This document shows positions 1 through 64,000 of a stretch of DNA of 64,000 nucleotides, piece after piece. The notes under the pieces were generated by a model. It worked only from the letters and a program-made list of their open reading frames with translations. It did no database searches and was not told where the DNA came from. Made by a program: the position numbers and the translations under genes. The DNA comes from an uncultured Acidobacteriota bacterium (lineage in GTDB: Bacteria > Acidobacteriota > Thermoanaerobaculia > Multivoradales > UBA5704): the NCBI GenBank assembly GCA_963770895.1, contig CAVYRF010000002.1, forward strand, positions 3,588,555 through 3,652,554, given 5' to 3'. Each line of letters starts with the position of its first letter. Position 1 is the stretch's first letter.

Positions 1-18
1 ATCCAGGACGGCGACACG

Positions 19-1314
19 GTGCCGACGCGCCTGCTGCCGTTCGCCATCTGGCGGTCGGGGACGGTGAGCCTCGATGCCGTGGGCGAGCTGGCGACGGCGG
101 TGCCGCCGGGCAAGGCGTACCACGATGCCTACTGGCTGGCGTGGCGCGGCGGGCATCTCCACTCGACGTACCCGATCGTGGCGCCGGTGCTTTTGGCGCC
201 GCTCTATGCGCCGGCCGTCGGCTATCTTGCCTGGGCGGGGTGGGAGCCGTGGCGGCTCCAGAACACCTCGCTGCGCATGGAGAAGCTGACTGCTGCGCTG
301 GTGGCGGCGCTGTCGGTAGGCCTCTTCTATGTGCTGGCGCGGCGGCGTGTCGAGCGCTCACCGGCCTTCCTCGGCGCCATCGCCTACGGCTTCGCCACGG
401 GCACGTGGGTCATTTCCAGTCAGGCACTGTGGGTTCACGGCCCGGCCGAGCTGCTGGCAGTCTGCCTGCTGCTTGCGGCGACCGTGCGCCAGCCGTCGAT
501 CGCGAGCCTCGGCGGAGCTGGTGTAGCCGCCGGCCTTGCGGCGGTCAACCGCCTGCCGGATGCCGCGCTGGTGGTGGTCCTGATCGTGCTCGCGCGGTGC
601 GCGCGCTGGCGGGTGCTGTGGGCGGTGGGCGCCGCAGCGCTGGCGGCCGCGCCGTTCCTGCTCTACAACTTCAACACATTCGGGCACTGGGCCGGCGGCT
701 ACGCCTGGGCCGCCACGGGCTCCCACCCATACCTCGCCTTCCCACAACTGCCGGGAGTGGCCGGGTTGTTGGTGAGCCCCGCCAAGGGGCTCCTGGTCTT
801 CTCTCCCTTCTTCATCTTCCTGGCTGGACGCTTCGTGCCGCGGAAGCTCCAGCTTCCGCCCGGAGCGACCGCTGGCGTCGAGGTGGCCCGGGAGCCGCTT
901 TACCTCCTCGACCTGGCCGTGCTCGCCGCCTTCCTGGCGCAGCTCTACGCCTACAGCCGCTCGGACTTCCGGGCCGGCGCGTGCTACGGCCCGCGCTACC
1001 TGACGGACAGCTATCCGCTCTTGATCTGGCTGCTCCTGCCGGTCATCGCCCGGCTGCGCGGCAACTGGCTGCGAGCCTTCCTCGTCGCCGTGGCCGCTGG
1101 CATCGCGATCGAGGGGGTCGGCGCCTTCTGCTATCCGCGCGGCCACAGCGACGCTCTCTTCTACCCGCCCACACTCTCCCGCCGCATCATCGCGCCGAGC
1201 GTCTGGTCGCCGGCCAACGTCCCCTTCCTGCTCGAGGCGCGAGCCGGCATTGCGCCGTCCGAGCTGCTGCCGCACCGCGAGCAAGCCGGGACTTCCACGC
1301 TCCGCCGGCCCTAG
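19..1314 (+). CDS. Polytopic membrane protein, GT-C-fold glycosyltransferase-like (PMT/ArnT/DUF2079-like). 5' end probably truncated by the window edge.
   Basis: 431-aa ORF with about 10 hydrophobic helices. Loops are rich in W/Y/H, as in GT-C membrane glycosyltransferases. It sits next to GT2 and sulfotransferase genes. Confidence 0.45.
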   Translation: MPTRLLPFAIWRSGTVSLDAVGELATAVPPGKAYHDAYWLAWRGGHLHSTYPIVAPVLLAPLYAPAVGYLAWAGWEPWRLQNTSLRMEKLTAALVAALSVGLFYVLARRRVERSPAFLGAIAYGFATGTWVISSQALWVHGPAELLAVCLLLAATVRQPSIASLGGAGVAAGLAAVNRLPDAALVVVLIVLARCARWRVLWAVGAAALAAAPFLLYNFNTFGHWAGGYAWAATGSHPYLAFPQLPGVAGLLVSPAKGLLVFSPFFIFLAGRFVPRKLQLPPGATAGVEVAREPLYLLDLAVLAAFLAQLYAYSRSDFRAGACYGPRYLTDSYPLLIWLLLPVIARLRGNWLRAFLVAVAAGIAIEGVGAFCYPRGHSDALFYPPTLSRRIIAPSVWSPANVPFLLEARAGIAPSELLPHREQAGTSTLRRP

Positions 1315-1399
1315 CCTTATCAGCGGATCATCTGGCAGTCGCACCTCCCACGGGAGTTTCTCAAAGAGATGGGAGTGCTGCAGCAGCGTCGCCATGCAG

Positions 1400-2158
1400 T
1401 CAGGTCTCCAACACCTCGCCGGAAAGGTCGACCCGGCGGCGCAGGTTCTGGCGTCGCATGAATTGTCGGACGTAGTCAAGTGCGCGGCCGCGATAGGTGT
1501 CGTAAAGCGGGTTCCTGGTGGGCTCGTGGTGGACGGAGACGGCTTCCGTATAGCCCACGCGGATCTTGCCCAGATGAGTGTAGAAGTAGGCGAAGTGCTC
1601 GCCGATCTTCAGCGCCTCGTCCCAACGGTATCGACGGAGCACGCGAGCAGGCGCCAACAATTGGCTGGGCGCGAAGTCGACCAACCGCACCGGTCCCACC
1701 TCTCCGCGCGACGCCCGGTGGCATTCCACCACGCCATCGCTCACCGAGTACAATCCCCAGAAGCCGGTGCTGTCGTCGATCCCTAGAAGGTCGACCCGCG
1801 CCGCCTCGAGAAGCTCCTCTGCCCTGCGCAGGTCCGTGTCCTGACCGAAGAAGCAGTCGTCATCGCAGTTGAAGACGTAGTGCGTCTTCGCCAGGCGGAC
1901 GCCGTGATTGCGTCCTGCCGAAACGCCGACGTCGAAGCCGAGGTGAACGTAGAGCGTCGCAGGTTCGTGCGCGGAGCGCGCCAGGAGTGCGCGATTGGCC
2001 TCGCGGCTGTCGTCGACGACGACTACCGGGATCGCCGGGTAGCGCGCCCGGATGCTGGTGATCAGGCGATCGACCGCTTCCGGACGCTCGAAGGTTTTGA
2101 TCACGACGGTCGTTTGCCGCGGAGGTTCCATGAGCACAGTCTTGTTACCCAGGAGCAT
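1400..2158 (-). CDS. Family 2 (GT-A) glycosyltransferase
   Basis: Motifs 'VVIKTFERPEAVDRLITSI', 'PVVVVDDS' and the 'NCDDD' DxD motif are visible in the ORF. Protein is about 250 aa. An alternative start at MEPP (2131) is possible. Confidence 0.7.
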   Translation of the reverse strand: MLLGNKTVLMEPPRQTTVVIKTFERPEAVDRLITSIRARYPAIPVVVVDDSREANRALLARSAHEPATLYVHLGFDVGVSAGRNHGVRLAKTHYVFNCDDDCFFGQDTDLRRAEELLEAARVDLLGIDDSTGFWGLYSVSDGVVECHRASRGEVGPVRLVDFAPSQLLAPARVLRRYRWDEALKIGEHFAYFYTHLGKIRVGYTEAVSVHHEPTRNPLYDTYRGRALDYVRQFMRRQNLRRRVDLSGEVLET

Positions 2159-2199
2159 TCATGCGTCGAGCTGCTGGCATCGCGGGGTCTACCTGGTGC

Positions 2200-4008
2200 T
2201 CAACCGCTTGTGGGCTGACTCCGCGAGGGGGCATCGACCGCGGCTATTCGCCGCGCCGTGCCTCGACCCAGAAGGCGGAGCAGCCATGCGCGACAGCGCC
2301 AGGCTCGCGTGCCTTCCATGAACCGGACGCGGTCCTGCCAGCGTCCGAGCTCGTTGTGGAGCCGCTCGCGTTCGGCGGCGAGGAGATCGTTCGCCGTACG
2401 GAGTTTGGCTTCTGCCGCGGCCCGGTCTTCCTGCATCGCAACCAGCAGGTGCGGGAACCGCGATAGGTATAGCCGCTCATGCCTGCGGACGATGCACTCC
2501 TGGAGGGGCATGCTGAATTCCCTACGCTCGCACATCGAGACCATCGAATGAGGGCGCAAGCGATGATCGAAGCTCAGCACCGGCAGGTGACGGAATCCCC
2601 AGCCCTGCTCCGCGAGCGCAATCCAAAACTCCCAGTCCTCCCAGGCGGGGAGCTCGCGGGCGTAGCCCCCGCAACTCGACCAGGCCTCCTTTCTGAATAC
2701 CGCGCAGGAGGCCACGTAGTTGCCGCATAGCATTCGGTCGAGGTCGAAATCCGGGACCTTGATATCGGCGGACCGCAGGCCGAACGTGTGGCGATCACCG
2801 TAGACCACCCCGAGGCGAGGCTCCTCATCGAGAAGCGCCACCGCCGCCTCGACGAAATGCCCACGCAGGCGGTCATCGGCGTCCAGGGTCAGGATGTAGG
2901 GCCCCTGGGCGCGGGCGATGCCCGCATTGCGGGCCTGCGACAGACCGACGCCCACTTCGTCCAGGATGTCGTAGCCAGCCTGTCGCAACCGACCCAGGAC
3001 CTCGAGGGTTCGCGGCTGCCGAGAGCCGTCGTTGACGACAATGATCTCGCTGGTGGGCGCCGCGGCCTTCACGCTTGCGACGGCCTCGACGAGCAGCTCG
3101 CCGTGGTCGCGGCAGGGGATGACCACCGATACGCGCGGCGAGGCCGGTTTCGGCCGTGTCCGGGCTGAGCGCCGCTCGCGCACCAGGCCGGTCACCGGCA
3201 GATCGGCAGCCTCCTGCAGCTCGCCGTACAGGCCGAAAGCCTCGGGGCTGGTGGCCGCGACCAGATCGATCAGGGGGTGATCCAGAGGGTGGGCGCGCAG
3301 TCCCTCGTCTCCACGCAGGCGGGCAGGCAAATCGAGCTCCAGCGGAAGCCCGAACCGTGCAGCCAGGAGGTCGGTGAACCTGCGCGGCTCGGACAGCACG
3401 GCTTCGATCGAAATGAGGAGCGAGCGCTCTGCGTGGCGGCGACGAAAGTCCAGCAACCGGCGATTGTAGAAAGTCCAGATGCGGTAGCCATACTCCGGAT
3501 TGCTCAGAAAGACGTCGGCACCGATCCGCTGCATGGCGTCGGCCACATCCCAGGGTGCCCGGTAGACAAGCAGATAGCCAGGCGCGAGCCCGGCGTCCTT
3601 GGCCAGATCGTCCCAGAAGTCGAGCACCAGCGTCGTGCGCGGATCCTTCCACCCCCAGCGGCATCCATCGTCGTGGGCCATCAGCAGCTCGCGTGCCGAA
3701 TCCTTCACAGCGGCTGCAGGGCCAACGTCCCACGCCTCGGTCTCCGTCCAACCCCAGTCCCGATGTCCGGCCGCGGCCTCTGTGCAGGAGAGCATCAGCT
3801 GCCGGTTGACGGCGAGGAACTCCTGGTCCTCGAAATAGCCGCGCGGATTGTTGGCATCGGCCGCGACGAGCCGCGTCCCCATCGCGACACCGCCAGCGGC
3901 GAGGATCGAGGCCAGGTAAGACGTGCCGGAACGATGCATTCCAGCCACGACGATCGGCGAAACATGGGGGGTTCCTGCGGTGGTGGAGCCTGAGGTCCGC
4001 TCCTTCAT
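2200..4008 (-). CDS. Bifunctional sulfotransferase (N-terminal) and GT2 glycosyltransferase (C-terminal) fusion with a C-terminal coiled coil
   Basis: N-terminal 'GMHRSGTSYLASIL' resembles a PAPS-binding P-loop (5'-PSB). The central region has 'VSVVIPCRDHGELL...EIIVVNDGS...LTLDADD', a GT2 core with a DxD motif. The C-terminus is heptad-rich. Confidence 0.65.
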   Translation of the reverse strand: MKERTSGSTTAGTPHVSPIVVAGMHRSGTSYLASILAAGGVAMGTRLVAADANNPRGYFEDQEFLAVNRQLMLSCTEAAAGHRDWGWTETEAWDVGPAAAVKDSARELLMAHDDGCRWGWKDPRTTLVLDFWDDLAKDAGLAPGYLLVYRAPWDVADAMQRIGADVFLSNPEYGYRIWTFYNRRLLDFRRRHAERSLLISIEAVLSEPRRFTDLLAARFGLPLELDLPARLRGDEGLRAHPLDHPLIDLVAATSPEAFGLYGELQEAADLPVTGLVRERRSARTRPKPASPRVSVVIPCRDHGELLVEAVASVKAAAPTSEIIVVNDGSRQPRTLEVLGRLRQAGYDILDEVGVGLSQARNAGIARAQGPYILTLDADDRLRGHFVEAAVALLDEEPRLGVVYGDRHTFGLRSADIKVPDFDLDRMLCGNYVASCAVFRKEAWSSCGGYARELPAWEDWEFWIALAEQGWGFRHLPVLSFDHRLRPHSMVSMCERREFSMPLQECIVRRHERLYLSRFPHLLVAMQEDRAAAEAKLRTANDLLAAERERLHNELGRWQDRVRFMEGTRAWRCRAWLLRLLGRGTARRIAAVDAPSRSQPTSG

Positions 4009-4116
4009 GCTGCGAAATCTACCGCATTTCCAGGCCCAGGGCGGTGAATCCTGCCCGCGAGCGGATCACCAGAGGCCACGCAGCCCCAGTGATTGCCGGC
4101 GGGCGGGCGCGGGCGG

Positions 4117-4845
4117 TCAGGCGGGCTCGGCGGTACCGCCCAGGTAGGCGGCGCGGACGCGGGGGTCCTGGCGCAGGTCGGCGGCGGGGGCGTCGAGCTG
4201 GATGCGGCCGTGCTCGATGACGTAGCCGTAGTCGGCGAGGTCGAGGGCGCGATAGGCGAGCTGCTCGACCAGGAGCATGGTGAGGCCGCGCTGCTTGAGG
4301 TCGTGCAGGCGGCGGAAGACTTCGTCGATGAGCAGCGGGGCCAGGCCCATGGAGGGCTCGTCGAGCATCAGCAGGGTGGGCCGCAGCATGAGGGCGCGGC
4401 CGATGGCGAGCATCTGCTGCTCGCCGCCTGAAAGGGTGCCGGCGAGCTGCCCGATGCGGTCCTTGAGGCGCGGGAAGAAGTCGAAGACGGCGGCGCAGTC
4501 GGTGGCGAGCTCGGCGCGGGAGCGGGTGCTGCGCAGGCTGAAGGCGCCGAGCAGCAGGTTGTCGTGCACGGTCTGGTCGGGGAAGACGTGACGCCCCTCG
4601 GGCACGTGCGCGACGCGCAGGGCGGCGATCTTGTGCGGCGGCAGGCCGGTCAGGGAGCGGCCGGCCAGGGTGACGGTGCCGGCGGTGGGGGTGAGCAGGC
4701 CCGAGATGGCGCGCAGCAGGGTCGTCTTGCCGGCGCCGTTGCCGCCGATGACGCAGACGACCTGCCCGGGGGCGACGCGCAGCGAGACGCCGTGGAGGGC
4801 GCGCACCAAGCCGTAGTGAACGACCAGGTCGTGCACCTCAAGCAT
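4117..4845 (-). CDS. livF: Branched-chain amino-acid ABC transporter ATP-binding protein LivF
   Basis: Walker A 'GGNGAGKTT', ABC signature 'LSGGEQQMLAIGRAL' and Walker B 'LMLDEPSMGLAP' are present. Typical LivF length. Last gene of the liv operon. Confidence 0.85.
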   Translation of the reverse strand: MLEVHDLVVHYGLVRALHGVSLRVAPGQVVCVIGGNGAGKTTLLRAISGLLTPTAGTVTLAGRSLTGLPPHKIAALRVAHVPEGRHVFPDQTVHDNLLLGAFSLRSTRSRAELATDCAAVFDFFPRLKDRIGQLAGTLSGGEQQMLAIGRALMLRPTLLMLDEPSMGLAPLLIDEVFRRLHDLKQRGLTMLLVEQLAYRALDLADYGYVIEHGRIQLDAPAADLRQDPRVRAAYLGGTAEPA

Positions 4846-6706
4846 GGAGGCCTCCGGCGGCGGCAGTGCCGAGATAGGCGCCGATGACGCGCTCGTCCTG
4901 CCGCACCTGGTCGGGGGTGCCGTTGGCGATGCGTTGGCCGAAGTCCAGCACGGTCACCTCGTCGGAGACCGACATGACCAGGTCCATGTGGTGCTCGATC
5001 AGGAGGATGGCCAGACCGCGCCGGCGCAGGGCGTCGATCAGGGCATCGATGGTGGCGATCTCGCCGCTGGTCAGGCCCGCGGCCGGCTCGTCGAGCAGCA
5101 GCACTGCCGGATCGCCGGCCAGGGCGCGGGCGATTTCCAGCAGGCGCTGCTTGCCGTAGGGGAGGCTCTTGGCCGGCTCGGCGGCGCGCTCGGCCAGGCC
5201 GACGAAGGCCAGCAGGTCGAGCGCCCGCGCCCGCGCCTGGCGCTCCTCGCGGCGCGACCGCGGGGTGGCCAGGAGCACCGGCGCCAGGCCGCCCTGGAAG
5301 GTGTGCTGCAGGCCGACCAGCACATTTTCCAGGACGCTCATCTGGCCGAAGAGCGCGACGTTCTGGAAGGTGCGCGCGAGCCCCAGGCGCGAGATCTGGT
5401 GGGGCGCGGCGTGCGCGATGGAGCGCCCGCGCAGCTGGATGTCGCCGGCGCTCGGCCGGTAGATGCCGGACAGAAGGTTGACGGTGGTGGATTTGCCGGA
5501 GCCGTTGGGGCCGATGAGCGCATGCACGCGGCCGGCGCGCAGCACCAGGTTCAGGCGGTCCACCGCCACCAGGCCGCCGAAGGCGATGGTCAGGTCGCGG
5601 GTGGTGAGCACGGCATCGCCGGCGGTGCCGGCGAGATTGGTGGGGTTGGCGACGTTGGCAGCGTTGCCGGTGCCGGTAAGGTTGGCGGCGTTTGCAGGGT
5701 TGGCGGCGTCATCGGCGCGGCGGCGCGGGGCGAAGCGGCGGACCAGCGCTCCGGCCAGGCCGGCGATGCCGTCGGGGCGCAGGTAGAGGGTGATCAGCAG
5801 CAGGGCGCCGAAGATCATCAGCTGGTATTCGGCGATGGCGTTGAAGATGTCGGGCACCACGATCACCACGAAGGTGCCGACCAGGTTGCCGAGGATCGAG
5901 CGGGTGCCGCCAAAAATCAGGGCGATCAGAAAGAGGATCGACAGCTGCAGCGAGAAGGTGGGCGGGCCGATGTACTTGTCGACGTGGACGAACAGGGCGC
6001 CGGCCAGCCCCGCCAGGGCGGCGCTCAACACGAAGGCCGCCAGCTTGAAGCGATAGCGGTTGACGGCGCAGCATTCCGCGGCGATGGCGTTTTCGCGCAG
6101 GGCTTCGAAGGCGCGCCCCCAGTAGCTGGCGGCGAGGCGATGGACCGCCACCAGCGACAGCACCATCAGCGGGTAGACCAGGTAGTAGAAGTGGTTGCCT
6201 TCGAAGTCCAGGGGCCCCCAGCGCAGCGCCGGCACGTCGCGGATGCCCTGCGAGCCGTTGGTCAGGCCGACGGCTTCGTTGGCGACGGTCTGCACGATGA
6301 GGCCGAAGGCGATGGTGGCCATCGCCAGGTAAGGGCCGGTGAGGCGCAGCGCCGGCATCCCGAGCAGCAGACCGAAGAGTGCGCCGACGACCACCGCCGC
6401 GGGCGCCGCCAGGAAGAACGGCGTCCCCAGCTTCCACATCAGGATCGCCGCGGTGTAGGCGCCGGCGGCGAAGAGTCCGGCGTGGCCGACCGAGACCTCG
6501 CCCGAGTAGCCGACCACCAGGTCGAGCCCGGCGATGACGATGGTGAAGATGCAGATCTTGGCCAGGACGCTGTGGATGTAGTACTCGTTGGCGCTGGCGA
6601 GCGGCGCGAAGGCGCCGGCGACGACCAGCGCCGGCAGGGCGAAGCGGCGGACGGCGGCGCCGGCGCGTCCGCCGGCGAAGCTGCCCGCCAAGCCGTCGCT
6701 CCCCAC
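4838..6706 (-). CDS. LivM permease fused to LivG ATPase (single ORF)
   Basis: The N-terminal half has about 8 TM helices of LivM type ('ANEYYIHSVLAKICIFTIV...'). The C-terminal half is an ABC ATPase ('LIGPNGSGKSTT', 'LPYGKQRLLEIARAL', 'LLLDEPAAGL'). The linker is N/A-rich and repetitive. GTG start. It overlaps livF by 8 nt. Confidence 0.8.
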   Translation of the reverse strand: MGSDGLAGSFAGGRAGAAVRRFALPALVVAGAFAPLASANEYYIHSVLAKICIFTIVIAGLDLVVGYSGEVSVGHAGLFAAGAYTAAILMWKLGTPFFLAAPAAVVVGALFGLLLGMPALRLTGPYLAMATIAFGLIVQTVANEAVGLTNGSQGIRDVPALRWGPLDFEGNHFYYLVYPLMVLSLVAVHRLAASYWGRAFEALRENAIAAECCAVNRYRFKLAAFVLSAALAGLAGALFVHVDKYIGPPTFSLQLSILFLIALIFGGTRSILGNLVGTFVVIVVPDIFNAIAEYQLMIFGALLLITLYLRPDGIAGLAGALVRRFAPRRRADDAANPANAANLTGTGNAANVANPTNLAGTAGDAVLTTRDLTIAFGGLVAVDRLNLVLRAGRVHALIGPNGSGKSTTVNLLSGIYRPSAGDIQLRGRSIAHAAPHQISRLGLARTFQNVALFGQMSVLENVLVGLQHTFQGGLAPVLLATPRSRREERQARARALDLLAFVGLAERAAEPAKSLPYGKQRLLEIARALAGDPAVLLLDEPAAGLTSGEIATIDALIDALRRRGLAILLIEHHMDLVMSVSDEVTVLDFGQRIANGTPDQVRQDERVIGAYLGTAAAGGLHA

Positions 6707-6709
6707 GTT

Positions 6710-7588
6710 TCAGACCTTGGTGATCGATCGCCGGCCGAAGATGCCGGAAGGTTTGATCAGCAGGATGAGGATGAGCAGGATGAATCCGGGCGTGTCCTTG
6801 TAGCCGGTCGAAATGTAGCGCGCGGTCAGCTGCTCGGCCAGGCCGATGAGCAGGCCGCCGACGATGACGCCGACGCCGGATTGCAGGCCGCCGACGATCG
6901 CCACCGCGAACGCCTTGATGCCGAGCAGCACACCCAGGGTGGGGCCGGCGAGCGTCAGCGGCGCCACCAGGACGCCCGAGACCGCGGCGATGGAGGAGCT
7001 GAGGATGAACGAGGCGGTGATCGCCGCCGGCACGTTGATGCCGGCCAGCGCCGCCGCCTCTTTGTCGGCCGCCACCGCGGTGACCGCCTTGCCCCACAGC
7101 GACCAGCGGCGGAACGCTTCGACGCCGGCCATGATCAGGGCGGCGGCGGCGATGACCAGCAGCTCCTGCGGCAGCAGGCGCAGGCTTCCCAGGCGCAGCG
7201 GCGCGCCGCCCAGGGGCGCCGGGAACGAATAGTCGTCGGTGCCCCAGATCCGCTCCGCGGCGTTGCGCGCCACGATCCCCAGGGCGACGGTGGCGAGCAC
7301 CCAGGCGACCGGCGAGCCGGTGCGCAGCGCCGGCCGGATGGCCAGGTGCTCCAGCACGAGGCCGAGCAGGATGCCGGCCAGCGCCGCGCCCAGCAGCGCC
7401 GCCGGGTAGCCCAGCTTGAGGCGCACGTCCAGGGTCAGGCCGACCAGGGCGCCCAGCATGAGGAATTCGCCCTGGGCGAAGTTGACGGTGCGCGAGGTCG
7501 AAAAGGTGATGCTGTAGCCGAACGCCACCAGCGCGTAGATCATGCCCAGGGCGATGCCGGACAGGATCAGCTGAACCAGGTCGCTCAT
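6710..7588 (-). CDS. livH: Branched-chain amino-acid ABC transporter permease LivH
   Basis: 'MSDLVQLILSGIALGMIYALVAFGYSITF' is a canonical LivH N-terminus. Eight TM helices. Its stop lies 3 nt before the livM-G start. Confidence 0.85.
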   Translation of the reverse strand: MSDLVQLILSGIALGMIYALVAFGYSITFSTSRTVNFAQGEFLMLGALVGLTLDVRLKLGYPAALLGAALAGILLGLVLEHLAIRPALRTGSPVAWVLATVALGIVARNAAERIWGTDDYSFPAPLGGAPLRLGSLRLLPQELLVIAAAALIMAGVEAFRRWSLWGKAVTAVAADKEAAALAGINVPAAITASFILSSSIAAVSGVLVAPLTLAGPTLGVLLGIKAFAVAIVGGLQSGVGVIVGGLLIGLAEQLTARYISTGYKDTPGFILLILILLIKPSGIFGRRSITKV

Positions 7589-7616
7589 GGGCGTTCGCCG
7601 CGCGGGTGTGCGACGG

Positions 7617-8855
7617 TCAGGGTTTCGGCGGCTGGACCTGGCCGCCCTGCACGACGCCCATGACGACGTTGGCGCTGTGAATGGCTTCGTGATCGGTGGC
7701 GCTGAACGGCTGCGAGAAGGTGGCGATCACGCCGTCATAGGGCTTTTGCAAGGTTTCCAGCGCCGCCTTGATCTGCGGCCCGGCGGTCGAGCCGGCCTGC
7801 TGGATCGCCTGGGCGATCAGGTAGAGCGAGTCGTACCCCTGTGCTGCCGACACGGCGGACGGGATGCGATCGTCCTTGAACTTCCGCTGATAGTCGGCGA
7901 TGAACTGCTTTGCCTTGGCGGTGGCGGCGCCGTTCTGGATGAAGGTCTGCGGCATGGTGGCGCCGTCGCCGTTGGCGCCCGCGGCTTCGATGAAGTTGGA
8001 CATCGACAGCGTCCAGCTGCCGATCATCGGCACCTTGTAGTCCAGCTTCTGCATGCCGTTGGCGATCTGCGCCAGCTCGGGGCCGATGCCGTAGACGAGC
8101 AGCGCCTGGGCGCCGGCGGCGCGCGCCTGTTCGAGCTGCGGCGTCATGTCGGTGTCCTTGATCTTGAACTTGCCGACGTAGACCGGCTGCACCCCGGCGG
8201 CGGCGATCGCGGTCTGCATCTTGGTGCAGCCGTTCTGGCCGTAGTTGGTGTCGTCGCACAGGAAGGCAACCTTTTTGAGCCCGCGCTTGACGACCGCTTC
8301 GTGCACGATCATTTCGGCCTGGATGTTGTCGCTGGCGGCGATGCGGAACACGTAGTTGTCGGGATTGTCCTTGAACAGTTCGTTGACCGGCGCCCCCGCC
8401 GAGACGTTGATCAGCAGCGGCACCTTGGCCTGCATCGGATATTTGTAGCTGGCCAGGGCGACGCCGGTGTTGATCGGTCCGAGCACGGCGACGACCTTTT
8501 GATTGCTGACCAGGTCCTGCATGACCTGGGCGCCGCGCTCGTTGGTGGCCTGATCGTCGCGCTCGACCAGCTCGATCTGCTTGCCGAGCACGCCGCCGTG
8601 GGCGTTGATCTCGTCGGCCGCCAGGCGCACGCCGTCGCGCATCGACAGCCCCATGGGCGACGAGCCGCCGGTCAGCGGGCCGTAGACGCCGATCTTGATG
8701 GTGTCGCCGCCGCCGGCACCACCGGCGCCCGGACCGCTCCCCGGCTTGGCGCAGCCGGCGACGAGCGCCAGGGCGAGCAGGGGCAGCGCCAGAAGGGTGG
8801 CGGTCCGCAGCAGGGTGCAGGTGGGTCGCGATTGCCGGAGCTGGGCTAGGAGCAT
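7617..8855 (-). CDS. livK: Periplasmic branched-chain amino-acid binding lipoprotein (LivJ/LivK family)
   Basis: 'DTIKIGVYGPLTGGSSPMGLSMRDGVRLAADEINAHGGVLGKQIELVERDD' matches the type I PBP (LIV-binding) fold. Lipoprotein signal 'LLALALVAGC'. Start chosen at the ATG at 8855, which has a GAGG RBS-like motif upstream (the ORF track extends to 8960). Confidence 0.8.
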   Translation of the reverse strand: MLLAQLRQSRPTCTLLRTATLLALPLLALALVAGCAKPGSGPGAGGAGGGDTIKIGVYGPLTGGSSPMGLSMRDGVRLAADEINAHGGVLGKQIELVERDDQATNERGAQVMQDLVSNQKVVAVLGPINTGVALASYKYPMQAKVPLLINVSAGAPVNELFKDNPDNYVFRIAASDNIQAEMIVHEAVVKRGLKKVAFLCDDTNYGQNGCTKMQTAIAAAGVQPVYVGKFKIKDTDMTPQLEQARAAGAQALLVYGIGPELAQIANGMQKLDYKVPMIGSWTLSMSNFIEAAGANGDGATMPQTFIQNGAATAKAKQFIADYQRKFKDDRIPSAVSAAQGYDSLYLIAQAIQQAGSTAGPQIKAALETLQKPYDGVIATFSQPFSATDHEAIHSANVVMGVVQGGQVQPPKP

Positions 8856-9066
8856 GGAAACCTCGCCAGGTTCAAGGGCCGCGTTGTGGTCGGCTCGACC
8901 CTGGGCCCGGTACCGAGCCCGGTCGATCGCCGCCGCGCGATCCTGTGTCATTGCTAGCACGATCGTTGCCGGGAGAATACCATTTCGTCACACGAGCGCC
9001 ATAGCCGGCCGGACTCGGGGTCATGGCGACTGCGCTGGCCGGGGGGGCGGTCGGGGCTGTCGCCTA

Positions 9067-10959
9067 TCACGGCGGTCCCTGCAGATCAGTCGCGGCTGCC
9101 GCCTGTCGCGACACTCCCGGCGGGGCGGTCGGGGCTGTCGCCTGTCCCGACATTCCCGGCAGGTTATTTCTTTGCAGCAGGGCGCAGCGGGCGGGGTTTT
9201 GGGGGTCCAAGGCGTCGATGCGATGGAAATTGGCCTGCAGGTAGGTCCAGGTCTGGGGGTGGGTGTTGGCGAAGGTCAGCTCTTCCTGGCGGTCGACGGT
9301 GGCGTCCGTCAGGATGACCCAGGCGACGTCGTGGCGGCGCAGCTCGTCGACCATGCGGCGGTCGAGCGGTCCGGCGGCCGGCCAGAGGGGGTAGATGTCG
9401 TAGACCGGCGACGTGCGCCCCAGGAACGGATACAAGCCGGGCAAGTTGGGAGCCATCAGGACGGGGGCGCCGGGAGGGATGCGGGCGGCGGCGCTCCGTG
9501 CCCAGGCCAGCAGGCCGGCGGTGGGCGGCCGCAGGTAGAGCGTTTCGCCGGCGACCTGGGCGGCGACCGAAGGTCTGCCGCTCAGAACGCGAAAGAACGG
9601 CTGGGCCGGCACCGCGGTGGCAGTGGTGATCCCGCAGAGCGCCAGGGCGACCGAGGCCGCGGCCAGCCATCTCGTCCCGCGGGCGGCCGGGCCAGGCGCC
9701 GAATCGCCGCAACCTGCGGGGTCGGGCGCAGTGGCGCTACTGCTGGCGGCGTCTGGCGCCCTGGGCGTGCGGCGCCGGTTCAGGATCGCCGCGGCGGCGC
9801 CGCCGGCGGCGCGCGGCAGGGCGACCAGACCCAGGAGCAGGGGCGGGATGCTGGGCGCCAGGTGGGCCAGGTCGGCGCGCGAAAATGCGTGGTGGGTGTA
9901 GACGCTGCCGACGACGACGGCGGCGGCGAACAGCGCGTGCCGCCGCAGGCGCGGGCCGGGCAGGCAGAGCACGGCGATGGCGCCGCCGATGAAGAAAGCC
10001 GCCATCAGCAGGAAGCAGAAGCTGATGCTGAAGGTCTGGGCGGCCGCCCACGGCGTCAGGCCGGAGTACTGGAAGCGCCAGGGCCAGGGTACCGGCAGCG
10101 GAAAGTTGGTACGCCCTTCGTGCACGAAAAAGAGGATGGAGTCCAGGTAGCTGCGCCAAAAGCCGGGCACCAGAGCCAGCATGGCAAGCAGCGGCGCCGC
10201 ACCCAGGAGGATGCCCGCCGTCCAGGCTCCCAACCGCCCCGCCAGCCGGCGCAAACCGCGCCCGCCATCGCGCAGGTGGAGGAGCAGGATGAGCGCGAAA
10301 AAGGCGACCCCCAGGTAGAGGCCGTGGTTTTTCCCCATGAAGACGCCGAAACCGACCAGGGCGCCGGCGATGCAGTGCCGCCGGGCGGTCGGGCGCTCGA
10401 TCAGGGCGACGGCGGCCAGCACCGCCGCCATGGTGATCGCCGGCTCGAACAGCTTGTTGCGCGGCAGCAGCCAGAGCGTCAGCACGATGCCGACCGCGGC
10501 CAGGCCCAGGCGGCTGGCGACGGCGCGGCGCGCCGCGAGCAGGCCGCAGAACAGGCCGAGCGCGGCAAAGACAGCCGTGCTGATGCGCAGCCCCAGCAAC
10601 CCCTCCCCGACCAGCGGCGTCCACGCCGCCGCCCAGCCGTAGCGGCCGGGGTCGTAGGAATAGAAATCCCGCAGCGGCACGGCGCCGTGCGCGACGGCCA
10701 CCGCGCCATACCAAAGGAATCCCTCTTCGTTGAACGTGAAGTCAATCCGCAGCTGCGCCAGCAGCAGGCCCGCCACCAGCATCACGGCCAGCAGCGCCGG
10801 CAGCAGGACGCCGAAGTGGGCCTCAGCCGGCGGCGGAGGCGCCAGCGCTTCGCCTATGGGCGTCGCCGGCGGCAAGCCGCGTGTGGAGGCAGATGGGCCA
10901 GCGGGGGTCAGGGAATCGGAAGCCGGCACCATATGAAAGCCGAGAAGGGGCGGAGACAA
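9067..10959 (-). CDS. GT-C-fold integral membrane glycosyltransferase (PMT/ArnT-like) with a C-terminal periplasmic domain
   Basis: About 11 TM helices, then a soluble C-terminal domain of about 200 aa. Large aromatic-rich first loop. Divergently oriented to the giant secreted proteins. TTG start at 10959 or ATG at 10932. Confidence 0.55.
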   Translation of the reverse strand: MSPPLLGFHMVPASDSLTPAGPSASTRGLPPATPIGEALAPPPPAEAHFGVLLPALLAVMLVAGLLLAQLRIDFTFNEEGFLWYGAVAVAHGAVPLRDFYSYDPGRYGWAAAWTPLVGEGLLGLRISTAVFAALGLFCGLLAARRAVASRLGLAAVGIVLTLWLLPRNKLFEPAITMAAVLAAVALIERPTARRHCIAGALVGFGVFMGKNHGLYLGVAFFALILLLHLRDGGRGLRRLAGRLGAWTAGILLGAAPLLAMLALVPGFWRSYLDSILFFVHEGRTNFPLPVPWPWRFQYSGLTPWAAAQTFSISFCFLLMAAFFIGGAIAVLCLPGPRLRRHALFAAAVVVGSVYTHHAFSRADLAHLAPSIPPLLLGLVALPRAAGGAAAAILNRRRTPRAPDAASSSATAPDPAGCGDSAPGPAARGTRWLAAASVALALCGITTATAVPAQPFFRVLSGRPSVAAQVAGETLYLRPPTAGLLAWARSAAARIPPGAPVLMAPNLPGLYPFLGRTSPVYDIYPLWPAAGPLDRRMVDELRRHDVAWVILTDATVDRQEELTFANTHPQTWTYLQANFHRIDALDPQNPARCALLQRNNLPGMSGQATAPTAPPGVSRQAAAATDLQGPP

Positions 10960-11171
10960 GTGAGTCTAGCATCGCGGCTACCGCGCCGGCGGGGACACGA
11001 TAGCTGTGTTGCGCCGTGCAATTCGCAACAGCGCAATCCTGCATTCGCCATTCAGCGGTTGTTGCCGCGTAGTCCCGAAGCCATCATGTACGCGCAGGCG
11101 GAACGCGCCGACTTGGCTCCCATACCGCGGCGGGCCTGCTGGCCTTGACGAGCACATGCCAAATCAGTGTG

Positions 11172-11201
11172 TTGACGCAGGTGAATGGATACCGGTAGGC
11201 T
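11172..11201 (+). promoter_or_regulatory. Candidate sigma70-like promoter for the giant surface-protein gene
   Basis: TTGACG (11172-11177), 18-nt spacer, TAGGCT (11196-11201), about 135 nt upstream of the ATG at 11335. Lies in a divergent intergenic region that also holds the inverted repeat TTGCGCC...GCGCAA. Confidence 0.25.
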
Positions 11202-11334
11202 GTATTCCGCTTCAGAGCTGCAGACGCCGGAATTAGCAAACGCGCGGGCGTGGCGCTCGACCGCTGTCGGGAATGTACTCAGCGGCCGGCGCCCTCATCG
11301 TCCGAGGTTCCTTGCTGACCTGCCGGAGGTGATA

Positions 11335-14300
11335 ATGCGGCACGTGGTTCGAGCGCCTGTGCGGTTCCGTCTCGATGCATCGGGCGCAGTCCGAGCCGGC
11401 ATACGGTTCGTTGTCGCAGCATGCTCCCTGGCAGCTCTGGCCACCACCACGCTGGCCGCACAGACGGTGACGCTTCAGGCGAGCGCCGACACCACTCTCA
11501 AGCAGGGCAGTCCCAACAAGAGCTTTGGCGGTGAGGCGAGCCTGACCATCAAGGAAGGCGGCAGCCGCGTTCTCCTCCAGTTCGACGGCGGCGCCATCGC
11601 TGCGGCGGTGGCCGGCGGTAGCCTGGCCTCGGCAGAACTTCAAGTCTACATGGGCGCCAATGCGGGGAATTGGGGCGCCACAGGCCGCACCGTGGACATC
11701 TATCAGCTCACAACCGCGTGGACGGAGGGCGGAGCGACCTGGAACTGCGCCGCCGATCCGAACCCTGGGCATACCGGTGCCGGCTGCACGAGTCCCTGGT
11801 CCGGCGGCACTCCCGCACAGGGCGGCAATGGCGCGAGCGGAGACGGCGAGGCGACCGACACGGCGCTCATCACGAACGGCACCAGCGGCTGGGTGACGTT
11901 CGACGTGACCTCGGATGTCGCGGCGTTTCTCACCGGCACGCCGAACAACGGATGGCTCCTCCAGAAGACGGACGAGGGCCAGGCGGGCAGGATCGATCTG
12001 GTCTCGCGGGAGGGAACGGCGGGCCTCGGCCCGAGGCTGATCCTGGTCAGCCAAAGCGCCACCTTCGACACGGTGCCGCCGTCACTCGCCATCGTGTCGC
12101 CGTCACAGCCGGTCTTGGTGAACGTGCCCGCACCGGCGGTTGGCCTCACCTATCAAGACCCCGGCTCGGGCGTCGACACCTCGACACTTCGAGTCGCAAT
12201 CGACGGTCAGGATTTCAGCTCGGGATGCAGCATCGGAGCGCAGGCGGCGAGTTGTCAGGCGCCTGTGCTGGCCGCCGGCGCTCACACCATCACGGCGAGC
12301 GTGAGCGATCGCGCAGGCAACGTCGCTACGGCCACGACGAACTTCCAGCTGCTCCTCGGTCCCGGCATCTCTACTCTCACTGTCCCGGTGAGCGCCGACA
12401 CCTTCGTCACCGCCATGAGCCCCGACCATGAGCACGGGCGCGCCGCCGTGCTGCGGGTCGAAAAGAGCGGCCCGAGCCGGGCACTGGTCGCGTTCGACCC
12501 CGGAAGCCTCGCGGCCGCTGTGGCCGGCAACCAGGTGCTGGCGGCTCAGCTTCAGCTCGGAGTCGCCGCGAATGCCAAGAATTGGGGAGCGGCCGGGCGC
12601 ACCATCGGCGCCTACCGGCTGACCACGGCATGGTCCGAGGCGGCGGCGACCTGGGACTGCCCTGCCGATACCAACTTGGACAATGCCACACCCGACTGCG
12701 CGGCACCGTGGAACGGCGGCTCGTTCGTGGCCACGCCGACTGCAACGGCGCTGATCACGCGGCAGACCATAGGGAGCGTGAGCTTCGATGTGACCGCCGA
12801 CGTGACCGCCTTCCTCGCCGGCACCGCGAACGACGGTTGGCTGATCGCGAAGACCGACGAAGCGCTGGCCGGGCGGATCGATTTCGCCTCGCGCGAGGCG
12901 AGCTCAGGCCAGGCGGCGCAGCTCATCGTTCAGGTCCAGGTCCCGGCGCCGCTGCCAACGGTAGCGATCACCTCGCCGCCCGACGGCTCCTACGCGCGTA
13001 CTGCGATCGTCCAGGTCACCGGGCAGGCGGGTGGGTCCGCGACCAGCGTGTCGGTGAACGGTCAGGCGGCGACGCTCGGTCAGGGCGGCGCCTTTACCAC
13101 GCAAGTCACCTTGATCCCAGGTGCCAACTCGATCGTCGCCGTCGCCTCCGACGCCGCCGGCAACCAGGCGGCGGCCACGGTCAGCGTCATTCTCGACACC
13201 ACGCCCCCGACCGTGACGCTGACCTCGCCGCTGCCCGGAGCAATCACGAACCAGCCGCAGGTCGTGGTCTCCGGCACTGCGCTCGACGACAACGGCGTCG
13301 CCTCCCTCATGGTTGCCGGCCAGGCGGTTGCGCTCTCGGGCAGTCAGTTCTCGACCACGGTCCACCTGGCTGCGGGATCGAACCCGATCATGGTCACCGC
13401 CACCGACTTGGCGGGCAACACAGAGACCGTTTCGGTCACCGTGACGCAGTTCAGCGTGCCGGTGGTCTCGATCTCGGCGCCGGCCGACCTGAGCTATGTG
13501 AACGCCACCACGGTCACTGTGAGCGGCACCGCCACCGGCGCCACGAGCCTCAGTGTGAACGGCGTGGCGGCGGTGCTCTCGGCCTCTGGCTTTACCGCCG
13601 CCGGCGTGCCCCTCATCGAAGGCGGTAATACGCTCACCGCCACGGCTACCGACGGTCAAGGCCACGTGGGGATCGCGAGCATCAACGTGGTGCGCGACCT
13701 GACGCCGCCGCACGTCGCGATCTATACCCCGGCCGCCGGTGCCACGATCACCGGCTCGTCGGTCACCGTCTCCGGCCTGGTGAACGACATCGTGGCCGGC
13801 ACCGTCAACACCAGCAACGCGACGGTGACCGTGAACGGCATTCCAGCGACGGTCGCCAACCGCTCCTTTATAGTCCCCACTGTGCCGCTGCAACCGGGCA
13901 ACAATATCCTGACGGCCGTGGCGGTCGATGCCGCCGGCAACCAGGCACAGGCAACGGTCACAGTGCGCCAGATGACCCCGGCCGGTGCGCGCATCGCGGT
14001 GGCGGCCGGCAACAGCCAGAGCGCGCCGATCGTGACATCGTTGCCGCAGCCCCTGGTGGCCGTGTTGCTCGACCCTTCCGGTCAGCCGGTCGTGGGGCAG
14101 CAGGTGCTCTTTCAGGCCATTGGCACCGACGGCACCTTCGACAACGGGCGGCGCACCTATGCCGTGACGAGCGATGTTTCGGGCCAGACCACGGTGCACT
14201 TTACGGTAGGGAGCCACGCCGGCGCGGGCAACCAGATGGTGAAGGCAACGGCACCCGGCTTCAGCGGGCCGGCGCAGTTCGTGGCCAGTGCGCAGCCAGG

Positions 14301-15978
14301 AAGCCCGACGCTCCTCGTGGTCGATTCGGGTGACCAGCAGCAGGGCGTCGCCGGCCAGGCCCTGCCGCTCCCCCTCGTGGCGGTCGTGGTCGATGCCGGC
14401 GGCAACCGTCTGGCCGGCGTCGCGGCGACGCTCAAGGTGGTGAAGGGGGCCGGCACCTTCACAAACGGTCAGCCAACGGTCTCCTTGACCTCCGACACCG
14501 ACGGGCGGCTCATCGCCTCGTTCATCACCGATCCCGCGGAGGGAGTGGCCAACAACGTGGTGGAAGCGACGATCGACGTCCTGCCCACGGGGCCGGTGGT
14601 GAGCTTCACGGCCTCAGCGCTCGCAGCCTACGACCCGGCGCTCACCGCGATCAGCGGCGTCGTGCTCGACAACAGCAACCAGCCGGTGCCGGGAGCCACC
14701 CTCCGCATCCTCGGCACGGCGCTCACTACCGAGAGCGACCCGCAGGGCCTCTTCCAGCTCGCAGCAGTACCCGCCGGCACGCTCCAGCTTGTCGTGGACG
14801 GCAGCACCGTCCAGCGTCCCGGCTCCTGGCCACAGCTGGAGTTCAACCTGACGCCGGTGCCCGGCCGTAACAACACCCTGCGCATGCCCGTCTACCTGCT
14901 ACCGCTGAACCTCGAAAATGGCATCGTCGTGGATGAGACGCACGGCGGCACGCTGACGCTGCCCCAGCTGCCGGGCTTCGCCCTCACCATCAAGCCGGGA
15001 TCGGTCACCTTCCCCGGCGGTGGAAGGAGCGGGACTGTGAGCGTGACCGTGGTGCACAGCGACAAGGTGCCGATGGTGCCGAACTTCGGCCAGCAGCCCC
15101 GCCTGATCGTCACCATCCAACCGGCAGGAGCGCAATTCAATCCGCCCGCGAACCTCAGCATGCCGAACGTCGAGGGTTTCCCCGCCGGCAAGGTCGCGGA
15201 GCTCTACTCCTTCGACCATGACCTCGGCCACTTCGTGAGCATCGGCCCCGGCACCGTGAGCGACGACGGCACCGTCATCACCTCGAACGCGGGGGTGGGC
15301 ATCGTCAAAGCTGGCTGGCACTGCTGTGGCTTCCCCCAGGGAAGCGGGGCTCCGAATGCCTGTCCTGAGTGCGCGCCGTGCACCGGCGCCCAGTGCACGC
15401 CGCAGCTTTGCAAGGCTTGTGCTGCGCCTGGGCTGTACTGCGACTCCGCCGCAACCTGCGTACCCGGTCTCCAGCTAATCCCCAGCCTTTGCGATGGTCT
15501 CAAGGTTGAGGAAAAAGGCCTTGTGCAGGGACCATGCAGCCTGGTTCCGGAACTAAAAGGGCTTCCAGATATTTGTGGCGCTGCCGCGGCCATCGACTAT
15601 CCGAACGTCGTTATTACCAAGCCTTCAGCCTGCGCGAGTGTAGATCTATCCGGCGGCGAGTGGCGCGAGGTCATGACTTCGGATAACGGATGCCATCAAT
15701 CTGGCGGGGTGAGAGATGGAAGCTGCATCATTTCCAGCCCAGGGAACCGCTTAGGTCCCGCAGGGAAAGTTTGTCGGGACTACCTGTATTCCTGTGACTA
15801 TCTCTCCGAATTGACCACCTGTAGAGAGACAAGACTACAGCGAATTTATGTCGGCTCGTGCCACGTTGCCACAAAGAGACTGGTCTTTGATATTACTGTC
15901 GCTGCCGATGGCGCTAGTTGTGGCGGATTGGTGACGAGGACGGACGTTCCGCCCGGAGATCCAGATTATGGCAACTGA
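11335..15978 (+). CDS. Giant secreted cell-surface protein (1547 aa): two tandem ~190-aa beta-sandwich modules, multiple Ig-like domains, a carboxypeptidase-regulatory-like domain, and a Cys-rich C-terminal module
   Basis: The ATG at 11335 has a GGAGGTG RBS 6 nt upstream and a signal peptide ('FVVAACSLAALATTTLAAQ'). The module 'ADTTLKQGSPNKSFG...LLQFD...TAWTEGGATWNC...GWLLQKTDE' occurs twice. T/V/A-rich Ig-like repeats ('PPTVTLTSP', 'PPHVAIYTP') follow. 'VVLDNSNQPVPGATLRILGT' is CarbopepD_reg-like. The last ~230 aa hold about 26 Cys and are lower in GC. Confidence 0.75.
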   Translation: MRHVVRAPVRFRLDASGAVRAGIRFVVAACSLAALATTTLAAQTVTLQASADTTLKQGSPNKSFGGEASLTIKEGGSRVLLQFDGGAIAAAVAGGSLASAELQVYMGANAGNWGATGRTVDIYQLTTAWTEGGATWNCAADPNPGHTGAGCTSPWSGGTPAQGGNGASGDGEATDTALITNGTSGWVTFDVTSDVAAFLTGTPNNGWLLQKTDEGQAGRIDLVSREGTAGLGPRLILVSQSATFDTVPPSLAIVSPSQPVLVNVPAPAVGLTYQDPGSGVDTSTLRVAIDGQDFSSGCSIGAQAASCQAPVLAAGAHTITASVSDRAGNVATATTNFQLLLGPGISTLTVPVSADTFVTAMSPDHEHGRAAVLRVEKSGPSRALVAFDPGSLAAAVAGNQVLAAQLQLGVAANAKNWGAAGRTIGAYRLTTAWSEAAATWDCPADTNLDNATPDCAAPWNGGSFVATPTATALITRQTIGSVSFDVTADVTAFLAGTANDGWLIAKTDEALAGRIDFASREASSGQAAQLIVQVQVPAPLPTVAITSPPDGSYARTAIVQVTGQAGGSATSVSVNGQAATLGQGGAFTTQVTLIPGANSIVAVASDAAGNQAAATVSVILDTTPPTVTLTSPLPGAITNQPQVVVSGTALDDNGVASLMVAGQAVALSGSQFSTTVHLAAGSNPIMVTATDLAGNTETVSVTVTQFSVPVVSISAPADLSYVNATTVTVSGTATGATSLSVNGVAAVLSASGFTAAGVPLIEGGNTLTATATDGQGHVGIASINVVRDLTPPHVAIYTPAAGATITGSSVTVSGLVNDIVAGTVNTSNATVTVNGIPATVANRSFIVPTVPLQPGNNILTAVAVDAAGNQAQATVTVRQMTPAGARIAVAAGNSQSAPIVTSLPQPLVAVLLDPSGQPVVGQQVLFQAIGTDGTFDNGRRTYAVTSDVSGQTTVHFTVGSHAGAGNQMVKATAPGFSGPAQFVASAQPGSPTLLVVDSGDQQQGVAGQALPLPLVAVVVDAGGNRLAGVAATLKVVKGAGTFTNGQPTVSLTSDTDGRLIASFITDPAEGVANNVVEATIDVLPTGPVVSFTASALAAYDPALTAISGVVLDNSNQPVPGATLRILGTALTTESDPQGLFQLAAVPAGTLQLVVDGSTVQRPGSWPQLEFNLTPVPGRNNTLRMPVYLLPLNLENGIVVDETHGGTLTLPQLPGFALTIKPGSVTFPGGGRSGTVSVTVVHSDKVPMVPNFGQQPRLIVTIQPAGAQFNPPANLSMPNVEGFPAGKVAELYSFDHDLGHFVSIGPGTVSDDGTVITSNAGVGIVKAGWHCCGFPQGSGAPNACPECAPCTGAQCTPQLCKACAAPGLYCDSAATCVPGLQLIPSLCDGLKVEEKGLVQGPCSLVPELKGLPDICGAAAAIDYPNVVITKPSACASVDLSGGEWREVMTSDNGCHQSGGVRDGSCIISSPGNRLGPAGKVCRDYLYSCDYLSELTTCRETRLQRIYVGSCHVATKRLVFDITVAADGASCGGLVTRTDVPPGDPDYGN

Positions 15979-16903
15979 AGGTCGTGTGATCGCGCGCTCA
16001 GTCCGGCGTGTCCTTTCCTTGCCACTCTGGCTGGCCTTCCACCTCGCCTGGATCACTGCCGCGAGCGCCCAGCCATCCGGCTGCTCATGGAGCGGTCCTT
16101 CCGTCGAGTCGTTTCTGGCTCAACATCCGCCGATAACTGCAAAGGAGGGGACGCTGGTTGCGGTCGTGGCGGCTTTTCAACGCGCGGGACTCCCCGTGTG
16201 CCTTGTCGCGAAGCGAGGAAACCAGCAGGTGAGGCTCGCGTCTGAGCCTACCCTGGAAGAGGTGCTGAAGGGGCTCGTGAGTCAGGCGCCAGGTTACCAG
16301 TTCCGTAGCGTAGACGGCAGGCTCGTGATCTATCCACAGGGGCAGGCCTTTGATACGCCCGTGGACCTGGGCCCTCTTCAGCGCATGACTCGCGCAGCTG
16401 CATACATGACCGTGCTCCACCGGCTGTCGCTTAAGGTGAAGGACCTTGCGGAGCTACGCAGTGGGATCAGCAACGAGGGCGCGGGGTGGGGTAAGCTCTC
16501 CTATTCCGACACGATCGAGGTCGGCGGGTCACGCACCGTCATTGAACATTTGATGTCTTTGGTCCAGAAGCGCCCTGCTCTTGCGTTCGACGTAACCATA
16601 GATGGCATGCGGCTTCGGTATGAGTTTGTCGATACCCCGCTTTTGACAAGGCTGGAGCTGCATTTGCCGCCTACCGTCAAGGTGGGGGAGACCTTCCCTG
16701 TAGAGGTGATGGCGAAGCTGGTCGATGGAGCGACAGCGCCCCTTTCAGGACCGGAATGTTGGGTGGGCTATGCGACAAGTAATCCCGAGGGCCTGGAGAT
16801 CGATGATGCTGGAATCGTTACGGCACGCCGCAAGGGTACTTTCAAAATCTACGTCAACTACCAGCACGTTCCCGCCGTCTACGCCGACGTCACCGTCGAA
16901 TAG
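15968..16903 (+). CDS. Secreted hypothetical protein with a C-terminal Big_2-like Ig domain. Translationally coupled (11-nt overlap) to the giant protein gene.
   Basis: Its ATG sits inside 'ATGGCAACTGA', which ends the upstream ORF. N-terminal hydrophobic signal ('LSLPLWLAFHLAWITAASAQ'). Lower-GC codon usage matches the upstream Cys-rich module. The C-terminal 'GIVTARRKGTFKIYV' resembles a Big_2 fold. Confidence 0.55.
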   Translation: MATEGRVIARSVRRVLSLPLWLAFHLAWITAASAQPSGCSWSGPSVESFLAQHPPITAKEGTLVAVVAAFQRAGLPVCLVAKRGNQQVRLASEPTLEEVLKGLVSQAPGYQFRSVDGRLVIYPQGQAFDTPVDLGPLQRMTRAAAYMTVLHRLSLKVKDLAELRSGISNEGAGWGKLSYSDTIEVGGSRTVIEHLMSLVQKRPALAFDVTIDGMRLRYEFVDTPLLTRLELHLPPTVKVGETFPVEVMAKLVDGATAPLSGPECWVGYATSNPEGLEIDDAGIVTARRKGTFKIYVNYQHVPAVYADVTVE

Positions 16904-16923
16904 AGGCGTACCGTGAGCCTGCG

Positions 16924-19900
16924 ATGAACCTGGCTGCCGATCGTGCTCCGATGGCCTTGCTCGCGCCAAGGCATCGGCGCATATTCTTCCTGCCCTTGCT
17001 GCTTCATTTGCTCACGGCCGCGACATCCTTCGCCCAACTCGACCAGACCTGCACGGTGAGCGCCTTGAACCGGACGGCACAGGTGGATGGCAACGGGGTC
17101 TGGGTGCTTACAAACGTGCCGGCAGGAACTGGCCAGGTGCGAGTGCGCGCAGCGTGCATGGCAAACGGCACGACCCGGTATGGGCAGTCGGACCTCTTCA
17201 CGGTGCCGGTCAACGGCGCCATTCTGGTGAGCGATATTTCCTTTGCGAGCCAGGTACCGATTCCGTCGAGCCTGACGCTCACGGGACCGGGCTCGCCGCT
17301 GTCAGGTGCCGGCCAGCAGGCGCAGCTTTCGGCCATTGCGACCTACCCTGACGGCACGACGGGGGACCTCACGCCCAGCAGCACGGGCACCGGATATCTA
17401 TCGAGCAACCCGTCGGTGGCAAGTGTGGACGGGAACGGAGTGGTGACGGCCAACGCCAGCGGCACGGTGGTGATCAGCGCATTGAACGAGGGCGTGCTTG
17501 GCGTGGTGCAGGTACAGGTGGTGCTTTCCGGCAGCACGGTGGGCGACGGCATCCCGGACGATTGGAAGGTGGCGCACGGACTTGATCCCAACGATCCGTA
17601 CTGCGCGCTGGAAGATCCCGACAATGACGGGCTCACCAACCTGGAGGAGTACCAGTACGGCACCGATCCGAACAACCCCGATACGGATGGCGACGGGCTG
17701 TCGGACGGCGACGAGGTGCACCTCTACCACACGAACCCGCTCCTATGGGACACGGACGGGGACGGGATCTCGGATGGAGTCGAGGTGCGGACGGGGAGCG
17801 ATCCGCTCGACATCCACAGCTTCAACCTGGCGGCGGCGCTCTCTTCGGTCACGGTGTCTCCGGCCGCGTTCACTTTGGTCTTCAATACGGTGAGCGGCCA
17901 GGCGTCGCGACAGATCGTCGCCACAGGCAACGTCATCGACGGCCGCACCATCGATCTCTTCGATCCGCGCTACCAGACCCAGGTCGCATCGAGCAACCTC
18001 GCGGTCGCGAGCTTCGGAGTGCGACCGGGCCAGGTGTTCGCCGGGCAGAGCGGCACGGCGACGGTCACGGTGAGCAACAGCGGCTGGACGGCCGCATCCA
18101 CCGTGACGGTGACGACGTTCTCGCCCACGGCCCTGGCGTTCCTGCCGCTTCCTGGATTTCAGAATGCGGTGGAGGCGGCAGGCGACTTCGTGTTTGTGGC
18201 CTCCGGCGGCTTCGGGCTGTCAGTCGTGGATATGACCAACTTGCAAGCGCCGGTGCTCGTCGCTCAGACGCCCACCCCGGGCAGTGCGAACGATGTGCGG
18301 GTTTCTGGCACGGTGGCGTATGTGGCCGAGGATGTCGGTCTGCAACTGCTCGACGTGAGCGATCCGGCCCACCCGGCGCGGCTCGGCAGCCTGAGCCTCC
18401 CCGAGGGCGACCAGGTGCGTCTGGCGGTAGCCGGCAACCTGGTCTATCTCGCCGACATGAACTTCGGCCTCCACGTGGTGGATGTGACGAACCCCATGCA
18501 GCCGGTCGAGGTCGGCTCGCTCGCGCTCGGGGGCACGCCGCGGGCGGTCGGTCTCGGCGGAATCGGGCTCGGCGGGTTCGCTCTCGCCGGATCGTATGCC
18601 GTGGTTGCCTGCGGCGATGGGGGTGTGGCGGTGGTGGACGTGAGCGATCCGGCGGCGCCGTCCCTTGTGGGCGCCACGCCGGAGGATGCGCCGCGCGCCG
18701 GCAGCGTTACGGTGCGCGGCCACTACGCCTACGTGGCCGCCGGCGAGGAGGCGGTCTACGGCGGCTTGCACGTCGTGGAGCTTGCCGACCCGACGAATCC
18801 TGTGGAAGTGGGGGCGAGCGAGGACGACCTCGGGGTGACCCGGGCGGTGCTCCAAGACGGGTTTGCCCTGGGCGCGCAGTTCTTCCTGGCCGCGCAGGTG
18901 GCAATCTTCGATGTCAGCACCGTGCCTCCTGCCTATACGGCGGTGCTCGACCTCTCGACCTTGCCCGGCGGCGAGGGGGTCGTCGCGCCGCGTGCCAATG
19001 ACATCGCGGTGCGCAACGGCGCGGTCTTCTTGGCCGCCAACGGGTATGAGCTCGGCGAGTTCGCGAGCTACGCGACCTCTCAGGGGGGCCTCTACACGGG
19101 CCTCTTCGAGCTGCCGAACGACGGTGACACGACTCCGCCGACCGTGGCCCTCTCCGCACCGACGGCCGGGTCCGCGGTGATGGAGCGGCTGCCGGTCACC
19201 GTGACCGTCGCGGCGCAGGATGAGGTCTCAGTCACCTCGGTCGGCATCCTGGTCGACGGCGCCCTCGTCGAAACGCTCTACAAGCCGCCGTATCAGACCA
19301 CCATCCACGTGCCGTCCGGGCAGCCGACGATGACGCTCGGGGCGGTGGCGACGAACATCAGCGGCGTCCAGGCGACGACGACGGAGACGCTTACCGTCCA
19401 GCCGTACCCCTTGCCCGTCGCGACGCTTCTCGCGCCCGTGCCCGGCCAGATTCTGATCGACGGCACGCCGCTCACGATCGCGGTTGCGGCGAGCGACGCC
19501 GTGGCGGTGACGCGGGTCGAGGTCTATGTGAACGGCGCGCTCGTCGGCACGGCTTTCACGCCGCCGTACCTCTTTCAGGTCACGCTGCCGCGCGGCTCGG
19601 CGACGCTCGCGGTGACGGCGCTCGCATACAACGCGCTGGGGCCGGGCGCGATGTCGGCGCCGGTCGCTGTGCCGGTCCAGCCAGACGTGCCGCCCACGGT
19701 TGCGATCTTCTCGCCGGCCGACGGCGCGCAGGTGACCGAGGGAAGTGTGGTCTCGATCTTTGCAGGCGCGAGCGACCTGACCGGAATCGCAAGCGTGCTC
19801 TTCGATCTGAACGGCGTCGAGTTCCAGGGCACCGCCACCGCACCCTACGTTGCCCAGGTCGTGGCGCCGCCGGCGGGCCAGACCATGGTGCTCGATGTCG

Positions 19901-20970
19901 TCGCGACCGATACCGTGAACCTGGCGGCGCAGTCAGCACCGGTCACCGTTACGAGCGTGGTCGATCCGGGAACGGCGGTGAGCGGCACGGTGCTCGATCC
20001 GACCGGCGCCCCGGTCTCGGGAGCGAGCATCGTCGTGGTTGCGGGCGCTTCCTCGGCGAGCGCCACCTCCGGTGCGGACGGGTCCTTTACGGTGAGCGGC
20101 CTGCCGACCGGGAGCGGCGCCTTCGAGGTGAGCGCGGTCGGCACGGTGGGCGGCTGCCAGGCGGAGGCCGATGCCGAGGTGCCGCCGCCCCCGCCGGGCC
20201 GCAACGAATCGCTCGGCAACCTGACGCTCGTCCGGCCTCCGGCACCGGAGCCCACGGCCGTGACCGGCGTCGTTGTCGGTGCCGACGGCCAGGGGCTCTC
20301 CGGTGTCACGGTGACGGTTTCGAGCGCCGACCTGGCGGACACCGCCACCGTCCTAAGCGGCTTCGGTGGCGCCTTCTTGGTATCGACCTTCCCCGCGCGG
20401 GCCTGGACCCTCCAGGCCGAAGCGACGGTCGTGAGCGGCGGTGTTCTGCTCTCCGCCGCAAGCGACCTGCATGGCCCGCACGCGGTCGCGGGCGGCACGA
20501 CGGACCTTGGCACCCTGACCCTGAGCCCCTATCCCTTCACCGGCCCCGATCCCTTGACCACGGTCACCGGCCAGGCCACGAACCTCGACGGCTCACCGGC
20601 CGCCGGCGCCCAGGTGGTGCTCGACGTGGGCGATGGCCAGATCGTCGCGACCGCCGCTTCCGACGGAACCTTCGCCGTTTCCGGCGTGCCCACCCTGCAA
20701 GGCACGCTGAAGATCACCGCCTCGCTCCACCTGCCGTGCAACGTGCTCCTGGTTGCCGGCCCCATGACGGTGAGCGAGCTTGTGGCCGGCGGCCAGACCG
20801 CCGTGAGCCTCCCGCAGCTCGTGCCCGATCCGGGGCCGCCGCCGCCGATCATTTTCACTTCGGCACCGGTCGGAGGGTGGCCCGCGGAAGGCATGCGGTG
20901 CGTGGCCGCTCCGAGCGCCGCCGACGGATGGTTTGCGACGCTCACGAGCGCGGCGGAGTTCCTGCGTTGA
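16924..20970 (+). CDS. Giant secreted surface protein (1348 aa): Big_2 domain, thrombospondin-type-3-like Ca-binding repeats, LVIVD beta-propeller repeats, Ig-like and CarbopepD_reg-like domains
   Basis: Signal peptide '[18 protein letters not shown]'. '[45 protein letters not shown]...[13 protein letters not shown]' are TSP3/calcium-binding repeats. Repeated 'VA-G--GL-VVDVS-P' units are LVIVD repeats. Multiple 'PPTVA..SP..G' Ig-like modules. '[22 protein letters not shown]' is CarbopepD_reg-like. Confidence 0.75.
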   Translation: [1348 protein letters not shown]

Positions 20971-21005
20971 CCTCCGGGGCTGGAGCGCAGCCGCCGAGCT
21001 TACCT

Positions 21006-21830
21006 GTGGGCATCAGCCGGCGGCGCCTGCTCGAAGGCGGTGCGGCGCTCACGGGCCTCATCGTGGCGCACGGGGCTGGTGCGAGAGCGCCCGGCGGCGG
21101 CGCGAGGGAATCGGCGCGCGCCGCCGCGGCACGGCTCGAGGCGGAGTTGCCAGAGCCCACCCATGCCACAAACGGCGACGAAACCGCGCTGCCAGGCTGG
21201 ATCGCCTGCTACTCCAAGGGACTGCCCCACAATGCGGAAGGTGAGGTGGACCCGGCGGCCTATCGGCTGCTCCTGCGGGCGGTCGCGAGCCGCGACCCGG
21301 CCGACTTCGAGTCCATCCCGCTCGGCGGCTTCGTGAAGCTGGCGAACCCCCAGGCCGCCCTGGCCGAGAACCTCATCGGCCCCGATCCGGGACGCCTCGA
21401 TCTGGTTCCTCCGCCGCGCTTTGCGAGCGCCGAGCAGGCATCCGAGCTCATCGAGCTGTACTGGCAGGCGCTCCTGCGTGACGTGGCGTTCGAGGACTAC
21501 GAAACTCACCCCTTGGCCCAGCGGGCGGCGGCGGAACTCACACGTCTGGCCGAGTTCAAGGGGCCACGAGCGGCGGGCGGCACGGTCACCCCGCGCACGC
21601 TCTTCCGCGGCCCCGGTGCGGACTCGGCGACCGGCCCCTACCTCTCGCAGTTCCTCTACCGCGACGTCTTCCTGCCACCGGTGTGGGTGAAGCAACAGGA
21701 GCGCACGGCCGCCGCCGGCATCGACTTCATGACCCGGCACGACACGTGGCTCGATTGCCAGAACGGCGCCCTGACCGGGGTGAACCGCTTCGACCCGATG
21801 CCCATGGGATCATTGCGAACGGCGATGCCG
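21006..21830 (+). pseudogene. Truncated PAP2-superfamily / vanadium-haloperoxidase-like gene remnant (N-terminal half only)
   Basis: Tat signal 'SRRRLLEGGAALTGL'. Then 'ETALPGWIACYSKGLPHNAEGEVDPAAYRLLLRAVASRDPADFESIPLGG', typical of the N-terminal helical domain of bacterial haloperoxidase/acid-phosphatase-like proteins. Coding character is lost after about 21830 ('ccgaaaatccttccgttttccccacaattcagg'). No C-terminal PAP2 catalytic motifs are present in any frame. Confidence 0.35.
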
Positions 21831-22341
21831 CAGGTCAGGGTACCGCCAGGGGCCCGCGGAGCCTGCCGGCGCCAGGCCGAAAATCCTTCCGTTTTCCCCA
21901 CAATTCAGGGACTGCGCGGAGACCTGCCCTGGGGGGGCCGGTCGGCAGGGCCTTTTCGATTTGCAGGCGACCGAGGTGCCGCTGGAGCCGTCGCTGGCAG
22001 TCCGGGGAGGGGCGGATGACGGGAGGGTCCACTTGGCGGCGCTCTGGGGCGAGGCAATGCGGGGAGCCGCTGGCGATACGGCTCACCGCCAAGCCGCTTG
22101 CCGGCCCGCGAGCCCGCAGCGCGACGACAAGGGGAGTCCTCCCGGCGGCCGCCCCGGAGCTGGCCGCAGGGCTGCGCGAGGGCCGGCGCGCCGGCGGCGA
22201 TGCCGGCGATGGGCTGGCGGATGCTCAGGGAGGCGCGGCGGGGCGCGCCGCCTGCTCACCCTGAGCGCGGCGATCCTGGAGGGGACCGGGCGGGAGGGTG
22301 AGCGGGCGGACGAGCCGCCGCAACGGGAGTTTGGGTGGGGT

Positions 22342-22695
22342 TTACTGGAAAACGCGCTTGCCGCCGGCCTTGATCTGGCCCCAGCCTTGCGGGCAGGTGT
22401 CGCGCGAGGGGATGTCGAGGCAGAAGCAGACCTTGGTGGTGCCCGAGTCGACGGTGCTGTTGCCCTTGGCAGGGACGTTGATCTCAAGCTGAGAGGGCTT
22501 GTGCTCGCAGGACGCGTCGTCCGAGCCGAAACGGGCGAAGATGGTGATGTTGTGGTTCGAGTTGTTGACCAGGGTCACGCCGCCAGAGGCAGGCATGCCG
22601 CCGGCGTCTTTCTGAGCCAGGACGACGCCGGTCCCGAGTACGACACAGATGGCGAGAGACGCAAGAACCCACTTAGCCCGTGAAAAGTGCTGCAT
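22342..22695 (-). CDS. Small secreted protein (117 aa) with 4 Cys in the mature part; hypothetical
   Basis: ATG at 22695 has a strong RBS, GGAGGAGG, 7 nt upstream. Signal peptide 'MQHFSRAKWVLASLAICVVLGTGVVLAQ'. N/S/K-rich composition and lower GC than the surroundings. Confidence 0.5.
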   Translation of the reverse strand: MQHFSRAKWVLASLAICVVLGTGVVLAQKDAGGMPASGGVTLVNNSNHNITIFARFGSDDASCEHKPSQLEINVPAKGNSTVDSGTTKVCFCLDIPSRDTCPQGWGQIKAGGKRVFQ

Positions 22696-23058
22696 TGCGT
22701 AATCCTCCTCCGGAAGAAGTTGATCTGCTCTCACCCGGCTGGCATTGGCGCCTGTCCTGGGCGGAACCCTGGGCGCGCGCTTGGTGGCGCGCCGTCAGGA
22801 GCCCCGGCGGGTGGAGCTACTGACGTATACGCAAGAATCGGTCCGAAGTTCCAGCATGAGTCGAGATTCTTTGAAAAGGCGCACATGCCGTATCGTGCGG
22901 ACAGGACCGGCGCGGCCCGGCCGCCCTCTGGATCAAGGCTGGTAGATACGGGGATGGGTATTGGGTTCTGGGTGCCGGGCGGACCGGCCCGGCGGGCGGC
23001 GGCGCGCAGGCGGGAGCCTGCGCGGGCCATCGCGATGCCAGATTGGCTGGCCGGGACG

Positions 23059-23388
23059 TCAGGCGCCGGTTGAATTGGCAGGTGGCCGCGGCGGCTCGGC
23101 TTGCGCCACCGTTGGCGGAGCCGGCGGGGGCGCCCAGGCGGCGGGCTGGGCCTGCGCCACGGGCGGAGCCTGCACATAGGGCTGGGCCACAGGTGGCGCA
23201 ATCTGACCGGTGGCCTGCTGCGCCGGGTTGGATTCCGCCTTGTGACCGCCTCCCAGAGCGTCCCTGAAATCGCGGATCGAGGTCCCCAGCCCCTTGCCCA
23301 GCTCCGGCAGGCGCTTCGGGCCGAAGAACAGCAGGGCCAGGCCCAGGATGATGAGCAGGTGCATGGGTTGGAACAGTCCTTCGAACAT
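23059..23388 (-). CDS. tatA: Twin-arginine translocase subunit TatA/E
   Basis: 'MFEGLFQPMHLLIILGLALLFFGPKRLPELGKGLGTSIRDFRDAL' is the canonical TatA TM helix plus amphipathic helix. Pro/Ala-rich tail. Protein is 109 aa. Confidence 0.85.
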   Translation of the reverse strand: MFEGLFQPMHLLIILGLALLFFGPKRLPELGKGLGTSIRDFRDALGGGHKAESNPAQQATGQIAPPVAQPYVQAPPVAQAQPAAWAPPPAPPTVAQAEPPRPPANSTGA

Positions 23389-23709
23389 ATGACCTCCAGG
23401 AAAAGGGCACTTCCCCCTTCACGCCTATTCTGGTCCTGCGGGCGTCCACGGTCAAGCGGATGCGAAAAGCCAGGAAGCCCGGCGGGCCATTCCCGCTGTC
23501 AAGGCAAGTGTAAACAGTGAGCCGCGCGGGCTTGTGGCCCCCGCCGTCGTGGGCAAGCCAGGTGCTTTCGATCCGAACACGCCAGGCTTGCCCTTGCCGG
23601 GCGTGCTTGAGCGTCACCCGCCGGGATGCCGGCGCCGCAGGCGGGTCCGGCGGAGCCCCCCGCGCCTGGGTTGGGTTGGGGGACTCCGCCGGATGTGGGG
23701 GTGGGGCGT

Positions 23710-25617
23710 TTACCGGGGCCGGGACCGGCCGCCGGTGGGAGGAGCGAGCGGCGCGGCAGGGGGCGGCCCGCCGCCGGGCTTGTTGCGCCGGCGCAGGCGC
23801 CCCACGGCCACGCTTCCGAGCAGGGTGAAGAGCGTCGCCAGGCCGGCGCTGCCCAGGGTCGGGACGGCGGCGGGCTGGGTGGGTGTGCCCGGGCCGCCGG
23901 GATTGCCGGGTGGCTGGGGCGGGGTCTGGGCGCTGGAGCAGGCGGTGTCGCCGGCGGCGTCGGTCAGGCAGGAGCTGTTGGCGATCTGCTGCAGTCCGGC
24001 CGGCAGCGGCGCGGCGGCGGTCAAGGCGAAGGTGCGGGTGCCGGAGGCGTCGGCCGGCAGCGGCCCCAGGGCCAGGGTGCAGGTGGCGCCGGGACCGCCG
24101 GCGGCGGGCGAGCAGGTCCAGCCGGGCGAGCTGGCGGCGGCGGCAAAGGCGGTGGCGTCCGGGACGGTTTCTCCCAGGCTGGCGGCGGCGGCGTCCTGGT
24201 CGCCGGTGTTGGCGTAGGCCAGCTGAAAGACCAGGGTGGCGCCGGCGGCCAGGGCCGGGCCGGCGTAGCTCTTGGCGAGCGACAGGTGCGGGTTGCCGTG
24301 GGTGGGCGAGGAGACGCTGGCGCAGACCGGCGCCAGGCCGGCGGCGCTGGCGCAGGCGGTGTTGGCGATGGCGGTGATGCCGGCGGGAAGCGGCGACGCG
24401 ACGGTGACCGCGAAGGTGCCATGGAGCGTGGCGCCGGCTGCGAGGGTACCCAGCGCGTCGGTGCAGCTGGCGCCGGCGGGGCCGGCGGCGGGGACGCAGC
24501 TCCAGCCTGGCGAGCCGGCGGCGTCGAAGGCGGTGGCGGCGGGGACGGTCTCCGCCAGGACGACGCTGCCGGCTCCCTGGTTGCCGGTGTTTTGCACCGC
24601 CAGGTCCCAGGTCAGCACGCCGCCGGGCGCACCGGTGCCCTGGGTGAGCGATTTGACCACCTTGAGCGCGGCGGCGCCGGTGGTGGCGGTGGCGACGCTG
24701 GCGCAGGCGGCGACGGTGGTCGGGCCTTCGCGCACGCAGGCGGTGTTGTTGATCACGCTGACGCCGGCGGCCAGAGGGCTGGCGAGCGTCACCGCGAACA
24801 GGCTGGTGAGCGTGCCGTCAGCGGCCAGGTTGCCGACCGGGTTGCGGCACAGCGCGCCGGGGTTGCCGTCCGGCGCGCAGACCCAGCCGGCGGCGCTGGC
24901 GGCGGCGTCGAAGGTGGTATTGGCCGGCACCGTGTCGACCAGCTGCAGGCCGCCGTCGCCCAGGCCGCTCAGGTCGCGCACCGTCAGGGTGTACAGCAGG
25001 GTCGAACCGGGGGCTCCGGAACCGGCGGCGGTCTTCTGCAGGCTGACGTGCGATGGCGTCGCGGCGCCGCAGGCGGCGGCGCCGGCGCCCTGCGAGGCGG
25101 CGTCGAACGAGCGGCCGTCGGAGGTCGTCGCCTGGGCGGTGGCGGTGAAGGCCGGTGAGGTGGTGGACTCGAAGAGCGCCTGCCAGGTGACGACCACGGT
25201 CCAGCTGTTGTTGTCGAGCGGGTCTGCCGGACAGCTGAAATTGACCGCGCCCGAGGTGTCGCCGGGGCCGTTGCCGCGCGCCACGGTGGGCTGGCAGCCG
25301 ACGGTGAGGTCGTTGTCGATGCGCAGCGTCCCCGGCTGGTAGACCAGACCGCTGGTGCCGGCGCCGGGGATCGTCAGGCTGCCGGTGAGCGCCGGGGTGC
25401 CCGAATCGCGGGTGGCGTAGGTGGCGCTCAGCAGCACCGGCTCGCCGCAGTCGAGGATGCCGTTGCCGTTGACGTCGACGAAGCCGGCGACCGCGACCTG
25501 GAGAGACGGTTGCGCCGCGAGCGGCGGGGCGGCGCCGCCCAGCAGGACGGCGCGGATGGTGGCGCCGCGGGTGCGGCGGCAGGCAGGGGGGGTGGTGGGG
25601 GTGGCGGGTGGGTGCAT
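23710..25617 (-). CDS. Cell-surface protein with four DUF11-type conserved repeat domains and a C-terminal IPTL-CTERM-like sorting signal
   Basis: ATG at 25617 with an AAAGGAGGG RBS. Repeats of 'L-K...G-PG--L-Y-L-V-N-G...V-L-DTVP-...F' are present, for example 'LQKTAAGSGAPGSTLLYTLTVRDLS...LVDTVPANTTF'. C-terminus 'VPTLGSAGLATLFTLLGSVAVGRLRRRNK' has the xPTL motif, a hydrophobic helix and an Arg cluster. Its start lies 26 nt after the parB-like stop. Confidence 0.75.
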   Translation of the reverse strand: MHPPATPTTPPACRRTRGATIRAVLLGGAAPPLAAQPSLQVAVAGFVDVNGNGILDCGEPVLLSATYATRDSGTPALTGSLTIPGAGTSGLVYQPGTLRIDNDLTVGCQPTVARGNGPGDTSGAVNFSCPADPLDNNSWTVVVTWQALFESTTSPAFTATAQATTSDGRSFDAASQGAGAAACGAATPSHVSLQKTAAGSGAPGSTLLYTLTVRDLSGLGDGGLQLVDTVPANTTFDAAASAAGWVCAPDGNPGALCRNPVGNLAADGTLTSLFAVTLASPLAAGVSVINNTACVREGPTTVAACASVATATTGAAALKVVKSLTQGTGAPGGVLTWDLAVQNTGNQGAGSVVLAETVPAATAFDAAGSPGWSCVPAAGPAGASCTDALGTLAAGATLHGTFAVTVASPLPAGITAIANTACASAAGLAPVCASVSSPTHGNPHLSLAKSYAGPALAAGATLVFQLAYANTGDQDAAAASLGETVPDATAFAAAASSPGWTCSPAAGGPGATCTLALGPLPADASGTRTFALTAAAPLPAGLQQIANSSCLTDAAGDTACSSAQTPPQPPGNPGGPGTPTQPAAVPTLGSAGLATLFTLLGSVAVGRLRRRNKPGGGPPPAAPLAPPTGGRSRPR

Positions 25618-25643
25618 GGGTGTACGGTCCCTCCTTTGGGGGG

Positions 25644-26555
25644 TCAGGCGAGGCAGGCGTACAGCTGCTCGACGCGCTCGTCGGGGCTGCCGTGCGGCTG
25701 GCTGCCCAGACGGACCAGCAGCGTGTCGAGCTGCGGCGTGGTGAGCTGGACGGTCAGCGGCTGGTGGAGCCCGGCGGCGACCGTGGGATCCAGGTCGGGG
25801 GCAGGATGGCCGGCGGTGCCGCCGGCAGGGGCAGGGGAAGGATCGGTGGGGGGCGCCGTGGCGGCGGCGAGGTCACTGCCGGCGTAAGCACCGGCACCGG
25901 CGCCGGCGTCGCGCAGCTGGGCGGCGATTTCGATCTGCTGCACCGTGATCGGGCCGCCGGTGCGCCGCGCCAGCGCCAGCAGGCGATTCTGCTGGGGCGC
26001 CGGCAGGCGATCGAACAGGTTGGCGCCCAGGATGCTGGCCAGGAACCCCTCGCGCAGCGCGTCGCCGAGCGGGCCGGTGGCGGCGGCCAGGCGCAGGTAG
26101 TGGGAGCACCAGGCGGGCGAGCGGTGGTGCCGGCGGGCGAAGTCGGTCTTGGTCAGGCCGGAGAGCGCCACGGCGCGGGCGATGGCGCGGGCGCGGTCGT
26201 AGAGCGACAGGCTGCGCCGCAGCTCGCCGTCGTTTTCGTCGAGCTGCAGCATGAGCCGGTCGGACGGCGACAGCGGCTCCTGGCGCACCACGACCGGCAC
26301 CGCCTGCAGGCCGGCCAGCTGGGCCGCCTGCCAGCGGCGGCCGCCGGTGATGATCTGGAAGGGCGTCGTCGCGCGCGCCGCCGGCAGCGGGTGGGGCGCC
26401 ACCAGCAGCGGCTGGATGACGCCGTGCGCCCGCACGCTGGCGGCCAGCGCCTCCAGGTCCGGCCCGGCGATCGTGCTGCGCGGCTGGTCCGGGTCGGGGG
26501 CGATGGCGGACACGGCGACCAGCAGGGCGCCGGCCGGCGCGGCGGGAGCGCTCAA
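25644..26555 (-). CDS. ParB/KorB-like protein (ParB N-terminal domain plus HTH)
   Basis: 'HGVIQPLLV...ITGGRRWQAAQLAGLQAVPVVV' carries the ParB/Srx GxRRxxAA box. 'LTKTDFARRHHRSPAWCSHYLRLAA' is the ParB HTH. A 4-nt overlap with the trbI stop places it inside the trb operon. Confidence 0.75.
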   Translation of the reverse strand: MSAPAAPAGALLVAVSAIAPDPDQPRSTIAGPDLEALAASVRAHGVIQPLLVAPHPLPAARATTPFQIITGGRRWQAAQLAGLQAVPVVVRQEPLSPSDRLMLQLDENDGELRRSLSLYDRARAIARAVALSGLTKTDFARRHHRSPAWCSHYLRLAAATGPLGDALREGFLASILGANLFDRLPAPQQNRLLALARRTGGPITVQQIEIAAQLRDAGAGAGAYAGSDLAAATAPPTDPSPAPAGGTAGHPAPDLDPTVAAGLHQPLTVQLTTPQLDTLLVRLGSQPHGSPDERVEQLYACLA

Positions 26556-28297
26556 GGAGGGCCTCCCTGGGCGGAGGAGCCGGCCGCCTGGCGCGGCGTG
26601 CCGGGCAGATCGGCGGTGACGAAGACAAAGAAGGGCGTGCCGGCGGGCACGCGCAAGGTCGGCTGCACGGCCAGGTCGCGGCGCACCAGCTCCAGGCCGA
26701 CGCTCGACAGCTCCTGGCCCAGGGCGGCGGCGGCGACCTGCTGGCTGCTGGGCGCCGTCGCGAAGCCGCTGGCCGCCGGCTGCGACAGCTGGGCGCCGGC
26801 GCCCAGCAGCGACAGCAGCACGGCATCGCCGAACACCCGCCGCAGGTGGTTGTCGGTCTGCGCCGGCAGGCCGGCGGCGCCGGTGGCGTCGGCGGCGGGC
26901 AGGCCGGCGACTTCGACGCTGCCGCCGTCGGCGAACAGGAAGCGGGTCCAGGCGACCAGCAGGCGGTTCTGGCCGGCGGCGACCTGGTCCTGGTAGCGCC
27001 CCAGCAGGCGGGTGCCGCGCGGGATGACGACCTGTCGCAGGGTGCCGTCGTAGACGTCGCGGCTGACCTGCGCCAGCAGCGGCCCGGGCAGACCGGAATC
27101 GACCGCCGTCAGCAGGGTCGCCGAGATCAGCGTCCCCGCCGCCACCGTCCCGCCGGCGGCCGGCGCGCGGTAGCGCACCGCGAGCGGTTCGCCGCCTGCC
27201 GGGGGGTGCCCGGCCAGCGCCTCCCAGCGCGAGCCGCCAGGACTGCCGCTGGCGGCGGCGCTCGCTCCGGCGCCGGGTCCGCCGCCCGCTCCGGCTCCGA
27301 TGCCCGCTCCGGCACCGCCGGCACCGCCGGCACCGCCGGCTTCAATGCCAGTTCCGGCTCCGATTTCTGCTCCGCCACCGGCGCCTGCTCCGGCGGCGCC
27401 CGCGGCGTCCGCCGGCCGGCGTGGCGGGCTGCCTCCTTCACCGGCGCCGCCGGTGACCGGGCCGACATTCGGGGGCGCCGGCGGGGCTGCCGCGGCGTCT
27501 GGCCCTGCGGCATCGCCACCTGCGCGGCCCTGGCTTCCGCCGCCGGCGTCCCCGCCACCGTCCCCGCGGCTACCCCTGCCGCCATCCCAGCCTTCGCTGG
27601 CCGGGAACCAGCGGCCCTGCCGTGGCGCACCCTGAGCGGCGCCGATCGCGATCGCCAGCGGCGAGCGCAGGGCGCGCTGGAAGGCGGCGCGGGGGCTGCC
27701 GGGCGGTTCGCCGGTGCCAGTCGTGGTTGCAGTTGCGAAGGGTCCGCCGCCGGCCCCATAAGCTTCCGCGCCGCCCTGTCCGCCGGCGCCTGCCTGGGCG
27801 GTGCCGGCCGCGCCGGCCGCCGCGTTGCGATCGCCGCCGGGCGCCTGCAGCAGGCGCATCAGGCGGGCGGTTTCGGCCGCCGCGGACGGGTCGGCGCCCT
27901 GAGCGTCGCCGGCGCCATCGACCGCGCCGGTGCCGCCTGCGGCACCGATCCCGGCGCCGGCTCCGGCGGCACCAGCGCCGGCGGCTCCGGCCCCGCCTCC
28001 GGCGGCCAGTCCAGCCGCGATCGCCGCGGCAGCATCGCCGGCGCCCGCCGGCCGCCCGGCCACGGTGCCGGGAGCCAGGCGCAGGAAGCCGGGGGCGCCG
28101 CCTTCGAGGCGTTGCGCCAGCGCCAGGCCGGTCGCCCGCGGCGGCGGTGGCGGCGCGGCCAGGAAGACCGCCGCCAGCAGGGTGACGATCAGGATGAGCG
28201 CCGCCACCAGCAGCACGGCGCGGTTGAGCCGCCGTACGGTGTGGGACAGGATGGGCGGCACCTTGGACGGCAGCGGCGAGCCGGAAACCGGGTCCAT
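26552..28297 (-). CDS. trbI: Conjugal transfer protein TrbI (VirB10 family)
   Basis: N-terminal TM anchor, a ~300-aa Gly/Ala-rich low-complexity linker, and a C-terminal TrbI/VirB10 domain ('LISATLLTAVDSGLPGPLLAQVSRDVYDGTLRQVVIPRGTRLLGRY...NRLLVAWTRFLFADGGSVEV'). Confidence 0.85.
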   Translation of the reverse strand: MDPVSGSPLPSKVPPILSHTVRRLNRAVLLVAALILIVTLLAAVFLAAPPPPPRATGLALAQRLEGGAPGFLRLAPGTVAGRPAGAGDAAAAIAAGLAAGGGAGAAGAGAAGAGAGIGAAGGTGAVDGAGDAQGADPSAAAETARLMRLLQAPGGDRNAAAGAAGTAQAGAGGQGGAEAYGAGGGPFATATTTGTGEPPGSPRAAFQRALRSPLAIAIGAAQGAPRQGRWFPASEGWDGGRGSRGDGGGDAGGGSQGRAGGDAAGPDAAAAPPAPPNVGPVTGGAGEGGSPPRRPADAAGAAGAGAGGGAEIGAGTGIEAGGAGGAGGAGAGIGAGAGGGPGAGASAAASGSPGGSRWEALAGHPPAGGEPLAVRYRAPAAGGTVAAGTLISATLLTAVDSGLPGPLLAQVSRDVYDGTLRQVVIPRGTRLLGRYQDQVAAGQNRLLVAWTRFLFADGGSVEVAGLPAADATGAAGLPAQTDNHLRRVFGDAVLLSLLGAGAQLSQPAASGFATAPSSQQVAAAALGQELSSVGLELVRRDLAVQPTLRVPAGTPFFVFVTADLPGTPRQAAGSSAQGGPP

Positions 28298-28300
28298 GGC

Positions 28301-29479
28301 TCACTCCTCCCTGCCGGCGGCGCCGGCGGCACCGGGGGCGCCGGCGGTGGCGGCCGGGTCGTCTGCCGTCCGCCGGGGGCGCTGGCGGCCGGCCGCGTGG
28401 TTGACGATTTCGAGCTGCTGCCGGTGACCCTTGCCGGCGCCGTCGCCGATCACCAGCACGGCGCGGTCGACGACGCGGTCGGTGACGTAGGCCTGCTGCT
28501 CCAGCCGGTAGTTGAGCAGGGCCAGGGAGCCGTCGGGCTGGGCCGCCAGCAGCGCCGGCGCCTCGGCGTGGCGGGCGGCGTCGGGGAGCAGGATGTAGGT
28601 GTGCTCGCCGTCGTCGAACACCTGCGACGGCGTCCACGGGAAGCCGCGGTCGCGGCGCCAGCGGTAGTCGAAGTTGAGCTGCGACAGCGCGACGCCGGGG
28701 GCCAGCGCGGCCGGCGCCCGCGCCGCGGCGGCGGCGGCCGCGGCCTGGGCCGCCGCGGCGGCGCGCTCGGCGTCGGCCCAGCGCCGCACCAGGTCTTCGG
28801 GGTAGTAGAAGCGCAGCAGGCCGGTGTAGGGCAGGCGTGGGTTGTAGCGTTGCGCGGCGCCGCGCGGTTCGCGGCAGGGCGGCGAATCCAGGCTGACCTC
28901 GTAGACCCGCCGGTCGGTCGCGATCACCAGGTTGGTGCTGACGTCGCACGCGGTCGGCTTGACCAGGACCAGCGGGGTGCGGGCTCCCGGCCCCGACGCC
29001 GCGGTCTGCACCAGCCAGCGTTCGCTGTCGCCGGTGGCGGTGGCGAGCAGCGTTTCGGCTTCCTCCAGCTGGATCGCGCAGGCGCGCAGCGGCGCGCACC
29101 GCACCACCGGCCGGGTGTGGCCGTAGGGCACCAGCACCGTCGCGCCGCCCAGCTCCAGCGACTTGAGGTCCGCCGCGTCGCCGCTGGCGCGCCAGGCGCG
29201 CGTCAGCGCCTCCCCTGCGCCCGCGCCCTGGTCCGCGCCGTCGCCGCCGGCGGCGGATGGCGCCGCGGCGGCGGCCGCGCCGGCGCCCGCGGCAGCGGCA
29301 GGGGCGGTGGGGTCGGAGACCGGGGCAGGGGCGGCGCCGGCGGTCCAGGGGCAGATGAGCAGCACGGCGAGCCAGCAGGCCGGCGCCGGCCACGGCAGGC
29401 GGCGGCGCCGGGAGCGGGCGGCGGCGAGGGCGCCATGGCAGGCGGCGCCGGAGGCGGGGGAGAGGGGCGGGCGGATCAT
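28301..29479 (-). CDS. trbG: Conjugal transfer protein TrbG (VirB9 family)
   Basis: Signal peptide. CagX/TrbG-type motifs ('RFYYPEDL', 'NFDYRWRRDRGFPWTPSQVFDDGEHTYILLP', 'YVTDRVVDRAVLVIGDG'). ATGA overlap with trbF. Confidence 0.85.
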   Translation of the reverse strand: MIRPPLSPASGAACHGALAAARSRRRRLPWPAPACWLAVLLICPWTAGAAPAPVSDPTAPAAAAGAGAAAAAAPSAAGGDGADQGAGAGEALTRAWRASGDAADLKSLELGGATVLVPYGHTRPVVRCAPLRACAIQLEEAETLLATATGDSERWLVQTAASGPGARTPLVLVKPTACDVSTNLVIATDRRVYEVSLDSPPCREPRGAAQRYNPRLPYTGLLRFYYPEDLVRRWADAERAAAAAQAAAAAAAARAPAALAPGVALSQLNFDYRWRRDRGFPWTPSQVFDDGEHTYILLPDAARHAEAPALLAAQPDGSLALLNYRLEQQAYVTDRVVDRAVLVIGDGAGKGHRQQLEIVNHAAGRQRPRRTADDPAATAGAPGAAGAAGREE

Positions 29480-30252
29480 CGCGGGTCTCCCATGGAGAGC
29501 TGCGTCCAGTTGATCTCGGTGACGAACAGGCCGAGCGGGTTGGTGAGGATGGCGGCGGCGGTCTCGGGCGGCTGCTGCTCGACGCGCAGGTAGGCTTCCC
29601 AGGCGGCGGCGCGCGGCGCACCGGCGAAACGGGGGCGCTCGATCTCGCGCCAGCTGACCTTCCAGGTCTGGCTGCGCGGCACCTGCAGCACGGCGGTGAC
29701 GTCGACCTGGCGGGTGATGCCGCGGCCGAGCACGCGCGGGTCGTGGGCGGGATCGGCGAACCAGGCGTCGAGGGTGGCGCGGGCGGGGCCAGCCAGGTAG
29801 GCGTAGGCGTCCAGCAGCCGCACGCGCTCGGCTTCGGGATCGGCGGAGACGGCGCGCAGGTTGCGGATGAGCGCCGCCAGCTGGAACACGGTGACGCGGC
29901 TGTCGCCGCGGCGCAGACGTTCGGCGGGACCGAACGCCAGGGCCTGGCCGAAGCGATCGACTTCGACCACGTAGGGGGTGATGCGCGAGGCGGCGCCCTG
30001 GCGGATGTAGGCGGCCAGGACGCCGGCCAGCAGCGCCAGCAGGGCGAAGCTGACCAGCTGCCAGTTGCGCTTGCCCTTGGCGAGGTCGCCGAAGACGCTG
30101 GCGAACTCGTGGCGCGCGGCCAGGAACGGATTGGCCGCGGGCCGCCGGGCCGCGGCGACGTCCCTGCTGCGATCGGTGCGATCGGTGCGATCGGTGCGAT
30201 CGGGCCGAGCGGGCCGATCGGGGCGGGCGGTGCGAGCGGGCCGGCCGGTCAT
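29476..30252 (-). CDS. trbF: Conjugal transfer protein TrbF (VirB8 family)
   Basis: Single TM ('WQLVSFALLALLAGVLAAYI') followed by a VirB8-like periplasmic domain ('ITPYVVEVDRFGQALAFGP...RVTVFQLAALIRNLRAV'). The ATG is embedded in ATGA overlapping the trbL stop. The ORF-track ORF 29476..31803 upstream of this ATG is out-of-frame noise. Confidence 0.8.
   Translation of the reverse strand: MTGRPARTARPDRPARPDRTDRTDRTDRSRDVAAARRPAANPFLAARHEFASVFGDLAKGKRNWQLVSFALLALLAGVLAAYIRQGAASRITPYVVEVDRFGQALAFGPAERLRRGDSRVTVFQLAALIRNLRAVSADPEAERVRLLDAYAYLAGPARATLDAWFADPAHDPRVLGRGITRQVDVTAVLQVPRSQTWKVSWREIERPRFAGAPRAAAWEAYLRVEQQPPETAAAILTNPLGLFVTEINWTQLSMGDPR
30174..30230. repeat. 9-bp imperfect tandem repeat (~6 units) inside the trbF 5' coding region, encoding (TDR)/(PDR/PAR) repeats
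   Basis: 'gcgatcggt gcgatcggt gcgatcggt gcgatcggg ccgagcggg ccgatcggg' on the plus strand. On the coding (minus) strand it encodes 'ARPDRPARPDRTDRTDRTDR'. Confidence 0.7.
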
Positions 30253-31265
30253 CGCAGCGAGTCCTGGAGCCGCAGGGTGGCGCCCTGGGTGAGCCGCGCC
30301 GCCACCGCCGCCGGCACCCGCCACACCAGCAGACAGAGGATGAGGGCGCCGGCGAGCAGCTGGAAATCCAGCGTCAGCGACGGCGCCGGGGGCTGTCCGC
30401 CGGCGCCGGCCGGCGTCAGGCTGAGCACCACCCACTGCCGCGACAGAGCGGTGCCGACGCCGGCCAGCAGGTACAGCAGGTAGACCCGGACGCCGGTCTG
30501 GAAGGCGTACAGCAGGTAGCCCTCGGCAAAGGGCGCGGTGCCGCGGAAGCTGGCGAAGCCCAGGAACAGCGCCCCGCCGGTGAGCACGATGTAGGTTTCG
30601 ACCAGCGTCATGCAGATCTGCGCCGCGATGCCGGCGTAGGCCAGGACCACCAGCAGCGCCGTCGCCGAGGCCACGATGTTGCCGGTGGGATCGGTGAGAA
30701 AGCCGGCGTTGCCGACGGCGAGCAGCAGGTTGGAGGCGATGGTGATGCCCAGGTCGAGCAGCTGCGACGGGTTGACGGCGGTGGTGCCGGTGGCGCTCTG
30801 GCCGGCCGCCTCGAAGCCGCGGGTGATGGCGGGCACCCACAGCGGGAACAGGTAGATCAGGCTGAACAGGAACGACAGCAGCATGAACTTGCGCAGCAGC
30901 GCCGCCAGCGCCGCGTCCAGGCCGTCGCGGCCGAGCGCCCACCAGATGCCGGACACCGCCAGCTCCAGCGTGGCGAGCAGCGCGAAGGTCCGTTCGGCCA
31001 GCGGCACGATGCGCGCAAGCCAGCCGGCGGCGGCCGTTTCGTAGTCCAGGACCAGGCCGTCCACGACGCCGGCCGCGTCCTGCTGCCGCGGCACCCCCGG
31101 CTCGCCGGCGGCGGCGCCGGCGGCGCGGGCGGGCACAGCGAGCGCCAGCGCCAGCAGCACCACCACTGCCAGCGCCGGCAGCACCGGCAGCGCCAGGCGG
31201 ATCGGGCAAGCTCTCCCCATTGCCGCCGCGCTGGGGCGGCGGGCAGGTCCATGCAGGCTTGACAT
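30249..31265 (-). CDS. trbL: Conjugal transfer protein TrbL (VirB6 family)
   Basis: Polytopic membrane protein with TrbL/VirB6 signature segments ('LLRKFMLLSFLFSLIYLFPLWVPAITRGFEAAG', 'ICMTLVETYIVLTGGALFLGFASF'). Confidence 0.85.
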   Translation of the reverse strand: MSSLHGPARRPSAAAMGRACPIRLALPVLPALAVVVLLALALAVPARAAGAAAGEPGVPRQQDAAGVVDGLVLDYETAAAGWLARIVPLAERTFALLATLELAVSGIWWALGRDGLDAALAALLRKFMLLSFLFSLIYLFPLWVPAITRGFEAAGQSATGTTAVNPSQLLDLGITIASNLLLAVGNAGFLTDPTGNIVASATALLVVLAYAGIAAQICMTLVETYIVLTGGALFLGFASFRGTAPFAEGYLLYAFQTGVRVYLLYLLAGVGTALSRQWVVLSLTPAGAGGQPPAPSLTLDFQLLAGALILCLLVWRVPAAVAARLTQGATLRLQDSLR

Positions 31266-31277
31266 GGCGGCTCCGCG

Positions 31278-32096
31278 TCAGTCGGCCGGCCAGGCGGGCG
31301 GCGTGAAGGTCCAGCCTGGCGAGGCGTTGATGGCGGCGGCGCGGGCGGCGTCGGCGGTCATGGCGCCGAAGGTGGCGCGCGCCTGGGCTTCGCGGTTGAT
31401 CCAGTAGCCGCCGGCGACCGCCTGCAGGTTGGTCTGGACGGCGAGCGCCTGGCGGGTCAGCAGCTGCTCCTGGGCGGAGAAGCCGGCGAGCGTGGTGAGC
31501 AGCTCGAGCGCCTGCTGGTGACCCTGGGTGCCGGCCATCTGGGCGCGGATCGCGGCCAGCAGCTGCTCGCCGGCGGCCAGCTCCTGGCCCTGGCGGGCGG
31601 CGGCGGCGAGGCCGGCGCGCAGGGTGTCGAGCGCCCGGTCGGTCTGCTGCGGGTAGGTGGTGCCGAAGGTCGCGGTCCAGCTCTGCCAGCCCGGATAGGT
31701 GGCGGTGAACTCGCCGCCGGGGTCGGGCAGCGAATAGCCGAGCGACTGCCCCGAGCGCGCCAGCGCCGCCAGGTCGCCCAGCTCGCTCGCCACCTGGCGC
31801 CATGCCGGCGCGTCGAGCTTGCGCAGCGCCTGGAGCTGGTAGCGGATCTGCTGCGCCTGGTTGGCCAGCTGCTCCACCTGCTGGTAGATCTGCAGGGCGA
31901 ACTGCAGGTAGTGGACGTAGTGCCAGTGCGCGTTGAGCGCGATGTGCGCCACGTCGGTCACCGGGATGATCGCCGCCGCGGGCGGCGTCGCGGCGGCCGT
32001 CTGCAGGACCAGCGCCAGGGTCGCCGCGGCGGCGACCGTGCGGCGGCGGCGCGCGGCAGCGGGGGAGGGGGCGGGGGGGCGTGGCAGGATGGTCAT
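31278..32096 (-). CDS. trbJ: Conjugal transfer protein TrbJ (VirB5-like)
   Basis: Signal peptide 'VAAAATLALVLQTAAATP', then a coiled-coil-rich TrbJ-like sequence ('IIPVTDVAHIALNAHWHYVHYLQFALQIYQQVEQLANQAQQIRYQLQAL'). Start at MTILPRPP. 4-nt overlap with trbE. The upstream portion of the 1095-aa track ORF is not in frame with this protein. Confidence 0.75.
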   Translation of the reverse strand: MTILPRPPAPSPAAARRRRTVAAAATLALVLQTAAATPPAAAIIPVTDVAHIALNAHWHYVHYLQFALQIYQQVEQLANQAQQIRYQLQALRKLDAPAWRQVASELGDLAALARSGQSLGYSLPDPGGEFTATYPGWQSWTATFGTTYPQQTDRALDTLRAGLAAAARQGQELAAGEQLLAAIRAQMAGTQGHQQALELLTTLAGFSAQEQLLTRQALAVQTNLQAVAGGYWINREAQARATFGAMTADAARAAAINASPGWTFTPPAWPAD

Positions 32097-34669
32097 CGCG
32101 GGGTCTCCTTCTGGACGGCGGGGGTGGCGGGTGCGAAGCCGGCGGCGAGCCGGTCGTAGAGCGGCAGGTGCGCGGCCAGGCCGCGGCTTTCCAGCCAGGC
32201 GCGCGGCCAGCCGGCGCCGTGGCTTTCGATCAGCTGGCGCGCCTGGGCGATCGCCTCGGGCAGGGTCATGCCCTCGGGGGTGCCGACGAAGGCGAGCGCC
32301 GCCGGGCCCAGGCCCAGCTCGAACAGGCGCGAGCCGCGCGGGCTCTTGAAGTAGTAATCGCGCTTGCGGCGGGCGTGGGCGATGAGGTGGATCTCGGCGT
32401 CGTTGAGGCCCAGGTCCAGGTAAAGGGCGCGGTGGCCGGGCGCGGCGGCCTCGGGGTTGGCCAGCAGGATGCGGGTGGGGCAGCTCTCCAGCAGCACGTG
32501 CCGCGACGGGCTGTCCCACAGCTGCGACAGGCTCTGCGTCGCCAGCACCACGGCGGCGTTCTGCTTGCGCAGGGTGAGCAGCCACTGCTTGATGCGCGCC
32601 GCGAAGGCGCTTTTCATCAGCGGCAGCCAGGCTTCCTCGATCACCAGCAGCGACGGCCGCCCCTGCTCCAGGCGCTGTTCGACGCGATGGAAGAGATAGA
32701 GCAGGACCGGCAGCAGCACGCGGTCGTCCATGTCCACCAGGCGCTTGAGCTCGAAGACCTGGTAGGGGCCGCCGTCTTCCAGGTCGTCTCTCCCGGCGTC
32801 GAGCAGGTGGGCCAGGTTGCCTTCGGCATAGGGGGCCAGAGCGGCCGCCAGCTCGCGCTCCTGCAGCTGCGGCACCAGCTCGGACAGGCGCCGGTGCTGC
32901 CGCGGCTCGGTCGACAGCAGCGCCAGCGCCGCGGCCAGGGCCTGGCGCGCCGGCGGCGTCACCGCGACGCCGTTGACCGCCAGCACACCCTCCAGCCACT
33001 CCAGCGCCCACAGCCGTTCGCCGCGGCGGTCGATGGCGGCGAGCGGTTGCAGCGCCACCGGCTCGTTGACCAGGTCGTAGTGCCGGGCGCCGGCGGCGCG
33101 CGCCAGCAGCCACCCCGAGTAGCCGACGTCGAAGCTGAACGCCTGCGCCCGCGGGTAGCGCAGGAACTGCGCCAGCAGCAGGTTGAGCAGCGTGCTCTTG
33201 CCGGCGCCGGTGCCGCCGACGACCAGGGTGTGGCCGACGTCGTCGTCGTGCAGGTTGAGCCAGAACGGGGTGGCGCCGGTGGTCGCCGCCCACAGCAGCG
33301 CCGGGCTGCGGCGCGGGAACAGCGGCGACGGGTTGTGCGGCAGGCCGGGCCAGACGCTGGTGACCGGCAGCAGGTCGGCCAGGTTGCGGCTCGACACCAG
33401 CGGCCGCCGCAGGTTGGCCCAGCCGTGGCCGGGGAGGCTGCCGCGCAGCGCCTCCAGGGCGTTGACGTCTTCGACGCGGGCGGTGAAGCCGCGGTCGTTG
33501 AGCGCCTTGACCACTTCGGCGGCGTTCTGGTCGGCGCGCGCCGCGTCGCGCTCGGCGACCAGCACCACCGGCGTGTACAGGCAGAAGCGGACGCGGCCGG
33601 AGGCGTTGTCCGCCGCCGCCAGCGCCGCGTCGCGCGCCATGGCGCCGGCGTCCTGATCCAGGAACAGCTCGTCGTCGCGCTCGCGTGCGGCGCTGGGCGC
33701 GGCGCCGTCGCCCACCGTCAGCTCGCGCAGCCAGGAGGCGGCGCCGCGGCGCTTTTTGAACCAGCCCAGGCGGACGCGGGCGATGTGGCGCGCCGCGACG
33801 GCCTGCGACAGCGGGATGATGCGGTGGGAGGCGCGGAAGGCGAAGCCCAGGCCGCCCAGGAAGTCCAGGATGCCGGAGAACGATTCGTGTGGGAAACCGT
33901 GGATGGCGACGATGCGCACCGCCAGGTCGCCCACCCGCGGCATCCAGCCGCCGGCGACCGGCTGGTCGGCGAGCAGCCCGTCCAGCCAGGCGCCGTGGGC
34001 CGGCGCCTTGACCGGGTGGTCGAGGCCGGTCAGGCAGGCGTGCAGGTGGGTGAGCAACTCGTCCGAGCCCAGGCGCACCACCTTGAGATGGGTGGACAGG
34101 CGCCGTTCGAGCTGCGCCGCCTCCGACTGGAAGGTGTCGTGCAGCTCGCTCCAGGCCCGCAGGCCGCCGCCCTGGCGGCCGCGCACGAAGAGGGCCGCCA
34201 GGCGCGAATACAGCTCGCGCGGCGGCAGGTAGGTGGCGGCCAGCACGCTGTCGCTGACGAAGTGGCCTCCCGCCGTCTCGTAGGCGGCGCGCCGCTCGGC
34301 GTCGAGCAGCGCGGTGACCGGGTCGGGGAAGGCCCCCGGCGGCGCATAGCCGAGCGCCGGGCGGCGGCGAAAATCGACGTGGAACATCCAGCCGTCGCCG
34401 TAGGGGAGCAGGGCGTCGTGCAGCTGGGCCGCCAGCGCCTCGAGCTCGGCGGCGGTGGCGGCCGCCAGGTCGGGGCCGCGGTAGCTCCAGGCGGTGAGCA
34501 GCGAGCCGTTCTTTTGCAGCACGGTGCCCGGCGCCACCAGGTGCAGCCAGCCGAGCAGGTCGCACAGGCCGCGCGGCTCGCGCCGGTGCTCGCGCAGGCG
34601 GTCGAGCAGCTGCGCGGCGGCGCCGCCGGCCACCAGGGTCAGCGCGGTTGTGATCGGCGTCAGGCTCAT
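32093..34669 (-). CDS. trbE: Conjugal transfer ATPase TrbE (VirB4 family)
   Basis: Real start at MSLTPITT (34669). VirB4 Walker A 'VVGGTGAGKSTLLNLL'. Walker B / DE region 'LLVIEEAWLPL'. Conserved C-terminal 'ATQSLSQL'. Length about 858 aa. Confidence 0.9.
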   Translation of the reverse strand: MSLTPITTALTLVAGGAAAQLLDRLREHRREPRGLCDLLGWLHLVAPGTVLQKNGSLLTAWSYRGPDLAAATAAELEALAAQLHDALLPYGDGWMFHVDFRRRPALGYAPPGAFPDPVTALLDAERRAAYETAGGHFVSDSVLAATYLPPRELYSRLAALFVRGRQGGGLRAWSELHDTFQSEAAQLERRLSTHLKVVRLGSDELLTHLHACLTGLDHPVKAPAHGAWLDGLLADQPVAGGWMPRVGDLAVRIVAIHGFPHESFSGILDFLGGLGFAFRASHRIIPLSQAVAARHIARVRLGWFKKRRGAASWLRELTVGDGAAPSAARERDDELFLDQDAGAMARDAALAAADNASGRVRFCLYTPVVLVAERDAARADQNAAEVVKALNDRGFTARVEDVNALEALRGSLPGHGWANLRRPLVSSRNLADLLPVTSVWPGLPHNPSPLFPRRSPALLWAATTGATPFWLNLHDDDVGHTLVVGGTGAGKSTLLNLLLAQFLRYPRAQAFSFDVGYSGWLLARAAGARHYDLVNEPVALQPLAAIDRRGERLWALEWLEGVLAVNGVAVTPPARQALAAALALLSTEPRQHRRLSELVPQLQERELAAALAPYAEGNLAHLLDAGRDDLEDGGPYQVFELKRLVDMDDRVLLPVLLYLFHRVEQRLEQGRPSLLVIEEAWLPLMKSAFAARIKQWLLTLRKQNAAVVLATQSLSQLWDSPSRHVLLESCPTRILLANPEAAAPGHRALYLDLGLNDAEIHLIAHARRKRDYYFKSPRGSRLFELGLGPAALAFVGTPEGMTLPEAIAQARQLIESHGAGWPRAWLESRGLAAHLPLYDRLAAGFAPATPAVQKETPR

Positions 34670-35001
34670 GGCGTCGTCGGCAGCGCCGGGTCGGGAGGCG
34701 CGGGCGGCGCGTGGAGCGGCGCGCCGGCGGCGTAGAAGTCGGCGCCGCGCAGGCTGCGCACGTAGAGGTCGGCGACGCGCGGGTCCTTGGCGCACAGGAA
34801 GACGGCCAGGGGGTGGAAGACCAGGGCGTAGAACAGGGCGAGCGCCAGGGTGAGCAGGTGCGGCCCGGCTTCGAACAGCAGCAGGAACACCGCCGCCGCC
34901 TCGAACAGCAGGAACTGCGGCGCGACGCCGGCGTAGAGCACCGGCCGCCACAGCGAGGCGTGCAGGCGCGTCTTGGCCGGGGTGGTGGGCGTCGAGGTCA
35001 T
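34666..35001 (-). CDS. trbD: Conjugal transfer protein TrbD (VirB3 family)
   Basis: 111-aa protein starting at MTSTPTT. 'LHASLWRPVLYAGVAPQFLLFEAAAVFLLLF' is the characteristic VirB3/TrbD hairpin TM region. ATGA overlap with trbE. Confidence 0.7.
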   Translation of the reverse strand: MTSTPTTPAKTRLHASLWRPVLYAGVAPQFLLFEAAAVFLLLFEAGPHLLTLALALFYALVFHPLAVFLCAKDPRVADLYVRSLRGADFYAAGAPLHAPPAPPDPALPTTP

Positions 35002-35023
35002 CGCGCTGGTCTCCGCCGTCTGG

Positions 35024-35386
35024 CTACAGCAGCGCGCCCTGGAAGCCGAGCGCATCCACCAGGTTGACCGCGCCGAGCACGATGGCGACGCCGAACAGCG
35101 CCTGGCCGAAGCGCTTGGCGCCCTGCTCGTGGCTGGTGAACGCCCACATGGCGCCGCCCAGCACGAACGCCAGCGCGGCAATGGTCTTGGCGGTGGGACC
35201 GGTCAGGTTGTCCACCACCACCTGCAGCGGGTGGTTCCAGGGCAGGTCGGCGCCGCCGGTGCCGGCGACCGCCGGGCGGGTGGCGACCGCCGCCGCGGTG
35301 AGGGCGGCGGCCAGCCAGGCGCCGACGCGGCGGGTGACGGCGGTGGTGGCGGTGGCGGGTCTGGCAGGACGGAGCGGTGGGCGCAT
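35024..35386 (-). CDS. trbC: Conjugal pilin precursor TrbC (VirB2 family)
   Basis: 120 aa. Long signal/leader, then two hydrophobic helices ('KTIAALAFVLGGAMWAF', 'ALFGVAIVLGAVNLVDALGF') typical of VirB2/TrbC pilins. Confidence 0.75.
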   Translation of the reverse strand: MRPPLRPARPATATTAVTRRVGAWLAAALTAAAVATRPAVAGTGGADLPWNHPLQVVVDNLTGPTAKTIAALAFVLGGAMWAFTSHEQGAKRFGQALFGVAIVLGAVNLVDALGFQGALL

Positions 35387-35459
35387 GACGGGGTTTCCTC
35401 CGGGGTGGGGTCCAAGGCGGCCGTGGCAGCTGGGCGGTGGTTGGGGAGCGGTGGCGGGC

Positions 35460-36443
35460 TCACTCCGCGGGCAGCGAGCGCAGGCGGTAGGCGGCGCCGT
35501 CGTAGCCGCCGACCGCGGCCACCTCGGTGACGCGGCGCCCCTGGCTGCCGCCGGCGATCATCACCACCATCTGGACGGCGGCGCCGACCAGGTGCGGCTG
35601 CGGGCCGACGCGGTTGCGCTGTGCCAGGCGGTCCAGGCGGTCGAGCGCCGCCAGCGGGTCGTCGGCATGGAGGGTGGCGCAGCCGCCGGGGTGTCCGGTC
35701 TGCCAGGCGTCGCACAGGTCGAGCGCGGCTTCGTCGCGCACCTCGCCGACCACGATGCGGTCGGGCGAGGTGCGCAGCGCCGCCTTCACCAGGTCCTTGA
35801 GCTTGAGCGCTTCGGTGGTGCGCAGCGCCAGGCAGTCGGCGGCCGAACAGCGCAGCTCCACCGTGTCCTCCAGGATGACGATGCGCGCGCGCGGCGCCTG
35901 GCGGGTGATCTCCAGCAGGATGGCGTTGCACAGCGTCGTCTTGCCGCTGCCGGTGCCGCCCGCCACCAGCACGTTGCGGCGCGCCGCCACCGCGTCGACG
36001 ATCGCCGCGTGGTGGCGCCGGGCGAGCACGCCGGCCGTGACGTAGTGATCCAGGCTGTACACCACCGCCGGCGGCTTGCGCAGGTTGAAGCTGGGAGCGG
36101 CGACGAGCGGCGGCACGAACCCCTGCAGCCGCGCGCCCAGGAAGGTCGCGGCCGGCAGCTCCGCTTGCAGCTGCGGCCGCGCCGCATTGATCACGGTGCC
36201 CAGGCCGCTGGCCACGATGTTGAGGAACCGCTGCACCTGGCTGGCGGTGAGCGCCGTGCCGCTGTCGCGGCGGCCGCGGGCGCGGCTGTCGAGGAACAGC
36301 CGGCCGCCCGGATTGACGTAGATCTCGGTCACGTCGGGGTCGGCCATGGCAGCCATCACCGCCGGCCCCACCGCCCGCGCCAGGGCGTCGCAATGGCGGC
36401 GTCCGGGGTCCATGCCGCCTGTCTCCGCGTCGTGCTCGGCCAT
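35460..36443 (-). CDS. trbB: Conjugal transfer ATPase TrbB (VirB11 family)
   Basis: Walker A 'VAGGTGSGKTTLCNAIL'. Asp box 'RIVILEDTVEL'. His box 'GHPGGCATLHADDP'. ATG at 36443 preceded by an AAGGAGG RBS. Confidence 0.9.
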   Translation of the reverse strand: MAEHDAETGGMDPGRRHCDALARAVGPAVMAAMADPDVTEIYVNPGGRLFLDSRARGRRDSGTALTASQVQRFLNIVASGLGTVINAARPQLQAELPAATFLGARLQGFVPPLVAAPSFNLRKPPAVVYSLDHYVTAGVLARRHHAAIVDAVAARRNVLVAGGTGSGKTTLCNAILLEITRQAPRARIVILEDTVELRCSAADCLALRTTEALKLKDLVKAALRTSPDRIVVGEVRDEAALDLCDAWQTGHPGGCATLHADDPLAALDRLDRLAQRNRVGPQPHLVGAAVQMVVMIAGGSQGRRVTEVAAVGGYDGAAYRLRSLPAE

Positions 36444-36450
36444 CCGCGTA

Positions 36451-36500
36451 CCTCCTTGATCGCGGAAGCCATCCTAGACACTATTCTACGAATAGTCAAG
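36451..36500 (-). promoter_or_regulatory. trbB promoter with palindromic operator (reads on minus strand: TTGACT, 17 nt, TAGGAT, then RBS AAGGAGG)
   Basis: Minus-strand sequence 'TTGACTattcgtagaatagtgtcTAGGATggcttccgcgatcAAGGAGGtacgcggATG'. The perfect palindrome CTATTC-GTA-GAATAG sits in the spacer and overlaps the -35 element. The region is locally AT-rich in a ~70% GC genome. Confidence 0.45.
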
Positions 36501-36601
36501 ACTAGTGAGCGAATATATTTGAAGGCAGCCGAAGCCGATGCCGGAACCGCGCCCGGACACGGGGGCCGGGGGGAGGGGTCAATCTGGTCCGCGGGAAATG
36601 C

Positions 36602-36790
36602 GGGTCAGCTCAGGGGGGCGGCCGAGCCGTGGGAGGAGCGGATGAGCTCAGGGGGAGGCCGCCGAGCCGCCGAAGGAGCGGGTCAGCTCAGGGGAGGCCG
36701 CCGAGCCGCCGGAGGAGCGGGTCAGCTCAGGGGAGGCCGCCGAGCCGCGGGAGCAGCGGGTCAGCTCAGGGCAGATAGCCGAGCGCGCGC
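36602..36790. repeat. Tandem repeat array, ~39-40 bp unit, ~4.8 copies, between the sulfatase-like gene 3' end and the trbB promoter
   Basis: Units 'GGTCAGCTCAGGGGAGGCCGCCGAGCCGCCGGAGGAGCG' recur at 36602, 36641, 36681, 36720 and 36759. The last partial unit contains the sulfatase stop codon and final codons (…GYLP*). The array therefore looks generated by reiterated duplication of the gene's 3' end. Confidence 0.8.
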
Positions 36791-38094
36791 AGGCGGGCGC
36801 GCTCTTCGTCGCCGACCATCGCGGCGGGGCCGCTGGTGGTGGGCATTTCCGCCACCAGGGTGTGCAGGCGCTGGTTGAGCGCCGCCGCCAGGTCGCGGTG
36901 CTGGGCCGCCACGTCGCGGTGTTCGCCGGGGTCGGCGGCCAGGTCGTAGAGGTGCCCGTCGTACAGCTTCCAGGGGGCCAGGCGGATCGACACCCCCGGG
37001 TCCGAATCCATGTGGCTGACGGCGAACCGCGGCAGGGCGGCGCGGCCCTGGGCGAGCGGCTCCAGGTCGCTGCCGCGGAACTGCCGCGGCTGCGGCCAGC
37101 CCATGGCGGCGACCAGGGTGGGGGCGATGTCGATCTGCCGCACCTGCGAGGTGACCGTTTCGCCGGCGTAGCGGCCGTCCGGGAACTTGATCAGCAGCGG
37201 CACCCGCAGCAGCTCGTCGTAGAGCGTATGGGAGTGCCAGCCGACCGAGCCGTGCTCGGCGAACTCTTCGCCGTGGTCGGAGGTGAAGACGATCAGCGCG
37301 CCGTCGTAGCGGCCGGTCCGCTTGAGGAAGTCGACCAGGTTGCCGAACCCTTCGTCCATCGAGCGGATCTCGCCGTCGTAGGTGGCGACGATGTGCTCCA
37401 GGTCGCGCGGCCCGATGTGCAGCCGTCGGGTGCGGATGGCGAGCAGCGTCGGCATGTCCGTCTGCCCGGCCGGCAGCGGTCCGTGATAGGGCTCCGGCTC
37501 CTCCATCGCCAGGTAGCGCGGCGACGGCGTGTACGGATGGTGGACTTCGTAGGTGTGCAGAAACAGGAAGCGCGGCGCCGCCGGCGGGTGGGAGCCGAGC
37601 CAGCGCGTCGCCAGCGCCACGACGTCGGTGAAGTGATAGATGCCGGCGGGGGGAGACGAGCTGTACAGGTCGAAGCCGTGGTCGATGCCGTAGGCGGCGG
37701 CGATCTGGCCGCCGTCGTTCCACGACAGCGTCTGAAAGCCGTGCTGGCGGAAGATCGAGGCGATGGTCTGGAAGCGCGGCGACAGCGCGTGGTTGATGCG
37801 ATGCTCGGCGCCGTGCTGCTGCGGCAGCAGCGACGTCATGATCGAAGCGTGCGACACCAGGGTCGAAGAGCCCGCGGCGATCGCCTGCTGGAACAGCACG
37901 GCATCCTGGCGGAAACGATCGATGTGCGGGGTTGTCGGCCGGCTGTAGCCGTAGCAGCCCAGGTGGTCGGCGCGCAGGGTGTCGATCGACACCAGGATGA
38001 CGTCGCGCGGCAGGTCGACCGCGCCGGCGGCGCCCACGTCGTGCGCCCGCACCCGGCCCGGCAGCAGGCCGGCGGCCAGCGCCACCGCCGCCAC
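36766..38094 (-). CDS. Sulfatase-like hydrolase/transferase (alkaline-phosphatase superfamily), secreted
   Basis: 'VILVSIDTLRADHLGCYGYSRPTTPHIDRF' is the PF00884-type N-terminal metal-binding motif. C-terminal 'FTSDHGEEFAEHG' is also present. No clear C/S-x-P-x-R formylglycine motif can be seen. Signal peptide present. Confidence 0.7.
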   Translation of the reverse strand: MAAVALAAGLLPGRVRAHDVGAAGAVDLPRDVILVSIDTLRADHLGCYGYSRPTTPHIDRFRQDAVLFQQAIAAGSSTLVSHASIMTSLLPQQHGAEHRINHALSPRFQTIASIFRQHGFQTLSWNDGGQIAAAYGIDHGFDLYSSSPPAGIYHFTDVVALATRWLGSHPPAAPRFLFLHTYEVHHPYTPSPRYLAMEEPEPYHGPLPAGQTDMPTLLAIRTRRLHIGPRDLEHIVATYDGEIRSMDEGFGNLVDFLKRTGRYDGALIVFTSDHGEEFAEHGSVGWHSHTLYDELLRVPLLIKFPDGRYAGETVTSQVRQIDIAPTLVAAMGWPQPRQFRGSDLEPLAQGRAALPRFAVSHMDSDPGVSIRLAPWKLYDGHLYDLAADPGEHRDVAAQHRDLAAALNQRLHTLVAEMPTTSGPAAMVGDEERARLRALGYLP

Positions 38095-38135
38095 GGCCCC
38101 CAGCGTCGTCCAGGCGAACGGCTGCCAGCGGGCGC

Positions 38136-41100
38136 TCAGACCTTCTCCCAGATCAGCACCTGGGCGGGGAGCCCGAGGGCCGCCGTGGCGTCCAGCTGGC
38201 CGGCCGGGCGCAGCGCGGGGTGCCGGGGCGGCGCGGGGTGCGGCTGGCCGCCGTCGGCGACGGCGGTGGTGGCGGTCGAGGGAGCGGCGGTCACCAGCAG
38301 GAAGAGGCCGCCGCGCGCCAGTCTGCCGGCGGCGTTTTCGAGCAGGATCGGGTGGTCGCCGCCGGGTGTGAGATCGACGTGCAGCCAGGCGTCGCTGGGG
38401 AAGCGGCCGGCGCCCGGCAGGCCGCCGCCGCCGTCCGCCAGGCGGGAGCCCAGGTGGGCCGCCGCCGCCTGGTGCAGCTCGGCGGCGCGCGGGCTGTGCG
38501 CCGAAACCTCGACGGCGGCGGTGTTGGCGAGCGCGGGCAGCTGCTGGTCGAGCACCGCCAGCAGGCGAGTGAGCGCTTCGGGAGTGCAGCCCGCGCCGGC
38601 GGCGCCGTTGGCGGGATGGGCGCCATTGGCGCGATGGGCGCCATGGGCGCCGTTGTCCTGGCGCGGGGCGGCCGCCGCGCGATCGCGCGGCAACCGCTGC
38701 TCGACCGCCAGCAGGCTGCGGGAGTGCCCGGCCAGGCCCTGCTCGGCGGCGTCCTGCCGCACTGCCAGGCCGGCCAGCCGCGCGGTCAGCGTGTTCTGCC
38801 GGGTGGTCACGTCGTGCAGCGCCGCCAGCAGGTCCTGGCGCTCGGCGTTCATGTCGAGCAGCCGCGCCAGCTCCGCCTCCAGCGCGCCCAGGGAGGCGAT
38901 CCGGGCGTCGAGCGCCGCGCCGGCGGCGTCGCGTGCCGCGTTGGCGGCGTCGCGTGCCGCGTCGGCGCCGATGCGTGCCGCCGCCTGCGCGTCGATCAGG
39001 GCGCGCAGCAGGTCGTGCTCGCGGTCCCAGGCGACCCCCAGGTCGCGAACGCGGCGGATGGCGCGGCGCAGGAATCGCCAGGCCCGCGCCGGGGCCGGTC
39101 CGCTGGCGGGAGCGCTCAGGCTGCTGCGGCGGCGCACCGCGTCCCAGCGCTCCAGCGCCCCGGCCAGGTCTGATGGCGACGGGGCGGCCGCGGCATCGGC
39201 GGGCGCTGCCGGCGCCGTTTGCGTGGTCGGAGCCGTGGGCGTCGCGTCTGCCGTGGGCGCGGTTGCCGGGGGCGTCGCTGCACCGGCAAGGGCGCCGCGC
39301 AGGCGCTCGCCTGCCGCCGCGGCGGCGCGCGCCACGTCCTGCCGCAGGTCTGCCGCCGGGCGCGCCCAGGAGTTGTCGGTCGCCGGATAGGCGGGCGTCT
39401 TGCGCAGCGCCAGGTGCACCGAGCAGAACACCTGGCCCTGGTGCGACAGCACCAGGTGCGGCAGCCGGCGCTCGCCGTGGCCGATCTGGCGCGCCGCCTC
39501 CAGCAGCTCCCGCGAGGTGGCCAGCGTGGCGGCGGACACCGCCGGCACCAGGTCGTCCACCGGTTCGAGGCCGCTTGCCTGGACGATGTGGCGGCGCAGG
39601 CCGGCAGCGTCGAACAGCTGCACGTCCTGCCAGCCGGAGGCTCCCGGCGGGCCGGCGATCAGGAACTCCGTCGACAGCACGGCGACCCCGCCCGGCGCCA
39701 GCACGCGGCCGATCTCATAGGCCGCGGCGGCCACGTCGGCAAGGCCGCCGAAGTGCTCGATGGAGCCGCTGGCGAAGACGCCGGCGAAGGTGTCGTCCGG
39801 GAAGTCGAGCACCCGTCCGTCCATGTGCTGCACCGTGAGCTTCCACGATTCGAAGGGATAGGGGCACAGCTCCTGCGGGCGCGTCAGCATCAGGGTCGAC
39901 GCTTCCTGCCATTGGCCGGGACCCAGGTAGAGGTCGGTGGCGATGACCCGCGCGACGTGGCGGGTGAGGTAAAAGCAGGTCAGCTCGCTGCCCGCGCCGA
40001 CGCCCAGCAGCGTCGCATCCGGCCGCAGGGCGCCGTAGCGGCGCAGGGCGCGGACGCTCATCGCGATCTCCCAATGCTTGCGGTCTTCGGTGCCGGCGGG
40101 GAAGTCCGCACCGCGCACCGCCGCTTCGTGGGGGAAGATGTCGCGGATCAACGCCGCCAGCTCAGGGTCGCGGAAGTCCTCGATCGCGCAGACCTTGTTG
40201 TGGGCCAGGCCGCCACCCTCGCCGGCATCGGCGCCGGCATCGGCAGCGGGATCGGCGCCGGCGCCGGTGGCGGCCGCCTCCGGTGGCAGCTGGTGGGCCG
40301 GCCGCTCGGTCAGCTCTTCGATCACGGCGCGGTAATGGTCCGCCATCTGCTGCAAGGTGCCATGCGCAAGATGATACTCGCGTGCGGCGCGTCCCGCCGC
40401 GGCCGCGTGGCCGGGATCGGCGGCCAGGCCGGCCAGCCAGCCGGCGAGGTGGACGGCTTCCTGGTCATCGGGCTTGATACGGTAGCAGAACCGCGCCGGC
40501 AGGTGGTCCCAATCGGCCACGTCGGTGACCGCCACCGGCCGGCCCGCGGCGATGGCGCGCAGGAGCGTCGCCGACATCTGCTTGCGGAAGGGAAAGCGCA
40601 GGTTGACCACCGCGTCGCAGGCCAGCAGCAGCCGGTAGAAGTCGCCCTTCGCCACCTGTTCGAACAGGCGCAGGCGGGAGGCGATGCCCAGGTCGCGCGC
40701 CACCTCCTTGAGGCGGATGCGGTAGGCGGGGCGCGAAAAGCGGCCGACGACGATCAGCATGGCGCCGGGCACCTGGGGGGCGATGCGCGCCACCGCCTGC
40801 AGCGCGGCTTCGATGCGCTTGACCGGATCGGCGATGCCGAAGGTACCCACGATGAAGGCGTCCGCCGGCAGGTTGTAGAACCGGCGCAGGGAAGCCGCGT
40901 CGCCGGCGGGATGGCTGATGCGCGGGTCTTCCACCCCCATCGGGAAGCTGAAGACCCGCGCCCGCGGATAGCGCTCTTCGATCTCCTGCGCGGCGCGCGG
41001 CAGGTGGACGATCTGGGCCAGGCTGGCGTCGATCAGTGAGCGCAGCATGTAGTGCCGGCCCAGGAACTCTTCGCTGGCGCGGGTGCGGTCGGCGGGGTCG

Positions 41101-42854
41101 GTGCGCGACAGGGCGTCCCAGGCTTCGCGGGCCTGGCGCCCCTCCGCCACCTCGATCTCGCGGCCGATCTGGTCCACCGGCCAACCGGCGGCGAACAGGT
41201 CGAGGTGCACGTACCCCAGGGTCAGGTCGTGCAGCACCAGCACGCCGGGCCAGCGGCGGATGGCCTCCAGCATGAAGACGTGGAACATGGAGGCGCCCAG
41301 CTGGTAGATCACGGCGTCGAACGGCTGGCGCCGCCGGCGGCGCTCGAAGGCGGTGTAGTGGAAGACCGGCCAGGCGGTGACCAGCTCCTGGTCCGGCAGG
41401 TAGCCGTCGTCGACGAACAGCTCCAGGTCCGCCGCCGGCGCCAGCGCGCCCAGCAGCTCGGCGGTGTAGTCGGAGATGCCGCTGGCGATCGGCGGCAGCG
41501 GTCCCCAGAATGCCAGGCGCAGGCGGCGCGGCGGCGCCGGTTGCCGCCCGCGCGGCGGCAGGGGGCGGGGGGGGCGCGCCGCGTCGTCGTCAGCGATGGC
41601 CTGCCGGTAGCTTTGCAGCGTGGCCTCACCCAGGCGGCGCGGCGTGAAGCCGGCGGCGCGCGCCAGGCCGGCGGCGCGCAGATCGCGGCGCAAGCCGGGG
41701 TCGCCGTCGAGCTGGGCGAAGGCGCGGGCGAAGCTGGCCGGGTCTTCGGGGTCGACCAGCAGGCCGGCCTGGCCCACCACTTCCGCCGGCGCCCCGGCGC
41801 CGGCGGCGATGACCGGCGCGCCGCAGCGCATCGCCTCGAGCGCCGGCATGCCGAAGCCTTCGTAGCGCGACGGCAGCACGAAGAAATGGCAGGCGTTGTA
41901 GAGCGCCGCCAGCTCGCGGTCGGCGACGAAGCCGGGGACGATGGTCTGGTCCCGAATGCCCAGGTCGAGCAGCCAGCGCTCGACGACATGGCGCCCGGCC
42001 AGGTCGAAGTCGCCGACCACCACCAGCGGGTGGCGGCGGCGCCACGGCTCCGGCATCGCGGCGAAGGCGCGCAAGAGCGTCAGCGCGTTCTTGGCGTGGT
42101 GGAGGTGGGTGAGCGACAGCACGAAGTCTTCGGGCAGCGGCACGCGGTGCCGGAGGTCCGTCAGGGCGGCCGCCACGGCCGGCGCGTCGAGCGGCCGGAA
42201 CCAGGGTTCGGCGATCGGGTAGGCGACGTCGATGCGCCGGCGGTCGATGCCCAGCTGGTCGGCGGCTTCGTCGCGCGCAAAGCTGGAGATGGCCAGCAGG
42301 CGGTCGGCGAAGCGCAGCGCCCGCGTCGTGCGCAGGTAGCGCGCCAGCTCCGCGCCGCGAAAGTAGCGGTCGCGGTAGATCAGCGGGATCAGGTCGTAGT
42401 GCGTCGCGACCAGGGCGCAGCTGTCGCAGCGCCAGAAGGCAGGCTCCGCGTTCTGAAACGGCGTCGTGGCATGGAAGAGGTCCAGCCCCAGGTCGGCAAG
42501 CAGCCCTGAAAGGGCGGCGGCATGGCGCAACAGGTCGCGCTCGGCGTGAGGCTCGCCCTGGCCGGTCAAACCGGGTGGCAGGCTCGCCCGCGAGACGTTG
42601 GGCGCGGCGGCGATCTCGGGCAGCAGCAGCTCGGGATCGCCGTCGGGCGCCAGCAGCAGCACGAACTGGTGCTGCCGCGCCTCCGGCAGGCGCAGGACTT
42701 CGCGCAGCTGCTGCTGGGTGAAGCGCCCCATGCCGCGGTCGACCGTGGCGCGGCCGCCGGACAGCATGCGGAAATCGACCCCGAATCGCATGTCCAGGTC
42801 AGCGGCGGACGAGGCTCGCGAAGCCAGCGGCGACTTGTGACATTGAAGCCACAA
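38136..42854 (-). CDS. 1572-aa multidomain enzyme: two GT4-family glycosyltransferase domains, a class I SAM-dependent methyltransferase domain, a coiled coil, and a C-terminal MTase-like tail
   Basis: GT4 E-x7-E regions 'FVLPSRYEGFGMPALEAMRCGAPVIA', and a second GT-B domain 'LRLAFWGPLPPIASGISDYT...'. MTase motif I 'LLGVGAGSELTCFYL' and post-I/II motifs 'FASGSIEHF', 'LAPGGVAVLSTEF'. Heptad-rich 'ARIGADAARDAANAARDAAGAALDARIASLGALEAELARLLDMNAERQDLLAAL'. Confidence 0.7.
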   Translation of the reverse strand: MWLQCHKSPLASRASSAADLDMRFGVDFRMLSGGRATVDRGMGRFTQQQLREVLRLPEARQHQFVLLLAPDGDPELLLPEIAAAPNVSRASLPPGLTGQGEPHAERDLLRHAAALSGLLADLGLDLFHATTPFQNAEPAFWRCDSCALVATHYDLIPLIYRDRYFRGAELARYLRTTRALRFADRLLAISSFARDEAADQLGIDRRRIDVAYPIAEPWFRPLDAPAVAAALTDLRHRVPLPEDFVLSLTHLHHAKNALTLLRAFAAMPEPWRRRHPLVVVGDFDLAGRHVVERWLLDLGIRDQTIVPGFVADRELAALYNACHFFVLPSRYEGFGMPALEAMRCGAPVIAAGAGAPAEVVGQAGLLVDPEDPASFARAFAQLDGDPGLRRDLRAAGLARAAGFTPRRLGEATLQSYRQAIADDDAARPPRPLPPRGRQPAPPRRLRLAFWGPLPPIASGISDYTAELLGALAPAADLELFVDDGYLPDQELVTAWPVFHYTAFERRRRRQPFDAVIYQLGASMFHVFMLEAIRRWPGVLVLHDLTLGYVHLDLFAAGWPVDQIGREIEVAEGRQAREAWDALSRTDPADRTRASEEFLGRHYMLRSLIDASLAQIVHLPRAAQEIEERYPRARVFSFPMGVEDPRISHPAGDAASLRRFYNLPADAFIVGTFGIADPVKRIEAALQAVARIAPQVPGAMLIVVGRFSRPAYRIRLKEVARDLGIASRLRLFEQVAKGDFYRLLLACDAVVNLRFPFRKQMSATLLRAIAAGRPVAVTDVADWDHLPARFCYRIKPDDQEAVHLAGWLAGLAADPGHAAAAGRAAREYHLAHGTLQQMADHYRAVIEELTERPAHQLPPEAAATGAGADPAADAGADAGEGGGLAHNKVCAIEDFRDPELAALIRDIFPHEAAVRGADFPAGTEDRKHWEIAMSVRALRRYGALRPDATLLGVGAGSELTCFYLTRHVARVIATDLYLGPGQWQEASTLMLTRPQELCPYPFESWKLTVQHMDGRVLDFPDDTFAGVFASGSIEHFGGLADVAAAAYEIGRVLAPGGVAVLSTEFLIAGPPGASGWQDVQLFDAAGLRRHIVQASGLEPVDDLVPAVSAATLATSRELLEAARQIGHGERRLPHLVLSHQGQVFCSVHLALRKTPAYPATDNSWARPAADLRQDVARAAAAAGERLRGALAGAATPPATAPTADATPTAPTTQTAPAAPADAAAAPSPSDLAGALERWDAVRRRSSLSAPASGPAPARAWRFLRRAIRRVRDLGVAWDREHDLLRALIDAQAAARIGADAARDAANAARDAAGAALDARIASLGALEAELARLLDMNAERQDLLAALHDVTTRQNTLTARLAGLAVRQDAAEQGLAGHSRSLLAVEQRLPRDRAAAAPRQDNGAHGAHRANGAHPANGAAGAGCTPEALTRLLAVLDQQLPALANTAAVEVSAHSPRAAELHQAAAAHLGSRLADGGGGLPGAGRFPSDAWLHVDLTPGGDHPILLENAAGRLARGGLFLLVTAAPSTATTAVADGGQPHPAPPRHPALRPAGQLDATAALGLPAQVLIWEKV

Positions 42855-43047
42855 TCATAGCCGACCGCGGCGCGACATGGAACGCCGGGGGGGTGGCACC
42901 CACCCGTGGACACCCCGGGGGAGCAAGCGATCGCGTGACAGCCGGCAGATCCTGCTGGACAGGTGGCGGAGCGGACCCATACACTAGGAGCGGTTCCAAA
43001 AAACCGTGGACATGCCTGCCAGAGGGCAGGCAAGGAGGGTTGTTGCA

Positions 43048-43980
43048 ATGAGATCTGAACGGCTCCGAGTGCTCGGGTTGACTCTGCTCCTGCTGCTGAC
43101 TTTGACGACGCTTGCCCATGCGCAGGCGACGCGGACCTGGGTGTCTGGGGTGGGCGACGACGCCAACCCGTGCAGCCGCACGGCCCCCTGCAAGACGTTC
43201 GCCGGCGCCATCTCCAAGACCGCCGCCGGCGGTGAGATCAACGTGCTGGATCCGGGCGGATTCGGCGCCTTGACCATCACCAAGGCGATTTCGATCGAGG
43301 CTGACGGACTGATCGCCGGCGTGCTGGTGTCGGGCACCAACGGCTTCGTCATCGCGGCCGGGGCGACCGACACGGTGACGCTGCGCGGCCTGACGTTCGA
43401 GGGCATCGGCACCGGCCTGAACGGGGTCTCGATCCTGTCGGCAGGCAACGTGCTCATCGATCACTGCTATATCAACGGTTTCACCAACGAGGGCATCAAC
43501 ATCGCGCCCGCCGCGCCGGCGACCGCCACCAACGTGACGATCCAGGACACCACGATCAAGGGCACCACGGGCGCCGTCCCCAACGGCTACGGCATCTACG
43601 TCAAACCCGCCGCGGGCACGACCGCCAACGTGACGATCAATCGCGTCACGGCCAACACCAACCAGGCCGGCGCCCTGCGCCTGGAAGGCAGCGCCAGCAA
43701 GGCGACGGTGCGCGACAGCAATTTCTCGCTCAACACCGCCGGCAACGCCGTGGTGGCCAATACCAGCTCGACGATCAGCATGGACAACACGCTGATCGCG
43801 GGCAACGCCAACGGCATTGTCGCCAGCAACTCCGGCACCGTGCGGATCAGCAACATTTCGCTCTTCGACAACACCAACAACGCCATCAACGCGACGGGCG
43901 GCACGGTGCTGTCGTTCGAGAACAACCGCATCGTCGGCACCATCACCGGCGGCCCGATCTCGACCCAGGCCCAGCAGTAG
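43048..43980 (+). CDS. Secreted right-handed parallel beta-helix repeat protein (pectate-lyase-fold-like)
   Basis: ATG at 43048 with an AAGGAGGG RBS. Signal peptide 'LGLTLLLLLTLTTLAHAQA'. Periodic '...NVTI.D.TI.G..' and 'N.G..' rungs typical of beta-helix proteins. Confidence 0.6.
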   Translation: MRSERLRVLGLTLLLLLTLTTLAHAQATRTWVSGVGDDANPCSRTAPCKTFAGAISKTAAGGEINVLDPGGFGALTITKAISIEADGLIAGVLVSGTNGFVIAAGATDTVTLRGLTFEGIGTGLNGVSILSAGNVLIDHCYINGFTNEGINIAPAAPATATNVTIQDTTIKGTTGAVPNGYGIYVKPAAGTTANVTINRVTANTNQAGALRLEGSASKATVRDSNFSLNTAGNAVVANTSSTISMDNTLIAGNANGIVASNSGTVRISNISLFDNTNNAINATGGTVLSFENNRIVGTITGGPISTQAQQ

Positions 43981-44025
43981 GCAGGCCGCCGTTCGCGGCA
44001 TGCGGCCGGGAGGCGTGGCGATCGA

Positions 44026-45399
44026 ATGACGCAAACGGCTTTGGATGGCGGACCGGCGCGCGCCACGGCGCCGGTCCGTGGCCGCATGTTGCTCGACATG
44101 GGCGGCTACCAGTGGGCGGTGCTATTTGCCGCCTGGCTGGGGTGGGGTTTCGACTGCTTCGACAGCCTGCTGTTCAACTTTGTCGCTCCCAATTGCGTGC
44201 CGACGCTGCTCGGCCTGCCGCTGGGGTCGCCGGCAGCCAAGTCGGCGACGCTGCTGTGGACCGGGATCTTCACCTCGCTGCTGCTGCTGGGGTGGGCGGC
44301 GGGCGGCATCCTGATGGGGCACGTGGCGGACCGCATCGGCCGCAGCCGGACGCTGCTGCTGACCATGCTGATCTATTCGCTCGGCACCGCCGCCTGCGCC
44401 CTGGCGCCCAACCTGTGGGTGCTGGGGCTGTGCCGGATGGTGTCCAGCCTGGGCATCGGCGGTGAATGGGCCGCCGGTGCGGCGATGGTCGCCGAGGTGG
44501 TGCCCGAAAAGCGCCGCGTCGAAGCCGGCGCGCTGCTGTACACCTCGGCGCCGCTGGGGCTGTTCCTGGCCAGCTTCACCAACCTGCAGATCGCCGGCAG
44601 GTTCTTCAAGTCCTCGCCGGAAGTTTCATGGCGCTACGTCTTCCTGGCCGGGCTGGCGCCGGCGGTCGTCGCCATCCTGGTGCGGGTGTTCGTGCGCGAG
44701 CCGGAGCGGTGGCGCCTGGTGGCGCAGCGCTCGGCGCGGCCGCGGCTGCGCGAGCTGTTCACGCCGGAGTACCGGCGGCTGACGCTCGCCGGCTGCCTGA
44801 TGGCGGGGGTGGCGCTGATCAGCTGGTGGAGCAGCAACGCCTTCATCCCGATCATCAGCGGCGGCCTGGCGACGGTCACGGCCAAGGCGCGCGCCCTGGA
44901 CCGCGTCGCCACGGTGGTGCTGGTCGAGCACTGGAAGTCGGCGGCGACCAACTACTTCAACGTCGGCGGCCTGCTGGGCACCCTGCTCACCGTGCCGGCG
45001 GCGAAGCTGCTCGGGCGGCGCCCGATGTTCGCCATCTATTACACCGGCGCGGGGCTGTCGATGCTCGCCGCCTACGGCCTGGACCTGGCGCCCGAAACGC
45101 GCCTGGCGATGTACTTTCTGATCGGTCTGACAGCCTTCGGCGTGCTGGGCAGCTTCACCTACTACCTGCCCGAGCTGTTCCCCACCCGCCTGCGGGGAAC
45201 CGGCGCCGGATTCACCTACAACGTCAGCCGCGTCGTCGCGGCCGCCGGGCCGCTGCTCATCGGCAGCATCGCGGCGCAGGGCGCCAACTCCCTGACGACC
45301 GCCCTGCGCGCGCTGTTCTATGTCGGGTTTGCGCCGCTTCTGGGCCTGGCTTTCCTGCCCCTCGCCATCGAAACCAAGGGCCGGCCGCTGGAGGATTGA
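44026..45399 (+). CDS. MFS transporter
   Basis: Twelve predicted TM helices. MFS motif A-like 'GHVADRIGRSRTLLLTM' between TM2 and TM3. 457 aa. Confidence 0.8.
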   Translation: MTQTALDGGPARATAPVRGRMLLDMGGYQWAVLFAAWLGWGFDCFDSLLFNFVAPNCVPTLLGLPLGSPAAKSATLLWTGIFTSLLLLGWAAGGILMGHVADRIGRSRTLLLTMLIYSLGTAACALAPNLWVLGLCRMVSSLGIGGEWAAGAAMVAEVVPEKRRVEAGALLYTSAPLGLFLASFTNLQIAGRFFKSSPEVSWRYVFLAGLAPAVVAILVRVFVREPERWRLVAQRSARPRLRELFTPEYRRLTLAGCLMAGVALISWWSSNAFIPIISGGLATVTAKARALDRVATVVLVEHWKSAATNYFNVGGLLGTLLTVPAAKLLGRRPMFAIYYTGAGLSMLAAYGLDLAPETRLAMYFLIGLTAFGVLGSFTYYLPELFPTRLRGTGAGFTYNVSRVVAAAGPLLIGSIAAQGANSLTTALRALFYVGFAPLLGLAFLPLAIETKGRPLED

Positions 45400-45482
45400 G
45401 CGCGGCCGGGCTGGCCTGGCTGCGCACGCTGCCGGACCCATGCCGGCACGGCGGGCGCGGTGGGTGCAGCGGGCGGAGCCAG

Positions 45483-45504
45483 GCCCCGTCTTGCAGGCCG
45501 GGGC
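45483..45504. terminator. Possible bidirectional stem-loop between convergent genes (weak)
   Basis: GCCCCG-tcttgcaggc-CGGGGC. A 6-bp GC stem with no clear U-tract. Located between the MFS gene (+) and the K/N-rich gene (-). Confidence 0.2.
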
Positions 45505-45511
45505 TGCCGGC

Positions 45512-46303
45512 TTACGGCTTGATCACGTAGTTGACCGTGATGTTGGTCTTGTTGTGGTTCTGGTCGGTGGCGACGACGATCACCACGTGCGACTTGGCGT
45601 CGGTGCTGTCCGCCTTGATCATGCCGGTGGAAGACTGGCCGCCCAGGGCCATGGTGGCGATGGGCTGCACGTTGAGGCCGTTGGACTTGAGGTGATCCTG
45701 ATAGAAGGCGACGACCTTGTCGACCGAGTCGGTGGTGGTCATCGAGAAGGTCTGGGTGGAACCGTCGCTCGAAGAGGTGGCGGACATGCCGCCCTGGACG
45801 TCCGCTCCCGGATAGGCCGGCAACCAGGAAGGCAGGCTCTTGGGCGTGCCGGCGTTGGCGGAAAAGGTCGACTGATTGCCCTTGTCGTCGGTGACCTTCA
45901 ACACCGCGCCCGAACCCGACCCATTGGCGGCGGTGGCGTCGAAGACCGCGGTGCCGCCCTTGTCGCTGGAGAACTTGATCTTGCCGTTCTTGATGTCGTC
46001 CATGCTCACCGTGACCGTGTCGTTGGTCTTCTTGTTGTGAACGGTCAAGGTGTTGGCGGTGTCGTCAGAGCTCACCAGCTCGAGATCGGGGTTGGCCTGC
46101 ACGATGAGCTTCGCCGTCGCCATGCCAGGGTTCTTCTGGAACGGGTCGACCACCTTGGTTTTCACGATATATGCGCCGACCACCATCGCGATCACGCCCA
46201 GGACCAGAATTGCGCCGCACCCGATCGCGATCCAACCGAGTGGACCCATACCCTTCTTGGCCGCCGGCTGCACAGGGCCGGGCGGCGGAGATTGCACCGT
46301 CAT
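45512..46303 (-). CDS. Membrane-anchored hypothetical protein, K/N/T/S-rich, lower GC
   Basis: ATG at 46303 with an AAAGGGGA RBS. TM anchor 'GWIAIGCGAILVLGVIAMVVGAYIV'. The extracytoplasmic domain is rich in K, N, T, S, D, which is unusual for this genome. Codon usage differs from neighbours. Confidence 0.5.
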   Translation of the reverse strand: MTVQSPPPGPVQPAAKKGMGPLGWIAIGCGAILVLGVIAMVVGAYIVKTKVVDPFQKNPGMATAKLIVQANPDLELVSSDDTANTLTVHNKKTNDTVTVSMDDIKNGKIKFSSDKGGTAVFDATAANGSGSGAVLKVTDDKGNQSTFSANAGTPKSLPSWLPAYPGADVQGGMSATSSSDGSTQTFSMTTTDSVDKVVAFYQDHLKSNGLNVQPIATMALGGQSSTGMIKADSTDAKSHVVIVVATDQNHNKTNITVNYVIKP

Positions 46304-46549
46304 GAAAGATCCCCTTTCTGAGGAAGTTGTCCGGCTAAAGCCTGCCCCTACGCTACCACGCCGCGGCCGGGAGCGCCTCGGTTTTGCGCTTGCGCCAGGT
46401 TCGATACGCGCGTTTATCGATTCTCTGCTATGCTTGCGCCGCATTCCAAGGGATGGGGAGTCGCTGGGTACCGCAAGCCGACGTGCTTCGACATGGTTTG
46501 GTGACATGTGGGCACGAGGTTTGAATAGGACTCCGTGCGGAGGTGGGGC

Positions 46550-47239
46550 ATGAATTACTTTCTGGGCGTCCTGCTACTTTCACTGGTTCCAACCACCGCT
46601 CCCTCGAATGGCGTCCAGCCGGCGCCGGCCTCCTTTGACCGTCAGCTGGAGCGATTCACCCAGCTGGCGATCGAGGGCAAGACCCAGGAGGCGGTCGTCT
46701 TCCTGAGAAAGCCCGGATTCCTCAAGGCGGTGGATCGCGAAGGGCATACGGCGCTGTTCGGCGCTGCCGTCGCCTGCAACACGGACGTGCTGGACCTGGT
46801 GCTGGCCAGCTCGCCGGCGCTCAACCACCGCGATCGCGCTGGCGCCACCGCCCTGTTCTACGCCGCCAGCCAGGGGCGCAGCGAAGTGGTGCGACGCCTG
46901 GTCGAGCACGGCGCCGACGTCAATCTACCGAACGAGCAGGGGCGGACGCCGCTGATGGCGGCGGTGATGATGAATCACCTGGGAGCCAGCCGTCTGCTGC
47001 TCAGCGCCCGGGCCGACGTGAACGTGCAGGACAAGAACGGTTCGACGGCCCTGATCGAGGCTGTCGAAGGTAGCCATTTCGACCTGGTGAACCTGCTGCT
47101 GCAGCACGGCGCCAATCCCCGTCTGGCGCGCAACAACGGCACCACGCCGCTGCAAGTCGCGCAGATCAAGGCGCAGCCCAAGATGGTCGATCTGCTACGC
47201 CACGAAGAAGACGCCACCGATCCCGCAAACCAGCCCTGA
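46550..47239 (+). CDS. Secreted ankyrin-repeat protein
   Basis: ATG at 46550 with a GGAGGTGGGG RBS. Signal peptide 'MNYFLGVLLLSLVPTTAPS'. It has at least 4 ANK repeats ('GHTALFGAAVACNTDVLDLVL', 'GATALFYAASQGRSEVVRRLVEHGADVN', 'GRTPLMAAVMMNHLGASRLLLSARADVN', 'GSTALIEAVEGSHFDLVNLLLQHGANP'). Confidence 0.75.
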   Translation: MNYFLGVLLLSLVPTTAPSNGVQPAPASFDRQLERFTQLAIEGKTQEAVVFLRKPGFLKAVDREGHTALFGAAVACNTDVLDLVLASSPALNHRDRAGATALFYAASQGRSEVVRRLVEHGADVNLPNEQGRTPLMAAVMMNHLGASRLLLSARADVNVQDKNGSTALIEAVEGSHFDLVNLLLQHGANPRLARNNGTTPLQVAQIKAQPKMVDLLRHEEDATDPANQP

Positions 47240-47333
47240 CATAGCGCCGGGCACACGCGTCGCGGTCCATCCAGGCCAGTTGGATCCTGGAATGCGGCAG
47301 GCGGTTCTGACCTGGCGTCGCCGGGTGCGGTTG

Positions 47334-47933
47334 TCAGCGGGTCCGTTCGAATTTGATTTCGTCCAGCCAGCTTTCTTTGCCGTTCTCGTACCAGGTCCAA
47401 TGGGTGGTGAAGTGGTCGGCGTCCACCAGGTGGAGGACCATCTTGTCCATGTGGCCCGTGTCGCGCGACGGCAGGTTGACCGCGTCGAGGTAGGTGAAGG
47501 TCACGGCGTGGCCGGCGTCGTCGAAGCCGGTGGCCGACAGGCGGGGCGTGCTGCCGAAGGCGCAGTAATGGGTGGCGAGCAGCCGGTTGCCGTCCAGCTG
47601 GTAGGTGATGCTCATGCGGTTCTTGCCGGTCGGGTCGTCGCTCGCCAGGATGTCCTGCTGCAGGACCCTGCCGCCGGCGATGAGGCGGAAGGTGTCGGTC
47701 TCCTCGTGCCCCTTGCCGTTGGCGCCCTTCCAGGTGCCCTGCAGGCCTTTGAGCTGGTCGAAGGTGACGGCGGTCTGGGGGGCGGCCGCCGCCGGCGCGG
47801 CGGTGGGTGCAGCGGCAGCACCCAACAGGGCGGGCAAGCTCGCGGCGGCGATCAGGGTCGCCAGGGCGACGGCCGGCCAGCGCAGGGTCGGCCGGTGGCT
47901 GGACAGGGAGACAGGACTGACTCTGCGGACCAT
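47334..47933 (-). CDS. Secreted hypothetical protein (DUF1579/lipocalin-like?)
   Basis: Start at MVRRVSP with signal 'WPAVALATLIAAASLPALLGAAAA'. The mature part begins 'TFDQLKGLQGTWKG'. No enzymatic motif was recognised. Confidence 0.45.
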   Translation of the reverse strand: MVRRVSPVSLSSHRPTLRWPAVALATLIAAASLPALLGAAAAPTAAPAAAAPQTAVTFDQLKGLQGTWKGANGKGHEETDTFRLIAGGRVLQQDILASDDPTGKNRMSITYQLDGNRLLATHYCAFGSTPRLSATGFDDAGHAVTFTYLDAVNLPSRDTGHMDKMVLHLVDADHFTTHWTWYENGKESWLDEIKFERTR

Positions 47934-48044
47934 GAAGAACCTCCTTGGCAAGGGGAGGGCAGCCGCGCGGATGGCGGCGCCCTTCAGCATGCAGAGTGCC
48001 CGCCGCGCCGGCTTGCGAGACGGTCGCCGGCGGTACGCTCCGGC

Positions 48045-48347
48045 TCAGCTGCCGCTTTCCCCGCGGCCGGTCGCGAGGCGGCGCCCATAGGCGCTGGCGC
48101 TCGCGGCGACCGGCACGCCGACCGCGACTGCCGCGACGATCGACTCCATGGGCAGGCTCCGCAGCAACCATACCGCCGTGACCGCCGCCACCACGGCATA
48201 GATCGCGATCGCCACGCGGCCCAGCGGCGTCAAGCGGCGCGGCCGCACGCGGCGCAGGACGCGGGCGTCGAATGCGGGTGAGAGCCGCGGCGCATCCGCG
48301 GCCATGGCGTTGGTCAGCAGCCGGTCCATCCCTGCGTCATCGTGCAT
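48045..48347 (-). CDS. Putative membrane anti-sigma factor (cognate to the upstream ECF sigma factor)
   Basis: Small ORF immediately downstream of, and overlapping, the ECF sigma gene. Single TM 'VAIAIYAVVAAVTAVWLL'. The assignment rests on position and topology only. Confidence 0.4.
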   Translation of the reverse strand: MHDDAGMDRLLTNAMAADAPRLSPAFDARVLRRVRPRRLTPLGRVAIAIYAVVAAVTAVWLLRSLPMESIVAAVAVGVPVAASASAYGRRLATGRGESGS

Positions 48348-48927
48348 CGAAACCTCGTTCAGCAAGCATGGCGTGCAGCAGCCGCCTGGCGCGGTGGAGG
48401 TATGACTTCACGGTGTTCTCCGGCACATCGAGCATCACCGCGATGTCGCTTACGCGTGCGCCCAGCCAATAGTGGAGGCGCAGCGCGGACTGGTACACCT
48501 CGGGCAGCTCGCCGACGCACGCCAGGACGGCTCGCTGGCGCCGCTCGTCCTGCAACCGATCGTACGGACCGCGCTCCTGCGACGGTTGCGTCGCCAGCGC
48601 CTGGTCGCTCACGTGCGGTGCTCGATTTCGGGCGCGCGCCTTGAGGTTGAGCGCCTGATTGAACGTGATGCGGTAGATCCACGACCCGAACCTGGCCTCG
48701 CCGCGGAACGAGCGTAGAGCATGGTGCACGCGCAGCATCACGTCCTGGGCGACGTCTTCGGCTTCCGGTACGAGCTCCTGGCCGAGGATGGAAACGGCCA
48801 GACGAAACACCGGGTCTCGATAGCGCCGCACCAGCTCGGCAAATGCGTCGTCGTCGGCCGACTCCCGACACCGTTCGACCAGCCACTCGTCCGCCCGATC
48901 GGCGTAGGCGGCAGGATCAGCGCACAC
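48337..48927 (-). CDS. ECF-type RNA polymerase sigma-70 factor
   Basis: Region 2 'FRLAVSILGQELVPEAEDVAQDVMLRVHHALRSFRGEARFGSWIYRITFNQALN'. Region 4 'LPEVYQSALRLHYWLGARVSDIAVMLDVPENTVKSYLHRARRLL'. Confidence 0.85.
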   Translation of the reverse strand: MCADPAAYADRADEWLVERCRESADDDAFAELVRRYRDPVFRLAVSILGQELVPEAEDVAQDVMLRVHHALRSFRGEARFGSWIYRITFNQALNLKARARNRAPHVSDQALATQPSQERGPYDRLQDERRQRAVLACVGELPEVYQSALRLHYWLGARVSDIAVMLDVPENTVKSYLHRARRLLHAMLAERGFDAR

Positions 48928-49294
48928 GTTCGGAGGCGAGGGCGTAGTACAGCATCAACCCGATGCCCAGAAGCGCCAGCGGCAGTGGCAGCGGCCAGAG
49001 GTCTGGAGCATGCAGCTGCGGCCCGGCCCACCGCAGAGCCAGCATGGCGCCGCCGCCCAGGGCCAGCCAGACGATGCCGTGCAGCAGGGGGGCCCGCGGG
49101 TCCGGCGGCATGCGGACCCTCGGCGGATCGAGCGGCAATTCCGGCAGCGGAATGCCCTTTTCCATGGCCGCCATGCGCTCCTGGTGGACGATTTCAAGGC
49201 GGCTCTGCCGCCCGACGTGGCGGAAGTACAGATACCCCACGAACGCCACGGCGACCGCCGCGACGACGATGCCATCTCCGATCGAATGTTCCAT
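48917..49294 (-). CDS. Small membrane protein, hypothetical
   Basis: 125 aa with 2-3 TM helices. Overlaps the ECF sigma start by 11 nt, so probably co-transcribed. Confidence 0.4.
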   Translation of the reverse strand: MEHSIGDGIVVAAVAVAFVGYLYFRHVGRQSRLEIVHQERMAAMEKGIPLPELPLDPPRVRMPPDPRAPLLHGIVWLALGGGAMLALRWAGPQLHAPDLWPLPLPLALLGIGLMLYYALASERVR

Positions 49295-49375
49295 GTCCGT
49301 TCTCCTTGCCCTTTGGACAAGGCGTGGCGTTCGGCGGTTGCAGCAGCCGGCCGCCGGGGCGGCGGGGAGGGGACA

Positions 49376-49996
49376 CTACGGCTGTGCGGTGGCGGCGGGC
49401 TTGCGGCAGGTGAGCTGGTCGGCGGCGACCCAGTCGGGGCCGCTCTTGTTGATCTGCCAGGCGACGGTGAAGACTTCGGGGCTCTGGATCTCGAAGACGA
49501 AGCGGTTCCTGGGGTTGGCGTAGCTCACGGCGTCGGTGCCGGTCATGACCAGGGTGCGGCCGTGCCAGCCGGGGCTGGTGTAGATGGCGTAGCCGGCGTT
49601 GTTGGCGTCCAGCTCGACCAGCTGGTGCCGGGCTTCGTCGCGACCGATGAGGTAGTGCGCGACGTACCCCGGCGGGTCGATGTCGGTTTCCACCAGCTCG
49701 ATCCAGCGGTCGCCGAAGGCGCCCCTGCCTTCGTATTTCGAATGGTGCGGCCGGGTGCTGGGCTGAAAGCTCCCCTTGCAGTCCCAGGTGCCGGTGAAGC
49801 TGAAGCCCGCCGGCGGGTCGGCGAGCAGCGGGGGCGCGTCCGGCGCCGGCGCCGCGCCGCTCGGGACGGGAGCGCTGGTGGCGCGGCCGGCGGTGCCGCT
49901 GGGGATCGGGGCGCTGCCGGCGCCTCGGGCGGCGCCGGTGGCAAGGACGGCCAGGATTGCCAGGCCGCCTGCCGCGGCGCGCAGGGTCGATCGCAT
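49376..49996 (-). CDS. Secreted hypothetical protein, distantly similar in layout to the 47334 protein
   Basis: Start at MRSTLRAA with signal 'GLAILAVLATGAARGAG'. The mature part begins 'FSFTGTWDCKG'. Ends '...SGPDWVAADQLTCRKPAATAQP'. Confidence 0.45.
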   Translation of the reverse strand: MRSTLRAAAGGLAILAVLATGAARGAGSAPIPSGTAGRATSAPVPSGAAPAPDAPPLLADPPAGFSFTGTWDCKGSFQPSTRPHHSKYEGRGAFGDRWIELVETDIDPPGYVAHYLIGRDEARHQLVELDANNAGYAIYTSPGWHGRTLVMTGTDAVSYANPRNRFVFEIQSPEVFTVAWQINKSGPDWVAADQLTCRKPAATAQP

Positions 49997-50042
49997 CCTC
50001 GTAGCTCCTTTGCCGCAGGCGGGGGCGCGGCCGCGCCGCCCA

Positions 50043-52307
50043 CTACTGCAGGTGACTGCGCAGCCAGTCCACGCTGCGCACCAGCGCATCGTGCGCGTCG
50101 GCGGCGTTGAGGTGATGGCCCTCGTCGGGATAGATCACCAGGCGGGTTTCGACGCCCAGGGTGCGCAGCGCGTGCCAGTACTCGTAGGATTGAGGCGCCG
50201 GCACCTCGGCGTCGCGCTCCCCTTGCAGCACCAGGGTCGGCGTGTGCACCGCCTTGATGAACGTCATGGGCGAGCTGCGCGCGTAGATCCAGGGGTCGTC
50301 GTAGACCGAGGCGCCGAAAAACGGGATCATCCAGCGATCGATCCGATTCTGGCCGTAATAGCTCTGCCAGTTGGCCACACCGGCTCCCGCCACCGCGGCG
50401 CGGAAGCGGTCGGTCTGGGTGATGGCCCACATGGTCATGTAGCCGCCGTAGCTCCAGCCATCGATGGCCAGGCGCTGTGGATCGATCGGCGCCGCCGCCA
50501 GCGCCGCATCGACGCCGGCCAGGATGTCGCGCAGGTCGCCGTAGCCGAAATCCTTGACGTTGCCGCGGGTGAACGCTTCGCCCATGCCGTAGCTGCCGCG
50601 CGGGTTGGGCAGCAGGACGTAGAACCCCTGGCTGGCCAGGGCGCCGGCGACGCGCGGCCAACCCGCCTGGTGGGCTGAAGACGGTCCGCCGTGCACCAGC
50701 ACGACGAGCGGCGCGCGGCGGCCGGATTGCAGAGCCGCGGCCGGCGGGGCCAGCAGCCAACCCTGCGCCTGTGCTCCGGCGGCCAGGTCGCTCGGCCAGC
50801 GCAGCGACCGGGCGGCGCCCCAGACGGGCTGCACCGCGTCGTTATGGTGGGTGACCTGGCGCCAGCCGGCGCCCAGGGGGGCATCGCCGTCGCCAGTGGG
50901 GACCGCGCCCGCGGCGGTGGCCGCGAGGGTGGCGGACGCGGCGCTGGCGGCGTCCAGCGTCCCTGCCCAGATTTCCGGCGGGTGGGTGAACGAGCTGACG
51001 ATCGCGGCGCCGACTTGCCCGTCGCGCGACACCGCCAGCCCAGGGCCGCGGCTGGCGGAGAACGTCGCGTCCCGGCGCCACAGCGGGGTCGCGGCGTCGC
51101 CGGCGGGGGCGAAGCGCGTCAGCCCCATGCCGCCCTGGATCTCCTCCAGGACCAGCAGCGCGCCGCCCGCCGTCCACGCCAGCCAGGCGGCCGAGGTGGG
51201 GCGGTCGGCGGTGAGATCGCGCGCCGGGCCGCCGGCCGCCGGGACGGTATAGACGTCGCCGCCGGTCACGCCCTGATCGCTCATCACGCCGCCGATCAGA
51301 GCGATGGTGCGCCCGTCCGGCGACCAACGCGGATCGGCCATCTGGAACGACGGCTTGAGCAGCGAGCGGGCGGCGCCGCTGGCGCGATCGAAGCGGTACA
51401 GCTCGGCATCCCACCAGTTGTCGTCGCCCTCGCCGTGGGCGGCGACGCCGGCCAGCGCCGAGCCGTCGGGCGACCAGTCGAAGTCGTACACGAACAGGTC
51501 CGGCGGCGACGCCGGGCGCACCGCGCCGCCGGCCAGGTCGACGATCGCGATGCGCTGCTCGTCCGGATTTTCGCCCACCGTGCCGGCGTCGCGCGGCGCC
51601 GCCGCGGTGGGTGCCGCGGAGGTGCTGCGGCCGGCGATCCACAGCAGGGCGATGGCCGTGCCGTCGGGCGACCAGGCCAGGTCCGACAGCTGCCCGCGCA
51701 GGTCGGTCAGCGGTCTGGCGCCGCCCGCAAAGTCGGCGACCCAAACCTGTTTCTGGTGGTCGGCAGGCATCTCCGGCATCGTGGCGCCGGGCCTGGCCGC
51801 CGGCTTGCTGGCTGCACGGCGGCCGGCGCCGTGCCGTGATCCCGCCGGTCCCGGCGCTCCCGGAGGAAGTGGGGCCAGGAACGCGAGGCGCGTGCCGTCC
51901 GGCGACCAGACCGGGTTGCTGGCGCCGGCGGCCCCGGTCTCCAGGCGCCGGGCCGGTCCTGCGATGCCGCCGGCCCCGAGCTCGGCGACGAAGACGATGG
52001 CGCTGGATTCTCCGCCCTGGCCGCGCGGCGTCTCGGTCCAGGCGATGCGCCGCCCATCGGGCGACACCGCCGTGGCGCCAAACGATCGCGTCGCCGCCTC
52101 GGCCGCCAGCGCCTGATCGAGCGTGGACGCGCTGACGCCGGCGTCCGCGCCGGCCGGCGGCGGCGGTTGCGGCGGCGGCTGAGGCGCGGTGTGGCCAGGC
52201 GCCGCCGCCCCGCTCGCGATCGTTGCCGCCGCGAGCCCGATGCGTAGCGCGGGACGCCAGATCCACAGGGAGCGGCGCGGCAGGGTGGCTCGGCGGAGCG
52301 TGGTCAT
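50043..52307 (-). CDS. S9-family serine peptidase (prolyl-oligopeptidase/acylaminoacyl-peptidase type) with an N-terminal TolB-like beta-propeller
   Basis: Repeated 'WSPDG(T/R)..A' propeller blades. C-terminal alpha/beta hydrolase with nucleophile elbow 'DGWSYGGYMT' and '...RDAEVP...DEGHHL'. Start at MTTLRRAT inside ATGA, overlapping the GNAT stop. Confidence 0.8.
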   Translation of the reverse strand: MTTLRRATLPRRSLWIWRPALRIGLAAATIASGAAAPGHTAPQPPPQPPPPAGADAGVSASTLDQALAAEAATRSFGATAVSPDGRRIAWTETPRGQGGESSAIVFVAELGAGGIAGPARRLETGAAGASNPVWSPDGTRLAFLAPLPPGAPGPAGSRHGAGRRAASKPAARPGATMPEMPADHQKQVWVADFAGGARPLTDLRGQLSDLAWSPDGTAIALLWIAGRSTSAAPTAAAPRDAGTVGENPDEQRIAIVDLAGGAVRPASPPDLFVYDFDWSPDGSALAGVAAHGEGDDNWWDAELYRFDRASGAARSLLKPSFQMADPRWSPDGRTIALIGGVMSDQGVTGGDVYTVPAAGGPARDLTADRPTSAAWLAWTAGGALLVLEEIQGGMGLTRFAPAGDAATPLWRRDATFSASRGPGLAVSRDGQVGAAIVSSFTHPPEIWAGTLDAASAASATLAATAAGAVPTGDGDAPLGAGWRQVTHHNDAVQPVWGAARSLRWPSDLAAGAQAQGWLLAPPAAALQSGRRAPLVVLVHGGPSSAHQAGWPRVAGALASQGFYVLLPNPRGSYGMGEAFTRGNVKDFGYGDLRDILAGVDAALAAAPIDPQRLAIDGWSYGGYMTMWAITQTDRFRAAVAGAGVANWQSYYGQNRIDRWMIPFFGASVYDDPWIYARSSPMTFIKAVHTPTLVLQGERDAEVPAPQSYEYWHALRTLGVETRLVIYPDEGHHLNAADAHDALVRSVDWLRSHLQ

Positions 52308-52777
52308 GGTGAGGGGTCCTCGGTAGGGGCCGCTGTCAGATACATGCCCGGCCGCACGATCTCCATGTGGCGGTCGGGCTGGGCGAGGGCGGAGAAGCCG
52401 AAGTGCCGGTAGAGCGGGTGCGCATCGCGGGTCACCAGCGAAAACCGGCGCAGGCCCGCGACCGCCGGGTAATCCATCACGCACTCCATGAGCCAGCGTC
52501 CGAGCCCCTCGCCGCGGTGCTCGGGCAGCACGTAGACGTCGCACAGGTAGGCAAACGTGGCCTGGTCGGTGACGACCCGCGCCAGCCCCACCTGCCCGCC
52601 GCCTGCCGCGAGCAGGCTGAAGCAGAGAGAGTTGGCGACCGCCCGCGCCAGCACCTGGCGCGGGATGCCGGCGGACCAATAGGCGGTGGCCAGAAATCCA
52701 TGCACCGCATCCAGATCCAGGCGCGCCGGATCGGTGGTCACGACGAAGCCGGGTCGCGTGCGTTCGTAGCAGTCCAT
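52304..52777 (-). CDS. GNAT-family N-acetyltransferase
   Basis: 'FAYLCDVYVLPEHRGEGLGRWLMECVMDY' is the acetyl-CoA-binding motif A (Q/RxxGxG/A). 157 aa. Confidence 0.8.
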   Translation of the reverse strand: MDCYERTRPGFVVTTDPARLDLDAVHGFLATAYWSAGIPRQVLARAVANSLCFSLLAAGGGQVGLARVVTDQATFAYLCDVYVLPEHRGEGLGRWLMECVMDYPAVAGLRRFSLVTRDAHPLYRHFGFSALAQPDRHMEIVRPGMYLTAAPTEDPSP

Positions 52778-52805
52778 GGGCCGCCCGCAATCCTACACCG
52801 CGTAC

Positions 52806-53210
52806 TTACGAACCGGAGCGCCAGGGGCGATCGCGCGGGCGCTTGTAGGGCGGCGGCGGGCCGCTGTCGAGCGATGCGGGCGGCTCGGCGGGCGGGGAAG
52901 TTGCCGCAGAGGGTGCCGCGGCCGGCATTGCCAGCGGCGCATCCCCGGTCGGCGACAGCTGGGACGCCGCCGCGGGCGGTGCGGCCTGGATGGCGGGAGG
53001 CGCGGCTGCCGCGGCCGATGCGACTGCCGCGCTGGCGTGGCGCCGCGTCAACCAGGCCAGGGCCACGGCCTGCAGGGCCGGGATGGCAGCGAGCTCCAGC
53101 AACGCGCCCCAGCCGCGGTCGGCGCGCTGGAAAACCGCCAGCGACACCGCCGCCCGCGTCAGCCAGAAGGCCGCCAGCAGCGCCAGCCAGACATGGACCA
53201 GTCGTCGCAT
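52806..53210 (-). CDS. Small membrane protein with Pro/Ala-rich tail, hypothetical
   Basis: Start at MRRLVHV. Two TM helices. Weak RBS. Sits between divergent genes. Low confidence that it is expressed. Confidence 0.3.
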   Translation of the reverse strand: MRRLVHVWLALLAAFWLTRAAVSLAVFQRADRGWGALLELAAIPALQAVALAWLTRRHASAAVASAAAAAPPAIQAAPPAAASQLSPTGDAPLAMPAAAPSAATSPPAEPPASLDSGPPPPYKRPRDRPWRSGS

Positions 53211-53377
53211 GGTGTTTCGCCCCTGCTCCCTGCGGCGCCGGCCGCCCGGCGGCGGCGCCGCCCTGGCGCCGGCAAGAGGATCGCTCGATCCGGCCTGCCG
53301 GCGCAATCGGCGGCAGGCCGCGAGGGGTGGTGTACACTGCAAAGCTACAAGGCAACTTCGCTCCAAAAGGAGGTCCC

Positions 53378-55852
53378 ATGCTGCCGCTGCTCTCAGCTAC
53401 CGCCTTCTTTGCCGCATCCCTGGCGGCGAAGACACCACAGATGTCCGGTATCAGCGCCGTGCACCCCTCCACCCGCCGGCCGGCGGCGGTGGAGGCGGAA
53501 GACCTGCGGCGCGCCGATCAACCGGCCGAAGCACAGGCCTTCTTTCTGCAAAAGCGGGTGGGCGCCGGCGAGAAGGCGCTGCCGTACGAGCGCTACCTGG
53601 CGGCGCGATCGCAGATGGCGCTGATGCGCCAGTACTCGAGCAGCACCAGGAGCTTTCTGCCGTCGCGCGCCTCGCTCGCTGGGACGGCGGCGGCGGCCGC
53701 GACGACGGGATGGACGGCGCTCGGGCCCGGCAACATCGGCGGCCGCACGCTGTCGCTGGTGTTCGAGCCGGACAACGCCAACATTCTGTATGCCGGCACC
53801 GCGGACGGCGGCATCTGGAAGACGACCAACGGCGGCGCCGCCTGGGCGCCGCTCGGCGACATGCTGCCCAGCCTGGCGGTCAGCTCGTTGATCATGGACC
53901 CCGTCAATTTCGACGTGCTGTATGCCGGTACCGGCGAAGGGGCCTACAACGGCGACTCGGTGCAGGGCGCCGGGGTGTTCCAGACGGTGGACGCCGGCCA
54001 GCATTGGACGCAGATGCCCGGCACCAATACGCCGGACTTCTACTATGTCAACAAGCTGGTGCTCAGCCCGGCGAGCGGCCGTCTGTACGCCGCCACGCGC
54101 ACCGGCGTGTGGCGCTACAACGCCGCCGCCGGGGCATGGGCGCAGCTGCTGGCGCCGGGGACCTTCCTGGGCTGCTTCGACCTGGCGCTGCGCATCGACA
54201 GCTCCGGCAACGAAGTGATGTTTGCCGCCTGCGGCAGCTTCCTGCAAGGGGCGATCTACCGCAATACGCAGGCGCAGGTCGCCGGCTCTCCATGGAACGT
54301 GGTGTTCACCAACCCCGCCATGGGGCGCACCAGCCTGGCGATCGCGCCATCCAATCCCGACACCATCTACGCCATGGTGACCAGCAATGCCAACGGCCCG
54401 CACCAGGGCTACAACGAAGGCCTGCTGGGCGTCTTCCGCTCGACCCAGGGCGGCGCCGCCGGCACCTGGCAGGCGCGCCTGGTCAACACCAGCCACGACC
54501 TTACCAGCACCTTGCTGCTGAGCAACCCGGTGTACGCGGTCCTGGCGCTGTGCAATTTCGGCCCTTTCAACGCTTACTACAACCAGGGTTGGTACGACAC
54601 GGTGATTGCCGTCGATCCCACCAACGCGGACCGCGTCTGGGCCGGCGGCATCGACCTGTTCCGCTCCGACGACGGCGGCCAGACGTTTGGCGCCGCGTCC
54701 TATTGGTGGGTGCAGCCCGACCCCCCTTACAACCATGCGGACCAGCACGCGCTTGCGTTCCCGCCGGGCTATGACGGCGCCGCCAACCAGCAGCTGTTCA
54801 GCGGCAACGACGGCGGCGTCTTCGTCACCCGCAACTCGCTGGCGCAGACCGCGCTGCACGACCCGTACGAGCTGTGCAACGACAAGTACAGCCAGGTGGT
54901 GTTCGAAAACATCAACAACGGCTTCTCCGCCACGCAGTTCTACGACGGCGCCGTGTATCCCGACGGCAGCACCTACTTTGGCGGCACGCAGGACAACGGC
55001 ACCGTCGGCGGCGACGACCAGACCGGGCCCAACCAGTGGAATACGCTGCTGGGCGGCGACGGCGGCTTCGTGGCGGTAAATCCCGCCAACACCAGCGTCC
55101 TCTACGCCACCAACACCGGTCTTTCGCTGCAAAAATCGATCGATGGCGGGCAGCTGTTCGTCAACGCCATCGGCGGCATCGCGGACAACAACTTCCTGTT
55201 CATCGCGCCGTTCATCCTGGACGCGACCAACCCGCAACGGTTGTGGACCGGCGGCTCCTACCTATGGCGTACCAACAACGGCGCCGCCAACTGGTCGCGC
55301 GCCAGCACTCGCGTGGCCGGTTCGCTGGGCGCGGCGATCAGCGCCATCGCCAGCTCGCCGGTGGATGCCAACCACGTCCTGATGGCAACCACCGAAGGCA
55401 ACATTCAGCGCAACAGCGCGGCGCTCGCGGCCGCTCCCACGACGGTCTGGCCCCGCGCCAAGCCGCGCAGCGGCTACGTCTCGTGGCTGACGTTCGATCC
55501 CGCCGACGCCAACACCGCCTATGCCACCTACTCCACCTTCGGCGGCACTCACGTCTTCAAGACCATCGACGGCGGCGCCACCTGGAGCGGCATCGACGGC
55601 ACCGGCACCGGCGCCCTCCCTGACATGCCCGTCAACACCATCGCCGTCGACCCGGCAACGTCCAACCTCTACGTCGGCACCGACATGGGCGTCTTCGTGT
55701 CCCTCGACGGCGGCCAGAGCTGGGCGCTGGAGCTGACCGGCTTCCCCAATTCCGTCACCGACGCCCTGGTCATGCACGTCGATCCCACCGGCGGCCGCTC
55801 CGTCTTCGCCTTCACCCACGGCCGCGGCGTCTGGCGCGTCGATCTCCAGTAA
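53378..55852 (+). CDS. Secreted BNR/Asp-box repeat beta-propeller protein (sortilin-Vps10 / GH74-like)
   Basis: ATG at 53378 with an AAAGGAGG RBS and signal peptide. Multiple Asp-box motifs ('TTNGGAAW', 'VDAGQHW', 'SDDGGQTF', 'TIDGGATW', 'SLDGGQSW'). Confidence 0.7.
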   Translation: MLPLLSATAFFAASLAAKTPQMSGISAVHPSTRRPAAVEAEDLRRADQPAEAQAFFLQKRVGAGEKALPYERYLAARSQMALMRQYSSSTRSFLPSRASLAGTAAAAATTGWTALGPGNIGGRTLSLVFEPDNANILYAGTADGGIWKTTNGGAAWAPLGDMLPSLAVSSLIMDPVNFDVLYAGTGEGAYNGDSVQGAGVFQTVDAGQHWTQMPGTNTPDFYYVNKLVLSPASGRLYAATRTGVWRYNAAAGAWAQLLAPGTFLGCFDLALRIDSSGNEVMFAACGSFLQGAIYRNTQAQVAGSPWNVVFTNPAMGRTSLAIAPSNPDTIYAMVTSNANGPHQGYNEGLLGVFRSTQGGAAGTWQARLVNTSHDLTSTLLLSNPVYAVLALCNFGPFNAYYNQGWYDTVIAVDPTNADRVWAGGIDLFRSDDGGQTFGAASYWWVQPDPPYNHADQHALAFPPGYDGAANQQLFSGNDGGVFVTRNSLAQTALHDPYELCNDKYSQVVFENINNGFSATQFYDGAVYPDGSTYFGGTQDNGTVGGDDQTGPNQWNTLLGGDGGFVAVNPANTSVLYATNTGLSLQKSIDGGQLFVNAIGGIADNNFLFIAPFILDATNPQRLWTGGSYLWRTNNGAANWSRASTRVAGSLGAAISAIASSPVDANHVLMATTEGNIQRNSAALAAAPTTVWPRAKPRSGYVSWLTFDPADANTAYATYSTFGGTHVFKTIDGGATWSGIDGTGTGALPDMPVNTIAVDPATSNLYVGTDMGVFVSLDGGQSWALELTGFPNSVTDALVMHVDPTGGRSVFAFTHGRGVWRVDLQ

Positions 55853-56028
55853 CCGCGCCACCATCGCTCCCCGCCCCCCGCCATTCCCGCCCGCGAGCAC
55901 GCGCTCCGGGCGGGGGCGGCCCCTGGCGCCGCGGGTCACGCCTGGTGGCCGCGGGCGGCTTCCGGCGTATGCTGCGCGTGGCCGCCGGCTGTGCGGCGCG
56001 CCGATTCGGGGAATCTCCTGCTGCCATG

Positions 56029-56844
56029 TCCATCTACGCGATCGGCGACGTGCACGGTTGCTTCGAAACGCTGCAGGCGCTCCTGGCGCGCATCGGCTAC
56101 GCCCCCGGCACCGACAGGCTGTGGATGGTCGGCGACCTGGTGAACCGGGGACCGCGGTCGCTGGACGTGCTGCGGTGGGCGAGCGGCATGGGCGATGGGC
56201 TGGTGGCGGTGCTCGGCAATCACGATCTCTACCTGCTGGCGCGCGCGGCCGGCGTCGTCGAGCGCAAGCGCCGCGACACGCTCGACGCGGTGCTGGCGGC
56301 GCCGGACCGCGACGACCTGCTGGCGTGGCTGAGGCAGCGGCCCCTGCTGCACCGCGAAGATGGGCACGTGCTGGTGCATGCGGGCCTGTTTCCCGCCTGG
56401 ACCGCGGCGCGGGCGGAGGAGCTGGCGGGCGAGGCCGCGACGCGCCTGCGCGGGCGCGGCGGCGACCGCCTGCTGCGCCAGGCGCTCGCCAAGCGAGTCG
56501 AGCGCTGGCGGGAGAGCGCCGGCGCCGGCGCCCGCGCCCGCATCGCGCTCGCCGGTCTGGCGCGCATGCGGGCGCTGGCCGCGGACGGCAGCCTGTGCGC
56601 CGACTTCAGCGGCGCGCTCGACGAGATGCCCGCGGGCTGCAAGCCCTGGTTCGAAGTCGCGGAGCGGCGCAGCGCCGGCGAGCGCATCGTCTTCGGCCAT
56701 TGGGCGGCGCTGGGGCTCCACATGGTGCCCGGCATCGCCGCGATCGATACCGGATGCGTCTGGGGCCAGCGCCTGACCGCCCTGCGCCTGGACGACGGGG
56801 CGGTCTTCCACGAGCCGGCGCGAGAGCGCCCCGGACAGGTTTGA
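56029..56844 (+). CDS. apaH: Bis(5'-nucleosyl)-tetraphosphatase, symmetrical (ApaH)
   Basis: 'MSIYAIGDVHGCFETLQALLARIGYAPGTDRLWMVGDLVNRGPRSLDVL...LGNHD' is the calcineurin-like phosphoesterase motif set typical of ApaH. Confidence 0.8.
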   Translation, partial: SIYAIGDVHGCFETLQALLARIGYAPGTDRLWMVGDLVNRGPRSLDVLRWASGMGDGLVAVLGNHDLYLLARAAGVVERKRRDTLDAVLAAPDRDDLLAWLRQRPLLHREDGHVLVHAGLFPAWTAARAEELAGEAATRLRGRGGDRLLRQALAKRVERWRESAGAGARARIALAGLARMRALAADGSLCADFSGALDEMPAGCKPWFEVAERRSAGERIVFGHWAALGLHMVPGIAAIDTGCVWGQRLTALRLDDGAVFHEPARERPGQV

Positions 56845-56866
56845 ACGGCCGCGAGCCTCTCAGCTG

Positions 56867-58687
56867 GTGTGCCTCATGACCGCGGAAACCGGGTCGGGCG
56901 CGGCGACACGGCGCGCACCGCGGTCGTGGGCCAGGCTTGCCGGCTGGCTCGGCTGGGTGTCGCTCGCCGGGCTGGCCGTCTGGCGCTATGCCGGCCGGGC
57001 AGCGGACGACATCTACATCACCTATCGCTACGCCTACAACCTGGCGGCCGGCCGCGGGCTTGTCTTCAATCCGGGCGAGCGCGTGTTCGGCGTCAGCGAC
57101 CCGGGAGTCGCGGTGGTGCTGGCAGCGCTCCATCGCGCGACCGGCGTGGCGATCCCCACGCTGGGAACCGCGGTCACCGCCGTCGCGCTGCTCGCGATCG
57201 CCGGCACGCTCCTGGCCGCGGCGCGCCGCGCCGGCCGCGAGGCGGAGGCCTGGGCGGGCGGCACGCTGCTGCTTTCGTCGGCCTACGTCTGGCTGGGCCA
57301 GGGAGCCGGGCCGCTGCCGGCGCTCGCCCTGCTCCTGGGCGCCGCGCTCTGGGCCGGCGGCGGCCGGGCGCCCGCGGCCGGAGCCTTGGCCGGGGTTGCC
57401 TTCTGCTGCCGGCCCGACGCGGCGCTCGGGGCCGGCTGTCTCACGGTTTTGATTGCCGTCGAGGGGCTGCGGCGGGTGCGCTCGGCGGGGGCCGGCGGCG
57501 GGGAGCCGGCTGCGGGAGCGGGAGCGAGCGCGCAAGTGGCGAAGGACTGGCCGGTGGCGAAGCATGGGGCGGTTGCGGATGCCGACCTGGCGGCGGTGGG
57601 CAGCGGCGCGGCGGTGGGCAGCGGTCCGGCGGCGCGTAGCGGTCTGGAGGTGCGCAGCGAACCGGCGGCGCGCCGGGAGCTGGCGCTCGCGCTGCTGCCG
57701 GCGTTCACCTGCGCCGCTGCGTTCGCCGCGGTGGCCGCGGTGGCGCTGATCGCCGCCTGGGGCTACTTCGGCCACGCGCTTCCCGAGACGCTCTGGGTCA
57801 AGCGGCAGTTCGCGGCGCTCAAGCCGCGGGATTTTGTCGGCCGCGCCTTCTGGCAGCCGGCGGCGGGCCTGTTCGCGTCGCTCGCCGGGCCTGGCGGCGT
57901 GGCGCTGCTGGCGCTGGGCGTTGCAGGCCAGCCGGTCCTGTTCCGACACGGCGGCTGGCCCGGACGGCTGCTGGTCCTCGATTCGCTGGTGACGGCCGCT
58001 TTCTATACCGCCGCCCGAGTGCCGTACTTTCTTTGGTACACGCTGGTTTCGGCGGTGGCAGTGCTGGTCGGCGCCTGCCTGCTCGGCGGCGAGCTGGCGC
58101 GGCGCGGGATAGCGGGGGGGGCAGACGGGGAGGCGCCGGGGCGGCGCGGGCGCGGGCGCACGGCCGGCCGAGTTCTGCTTGTCGGTGTCTCCGGCCTGGT
58201 CGGGCTGGTAGCCGCCAGCTGCCTGGCCGCGGGCGTGCGTTGGTGGAGCGCCGGCGGCAACCAGGACTGGCGTCTCACCGCCTATCGCAGTGCCGGAGAG
58301 TGGATCCGGGGCCACACGCCAGCCGGCGCGGGCCTTGTCCTCGACGAGGTCGGCCTCATCAGCTACTACAGCGACCGGCCGGTGCTCGACCTCATCGGCC
58401 TGGTGTCGCGAAGCTCGCGCCCCTATGCCGCGGTGGGCGACCCGCTCGGCGCGTTCCTAGCGGCGCCCACGGAGCTGGTCGTCTTCCACACCTACAACCC
58501 GCGCGGCGGCACGCGGCCCATCCACGACCGTCCCTGGTTCGCCACCGCCTTCGCGCCCGCCGCGGTGCTGGCCGATCGCGAGGCGGGCGCGGAGATGATC
58601 GTCTACCGACGCCGGCCGGGCTCAGCCATACCGCCCTCGCGGCCGCCCCTGCGGCGAAGCACGCCGGCTGATGCGAGCGCGCCGTGA
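56867..58687 (+). CDS. Polytopic membrane protein, GT-C-like (arabinofuranosyl/mannosyl-transferase-like N-terminus), hypothetical
   Basis: N-terminal 'DDIYITYRYAYNLAAGRGLVFNPGERVFGVSDP' after TM1, then about 10 further TM helices and a C-terminal soluble domain. An alternative start at 56876 is possible. Confidence 0.45.
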   Translation: MCLMTAETGSGAATRRAPRSWARLAGWLGWVSLAGLAVWRYAGRAADDIYITYRYAYNLAAGRGLVFNPGERVFGVSDPGVAVVLAALHRATGVAIPTLGTAVTAVALLAIAGTLLAAARRAGREAEAWAGGTLLLSSAYVWLGQGAGPLPALALLLGAALWAGGGRAPAAGALAGVAFCCRPDAALGAGCLTVLIAVEGLRRVRSAGAGGGEPAAGAGASAQVAKDWPVAKHGAVADADLAAVGSGAAVGSGPAARSGLEVRSEPAARRELALALLPAFTCAAAFAAVAAVALIAAWGYFGHALPETLWVKRQFAALKPRDFVGRAFWQPAAGLFASLAGPGGVALLALGVAGQPVLFRHGGWPGRLLVLDSLVTAAFYTAARVPYFLWYTLVSAVAVLVGACLLGGELARRGIAGGADGEAPGRRGRGRTAGRVLLVGVSGLVGLVAASCLAAGVRWWSAGGNQDWRLTAYRSAGEWIRGHTPAGAGLVLDEVGLISYYSDRPVLDLIGLVSRSSRPYAAVGDPLGAFLAAPTELVVFHTYNPRGGTRPIHDRPWFATAFAPAAVLADREAGAEMIVYRRRPGSAIPPSRPPLRRSTPADASAP

Positions 58688-59166
58688 AGAGTTAGCGCGG
58701 CCCTGGGCGCAAACCGCTCGGGTATTGTGGCAGCGCCGGCACGGTTCTGCCGGGGACATTTGCACCAGCTTGGGGTGGGGAGGATTCGCCGGCGCGGTCT
58801 GGGTTCGCAGGGCCAGCTGCTGCCCGAGCGCGCACCGCGGGCTCAGGGATTGGCGAGTGCGCGGTCGATTGGGCAATGATCCTGATGGGGCAAGTGGATA
58901 GATCTGGCACTATGGGCCGGAGCGAGAAGCGCACGGGGGCCGCGGTGCGCGCGAGGCAAGGGCATCGGAGGAGATCGGCGGGAGCTCTTGGGTCAATGCG
59001 ACAAACCCTTTGAGCATACGCCTCACCTGACGCGCTATGGCGACGTCAGGCGTTGTCGTCGTCGTGCCAGGCCTCGATCCAGGCTCGAGCGTCGGCGACT
59101 GGTGCACCCCGGCTGGCCAAGTCCTTGACAACTGGCCGGATGCCAAATGCCGGGCGCGGCGCCGCC

Positions 59167-62022
59167 TCATCGCAGCGCCAGGAGATTGGCGAACAACCGG
59201 TAGCCGCCGGGCACCCCGGCCGGCAGCTGGCGGAAGAGCGCCAGGCCGGTGTAGACATATTTGCCCTTGCCGACGGCTGCCACCAGCAGGCCGCCGCGCT
59301 GCTCCGGACCGCCCGGGTCGGCCATGGCGAGCAGCGGCGTCCACGCCGGATCCCAGGTGTGAGCGAAATAGAGCCCGCGCTCCTGCACCCAGCCCTGCCA
59401 GTCGGCGGGGCCGATCCTGTTGGGCACGTTGAACGCCGGGCTGGCCGGGTCGAGCAAGGTCACCGCCGCGGTCTCGTCCGTCACCCGGTCGTGCGGCCGG
59501 GCGATCTCCAGCTTGTAGGGGGGGAAGCCGCCGGTGACGTAGGGGTACTGCTGATATTGCACGATCATCAGCCCGCCGCCGCGCACGTAGGCGAGCAGCC
59601 GCGGGTTGGCGCGCGCCATGACCGGCTCGCTCTCGTAGGCGCGGCTGCCGACGACGATGGCGTCGTAGCGGGTGAGGTCGCCGCCGACCAGCTCGGCCGC
59701 GCCGAGCAGCTCGACCGGCACGCCGGCTTGGCGCAGAAACTCGGGCACCCGGTCGGAGGCGCCGCGCACGTAGCCAACGCGGCGCAGCGGCGGCAGCCTG
59801 AGGTCAAAGGCGCTGACCTCGACAGCGGCGTCGTGCGGGTAAGGGGTGGGCTGGATGTGCGAGTAGTCGAGCACCGGCACCGCCAGGGAGAAACGCGAGC
59901 CGTCGTCGAGCACGGCGGCGACAGCCAGCGGGTAGCGTCCCGGCGTCAGGCCGGCCGGCGGACGCAGGGTCAGCGTCAGGGCGATCGGGTCGCCCTCGTC
60001 GTCGCTGGCGGCGGGCAGATCGAAAGGCTGTGGCGGGATCGCCGGCCAGGGCGTGATCGCCGCGGGGGCCCCCGCGGGCGCCGGGATCGCCGGGGTTCCG
60101 GCGGCTGCCGGGGCCGGCGCGGTCATCGTAAGCGTCGGCGGCGCCGGCGTCACCTCCAGGCGGCCGTGCACCGCCACCCGGCGGTGTGAGGTGAGCACCA
60201 GGCGCAGGTTCTTCGGCTCGCGGCGGGCGAGCGGCCAGACCTGCATCGATTCGTCCACCGCCACCTCGACCGCCGGCACGATGCGCAGCGGCCGGCGCAC
60301 CTCGCCCTGCACCTCGTCGCGGTGGATGTGCACGACCTCGCGGGTCAGCGTCAGCGGCACGCCGTCGAGGGTGAAGTCAAAACGGGCGGTGAGCGGTGGC
60401 GGCCCGAACGGCTCGCCGCGCTCGGCCGGACTGGCCTCGCGCCAATCGTAGAGGCTCCCCTGAAGCGGCCGGCGCAGGAAGTAGGCCATGCTCGGCAGCG
60501 CCGCCGCCGGCACCGTGGGCTTGAGCTCCCACTGCGCCAGCGTCCCGGGAGCCACCGGCTGCGGCGCTCCGGCGGGCAGCTCCGGGCTCGATGGCGGCGC
60601 GACGGCGCCGCCCCACCAGTCGGCGGCCGGCACCAGCGTCACCGCGGCGCCGGTCAGGGCTGCCGCGCCGCTGTCCCAAAGGCTGGCGCGCACGGTGAAC
60701 GTCTCGCCCTCCACCAGCGCCTCGCGCTCGGTGGTGGCGTCGAACGCGAGGCCCGCTGCCACCGCCGCGGCGTCCTCGGCCACCTGGAGCTTCTCGGCGA
60801 GCAGCTCGGCGGCGGCCTGCTCGCCGGCGCCGGCAGCGGGGGACGGCCTGGCGGACCTGGTGCCGCCGGAGCCAGGGGAGTCCTTGGCACCCGCGGTGCC
60901 AGCCTTGCCGGCGGCCGGGAACGCCGGCAGCGCCGCCAGCGCGTCGTCGAGGCGGCGCACGATGTCGAGCAGCGCCGGCAGGGCCTGCTGCGGGCGGGCC
61001 GGATTGAGGTGCTCGCGGGCGGCGGTGGCGAGCGCCTCCACCTGGTCCAGGTCTCCCTCCACCCGGCGGCGCACGGCGGGGTCGGCGATGGTGGCCGCGA
61101 TGGCGCGCGGCCGGGTGTCGATGCCGGCAAAGAGATCCTTGGCGGCGACTCCGGCTCCCCCGGTCACCCAGGCGACGCGTGTCTCCTGCGGGCCGAGCGG
61201 CTGCAGCAGCCCCATCTCCTGCGATCGGTGCATGCTGCGGCTGGCCATGGCGAGTTGGAACACCGACTTGCCGCTCCACGGGTCGATGGCGTTGAGCGGC
61301 AGCGTCATGGTGGTGGAAGGGCGATCGAAGAACGTCGAGCGGTAGAGCGCCTGGGGCGTCCACGGCGCCAGCCCCTCGGCGGCCAGGCCAGGCAGCGCCG
61401 CCGGATCGCCGGACGCCGGGACGGCGGCGAAGGCGGTGACTCCCGCCGCCTGGTGCTGCCCGTGGGTCTTGATCGGCACGTTGGGGAAGATCGACACCAC
61501 GACCTGCGGCTTGAAGCGCCGGATCACCCGCACCGCGTCCTCGAGCAGCACCTGCTTGGGCCACTGCCCCAGCGTCTCCTCGAGCGACATGGTGAAGCCG
61601 AAATCGTAGGCGCGGGTGAAGTACTGCCGCCCGCCGTCGACGGCGCGCGCCGCCAGCAGCTCGCGGCTGCGGATCAGGCCGAGGCCGATGCCGAGCTCGG
61701 AGCCGATGAGGTTCTGGCCGCCCTCGCCGCGGCTGAGCGACAGGTAGGCCGCCTCGCCGCCCAGGGCGCGCGAGACCAGGGTGAGCAGCGACGTGTCCTC
61801 GTCGTCCGGATGAGCGGCGATGATCAGCAGCCGCCTGTGGACGCAGAGCTTGGCCAGGGCGCGGTCGAGCGTCGCGCTGCCGCCGGTGACGGCCGGCTGA
61901 AGCGGCAGCGGCGCCAGGTTGACGCCGGTGGCCGCCAGCCGGCCGGCCGGCGGCAGCACCAGCAACGCCGCGACGACGGCCCCGGCGGCACCCAGCAAAG
62001 CGAGCTTCGGCCTCACTCTCAT
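59167..62022 (-). CDS. PIG-L/LmbE-family deacetylase fused to a C-terminal ThuA-like (class I glutamine-amidotransferase-like) domain; secreted/periplasmic
   Basis: LmbE motifs 'LLIIAAHPDDEDTSL' and 'HRSQ'. The C-terminal 200 aa, 'YDAIVVGSRAYESEP...GGGLMIVQYQQYPY...', are ThuA-like. 951 aa. N-terminal signal peptide. Confidence 0.7.
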   Translation of the reverse strand: MRVRPKLALLGAAGAVVAALLVLPPAGRLAATGVNLAPLPLQPAVTGGSATLDRALAKLCVHRRLLIIAAHPDDEDTSLLTLVSRALGGEAAYLSLSRGEGGQNLIGSELGIGLGLIRSRELLAARAVDGGRQYFTRAYDFGFTMSLEETLGQWPKQVLLEDAVRVIRRFKPQVVVSIFPNVPIKTHGQHQAAGVTAFAAVPASGDPAALPGLAAEGLAPWTPQALYRSTFFDRPSTTMTLPLNAIDPWSGKSVFQLAMASRSMHRSQEMGLLQPLGPQETRVAWVTGGAGVAAKDLFAGIDTRPRAIAATIADPAVRRRVEGDLDQVEALATAAREHLNPARPQQALPALLDIVRRLDDALAALPAFPAAGKAGTAGAKDSPGSGGTRSARPSPAAGAGEQAAAELLAEKLQVAEDAAAVAAGLAFDATTEREALVEGETFTVRASLWDSGAAALTGAAVTLVPAADWWGGAVAPPSSPELPAGAPQPVAPGTLAQWELKPTVPAAALPSMAYFLRRPLQGSLYDWREASPAERGEPFGPPPLTARFDFTLDGVPLTLTREVVHIHRDEVQGEVRRPLRIVPAVEVAVDESMQVWPLARREPKNLRLVLTSHRRVAVHGRLEVTPAPPTLTMTAPAPAAAGTPAIPAPAGAPAAITPWPAIPPQPFDLPAASDDEGDPIALTLTLRPPAGLTPGRYPLAVAAVLDDGSRFSLAVPVLDYSHIQPTPYPHDAAVEVSAFDLRLPPLRRVGYVRGASDRVPEFLRQAGVPVELLGAAELVGGDLTRYDAIVVGSRAYESEPVMARANPRLLAYVRGGGLMIVQYQQYPYVTGGFPPYKLEIARPHDRVTDETAAVTLLDPASPAFNVPNRIGPADWQGWVQERGLYFAHTWDPAWTPLLAMADPGGPEQRGGLLVAAVGKGKYVYTGLALFRQLPAGVPGGYRLFANLLALR

Positions 62023-62305
62023 ATCGACGGCTCCCCCTGGTTTTCGGGCCGGCTGCGCCGGCCGGTACAGGCGCGTACTCTAACCCGGTGGTGACACGGT
62101 TTACTCCCTTTCCTTCGGCGGCGGCGCTGCTGCGCGGTTTCTATCGCCGCCGCCCCAATCGCCGCCTGGGCGAGGCCGGTGGCGGGCCTGCTCATCACCG
62201 GCCCTGGCGGCATGCGAGTGAACCGGTCGGGGTGCGCTGCGCGTAGACTGATGCGACTGCGGAGAGCGAGCCCGCTTGGCCCGCCTAGGAAGGAGTGCAG
62301 CCTTC

Positions 62306-63232
62306 ATGATCGCCAACGAGATGACCGGTCCGCCGTGGATCGCCAGCGAGACGGAGGTTCCATCCGTGGCCGCCGGCGGCGCGGGCGCTCCGCGCGCCAA
62401 GGCCGCCGATACGGACGTCCCGTCCGCGACTGCCGGGGGCTCGGACGCCGGGGGGCCAGACGTCCCGTCGGCGCCTGCCGGCGGCGCGGAGCCTGCCGCG
62501 GCGGTCACTGGCGCCCCGGACGCTGTGCCGGTGGTCGCGGCGGTGCGAGAGGTGGCGCCGGTGGGCAGGCGGCCGCTGGTGCATCGGCATCATTGGGTGG
62601 TGCGGCTGACGCACTGGTCCAATGCGGTGCTGCTGCTGGGGATGATCGCGAGCGGGCTGCAGATTTATGGCTCGTATGTGCACTTCGGGATGCGCGGCGG
62701 CCCCTACCTGCCCAATCCTTGGGACGGCAAGCCATTTCCGGCTTGGGCGACGCTGGGCGGGTGGCTGGCCGGGGGCCTCAGCTGGCATTTCTTTCTGGCC
62801 TGGCCGTTTGTGCTCACCGGGGTGACCTACCTGGGGTTTCTAGTCCTGTCCGGCGAATGGCGGGCGCTGCTGTTCCGGCCCAGCGACGTGCCGCGGGCGG
62901 TGGCCATGCAGCTGTACTACCTGCATCTCAAAAAAGACCATCCGCCGCAGGGCAAACATAACGCGCTGCAGAAGGCGGCTTACAACTTCATCATCCTGCT
63001 GGGCGCGATTTCGGTGCTGTCGGGGTTTGCGATCTACAAGACGGTTCAGCTGTCGTGGCTGACGCGGCTCTTCGGCGGTTATCAGATGGCCCGCTATTGG
63101 CACTTCTGGGCGGTGTTCCTGTTCCTGGGTTTCATTGTGGTGCACGTCGCGCTGGTGCTGCTGGTGGATCCCGCTTCGCTGCGCGCCATGATCACGGGTT
63201 GGTACCGTGGGAGGTTCCCCAGCCATGACTGA
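62306..63232 (+). CDS. Membrane b-type cytochrome (Ni/Fe-hydrogenase b-type / cytochrome b561-like) with a repeat-containing N-terminal extension
   Basis: ATG at 62306 with an AGGAAGGAG RBS. The core begins 'RRPLVHRHHWVVRLTHWSNAVLLLGMIASGLQIYG' and has conserved His in TM helices. Four TM helices. The stop overlaps the downstream start (ATGACTGA). Confidence 0.6.
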   Translation: MIANEMTGPPWIASETEVPSVAAGGAGAPRAKAADTDVPSATAGGSDAGGPDVPSAPAGGAEPAAAVTGAPDAVPVVAAVREVAPVGRRPLVHRHHWVVRLTHWSNAVLLLGMIASGLQIYGSYVHFGMRGGPYLPNPWDGKPFPAWATLGGWLAGGLSWHFFLAWPFVLTGVTYLGFLVLSGEWRALLFRPSDVPRAVAMQLYYLHLKKDHPPQGKHNALQKAAYNFIILLGAISVLSGFAIYKTVQLSWLTRLFGGYQMARYWHFWAVFLFLGFIVVHVALVLLVDPASLRAMITGWYRGRFPSHD

Positions 63233-63956
63233 GCCGCGCGATCTGCGGCTTTCGCGCCGTGACCTGTTCCGCATTGGGATGGTGGCCGCCCCGGCCGCGC
63301 TGTCCGCGGCCTGCTGGGACGGCGGCCCCTGGGTCGGGGCGAAGCTGCATGCGTTCTCGCGCTTGAACGATTGGGTGAGCGAGAACATCTGGCTGTCCTC
63401 GACCCGTCTGGCGCCGCAATATCCCCATTCGCAGCGCACGCCGGCGCGGGATTTCCCGGCCTACGCCCAGACGCGACCCTACCTGCCGGTGCCCGCCGAT
63501 CCGGCGCACTGGTCGCTTGCCGTGGGCGGCCTGGTCGCCAAGCCGTTCCACCTCACCGTGGCGATGGCTCAGGCGCTGCCGCGCGTGACCTACACCGTCA
63601 AGCACCACTGCGTCGAAGGGTGGACGGCGATCGCCACCTGGACCGGGGTGCCGCTCGCGACGATCATCGCCATGGCGCAGCCGACGCCGGCAGCGCGATA
63701 CATCCGCTTCGACACCTTCGACAACGGCTACTCGAACGGCTGGGACCTGAAGAGCGCGATGCATCCCCAGACCATCCTCGCCTACGGCTGGAACGACCGC
63801 CCGCTGACCGCGGCCCACGGCGCACCGCTGCGCCTGTACTCGCCCAACAAGCTCGGCTACAAGCTCACCAAGTTTGTCAGCGCCATGACCTTCACCGTCG
63901 AACGCCCCGGCGGCTTCTGGGAAGACCAGGGCTATCCCTGGTTCGGCGGCATCTGA
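63225..63956 (+). CDS. Tat-exported molybdopterin-dependent oxidoreductase (sulfite-oxidase family, YedY/MsrP-like catalytic subunit)
   Basis: ATG at 63225 with a GGGAGG RBS. Tat signal 'SRRDLFRIGMVAAPAALSAAC'. 'VKHHCVEGWTAIATWTGVPL' carries the conserved Mo-ligand Cys region. '...LRLYSPNKLGYKLTKFV' is also present. Confidence 0.75.
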   Translation: MTEPRDLRLSRRDLFRIGMVAAPAALSAACWDGGPWVGAKLHAFSRLNDWVSENIWLSSTRLAPQYPHSQRTPARDFPAYAQTRPYLPVPADPAHWSLAVGGLVAKPFHLTVAMAQALPRVTYTVKHHCVEGWTAIATWTGVPLATIIAMAQPTPAARYIRFDTFDNGYSNGWDLKSAMHPQTILAYGWNDRPLTAAHGAPLRLYSPNKLGYKLTKFVSAMTFTVERPGGFWEDQGYPWFGGI

Positions 63957-64000
63957 AACGCCGGCGGTCAGTCTGGTGGATCTCGGCCGCGCCGCCGGTC

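Follow-up and report, generated by a model that had tools for sequence, protein, structure and literature searches.

A gene on the minus strand of the 64-kb stretch of Acidobacteriota DNA analysed here (the window) raises the question of what a single polypeptide that carries two glycosyltransferases, a methyltransferase and a long coiled coil might assemble, and whether it is a single polypeptide at all. The maximal open reading frame (38136..42854, minus strand) encodes 1572 residues from a TTG at 42854, the length given in the original prediction. All homologues begin with MR[FI]G[IV]DFR, and an identical protein of 1551 residues (P0001) is on record from two independent assemblies, so the true coding sequence most likely starts at the ATG at 42791; the predicted fusion thus stands, but probably at 1551 rather than 1572 residues. 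Codon-position GC values of 0.79/0.53/0.92 match the coding pattern of a genome of about 72% GC, evidence that matters because long spurious open reading frames overlap the gene on both strands. No transmembrane segment was found in the protein, the maximum 19-residue Kyte-Doolittle mean being 1.44. Its parts, with the basis for each, are as follows.

38136..42791, minus strand: multi-module coding sequence, 1551 aa plus stop (homologue starts, coding pattern, database copy P0001)
41586..42791, minus strand: module 1, GT4 glycosyltransferase, residues 1-402 (Pfam Glyco_transf_4 and Glycos_transf_1)
40293..41519, minus strand: module 2, divergent GT-B, residues 425-833 (Pfam gathering scores passed)
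39372..40154, minus strand: module 3, class I SAM-dependent methyltransferase (MT), residues 880-1140 (Methyltransf_11 and alignment)
38694..39095, minus strand: coiled-coil stalk, residues 1233-1366 (AlphaFold2 and heptad periodicity)
38904..38981, minus strand: 21-nt tandem repeat inside the coil, one heptad, 3.7 copies (encodes GADAARD-AANAARD-AAGAALD)
38139..38585, minus strand: C-terminal domain (CTD), compact alpha/beta, residues 1403-1551 (AlphaFold2, Foldseek)

Split forms of the family exist, which could be taken as a sign that an assembly error or a frameshift has joined separate genes in the window. The probability of this is vanishingly small, given the identical 1551-residue protein in two independent assemblies, the uniform coding-type GC3 along the whole ORF, and the presence of the same five modules (GT-GT-MT-neck-CTD) in 31 of the 118 homologues scored. 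These 31, at 32-62% identity, come from many metagenomes and MAGs, so that both the check for a frameshift and the search for comparable fusions in other genomes bear the fusion out. Other architectures among the 118 include GT-GT-GT (28), GT-GT-MT-neck (9) and GT-GT-neck-CTD (5). There are also stand-alone MT-coil-CTD genes, which are complete internal genes, and one of these (P0138) is accompanied by a separate GT4-GT4 gene of 770 aa two genes downstream. The family occurs in uncultured Acidobacteriota and Actinomycetota.

Pfam and HMM searches confirmed the GT4, the second GT-B and the class I methyltransferase modules that had been predicted. In module 1, Glyco_transf_4 matches at 58-213 (numbering from the TTG start); Glycos_transf_1 matches the protein in two stretches (3.6e-41). 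The EX7E motif of module 1 is intact (E311...E319), and 17 homologues all share E311, G312, F313, G314 and E319. Module 2 resembles module 1 (hhalign 98.4%) and, when scanned alone, scores 40.5 for Glyco_trans_1_4 against a gathering score of 27 and 35.4 for Glycos_transf_1 against 26.4. Its motif reads ACDxVVNLR[FY]PxRKQMSATLxRAxAAGKPV, and Q738 and R745 occupy the positions of the EX7E glutamates; in the homologue alignment Q738 never varies, and at least 90% of sequences retain R745. Because both glutamates are missing, module 2 may not be catalytic, and of the "two GT4 catalytic domains" initially proposed, two GT-B modules remain but the second is of uncertain catalytic competence. Both modules are homologous to WbdA, the polymannose polymerase of E. 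coli O9/O9a and K. pneumoniae O3, in an alignment that extends across both (hhalign 99.94%, E 3e-37, 602 columns; query A1 103-772 against E. coli HS WbdA 117-785). In this alignment module 1 pairs with the N-terminal WbdA module and module 2 with the C-terminal one, which, unlike its counterpart here, retains its EX7E glutamates. An identity as the GT4 of an anti-phage "conflict system", raised by precomputed PF20706 matches on homologues, is not supported, as the window protein, scanned with Pfam, shows no PF20706 at E<=0.01 and the PADLOC match is only 16 bits. A literature search turned up nothing on Thermoanaerobaculia glycosyltransferases.

A linker of about 45 aa connects the GT modules to the methyltransferase, whose class I assignment rests on a Methyltransf_11 match at 950-1059 (1.1e-9, 39 bits against a cut-off of 21; numbering from the TTG start). 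The glycine-rich motif is intact (LGVGAGxE), and a conserved LRKTxxYPxxDNxWARP closes the module. By profile search the best solved relative is a D-glucose O-methyltransferase (6uv6, 4.9e-8). Homology of the MT and coil to WbdD was looked for and not detected: hhalign gives 4%, confined to the low-complexity coil, and WbdD is absent from the PDB profile matches of the MT.

The MT is followed by a 65-aa Ala/Pro/Thr-rich linker and by a conserved "neck" (RWD...RVRDLG, residues 1207-1262) that precedes the coil. The long heptad region anticipated from the sequence is present as a stretch of 133 residues without proline and with heptad periodicity (1235-1367), and AlphaFold2 models residues 1233-1366 as a single 134-residue helix (pLDDT 87-97). 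Across 38 homologues the spacing between neck and CTD ranges from 69 to 240 aa, and the residues of the 21-nt repeat are missing from the closest homologue, P0002. The earlier list of modules (two GTs, MT and coil) is correct in each of its items but overlooked a fifth, the CTD of about 150 aa that lies beyond the coil. The AlphaFold2 model of this domain (pTM 0.81, pLDDT 84.7) bears a weak likeness to class I methyltransferases, which make up the top 11 and nearly all of the 50 Foldseek PDB matches listed (E ~2e-3, TM ~0.5). No Pfam family matches it at E<=1, a comparison with the MT domain of these same proteins by hhalign yields 3.8%, and only 97 representative clusters among 1.84 billion proteins match it, nearly always at the C-terminus. 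Conserved motifs are FGxR and PNDxWxHxD. The model contains five strands, with beta2 and beta3 missing, and the glycine-rich SAM loop is absent, the beta1 loop reading AVEVSAHS with no GxGxG. Judging from the model, the CTD appears to have a reduced, previously undescribed methyltransferase-like fold that is probably inactive as a methyltransferase; the idea of a second active methyltransferase was rejected on motif and strand content.

The combination of these modules was initially called unusual, which overstates the case, as multi-module coiled-coil proteins are a hallmark of ABC-transporter-dependent glycan assembly. The reading that one scaffold joins polymerising GTs to an O-methyltransferase is sound, and it has characterized precedents in WsaE (PMC2943079) and K. 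pneumoniae O7 ORF6 (PMC11231755). WsaE of Geobacillus stearothermophilus is a trifunctional protein with a methyltransferase and two rhamnosyltransferase domains, in which methylation caps the chain, and it is encoded beside wzm/wzt (PMC2943079). Compared by its description, WsaE thus shares MT plus two GTs with the window protein, but its MT is N-terminal, neither a coiled coil nor a CTD is reported for it, and it makes the glycan of an S-layer protein in a Gram-positive bacterium. K. pneumoniae O7 ORF6 (MT-kinase-CBM-coiled coil-GT2-GT2) and the O12 protein WbbB (GT99-coiled coil-GT-GT) unite polymerising GTs, an extended coil and a module that modifies or terminates in one polypeptide (PMC11231755), as found here. 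This likeness is at the level of shared domain classes: the module order is reversed, no coil stands between the MT and the GTs of the window protein, those GTs belong to the GT4/GT-B class rather than the GT2 class of O7 ORF6, and an extra pseudo-MT-like domain follows beyond the coil.

The split relatives, with MT-coil-CTD and GT4-GT4 on separate genes, have the topology of WbdD plus WbdA, WbdD being composed of an N-terminal catalytic module, a coiled coil and a C-terminal non-catalytic region (PMC11231755, PMC3482155). Whereas WbdA and WbdD are two proteins, the window encodes one polypeptide, in which Pfam finds no kinase domain of the kind present in WbdD and which ends in a folded MT-like domain where WbdD has an amphipathic helix region. 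In all characterized prototypes the coil keeps the terminator and the GT modules apart, at its opposite ends (PMC11231755). Unlike in these, the order here is GT-GT-MT-linker-coil-CTD, which places the MT on the GT side of the coil and leaves, across the coil from the GTs, only the reduced MT-like domain without a SAM loop.

Systems of the WbdA/WbdD type come with wzm/wzt exporter genes, and none lie near the window gene: tblastn of the 64-kb window recovered only Liv-type ABC ATPases at 4.1-5.6 kb. Nor are wzm/wzt found around the five closest relatives as far as flanking sequence extends (L001, L002 and L006, and the upstream side of L007 and L011). Among more distant family members, both ABC-2 exporter genes occur within 10 kb of the homologue at 16 loci (L004, L005, L009, L010, L012, L013, L015, L016, L022, L024-L027, L041, L044, L051), with partial matches at several further loci; L025 is the locus of a distant homologue in Paraburkholderia ginsengisoli NBRC 100965. 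The Wzt ATPase carries Wzt_C (PF14524) in all five of the Acidimicrobiia/Actinomycetota loci scanned, while in Thermoanaerobaculia and Holophagales loci Wzt is short and has no cap-binding module. One locus, L008, holds the large gene, a sulfatase-like gene, a beta-helix gene and an ABC-2 permease together. Genes for a priming transferase or for nucleotide sugars were not encountered near the large gene.

The genes that do adjoin it in the window encode, among others, two exported proteins.

36766..38094, minus strand: sulfatase-fold (alkaline-phosphatase superfamily) protein, 442 aa as called (PF00884)
37849..37863, minus strand: T-L-V-S-H, residues 78-82 of that protein, at the site of the C/S-x-P-x-R formylglycine motif (alignments to solved sulfatases)
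43048..43980, plus strand: secreted right-handed beta-helix protein, 310 aa, with a clear signal peptide (Beta_helix 8.7e-18 and NosD)
44026..45399, plus strand: MFS / Sugar_tr transporter (Pfam; syntenic neighbour)

The sulfatase-fold gene is, as described originally, co-directional with the large gene, being the next gene on the minus strand and starting 41 nt downstream; its true start may lie upstream of the called GTG at 38094, possibly as far as a CTG at 38139. It is found immediately downstream of the large gene in L001, L002, L006 and L008 as well. The PF00884 Sulfatase profile matches at 2.2e-48 over 300 of its 301 positions, and 70 solved sulfatase-family chains match the protein at E<=1e-5. 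It shares the fold and the first metal-binding Asp of type I sulfatases but differs from them in that the DD metal motif is DT and C/S-x-P-x-R is replaced by T-L-V-S-H, which aligns with S-G-P-S-R of solved sulfatases. The predicted lack of the formylglycine motif is thus confirmed by alignment. Four orthologues retain the Thr and the His (T-L-x-x-H), and because the motif is replaced while these two residues are kept, the suggestion that the enzyme is a phosphodiesterase or transferase rather than a sulfatase is reasonable. The annotation "sulfatase" is, going by these residues, probably a misnomer. A second comparison class is that of the Thr-nucleophile enzymes of the alkaline-phosphatase superfamily (NPP, EptA and LtaS types), although the N-terminal multi-TM domain of EptA and LtaS is lacking here.

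The beta-helix gene is divergent from the large gene; the two are adjacent in L001, L002, L006, L007 and L011 and no more than about 4.5 kb apart in L008. For the beta-helix product there is no informative solved relative. The MFS transporter is 75% identical to neighbours in L001 and L002 and belongs to a wider synteny block, and its functional link to the large gene is uncertain. A functional connection with the neighbouring type IV secretion genes was rejected, as relatives carry BBP2/Aq_1264_TM and other genes in that position. Because of these different genes, and because synteny resumes at tatA, the trb (type IV secretion) cluster is, judging from gene order, a lineage-specific insertion; no tRNA gene marks it.

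Taken together, we lean towards the view that the protein is a polymerase and methyl-terminator of the ABC-transporter-dependent type represented by WbdA/WbdD, WbbB, Klebsiella O7 ORF6 and WsaE, because distant homologues adjoin Wzm/Wzt, five of them with Wzt_C, and because of the split forms. As such, it would be a soluble, cytoplasmic, five-module glycan-assembly enzyme with a coil stalk of about 20 nm, polymerising a lipid-linked glycan from nucleotide sugars at the cytoplasmic face of the membrane. The MT, with its intact glycine-rich motif, would O-methylate the glycan, most likely at its non-reducing end as a chain-terminating cap, although a cap and decoration of the repeat unit are both compatible with it. 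The coil would oligomerise the protein and space the catalytic head from the target of the CTD, be this the membrane, the exporter or a partner, so that coil and CTD would be the counterpart of the C-terminal region through which WbdD is anchored and recruits. Once exported, the glycan would be processed by the co-transcribed Thr-nucleophile enzyme of sulfatase fold in the periplasm, through phosphodiester chemistry rather than desulfation, and the secreted beta-helix protein may also take part. Against this reading stand the absence of wzm/wzt from the window and from the vicinity of its closest relatives, the position of the MT on the GT side of the coil, the short Wzt without a cap-binding module in Thermoanaerobaculia and Holophagales, the missing EX7E of module 2, the dissimilarity of the MT to WbdD, and the lack of priming and nucleotide-sugar genes nearby. 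The 65-aa Ala/Pro/Thr-rich linker between MT and coil further argues against a rigid ruler. An unlikely variant, which would make the family an architecture of its own for glycan assembly, is that the polymerase and MT form a head tethered via the length-variable coil to the pseudo-MT as a docking or length-sensing domain, with the Thr-nucleophile sulfatase-fold and beta-helix proteins replacing a linked Wzm/Wzt in Thermoanaerobaculia.

The lack of exporter genes in the window and near the closest relatives and the Wzt without a cap-binding module at the nearest exporter-linked loci would also suit an intracellular or non-capped polymethylated-polysaccharide synthase that has no ABC exporter, in which the MT acts on every repeat and the coil serves only to oligomerise. 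The methylmannose and methylglucose polysaccharides of mycobacteria are the model for methylation of this kind. The solubility of the protein, the direct tethering of the MT to the GTs on the same side of the coil and the sugar O-methyltransferase 6uv6 as best solved relative are consistent with it. Its probability is real but minor, as family members lie repeatedly beside Wzm/Wzt, five with Wzt_C, and the operon partner and the divergent neighbour are both exported proteins, an indication that the product is extracytoplasmic. In polysaccharide loci, beta-helix (CASH/NosD-like) proteins more often act as enzymes that modify glycans, which weakens the idea that the glycan is attached to a protein such as the adjacent beta-helix protein. 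That idea draws on the conservation of the beta-helix gene beside the large gene, on three PMT_2-type GT-C genes around the large gene in L008, and on WsaE, which with its MT and two GTs makes a protein-linked S-layer glycan (PMC2943079); near the large gene in the window there is no oligosaccharyltransferase or GT-C gene, and the chance of such attachment seems small. The original prediction placed the large gene, its sulfatase-like partner and a sulfotransferase-GT2 fusion at 2.2-4.0 kb in one pathway for a methylated and/or sulfated surface glycan. The protein at 2200..4008 does contain a GT2 domain (3.7e-21), but its Sulfotransfer_3 match, at 26.3 bits, falls just under the 27-bit cut-off; a second GT2 gene lies at 1400..2158, and the distant homologue locus L005 has CysNC/CysD sulfate-activation genes about 4-6 kb away. 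The two loci are nevertheless separated by 34 kb containing a Liv-type amino-acid ABC transporter, two giant secreted proteins and the type IV secretion cluster, no counterpart of the sulfotransferase-GT2 gene occurs in the sequenced flanks of relatives, and the partner, having no formylglycine motif, gives no evidence of sulfate chemistry. A shared pathway is thus unsupported and very improbable, and nothing in the window indicates sulfate.

The protein is an unusual rearrangement of a known kind of surface-polysaccharide machine and not a new kind of system. For annotation, the distant sulfotransferase gene is best kept apart from this locus, and the conserved Thr-type sulfatase-fold partner deserves to be flagged as a probable non-sulfatase. 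The coiled-coil "molecular ruler" is the current model for polysaccharide chain length, and it is based on a few enterobacterial prototypes. If the tethered-head arrangement were true, chain length and export in these bacteria would follow a logic unlike that of the WbdD/WbbB ruler. Because the family keeps a WbdA-like polymerase, a methyltransferase and a coil in a different arrangement, has an undescribed CTD besides and occurs in both fused and split forms, it offers a natural test of whether the separation of terminator and polymerase is essential to the ruler.

The window has a G+C content of about 72%, and long open reading frames are plentiful on either strand. The frame at 38136..42854 (-) is stop-free in translation, and its G+C at the three codon positions (0.79, 0.53 and 0.92) is the coding signature of the genome. 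All homologues share the N-terminus MR[FI]G[IV]DFR, and P0001, a database entry of identical sequence, has 1551 aa, indicating that the coding sequence is most probably 38136..42791 with an ATG start, and not the 1572 codons of the original prediction. That prediction of a fusion between two glycosyltransferases (GTs), a methyltransferase (MT) and a coiled coil is otherwise borne out, the coil by AlphaFold2 and the remainder by a Pfam scan that finds Glyco_transf_4, Glycos_transf_1 in two stretches (3.6e-41) and Methyltransf_11. Two independent assemblies, one a 5.83-Mb contig and the other 6.5 kb long, contain the 1551-aa sequence with the same 442-aa sulfatase-like gene after it, and the fusion recurs in homologues, which rules out an assembly artefact such as a frameshift joining separate genes.

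In module 1 (residues 1-402), a canonical GT4, E311-G-F-G...E319 is invariant. Module 2 (residues 425-833) exceeds the Pfam gathering scores on its own and has a C-terminal Rossmann half related to module 1 (hhalign 98.4%), but its EX7E positions carry an invariant Q738 and, in at least 90% of sequences, R745, both within the motif ACDxVVNLRxPxRKQMSATLxRAxAAGKPV. Two GT4 catalytic domains had been proposed; both modules are GT-B by Pfam, but the second is divergent and lacks the EX7E glutamates. Residues 880-1140 (module 3) form a class I MT that carries LGVGAGxE; in profile searches the closest solved structure is that of a D-glucose O-methyltransferase (6uv6, 4.9e-8). This module leads into an Ala/Pro/Thr-rich linker. 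No transmembrane helix is predicted in the 1551-aa protein.

For residues 1195-1551, AlphaFold2 gives a single 134-residue helix (1233-1366, pLDDT 87-97) and then a disordered segment (1367-1398). Both regions contain in-frame tandem repeats:

38904-38981 (-): coil, 21-nt unit of exactly one heptad, 3.7 copies
38601-38651 (-): disordered linker, 9/18-nt unit encoding NGAHGAHRANGAHPANGA

The closest homologue lacks the heptad copies of the 21-nt unit, a recent duplication, and the length of the coil may thus evolve through the duplication of heptads; the spacing from neck to C-terminal domain (CTD) varies from 69 to 240 aa across homologues. Modelled alone, the CTD is compact and alpha/beta (pTM 0.81). 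Weak Foldseek matches (E about 2e-3, TM about 0.5) connect it almost exclusively with class I MTs; a few fall on pseudo-MT regions of fatty-acid synthase. The model has only five strands and no glycine-rich loop, and the domain matches neither the family's own MT domain nor any Pfam family. Its profile, run against 1.84 billion representatives, finds only 97 clusters, nearly always at the C-terminus. The CTD is previously undescribed and, judging from model and sequence, probably a reduced, non-catalytic MT-like domain.

The search for similar fusions elsewhere was productive. When 118 returned homologues were scored with purpose-built HMMs for five modules, the family proved to be modular, with the full GT-GT-MT-neck-CTD fusion as its commonest form (31/118), followed by GT-GT-GT (28); other architectures include GT-GT-MT-neck (9), GT-GT-MT (6) and GT-GT-neck-CTD (5). 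Named relatives come from Thermoanaerobaculia, Holophagales, Acidimicrobiia and other Actinomycetota and, farther away, Bryobacterales and Paraburkholderia. MT-coil-CTD proteins also stand alone as complete internal genes:

P0138: 681 aa
P0125: 619 aa, locus L060, 473-2332

A separate 770-aa GT4-GT4 gene lies two genes downstream of P0138, and the pair is a split version of the window fusion. This mirrors the described dichotomy between split WbdD plus WbdA and fused WbbB or O7 ORF6 (PMC11231755). When the family profile is compared with WbdA from the E. coli HS O9 cluster, the alignment takes in both modules (probability 99.94%, E 3e-37, 602 columns), which makes the core a two-module polymerase of the WbdA kind. 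Against WbdD the profile gives only a low-complexity coil match (4%), and the MT-coil part can be no more than a WbdD analogue.

The genes conserved beside the fusion in its closest relatives (58-62% identity) are one for a secreted beta-helix protein, transcribed divergently, one for an MFS protein and, downstream, the sulfatase-like one. ABC-2 exporter genes flank many loci of more distant homologues (32-48%). In all five Acidimicrobiia/Actinomycetota loci scanned (L009, L010, L019, L024, L044), the Wzt ATPase carries Wzt_C and adjoins a GT-GT-MT homologue, while Wzt is short and lacks Wzt_C in the Thermoanaerobaculia/Holophagales loci L004, L005, L012, L013 and L016. In prototypes, Wzt_C recognises the terminal cap (PMC11231755). 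No wzm/wzt was found in the window, where the only ABC genes encode a Liv-type importer. Locus L008, from a Thermoanaerobaculia MAG, combines the fusion gene, sulfatase-like and beta-helix genes, an ABC-2 permease, a GT2-GT4 gene and three PMT_2-type GT-C genes, a hint that polyprenol-linked sugars serve there as donors for glycosyl transfer in the periplasm:

7587-9233, 16699-18570 and 18670-20496: PMT_2-type GT-C genes around the fusion gene and its partner

The reading that we favour, with moderate confidence, is that the protein would work in the cytoplasm as a combined polymerase and O-methyltransferase of the ABC-transporter-dependent type. Its coil would oligomerise the protein and serve as a spacer, and its CTD would dock, as the WbdD C-terminus does. 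This reading draws on the WbdA homology, the exporter and Wzt_C linkage in relatives, the occurrence of split and fused forms, and the variable coil length with its heptad duplication. Against it, no exporter gene lies in the sequenced flanks of this clade, the catalytic glutamates are missing from module 2, the MT is flanked by flexible linkers, and the coil does not separate the MT from the GTs, unlike the prototypes, in which the terminator is "in all cases" at the distal end (PMC11231755). The main rival, a polymer synthase that would methylate repeat units of a possibly non-exported product, strikes us as rather unlikely.

The sulfatase-like partner (36766..38094, -; PF00884, 2.2e-48) directly follows the fusion gene in the same direction, as predicted. 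Residue-level alignment with solved sulfatases confirms that the formylglycine motif is missing: T-L-V-S-H, its Thr and His conserved in four orthologues, falls on S/C-x-P-x-R, and the D-D metal motif reads D-T. In the alkaline-phosphatase superfamily, a Thr nucleophile goes with phosphoryl transfer and not with sulfatase chemistry; the predicted Thr nucleophile thus points to phosphoryl transfer as the putative activity. Orthologues in L001, L002 and L008 start 8-26 nt past the stop of the fusion gene and have Arg-rich n-regions, followed by a lipobox in L001 and L002 and by a hydrophobic stretch in L008. From the called GTG (38094, -), the window partner has a signal peptide without a charged n-region. 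In-frame codons upstream (38094-38139, -), LSARWQPFAWTTLGA, resemble the missing n-region, and the sole candidate start there is a CTG overlapping the TGA of the fusion gene.

Immediately downstream of the pair lies a Trb-type type IV secretion cluster (G+C 0.75-0.79), adjoined by a DUF11/IPTL-CTERM gene:

35460-36443 (-): trbB-like ATPase
32093-34951 (-): trbE/VirB4
30249-31265 (-): trbL
within 29476-31803 (-): VirB8 domain
28301-29479 (-): CagX/trbG
26552-28297 (-): trbI
23710-25617 (-): DUF11/IPTL-CTERM protein

The cluster is absent from the closest relatives, where four different genes fill the interval from the sulfatase-like gene to tatA, and synteny resumes at tatA (23161-23388); it therefore looks like a lineage-specific insertion that has no bearing on the fusion gene. 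No tRNA gene was found in the window.

The proposed interpretation is upheld only in part. A pathway shared with the sulfotransferase-GT2 gene, 34 kb from the fusion gene, had also been proposed, and this claim finds no support. The protein at 2200..4008 combines GT2 with a near-threshold Sulfotransfer_3, and a 252-aa GT2 adjoins it, directly beside the Liv-type branched-chain amino-acid ABC importer (4117-8960); the region possibly represents a small glycan locus of its own:

within 1400-4008 (-): sulfotransferase-like plus GT2 fusion, 602 aa; Sulfotransfer_3 26.3 bits, just below cut-off

Other large proteins of the window are:

11185-15978 (+): 1597 aa, three CBM96 and four glucodextranase-B-like domains
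16924-20970 (+): 1348 aa, LVIVD, bacterial TSP3, Big_7 and CarboxypepD_reg repeats
59167-62022 (-): 951 aa, N-terminal PIG-L (GlcNAc-PI de-N-acetylase family) as the only recognisable domain, with roughly 750 aa beyond it

For glycobiologists, the interest of the fusion lies in its rewired module order, its undescribed CTD and its odd sulfatase-fold partner.
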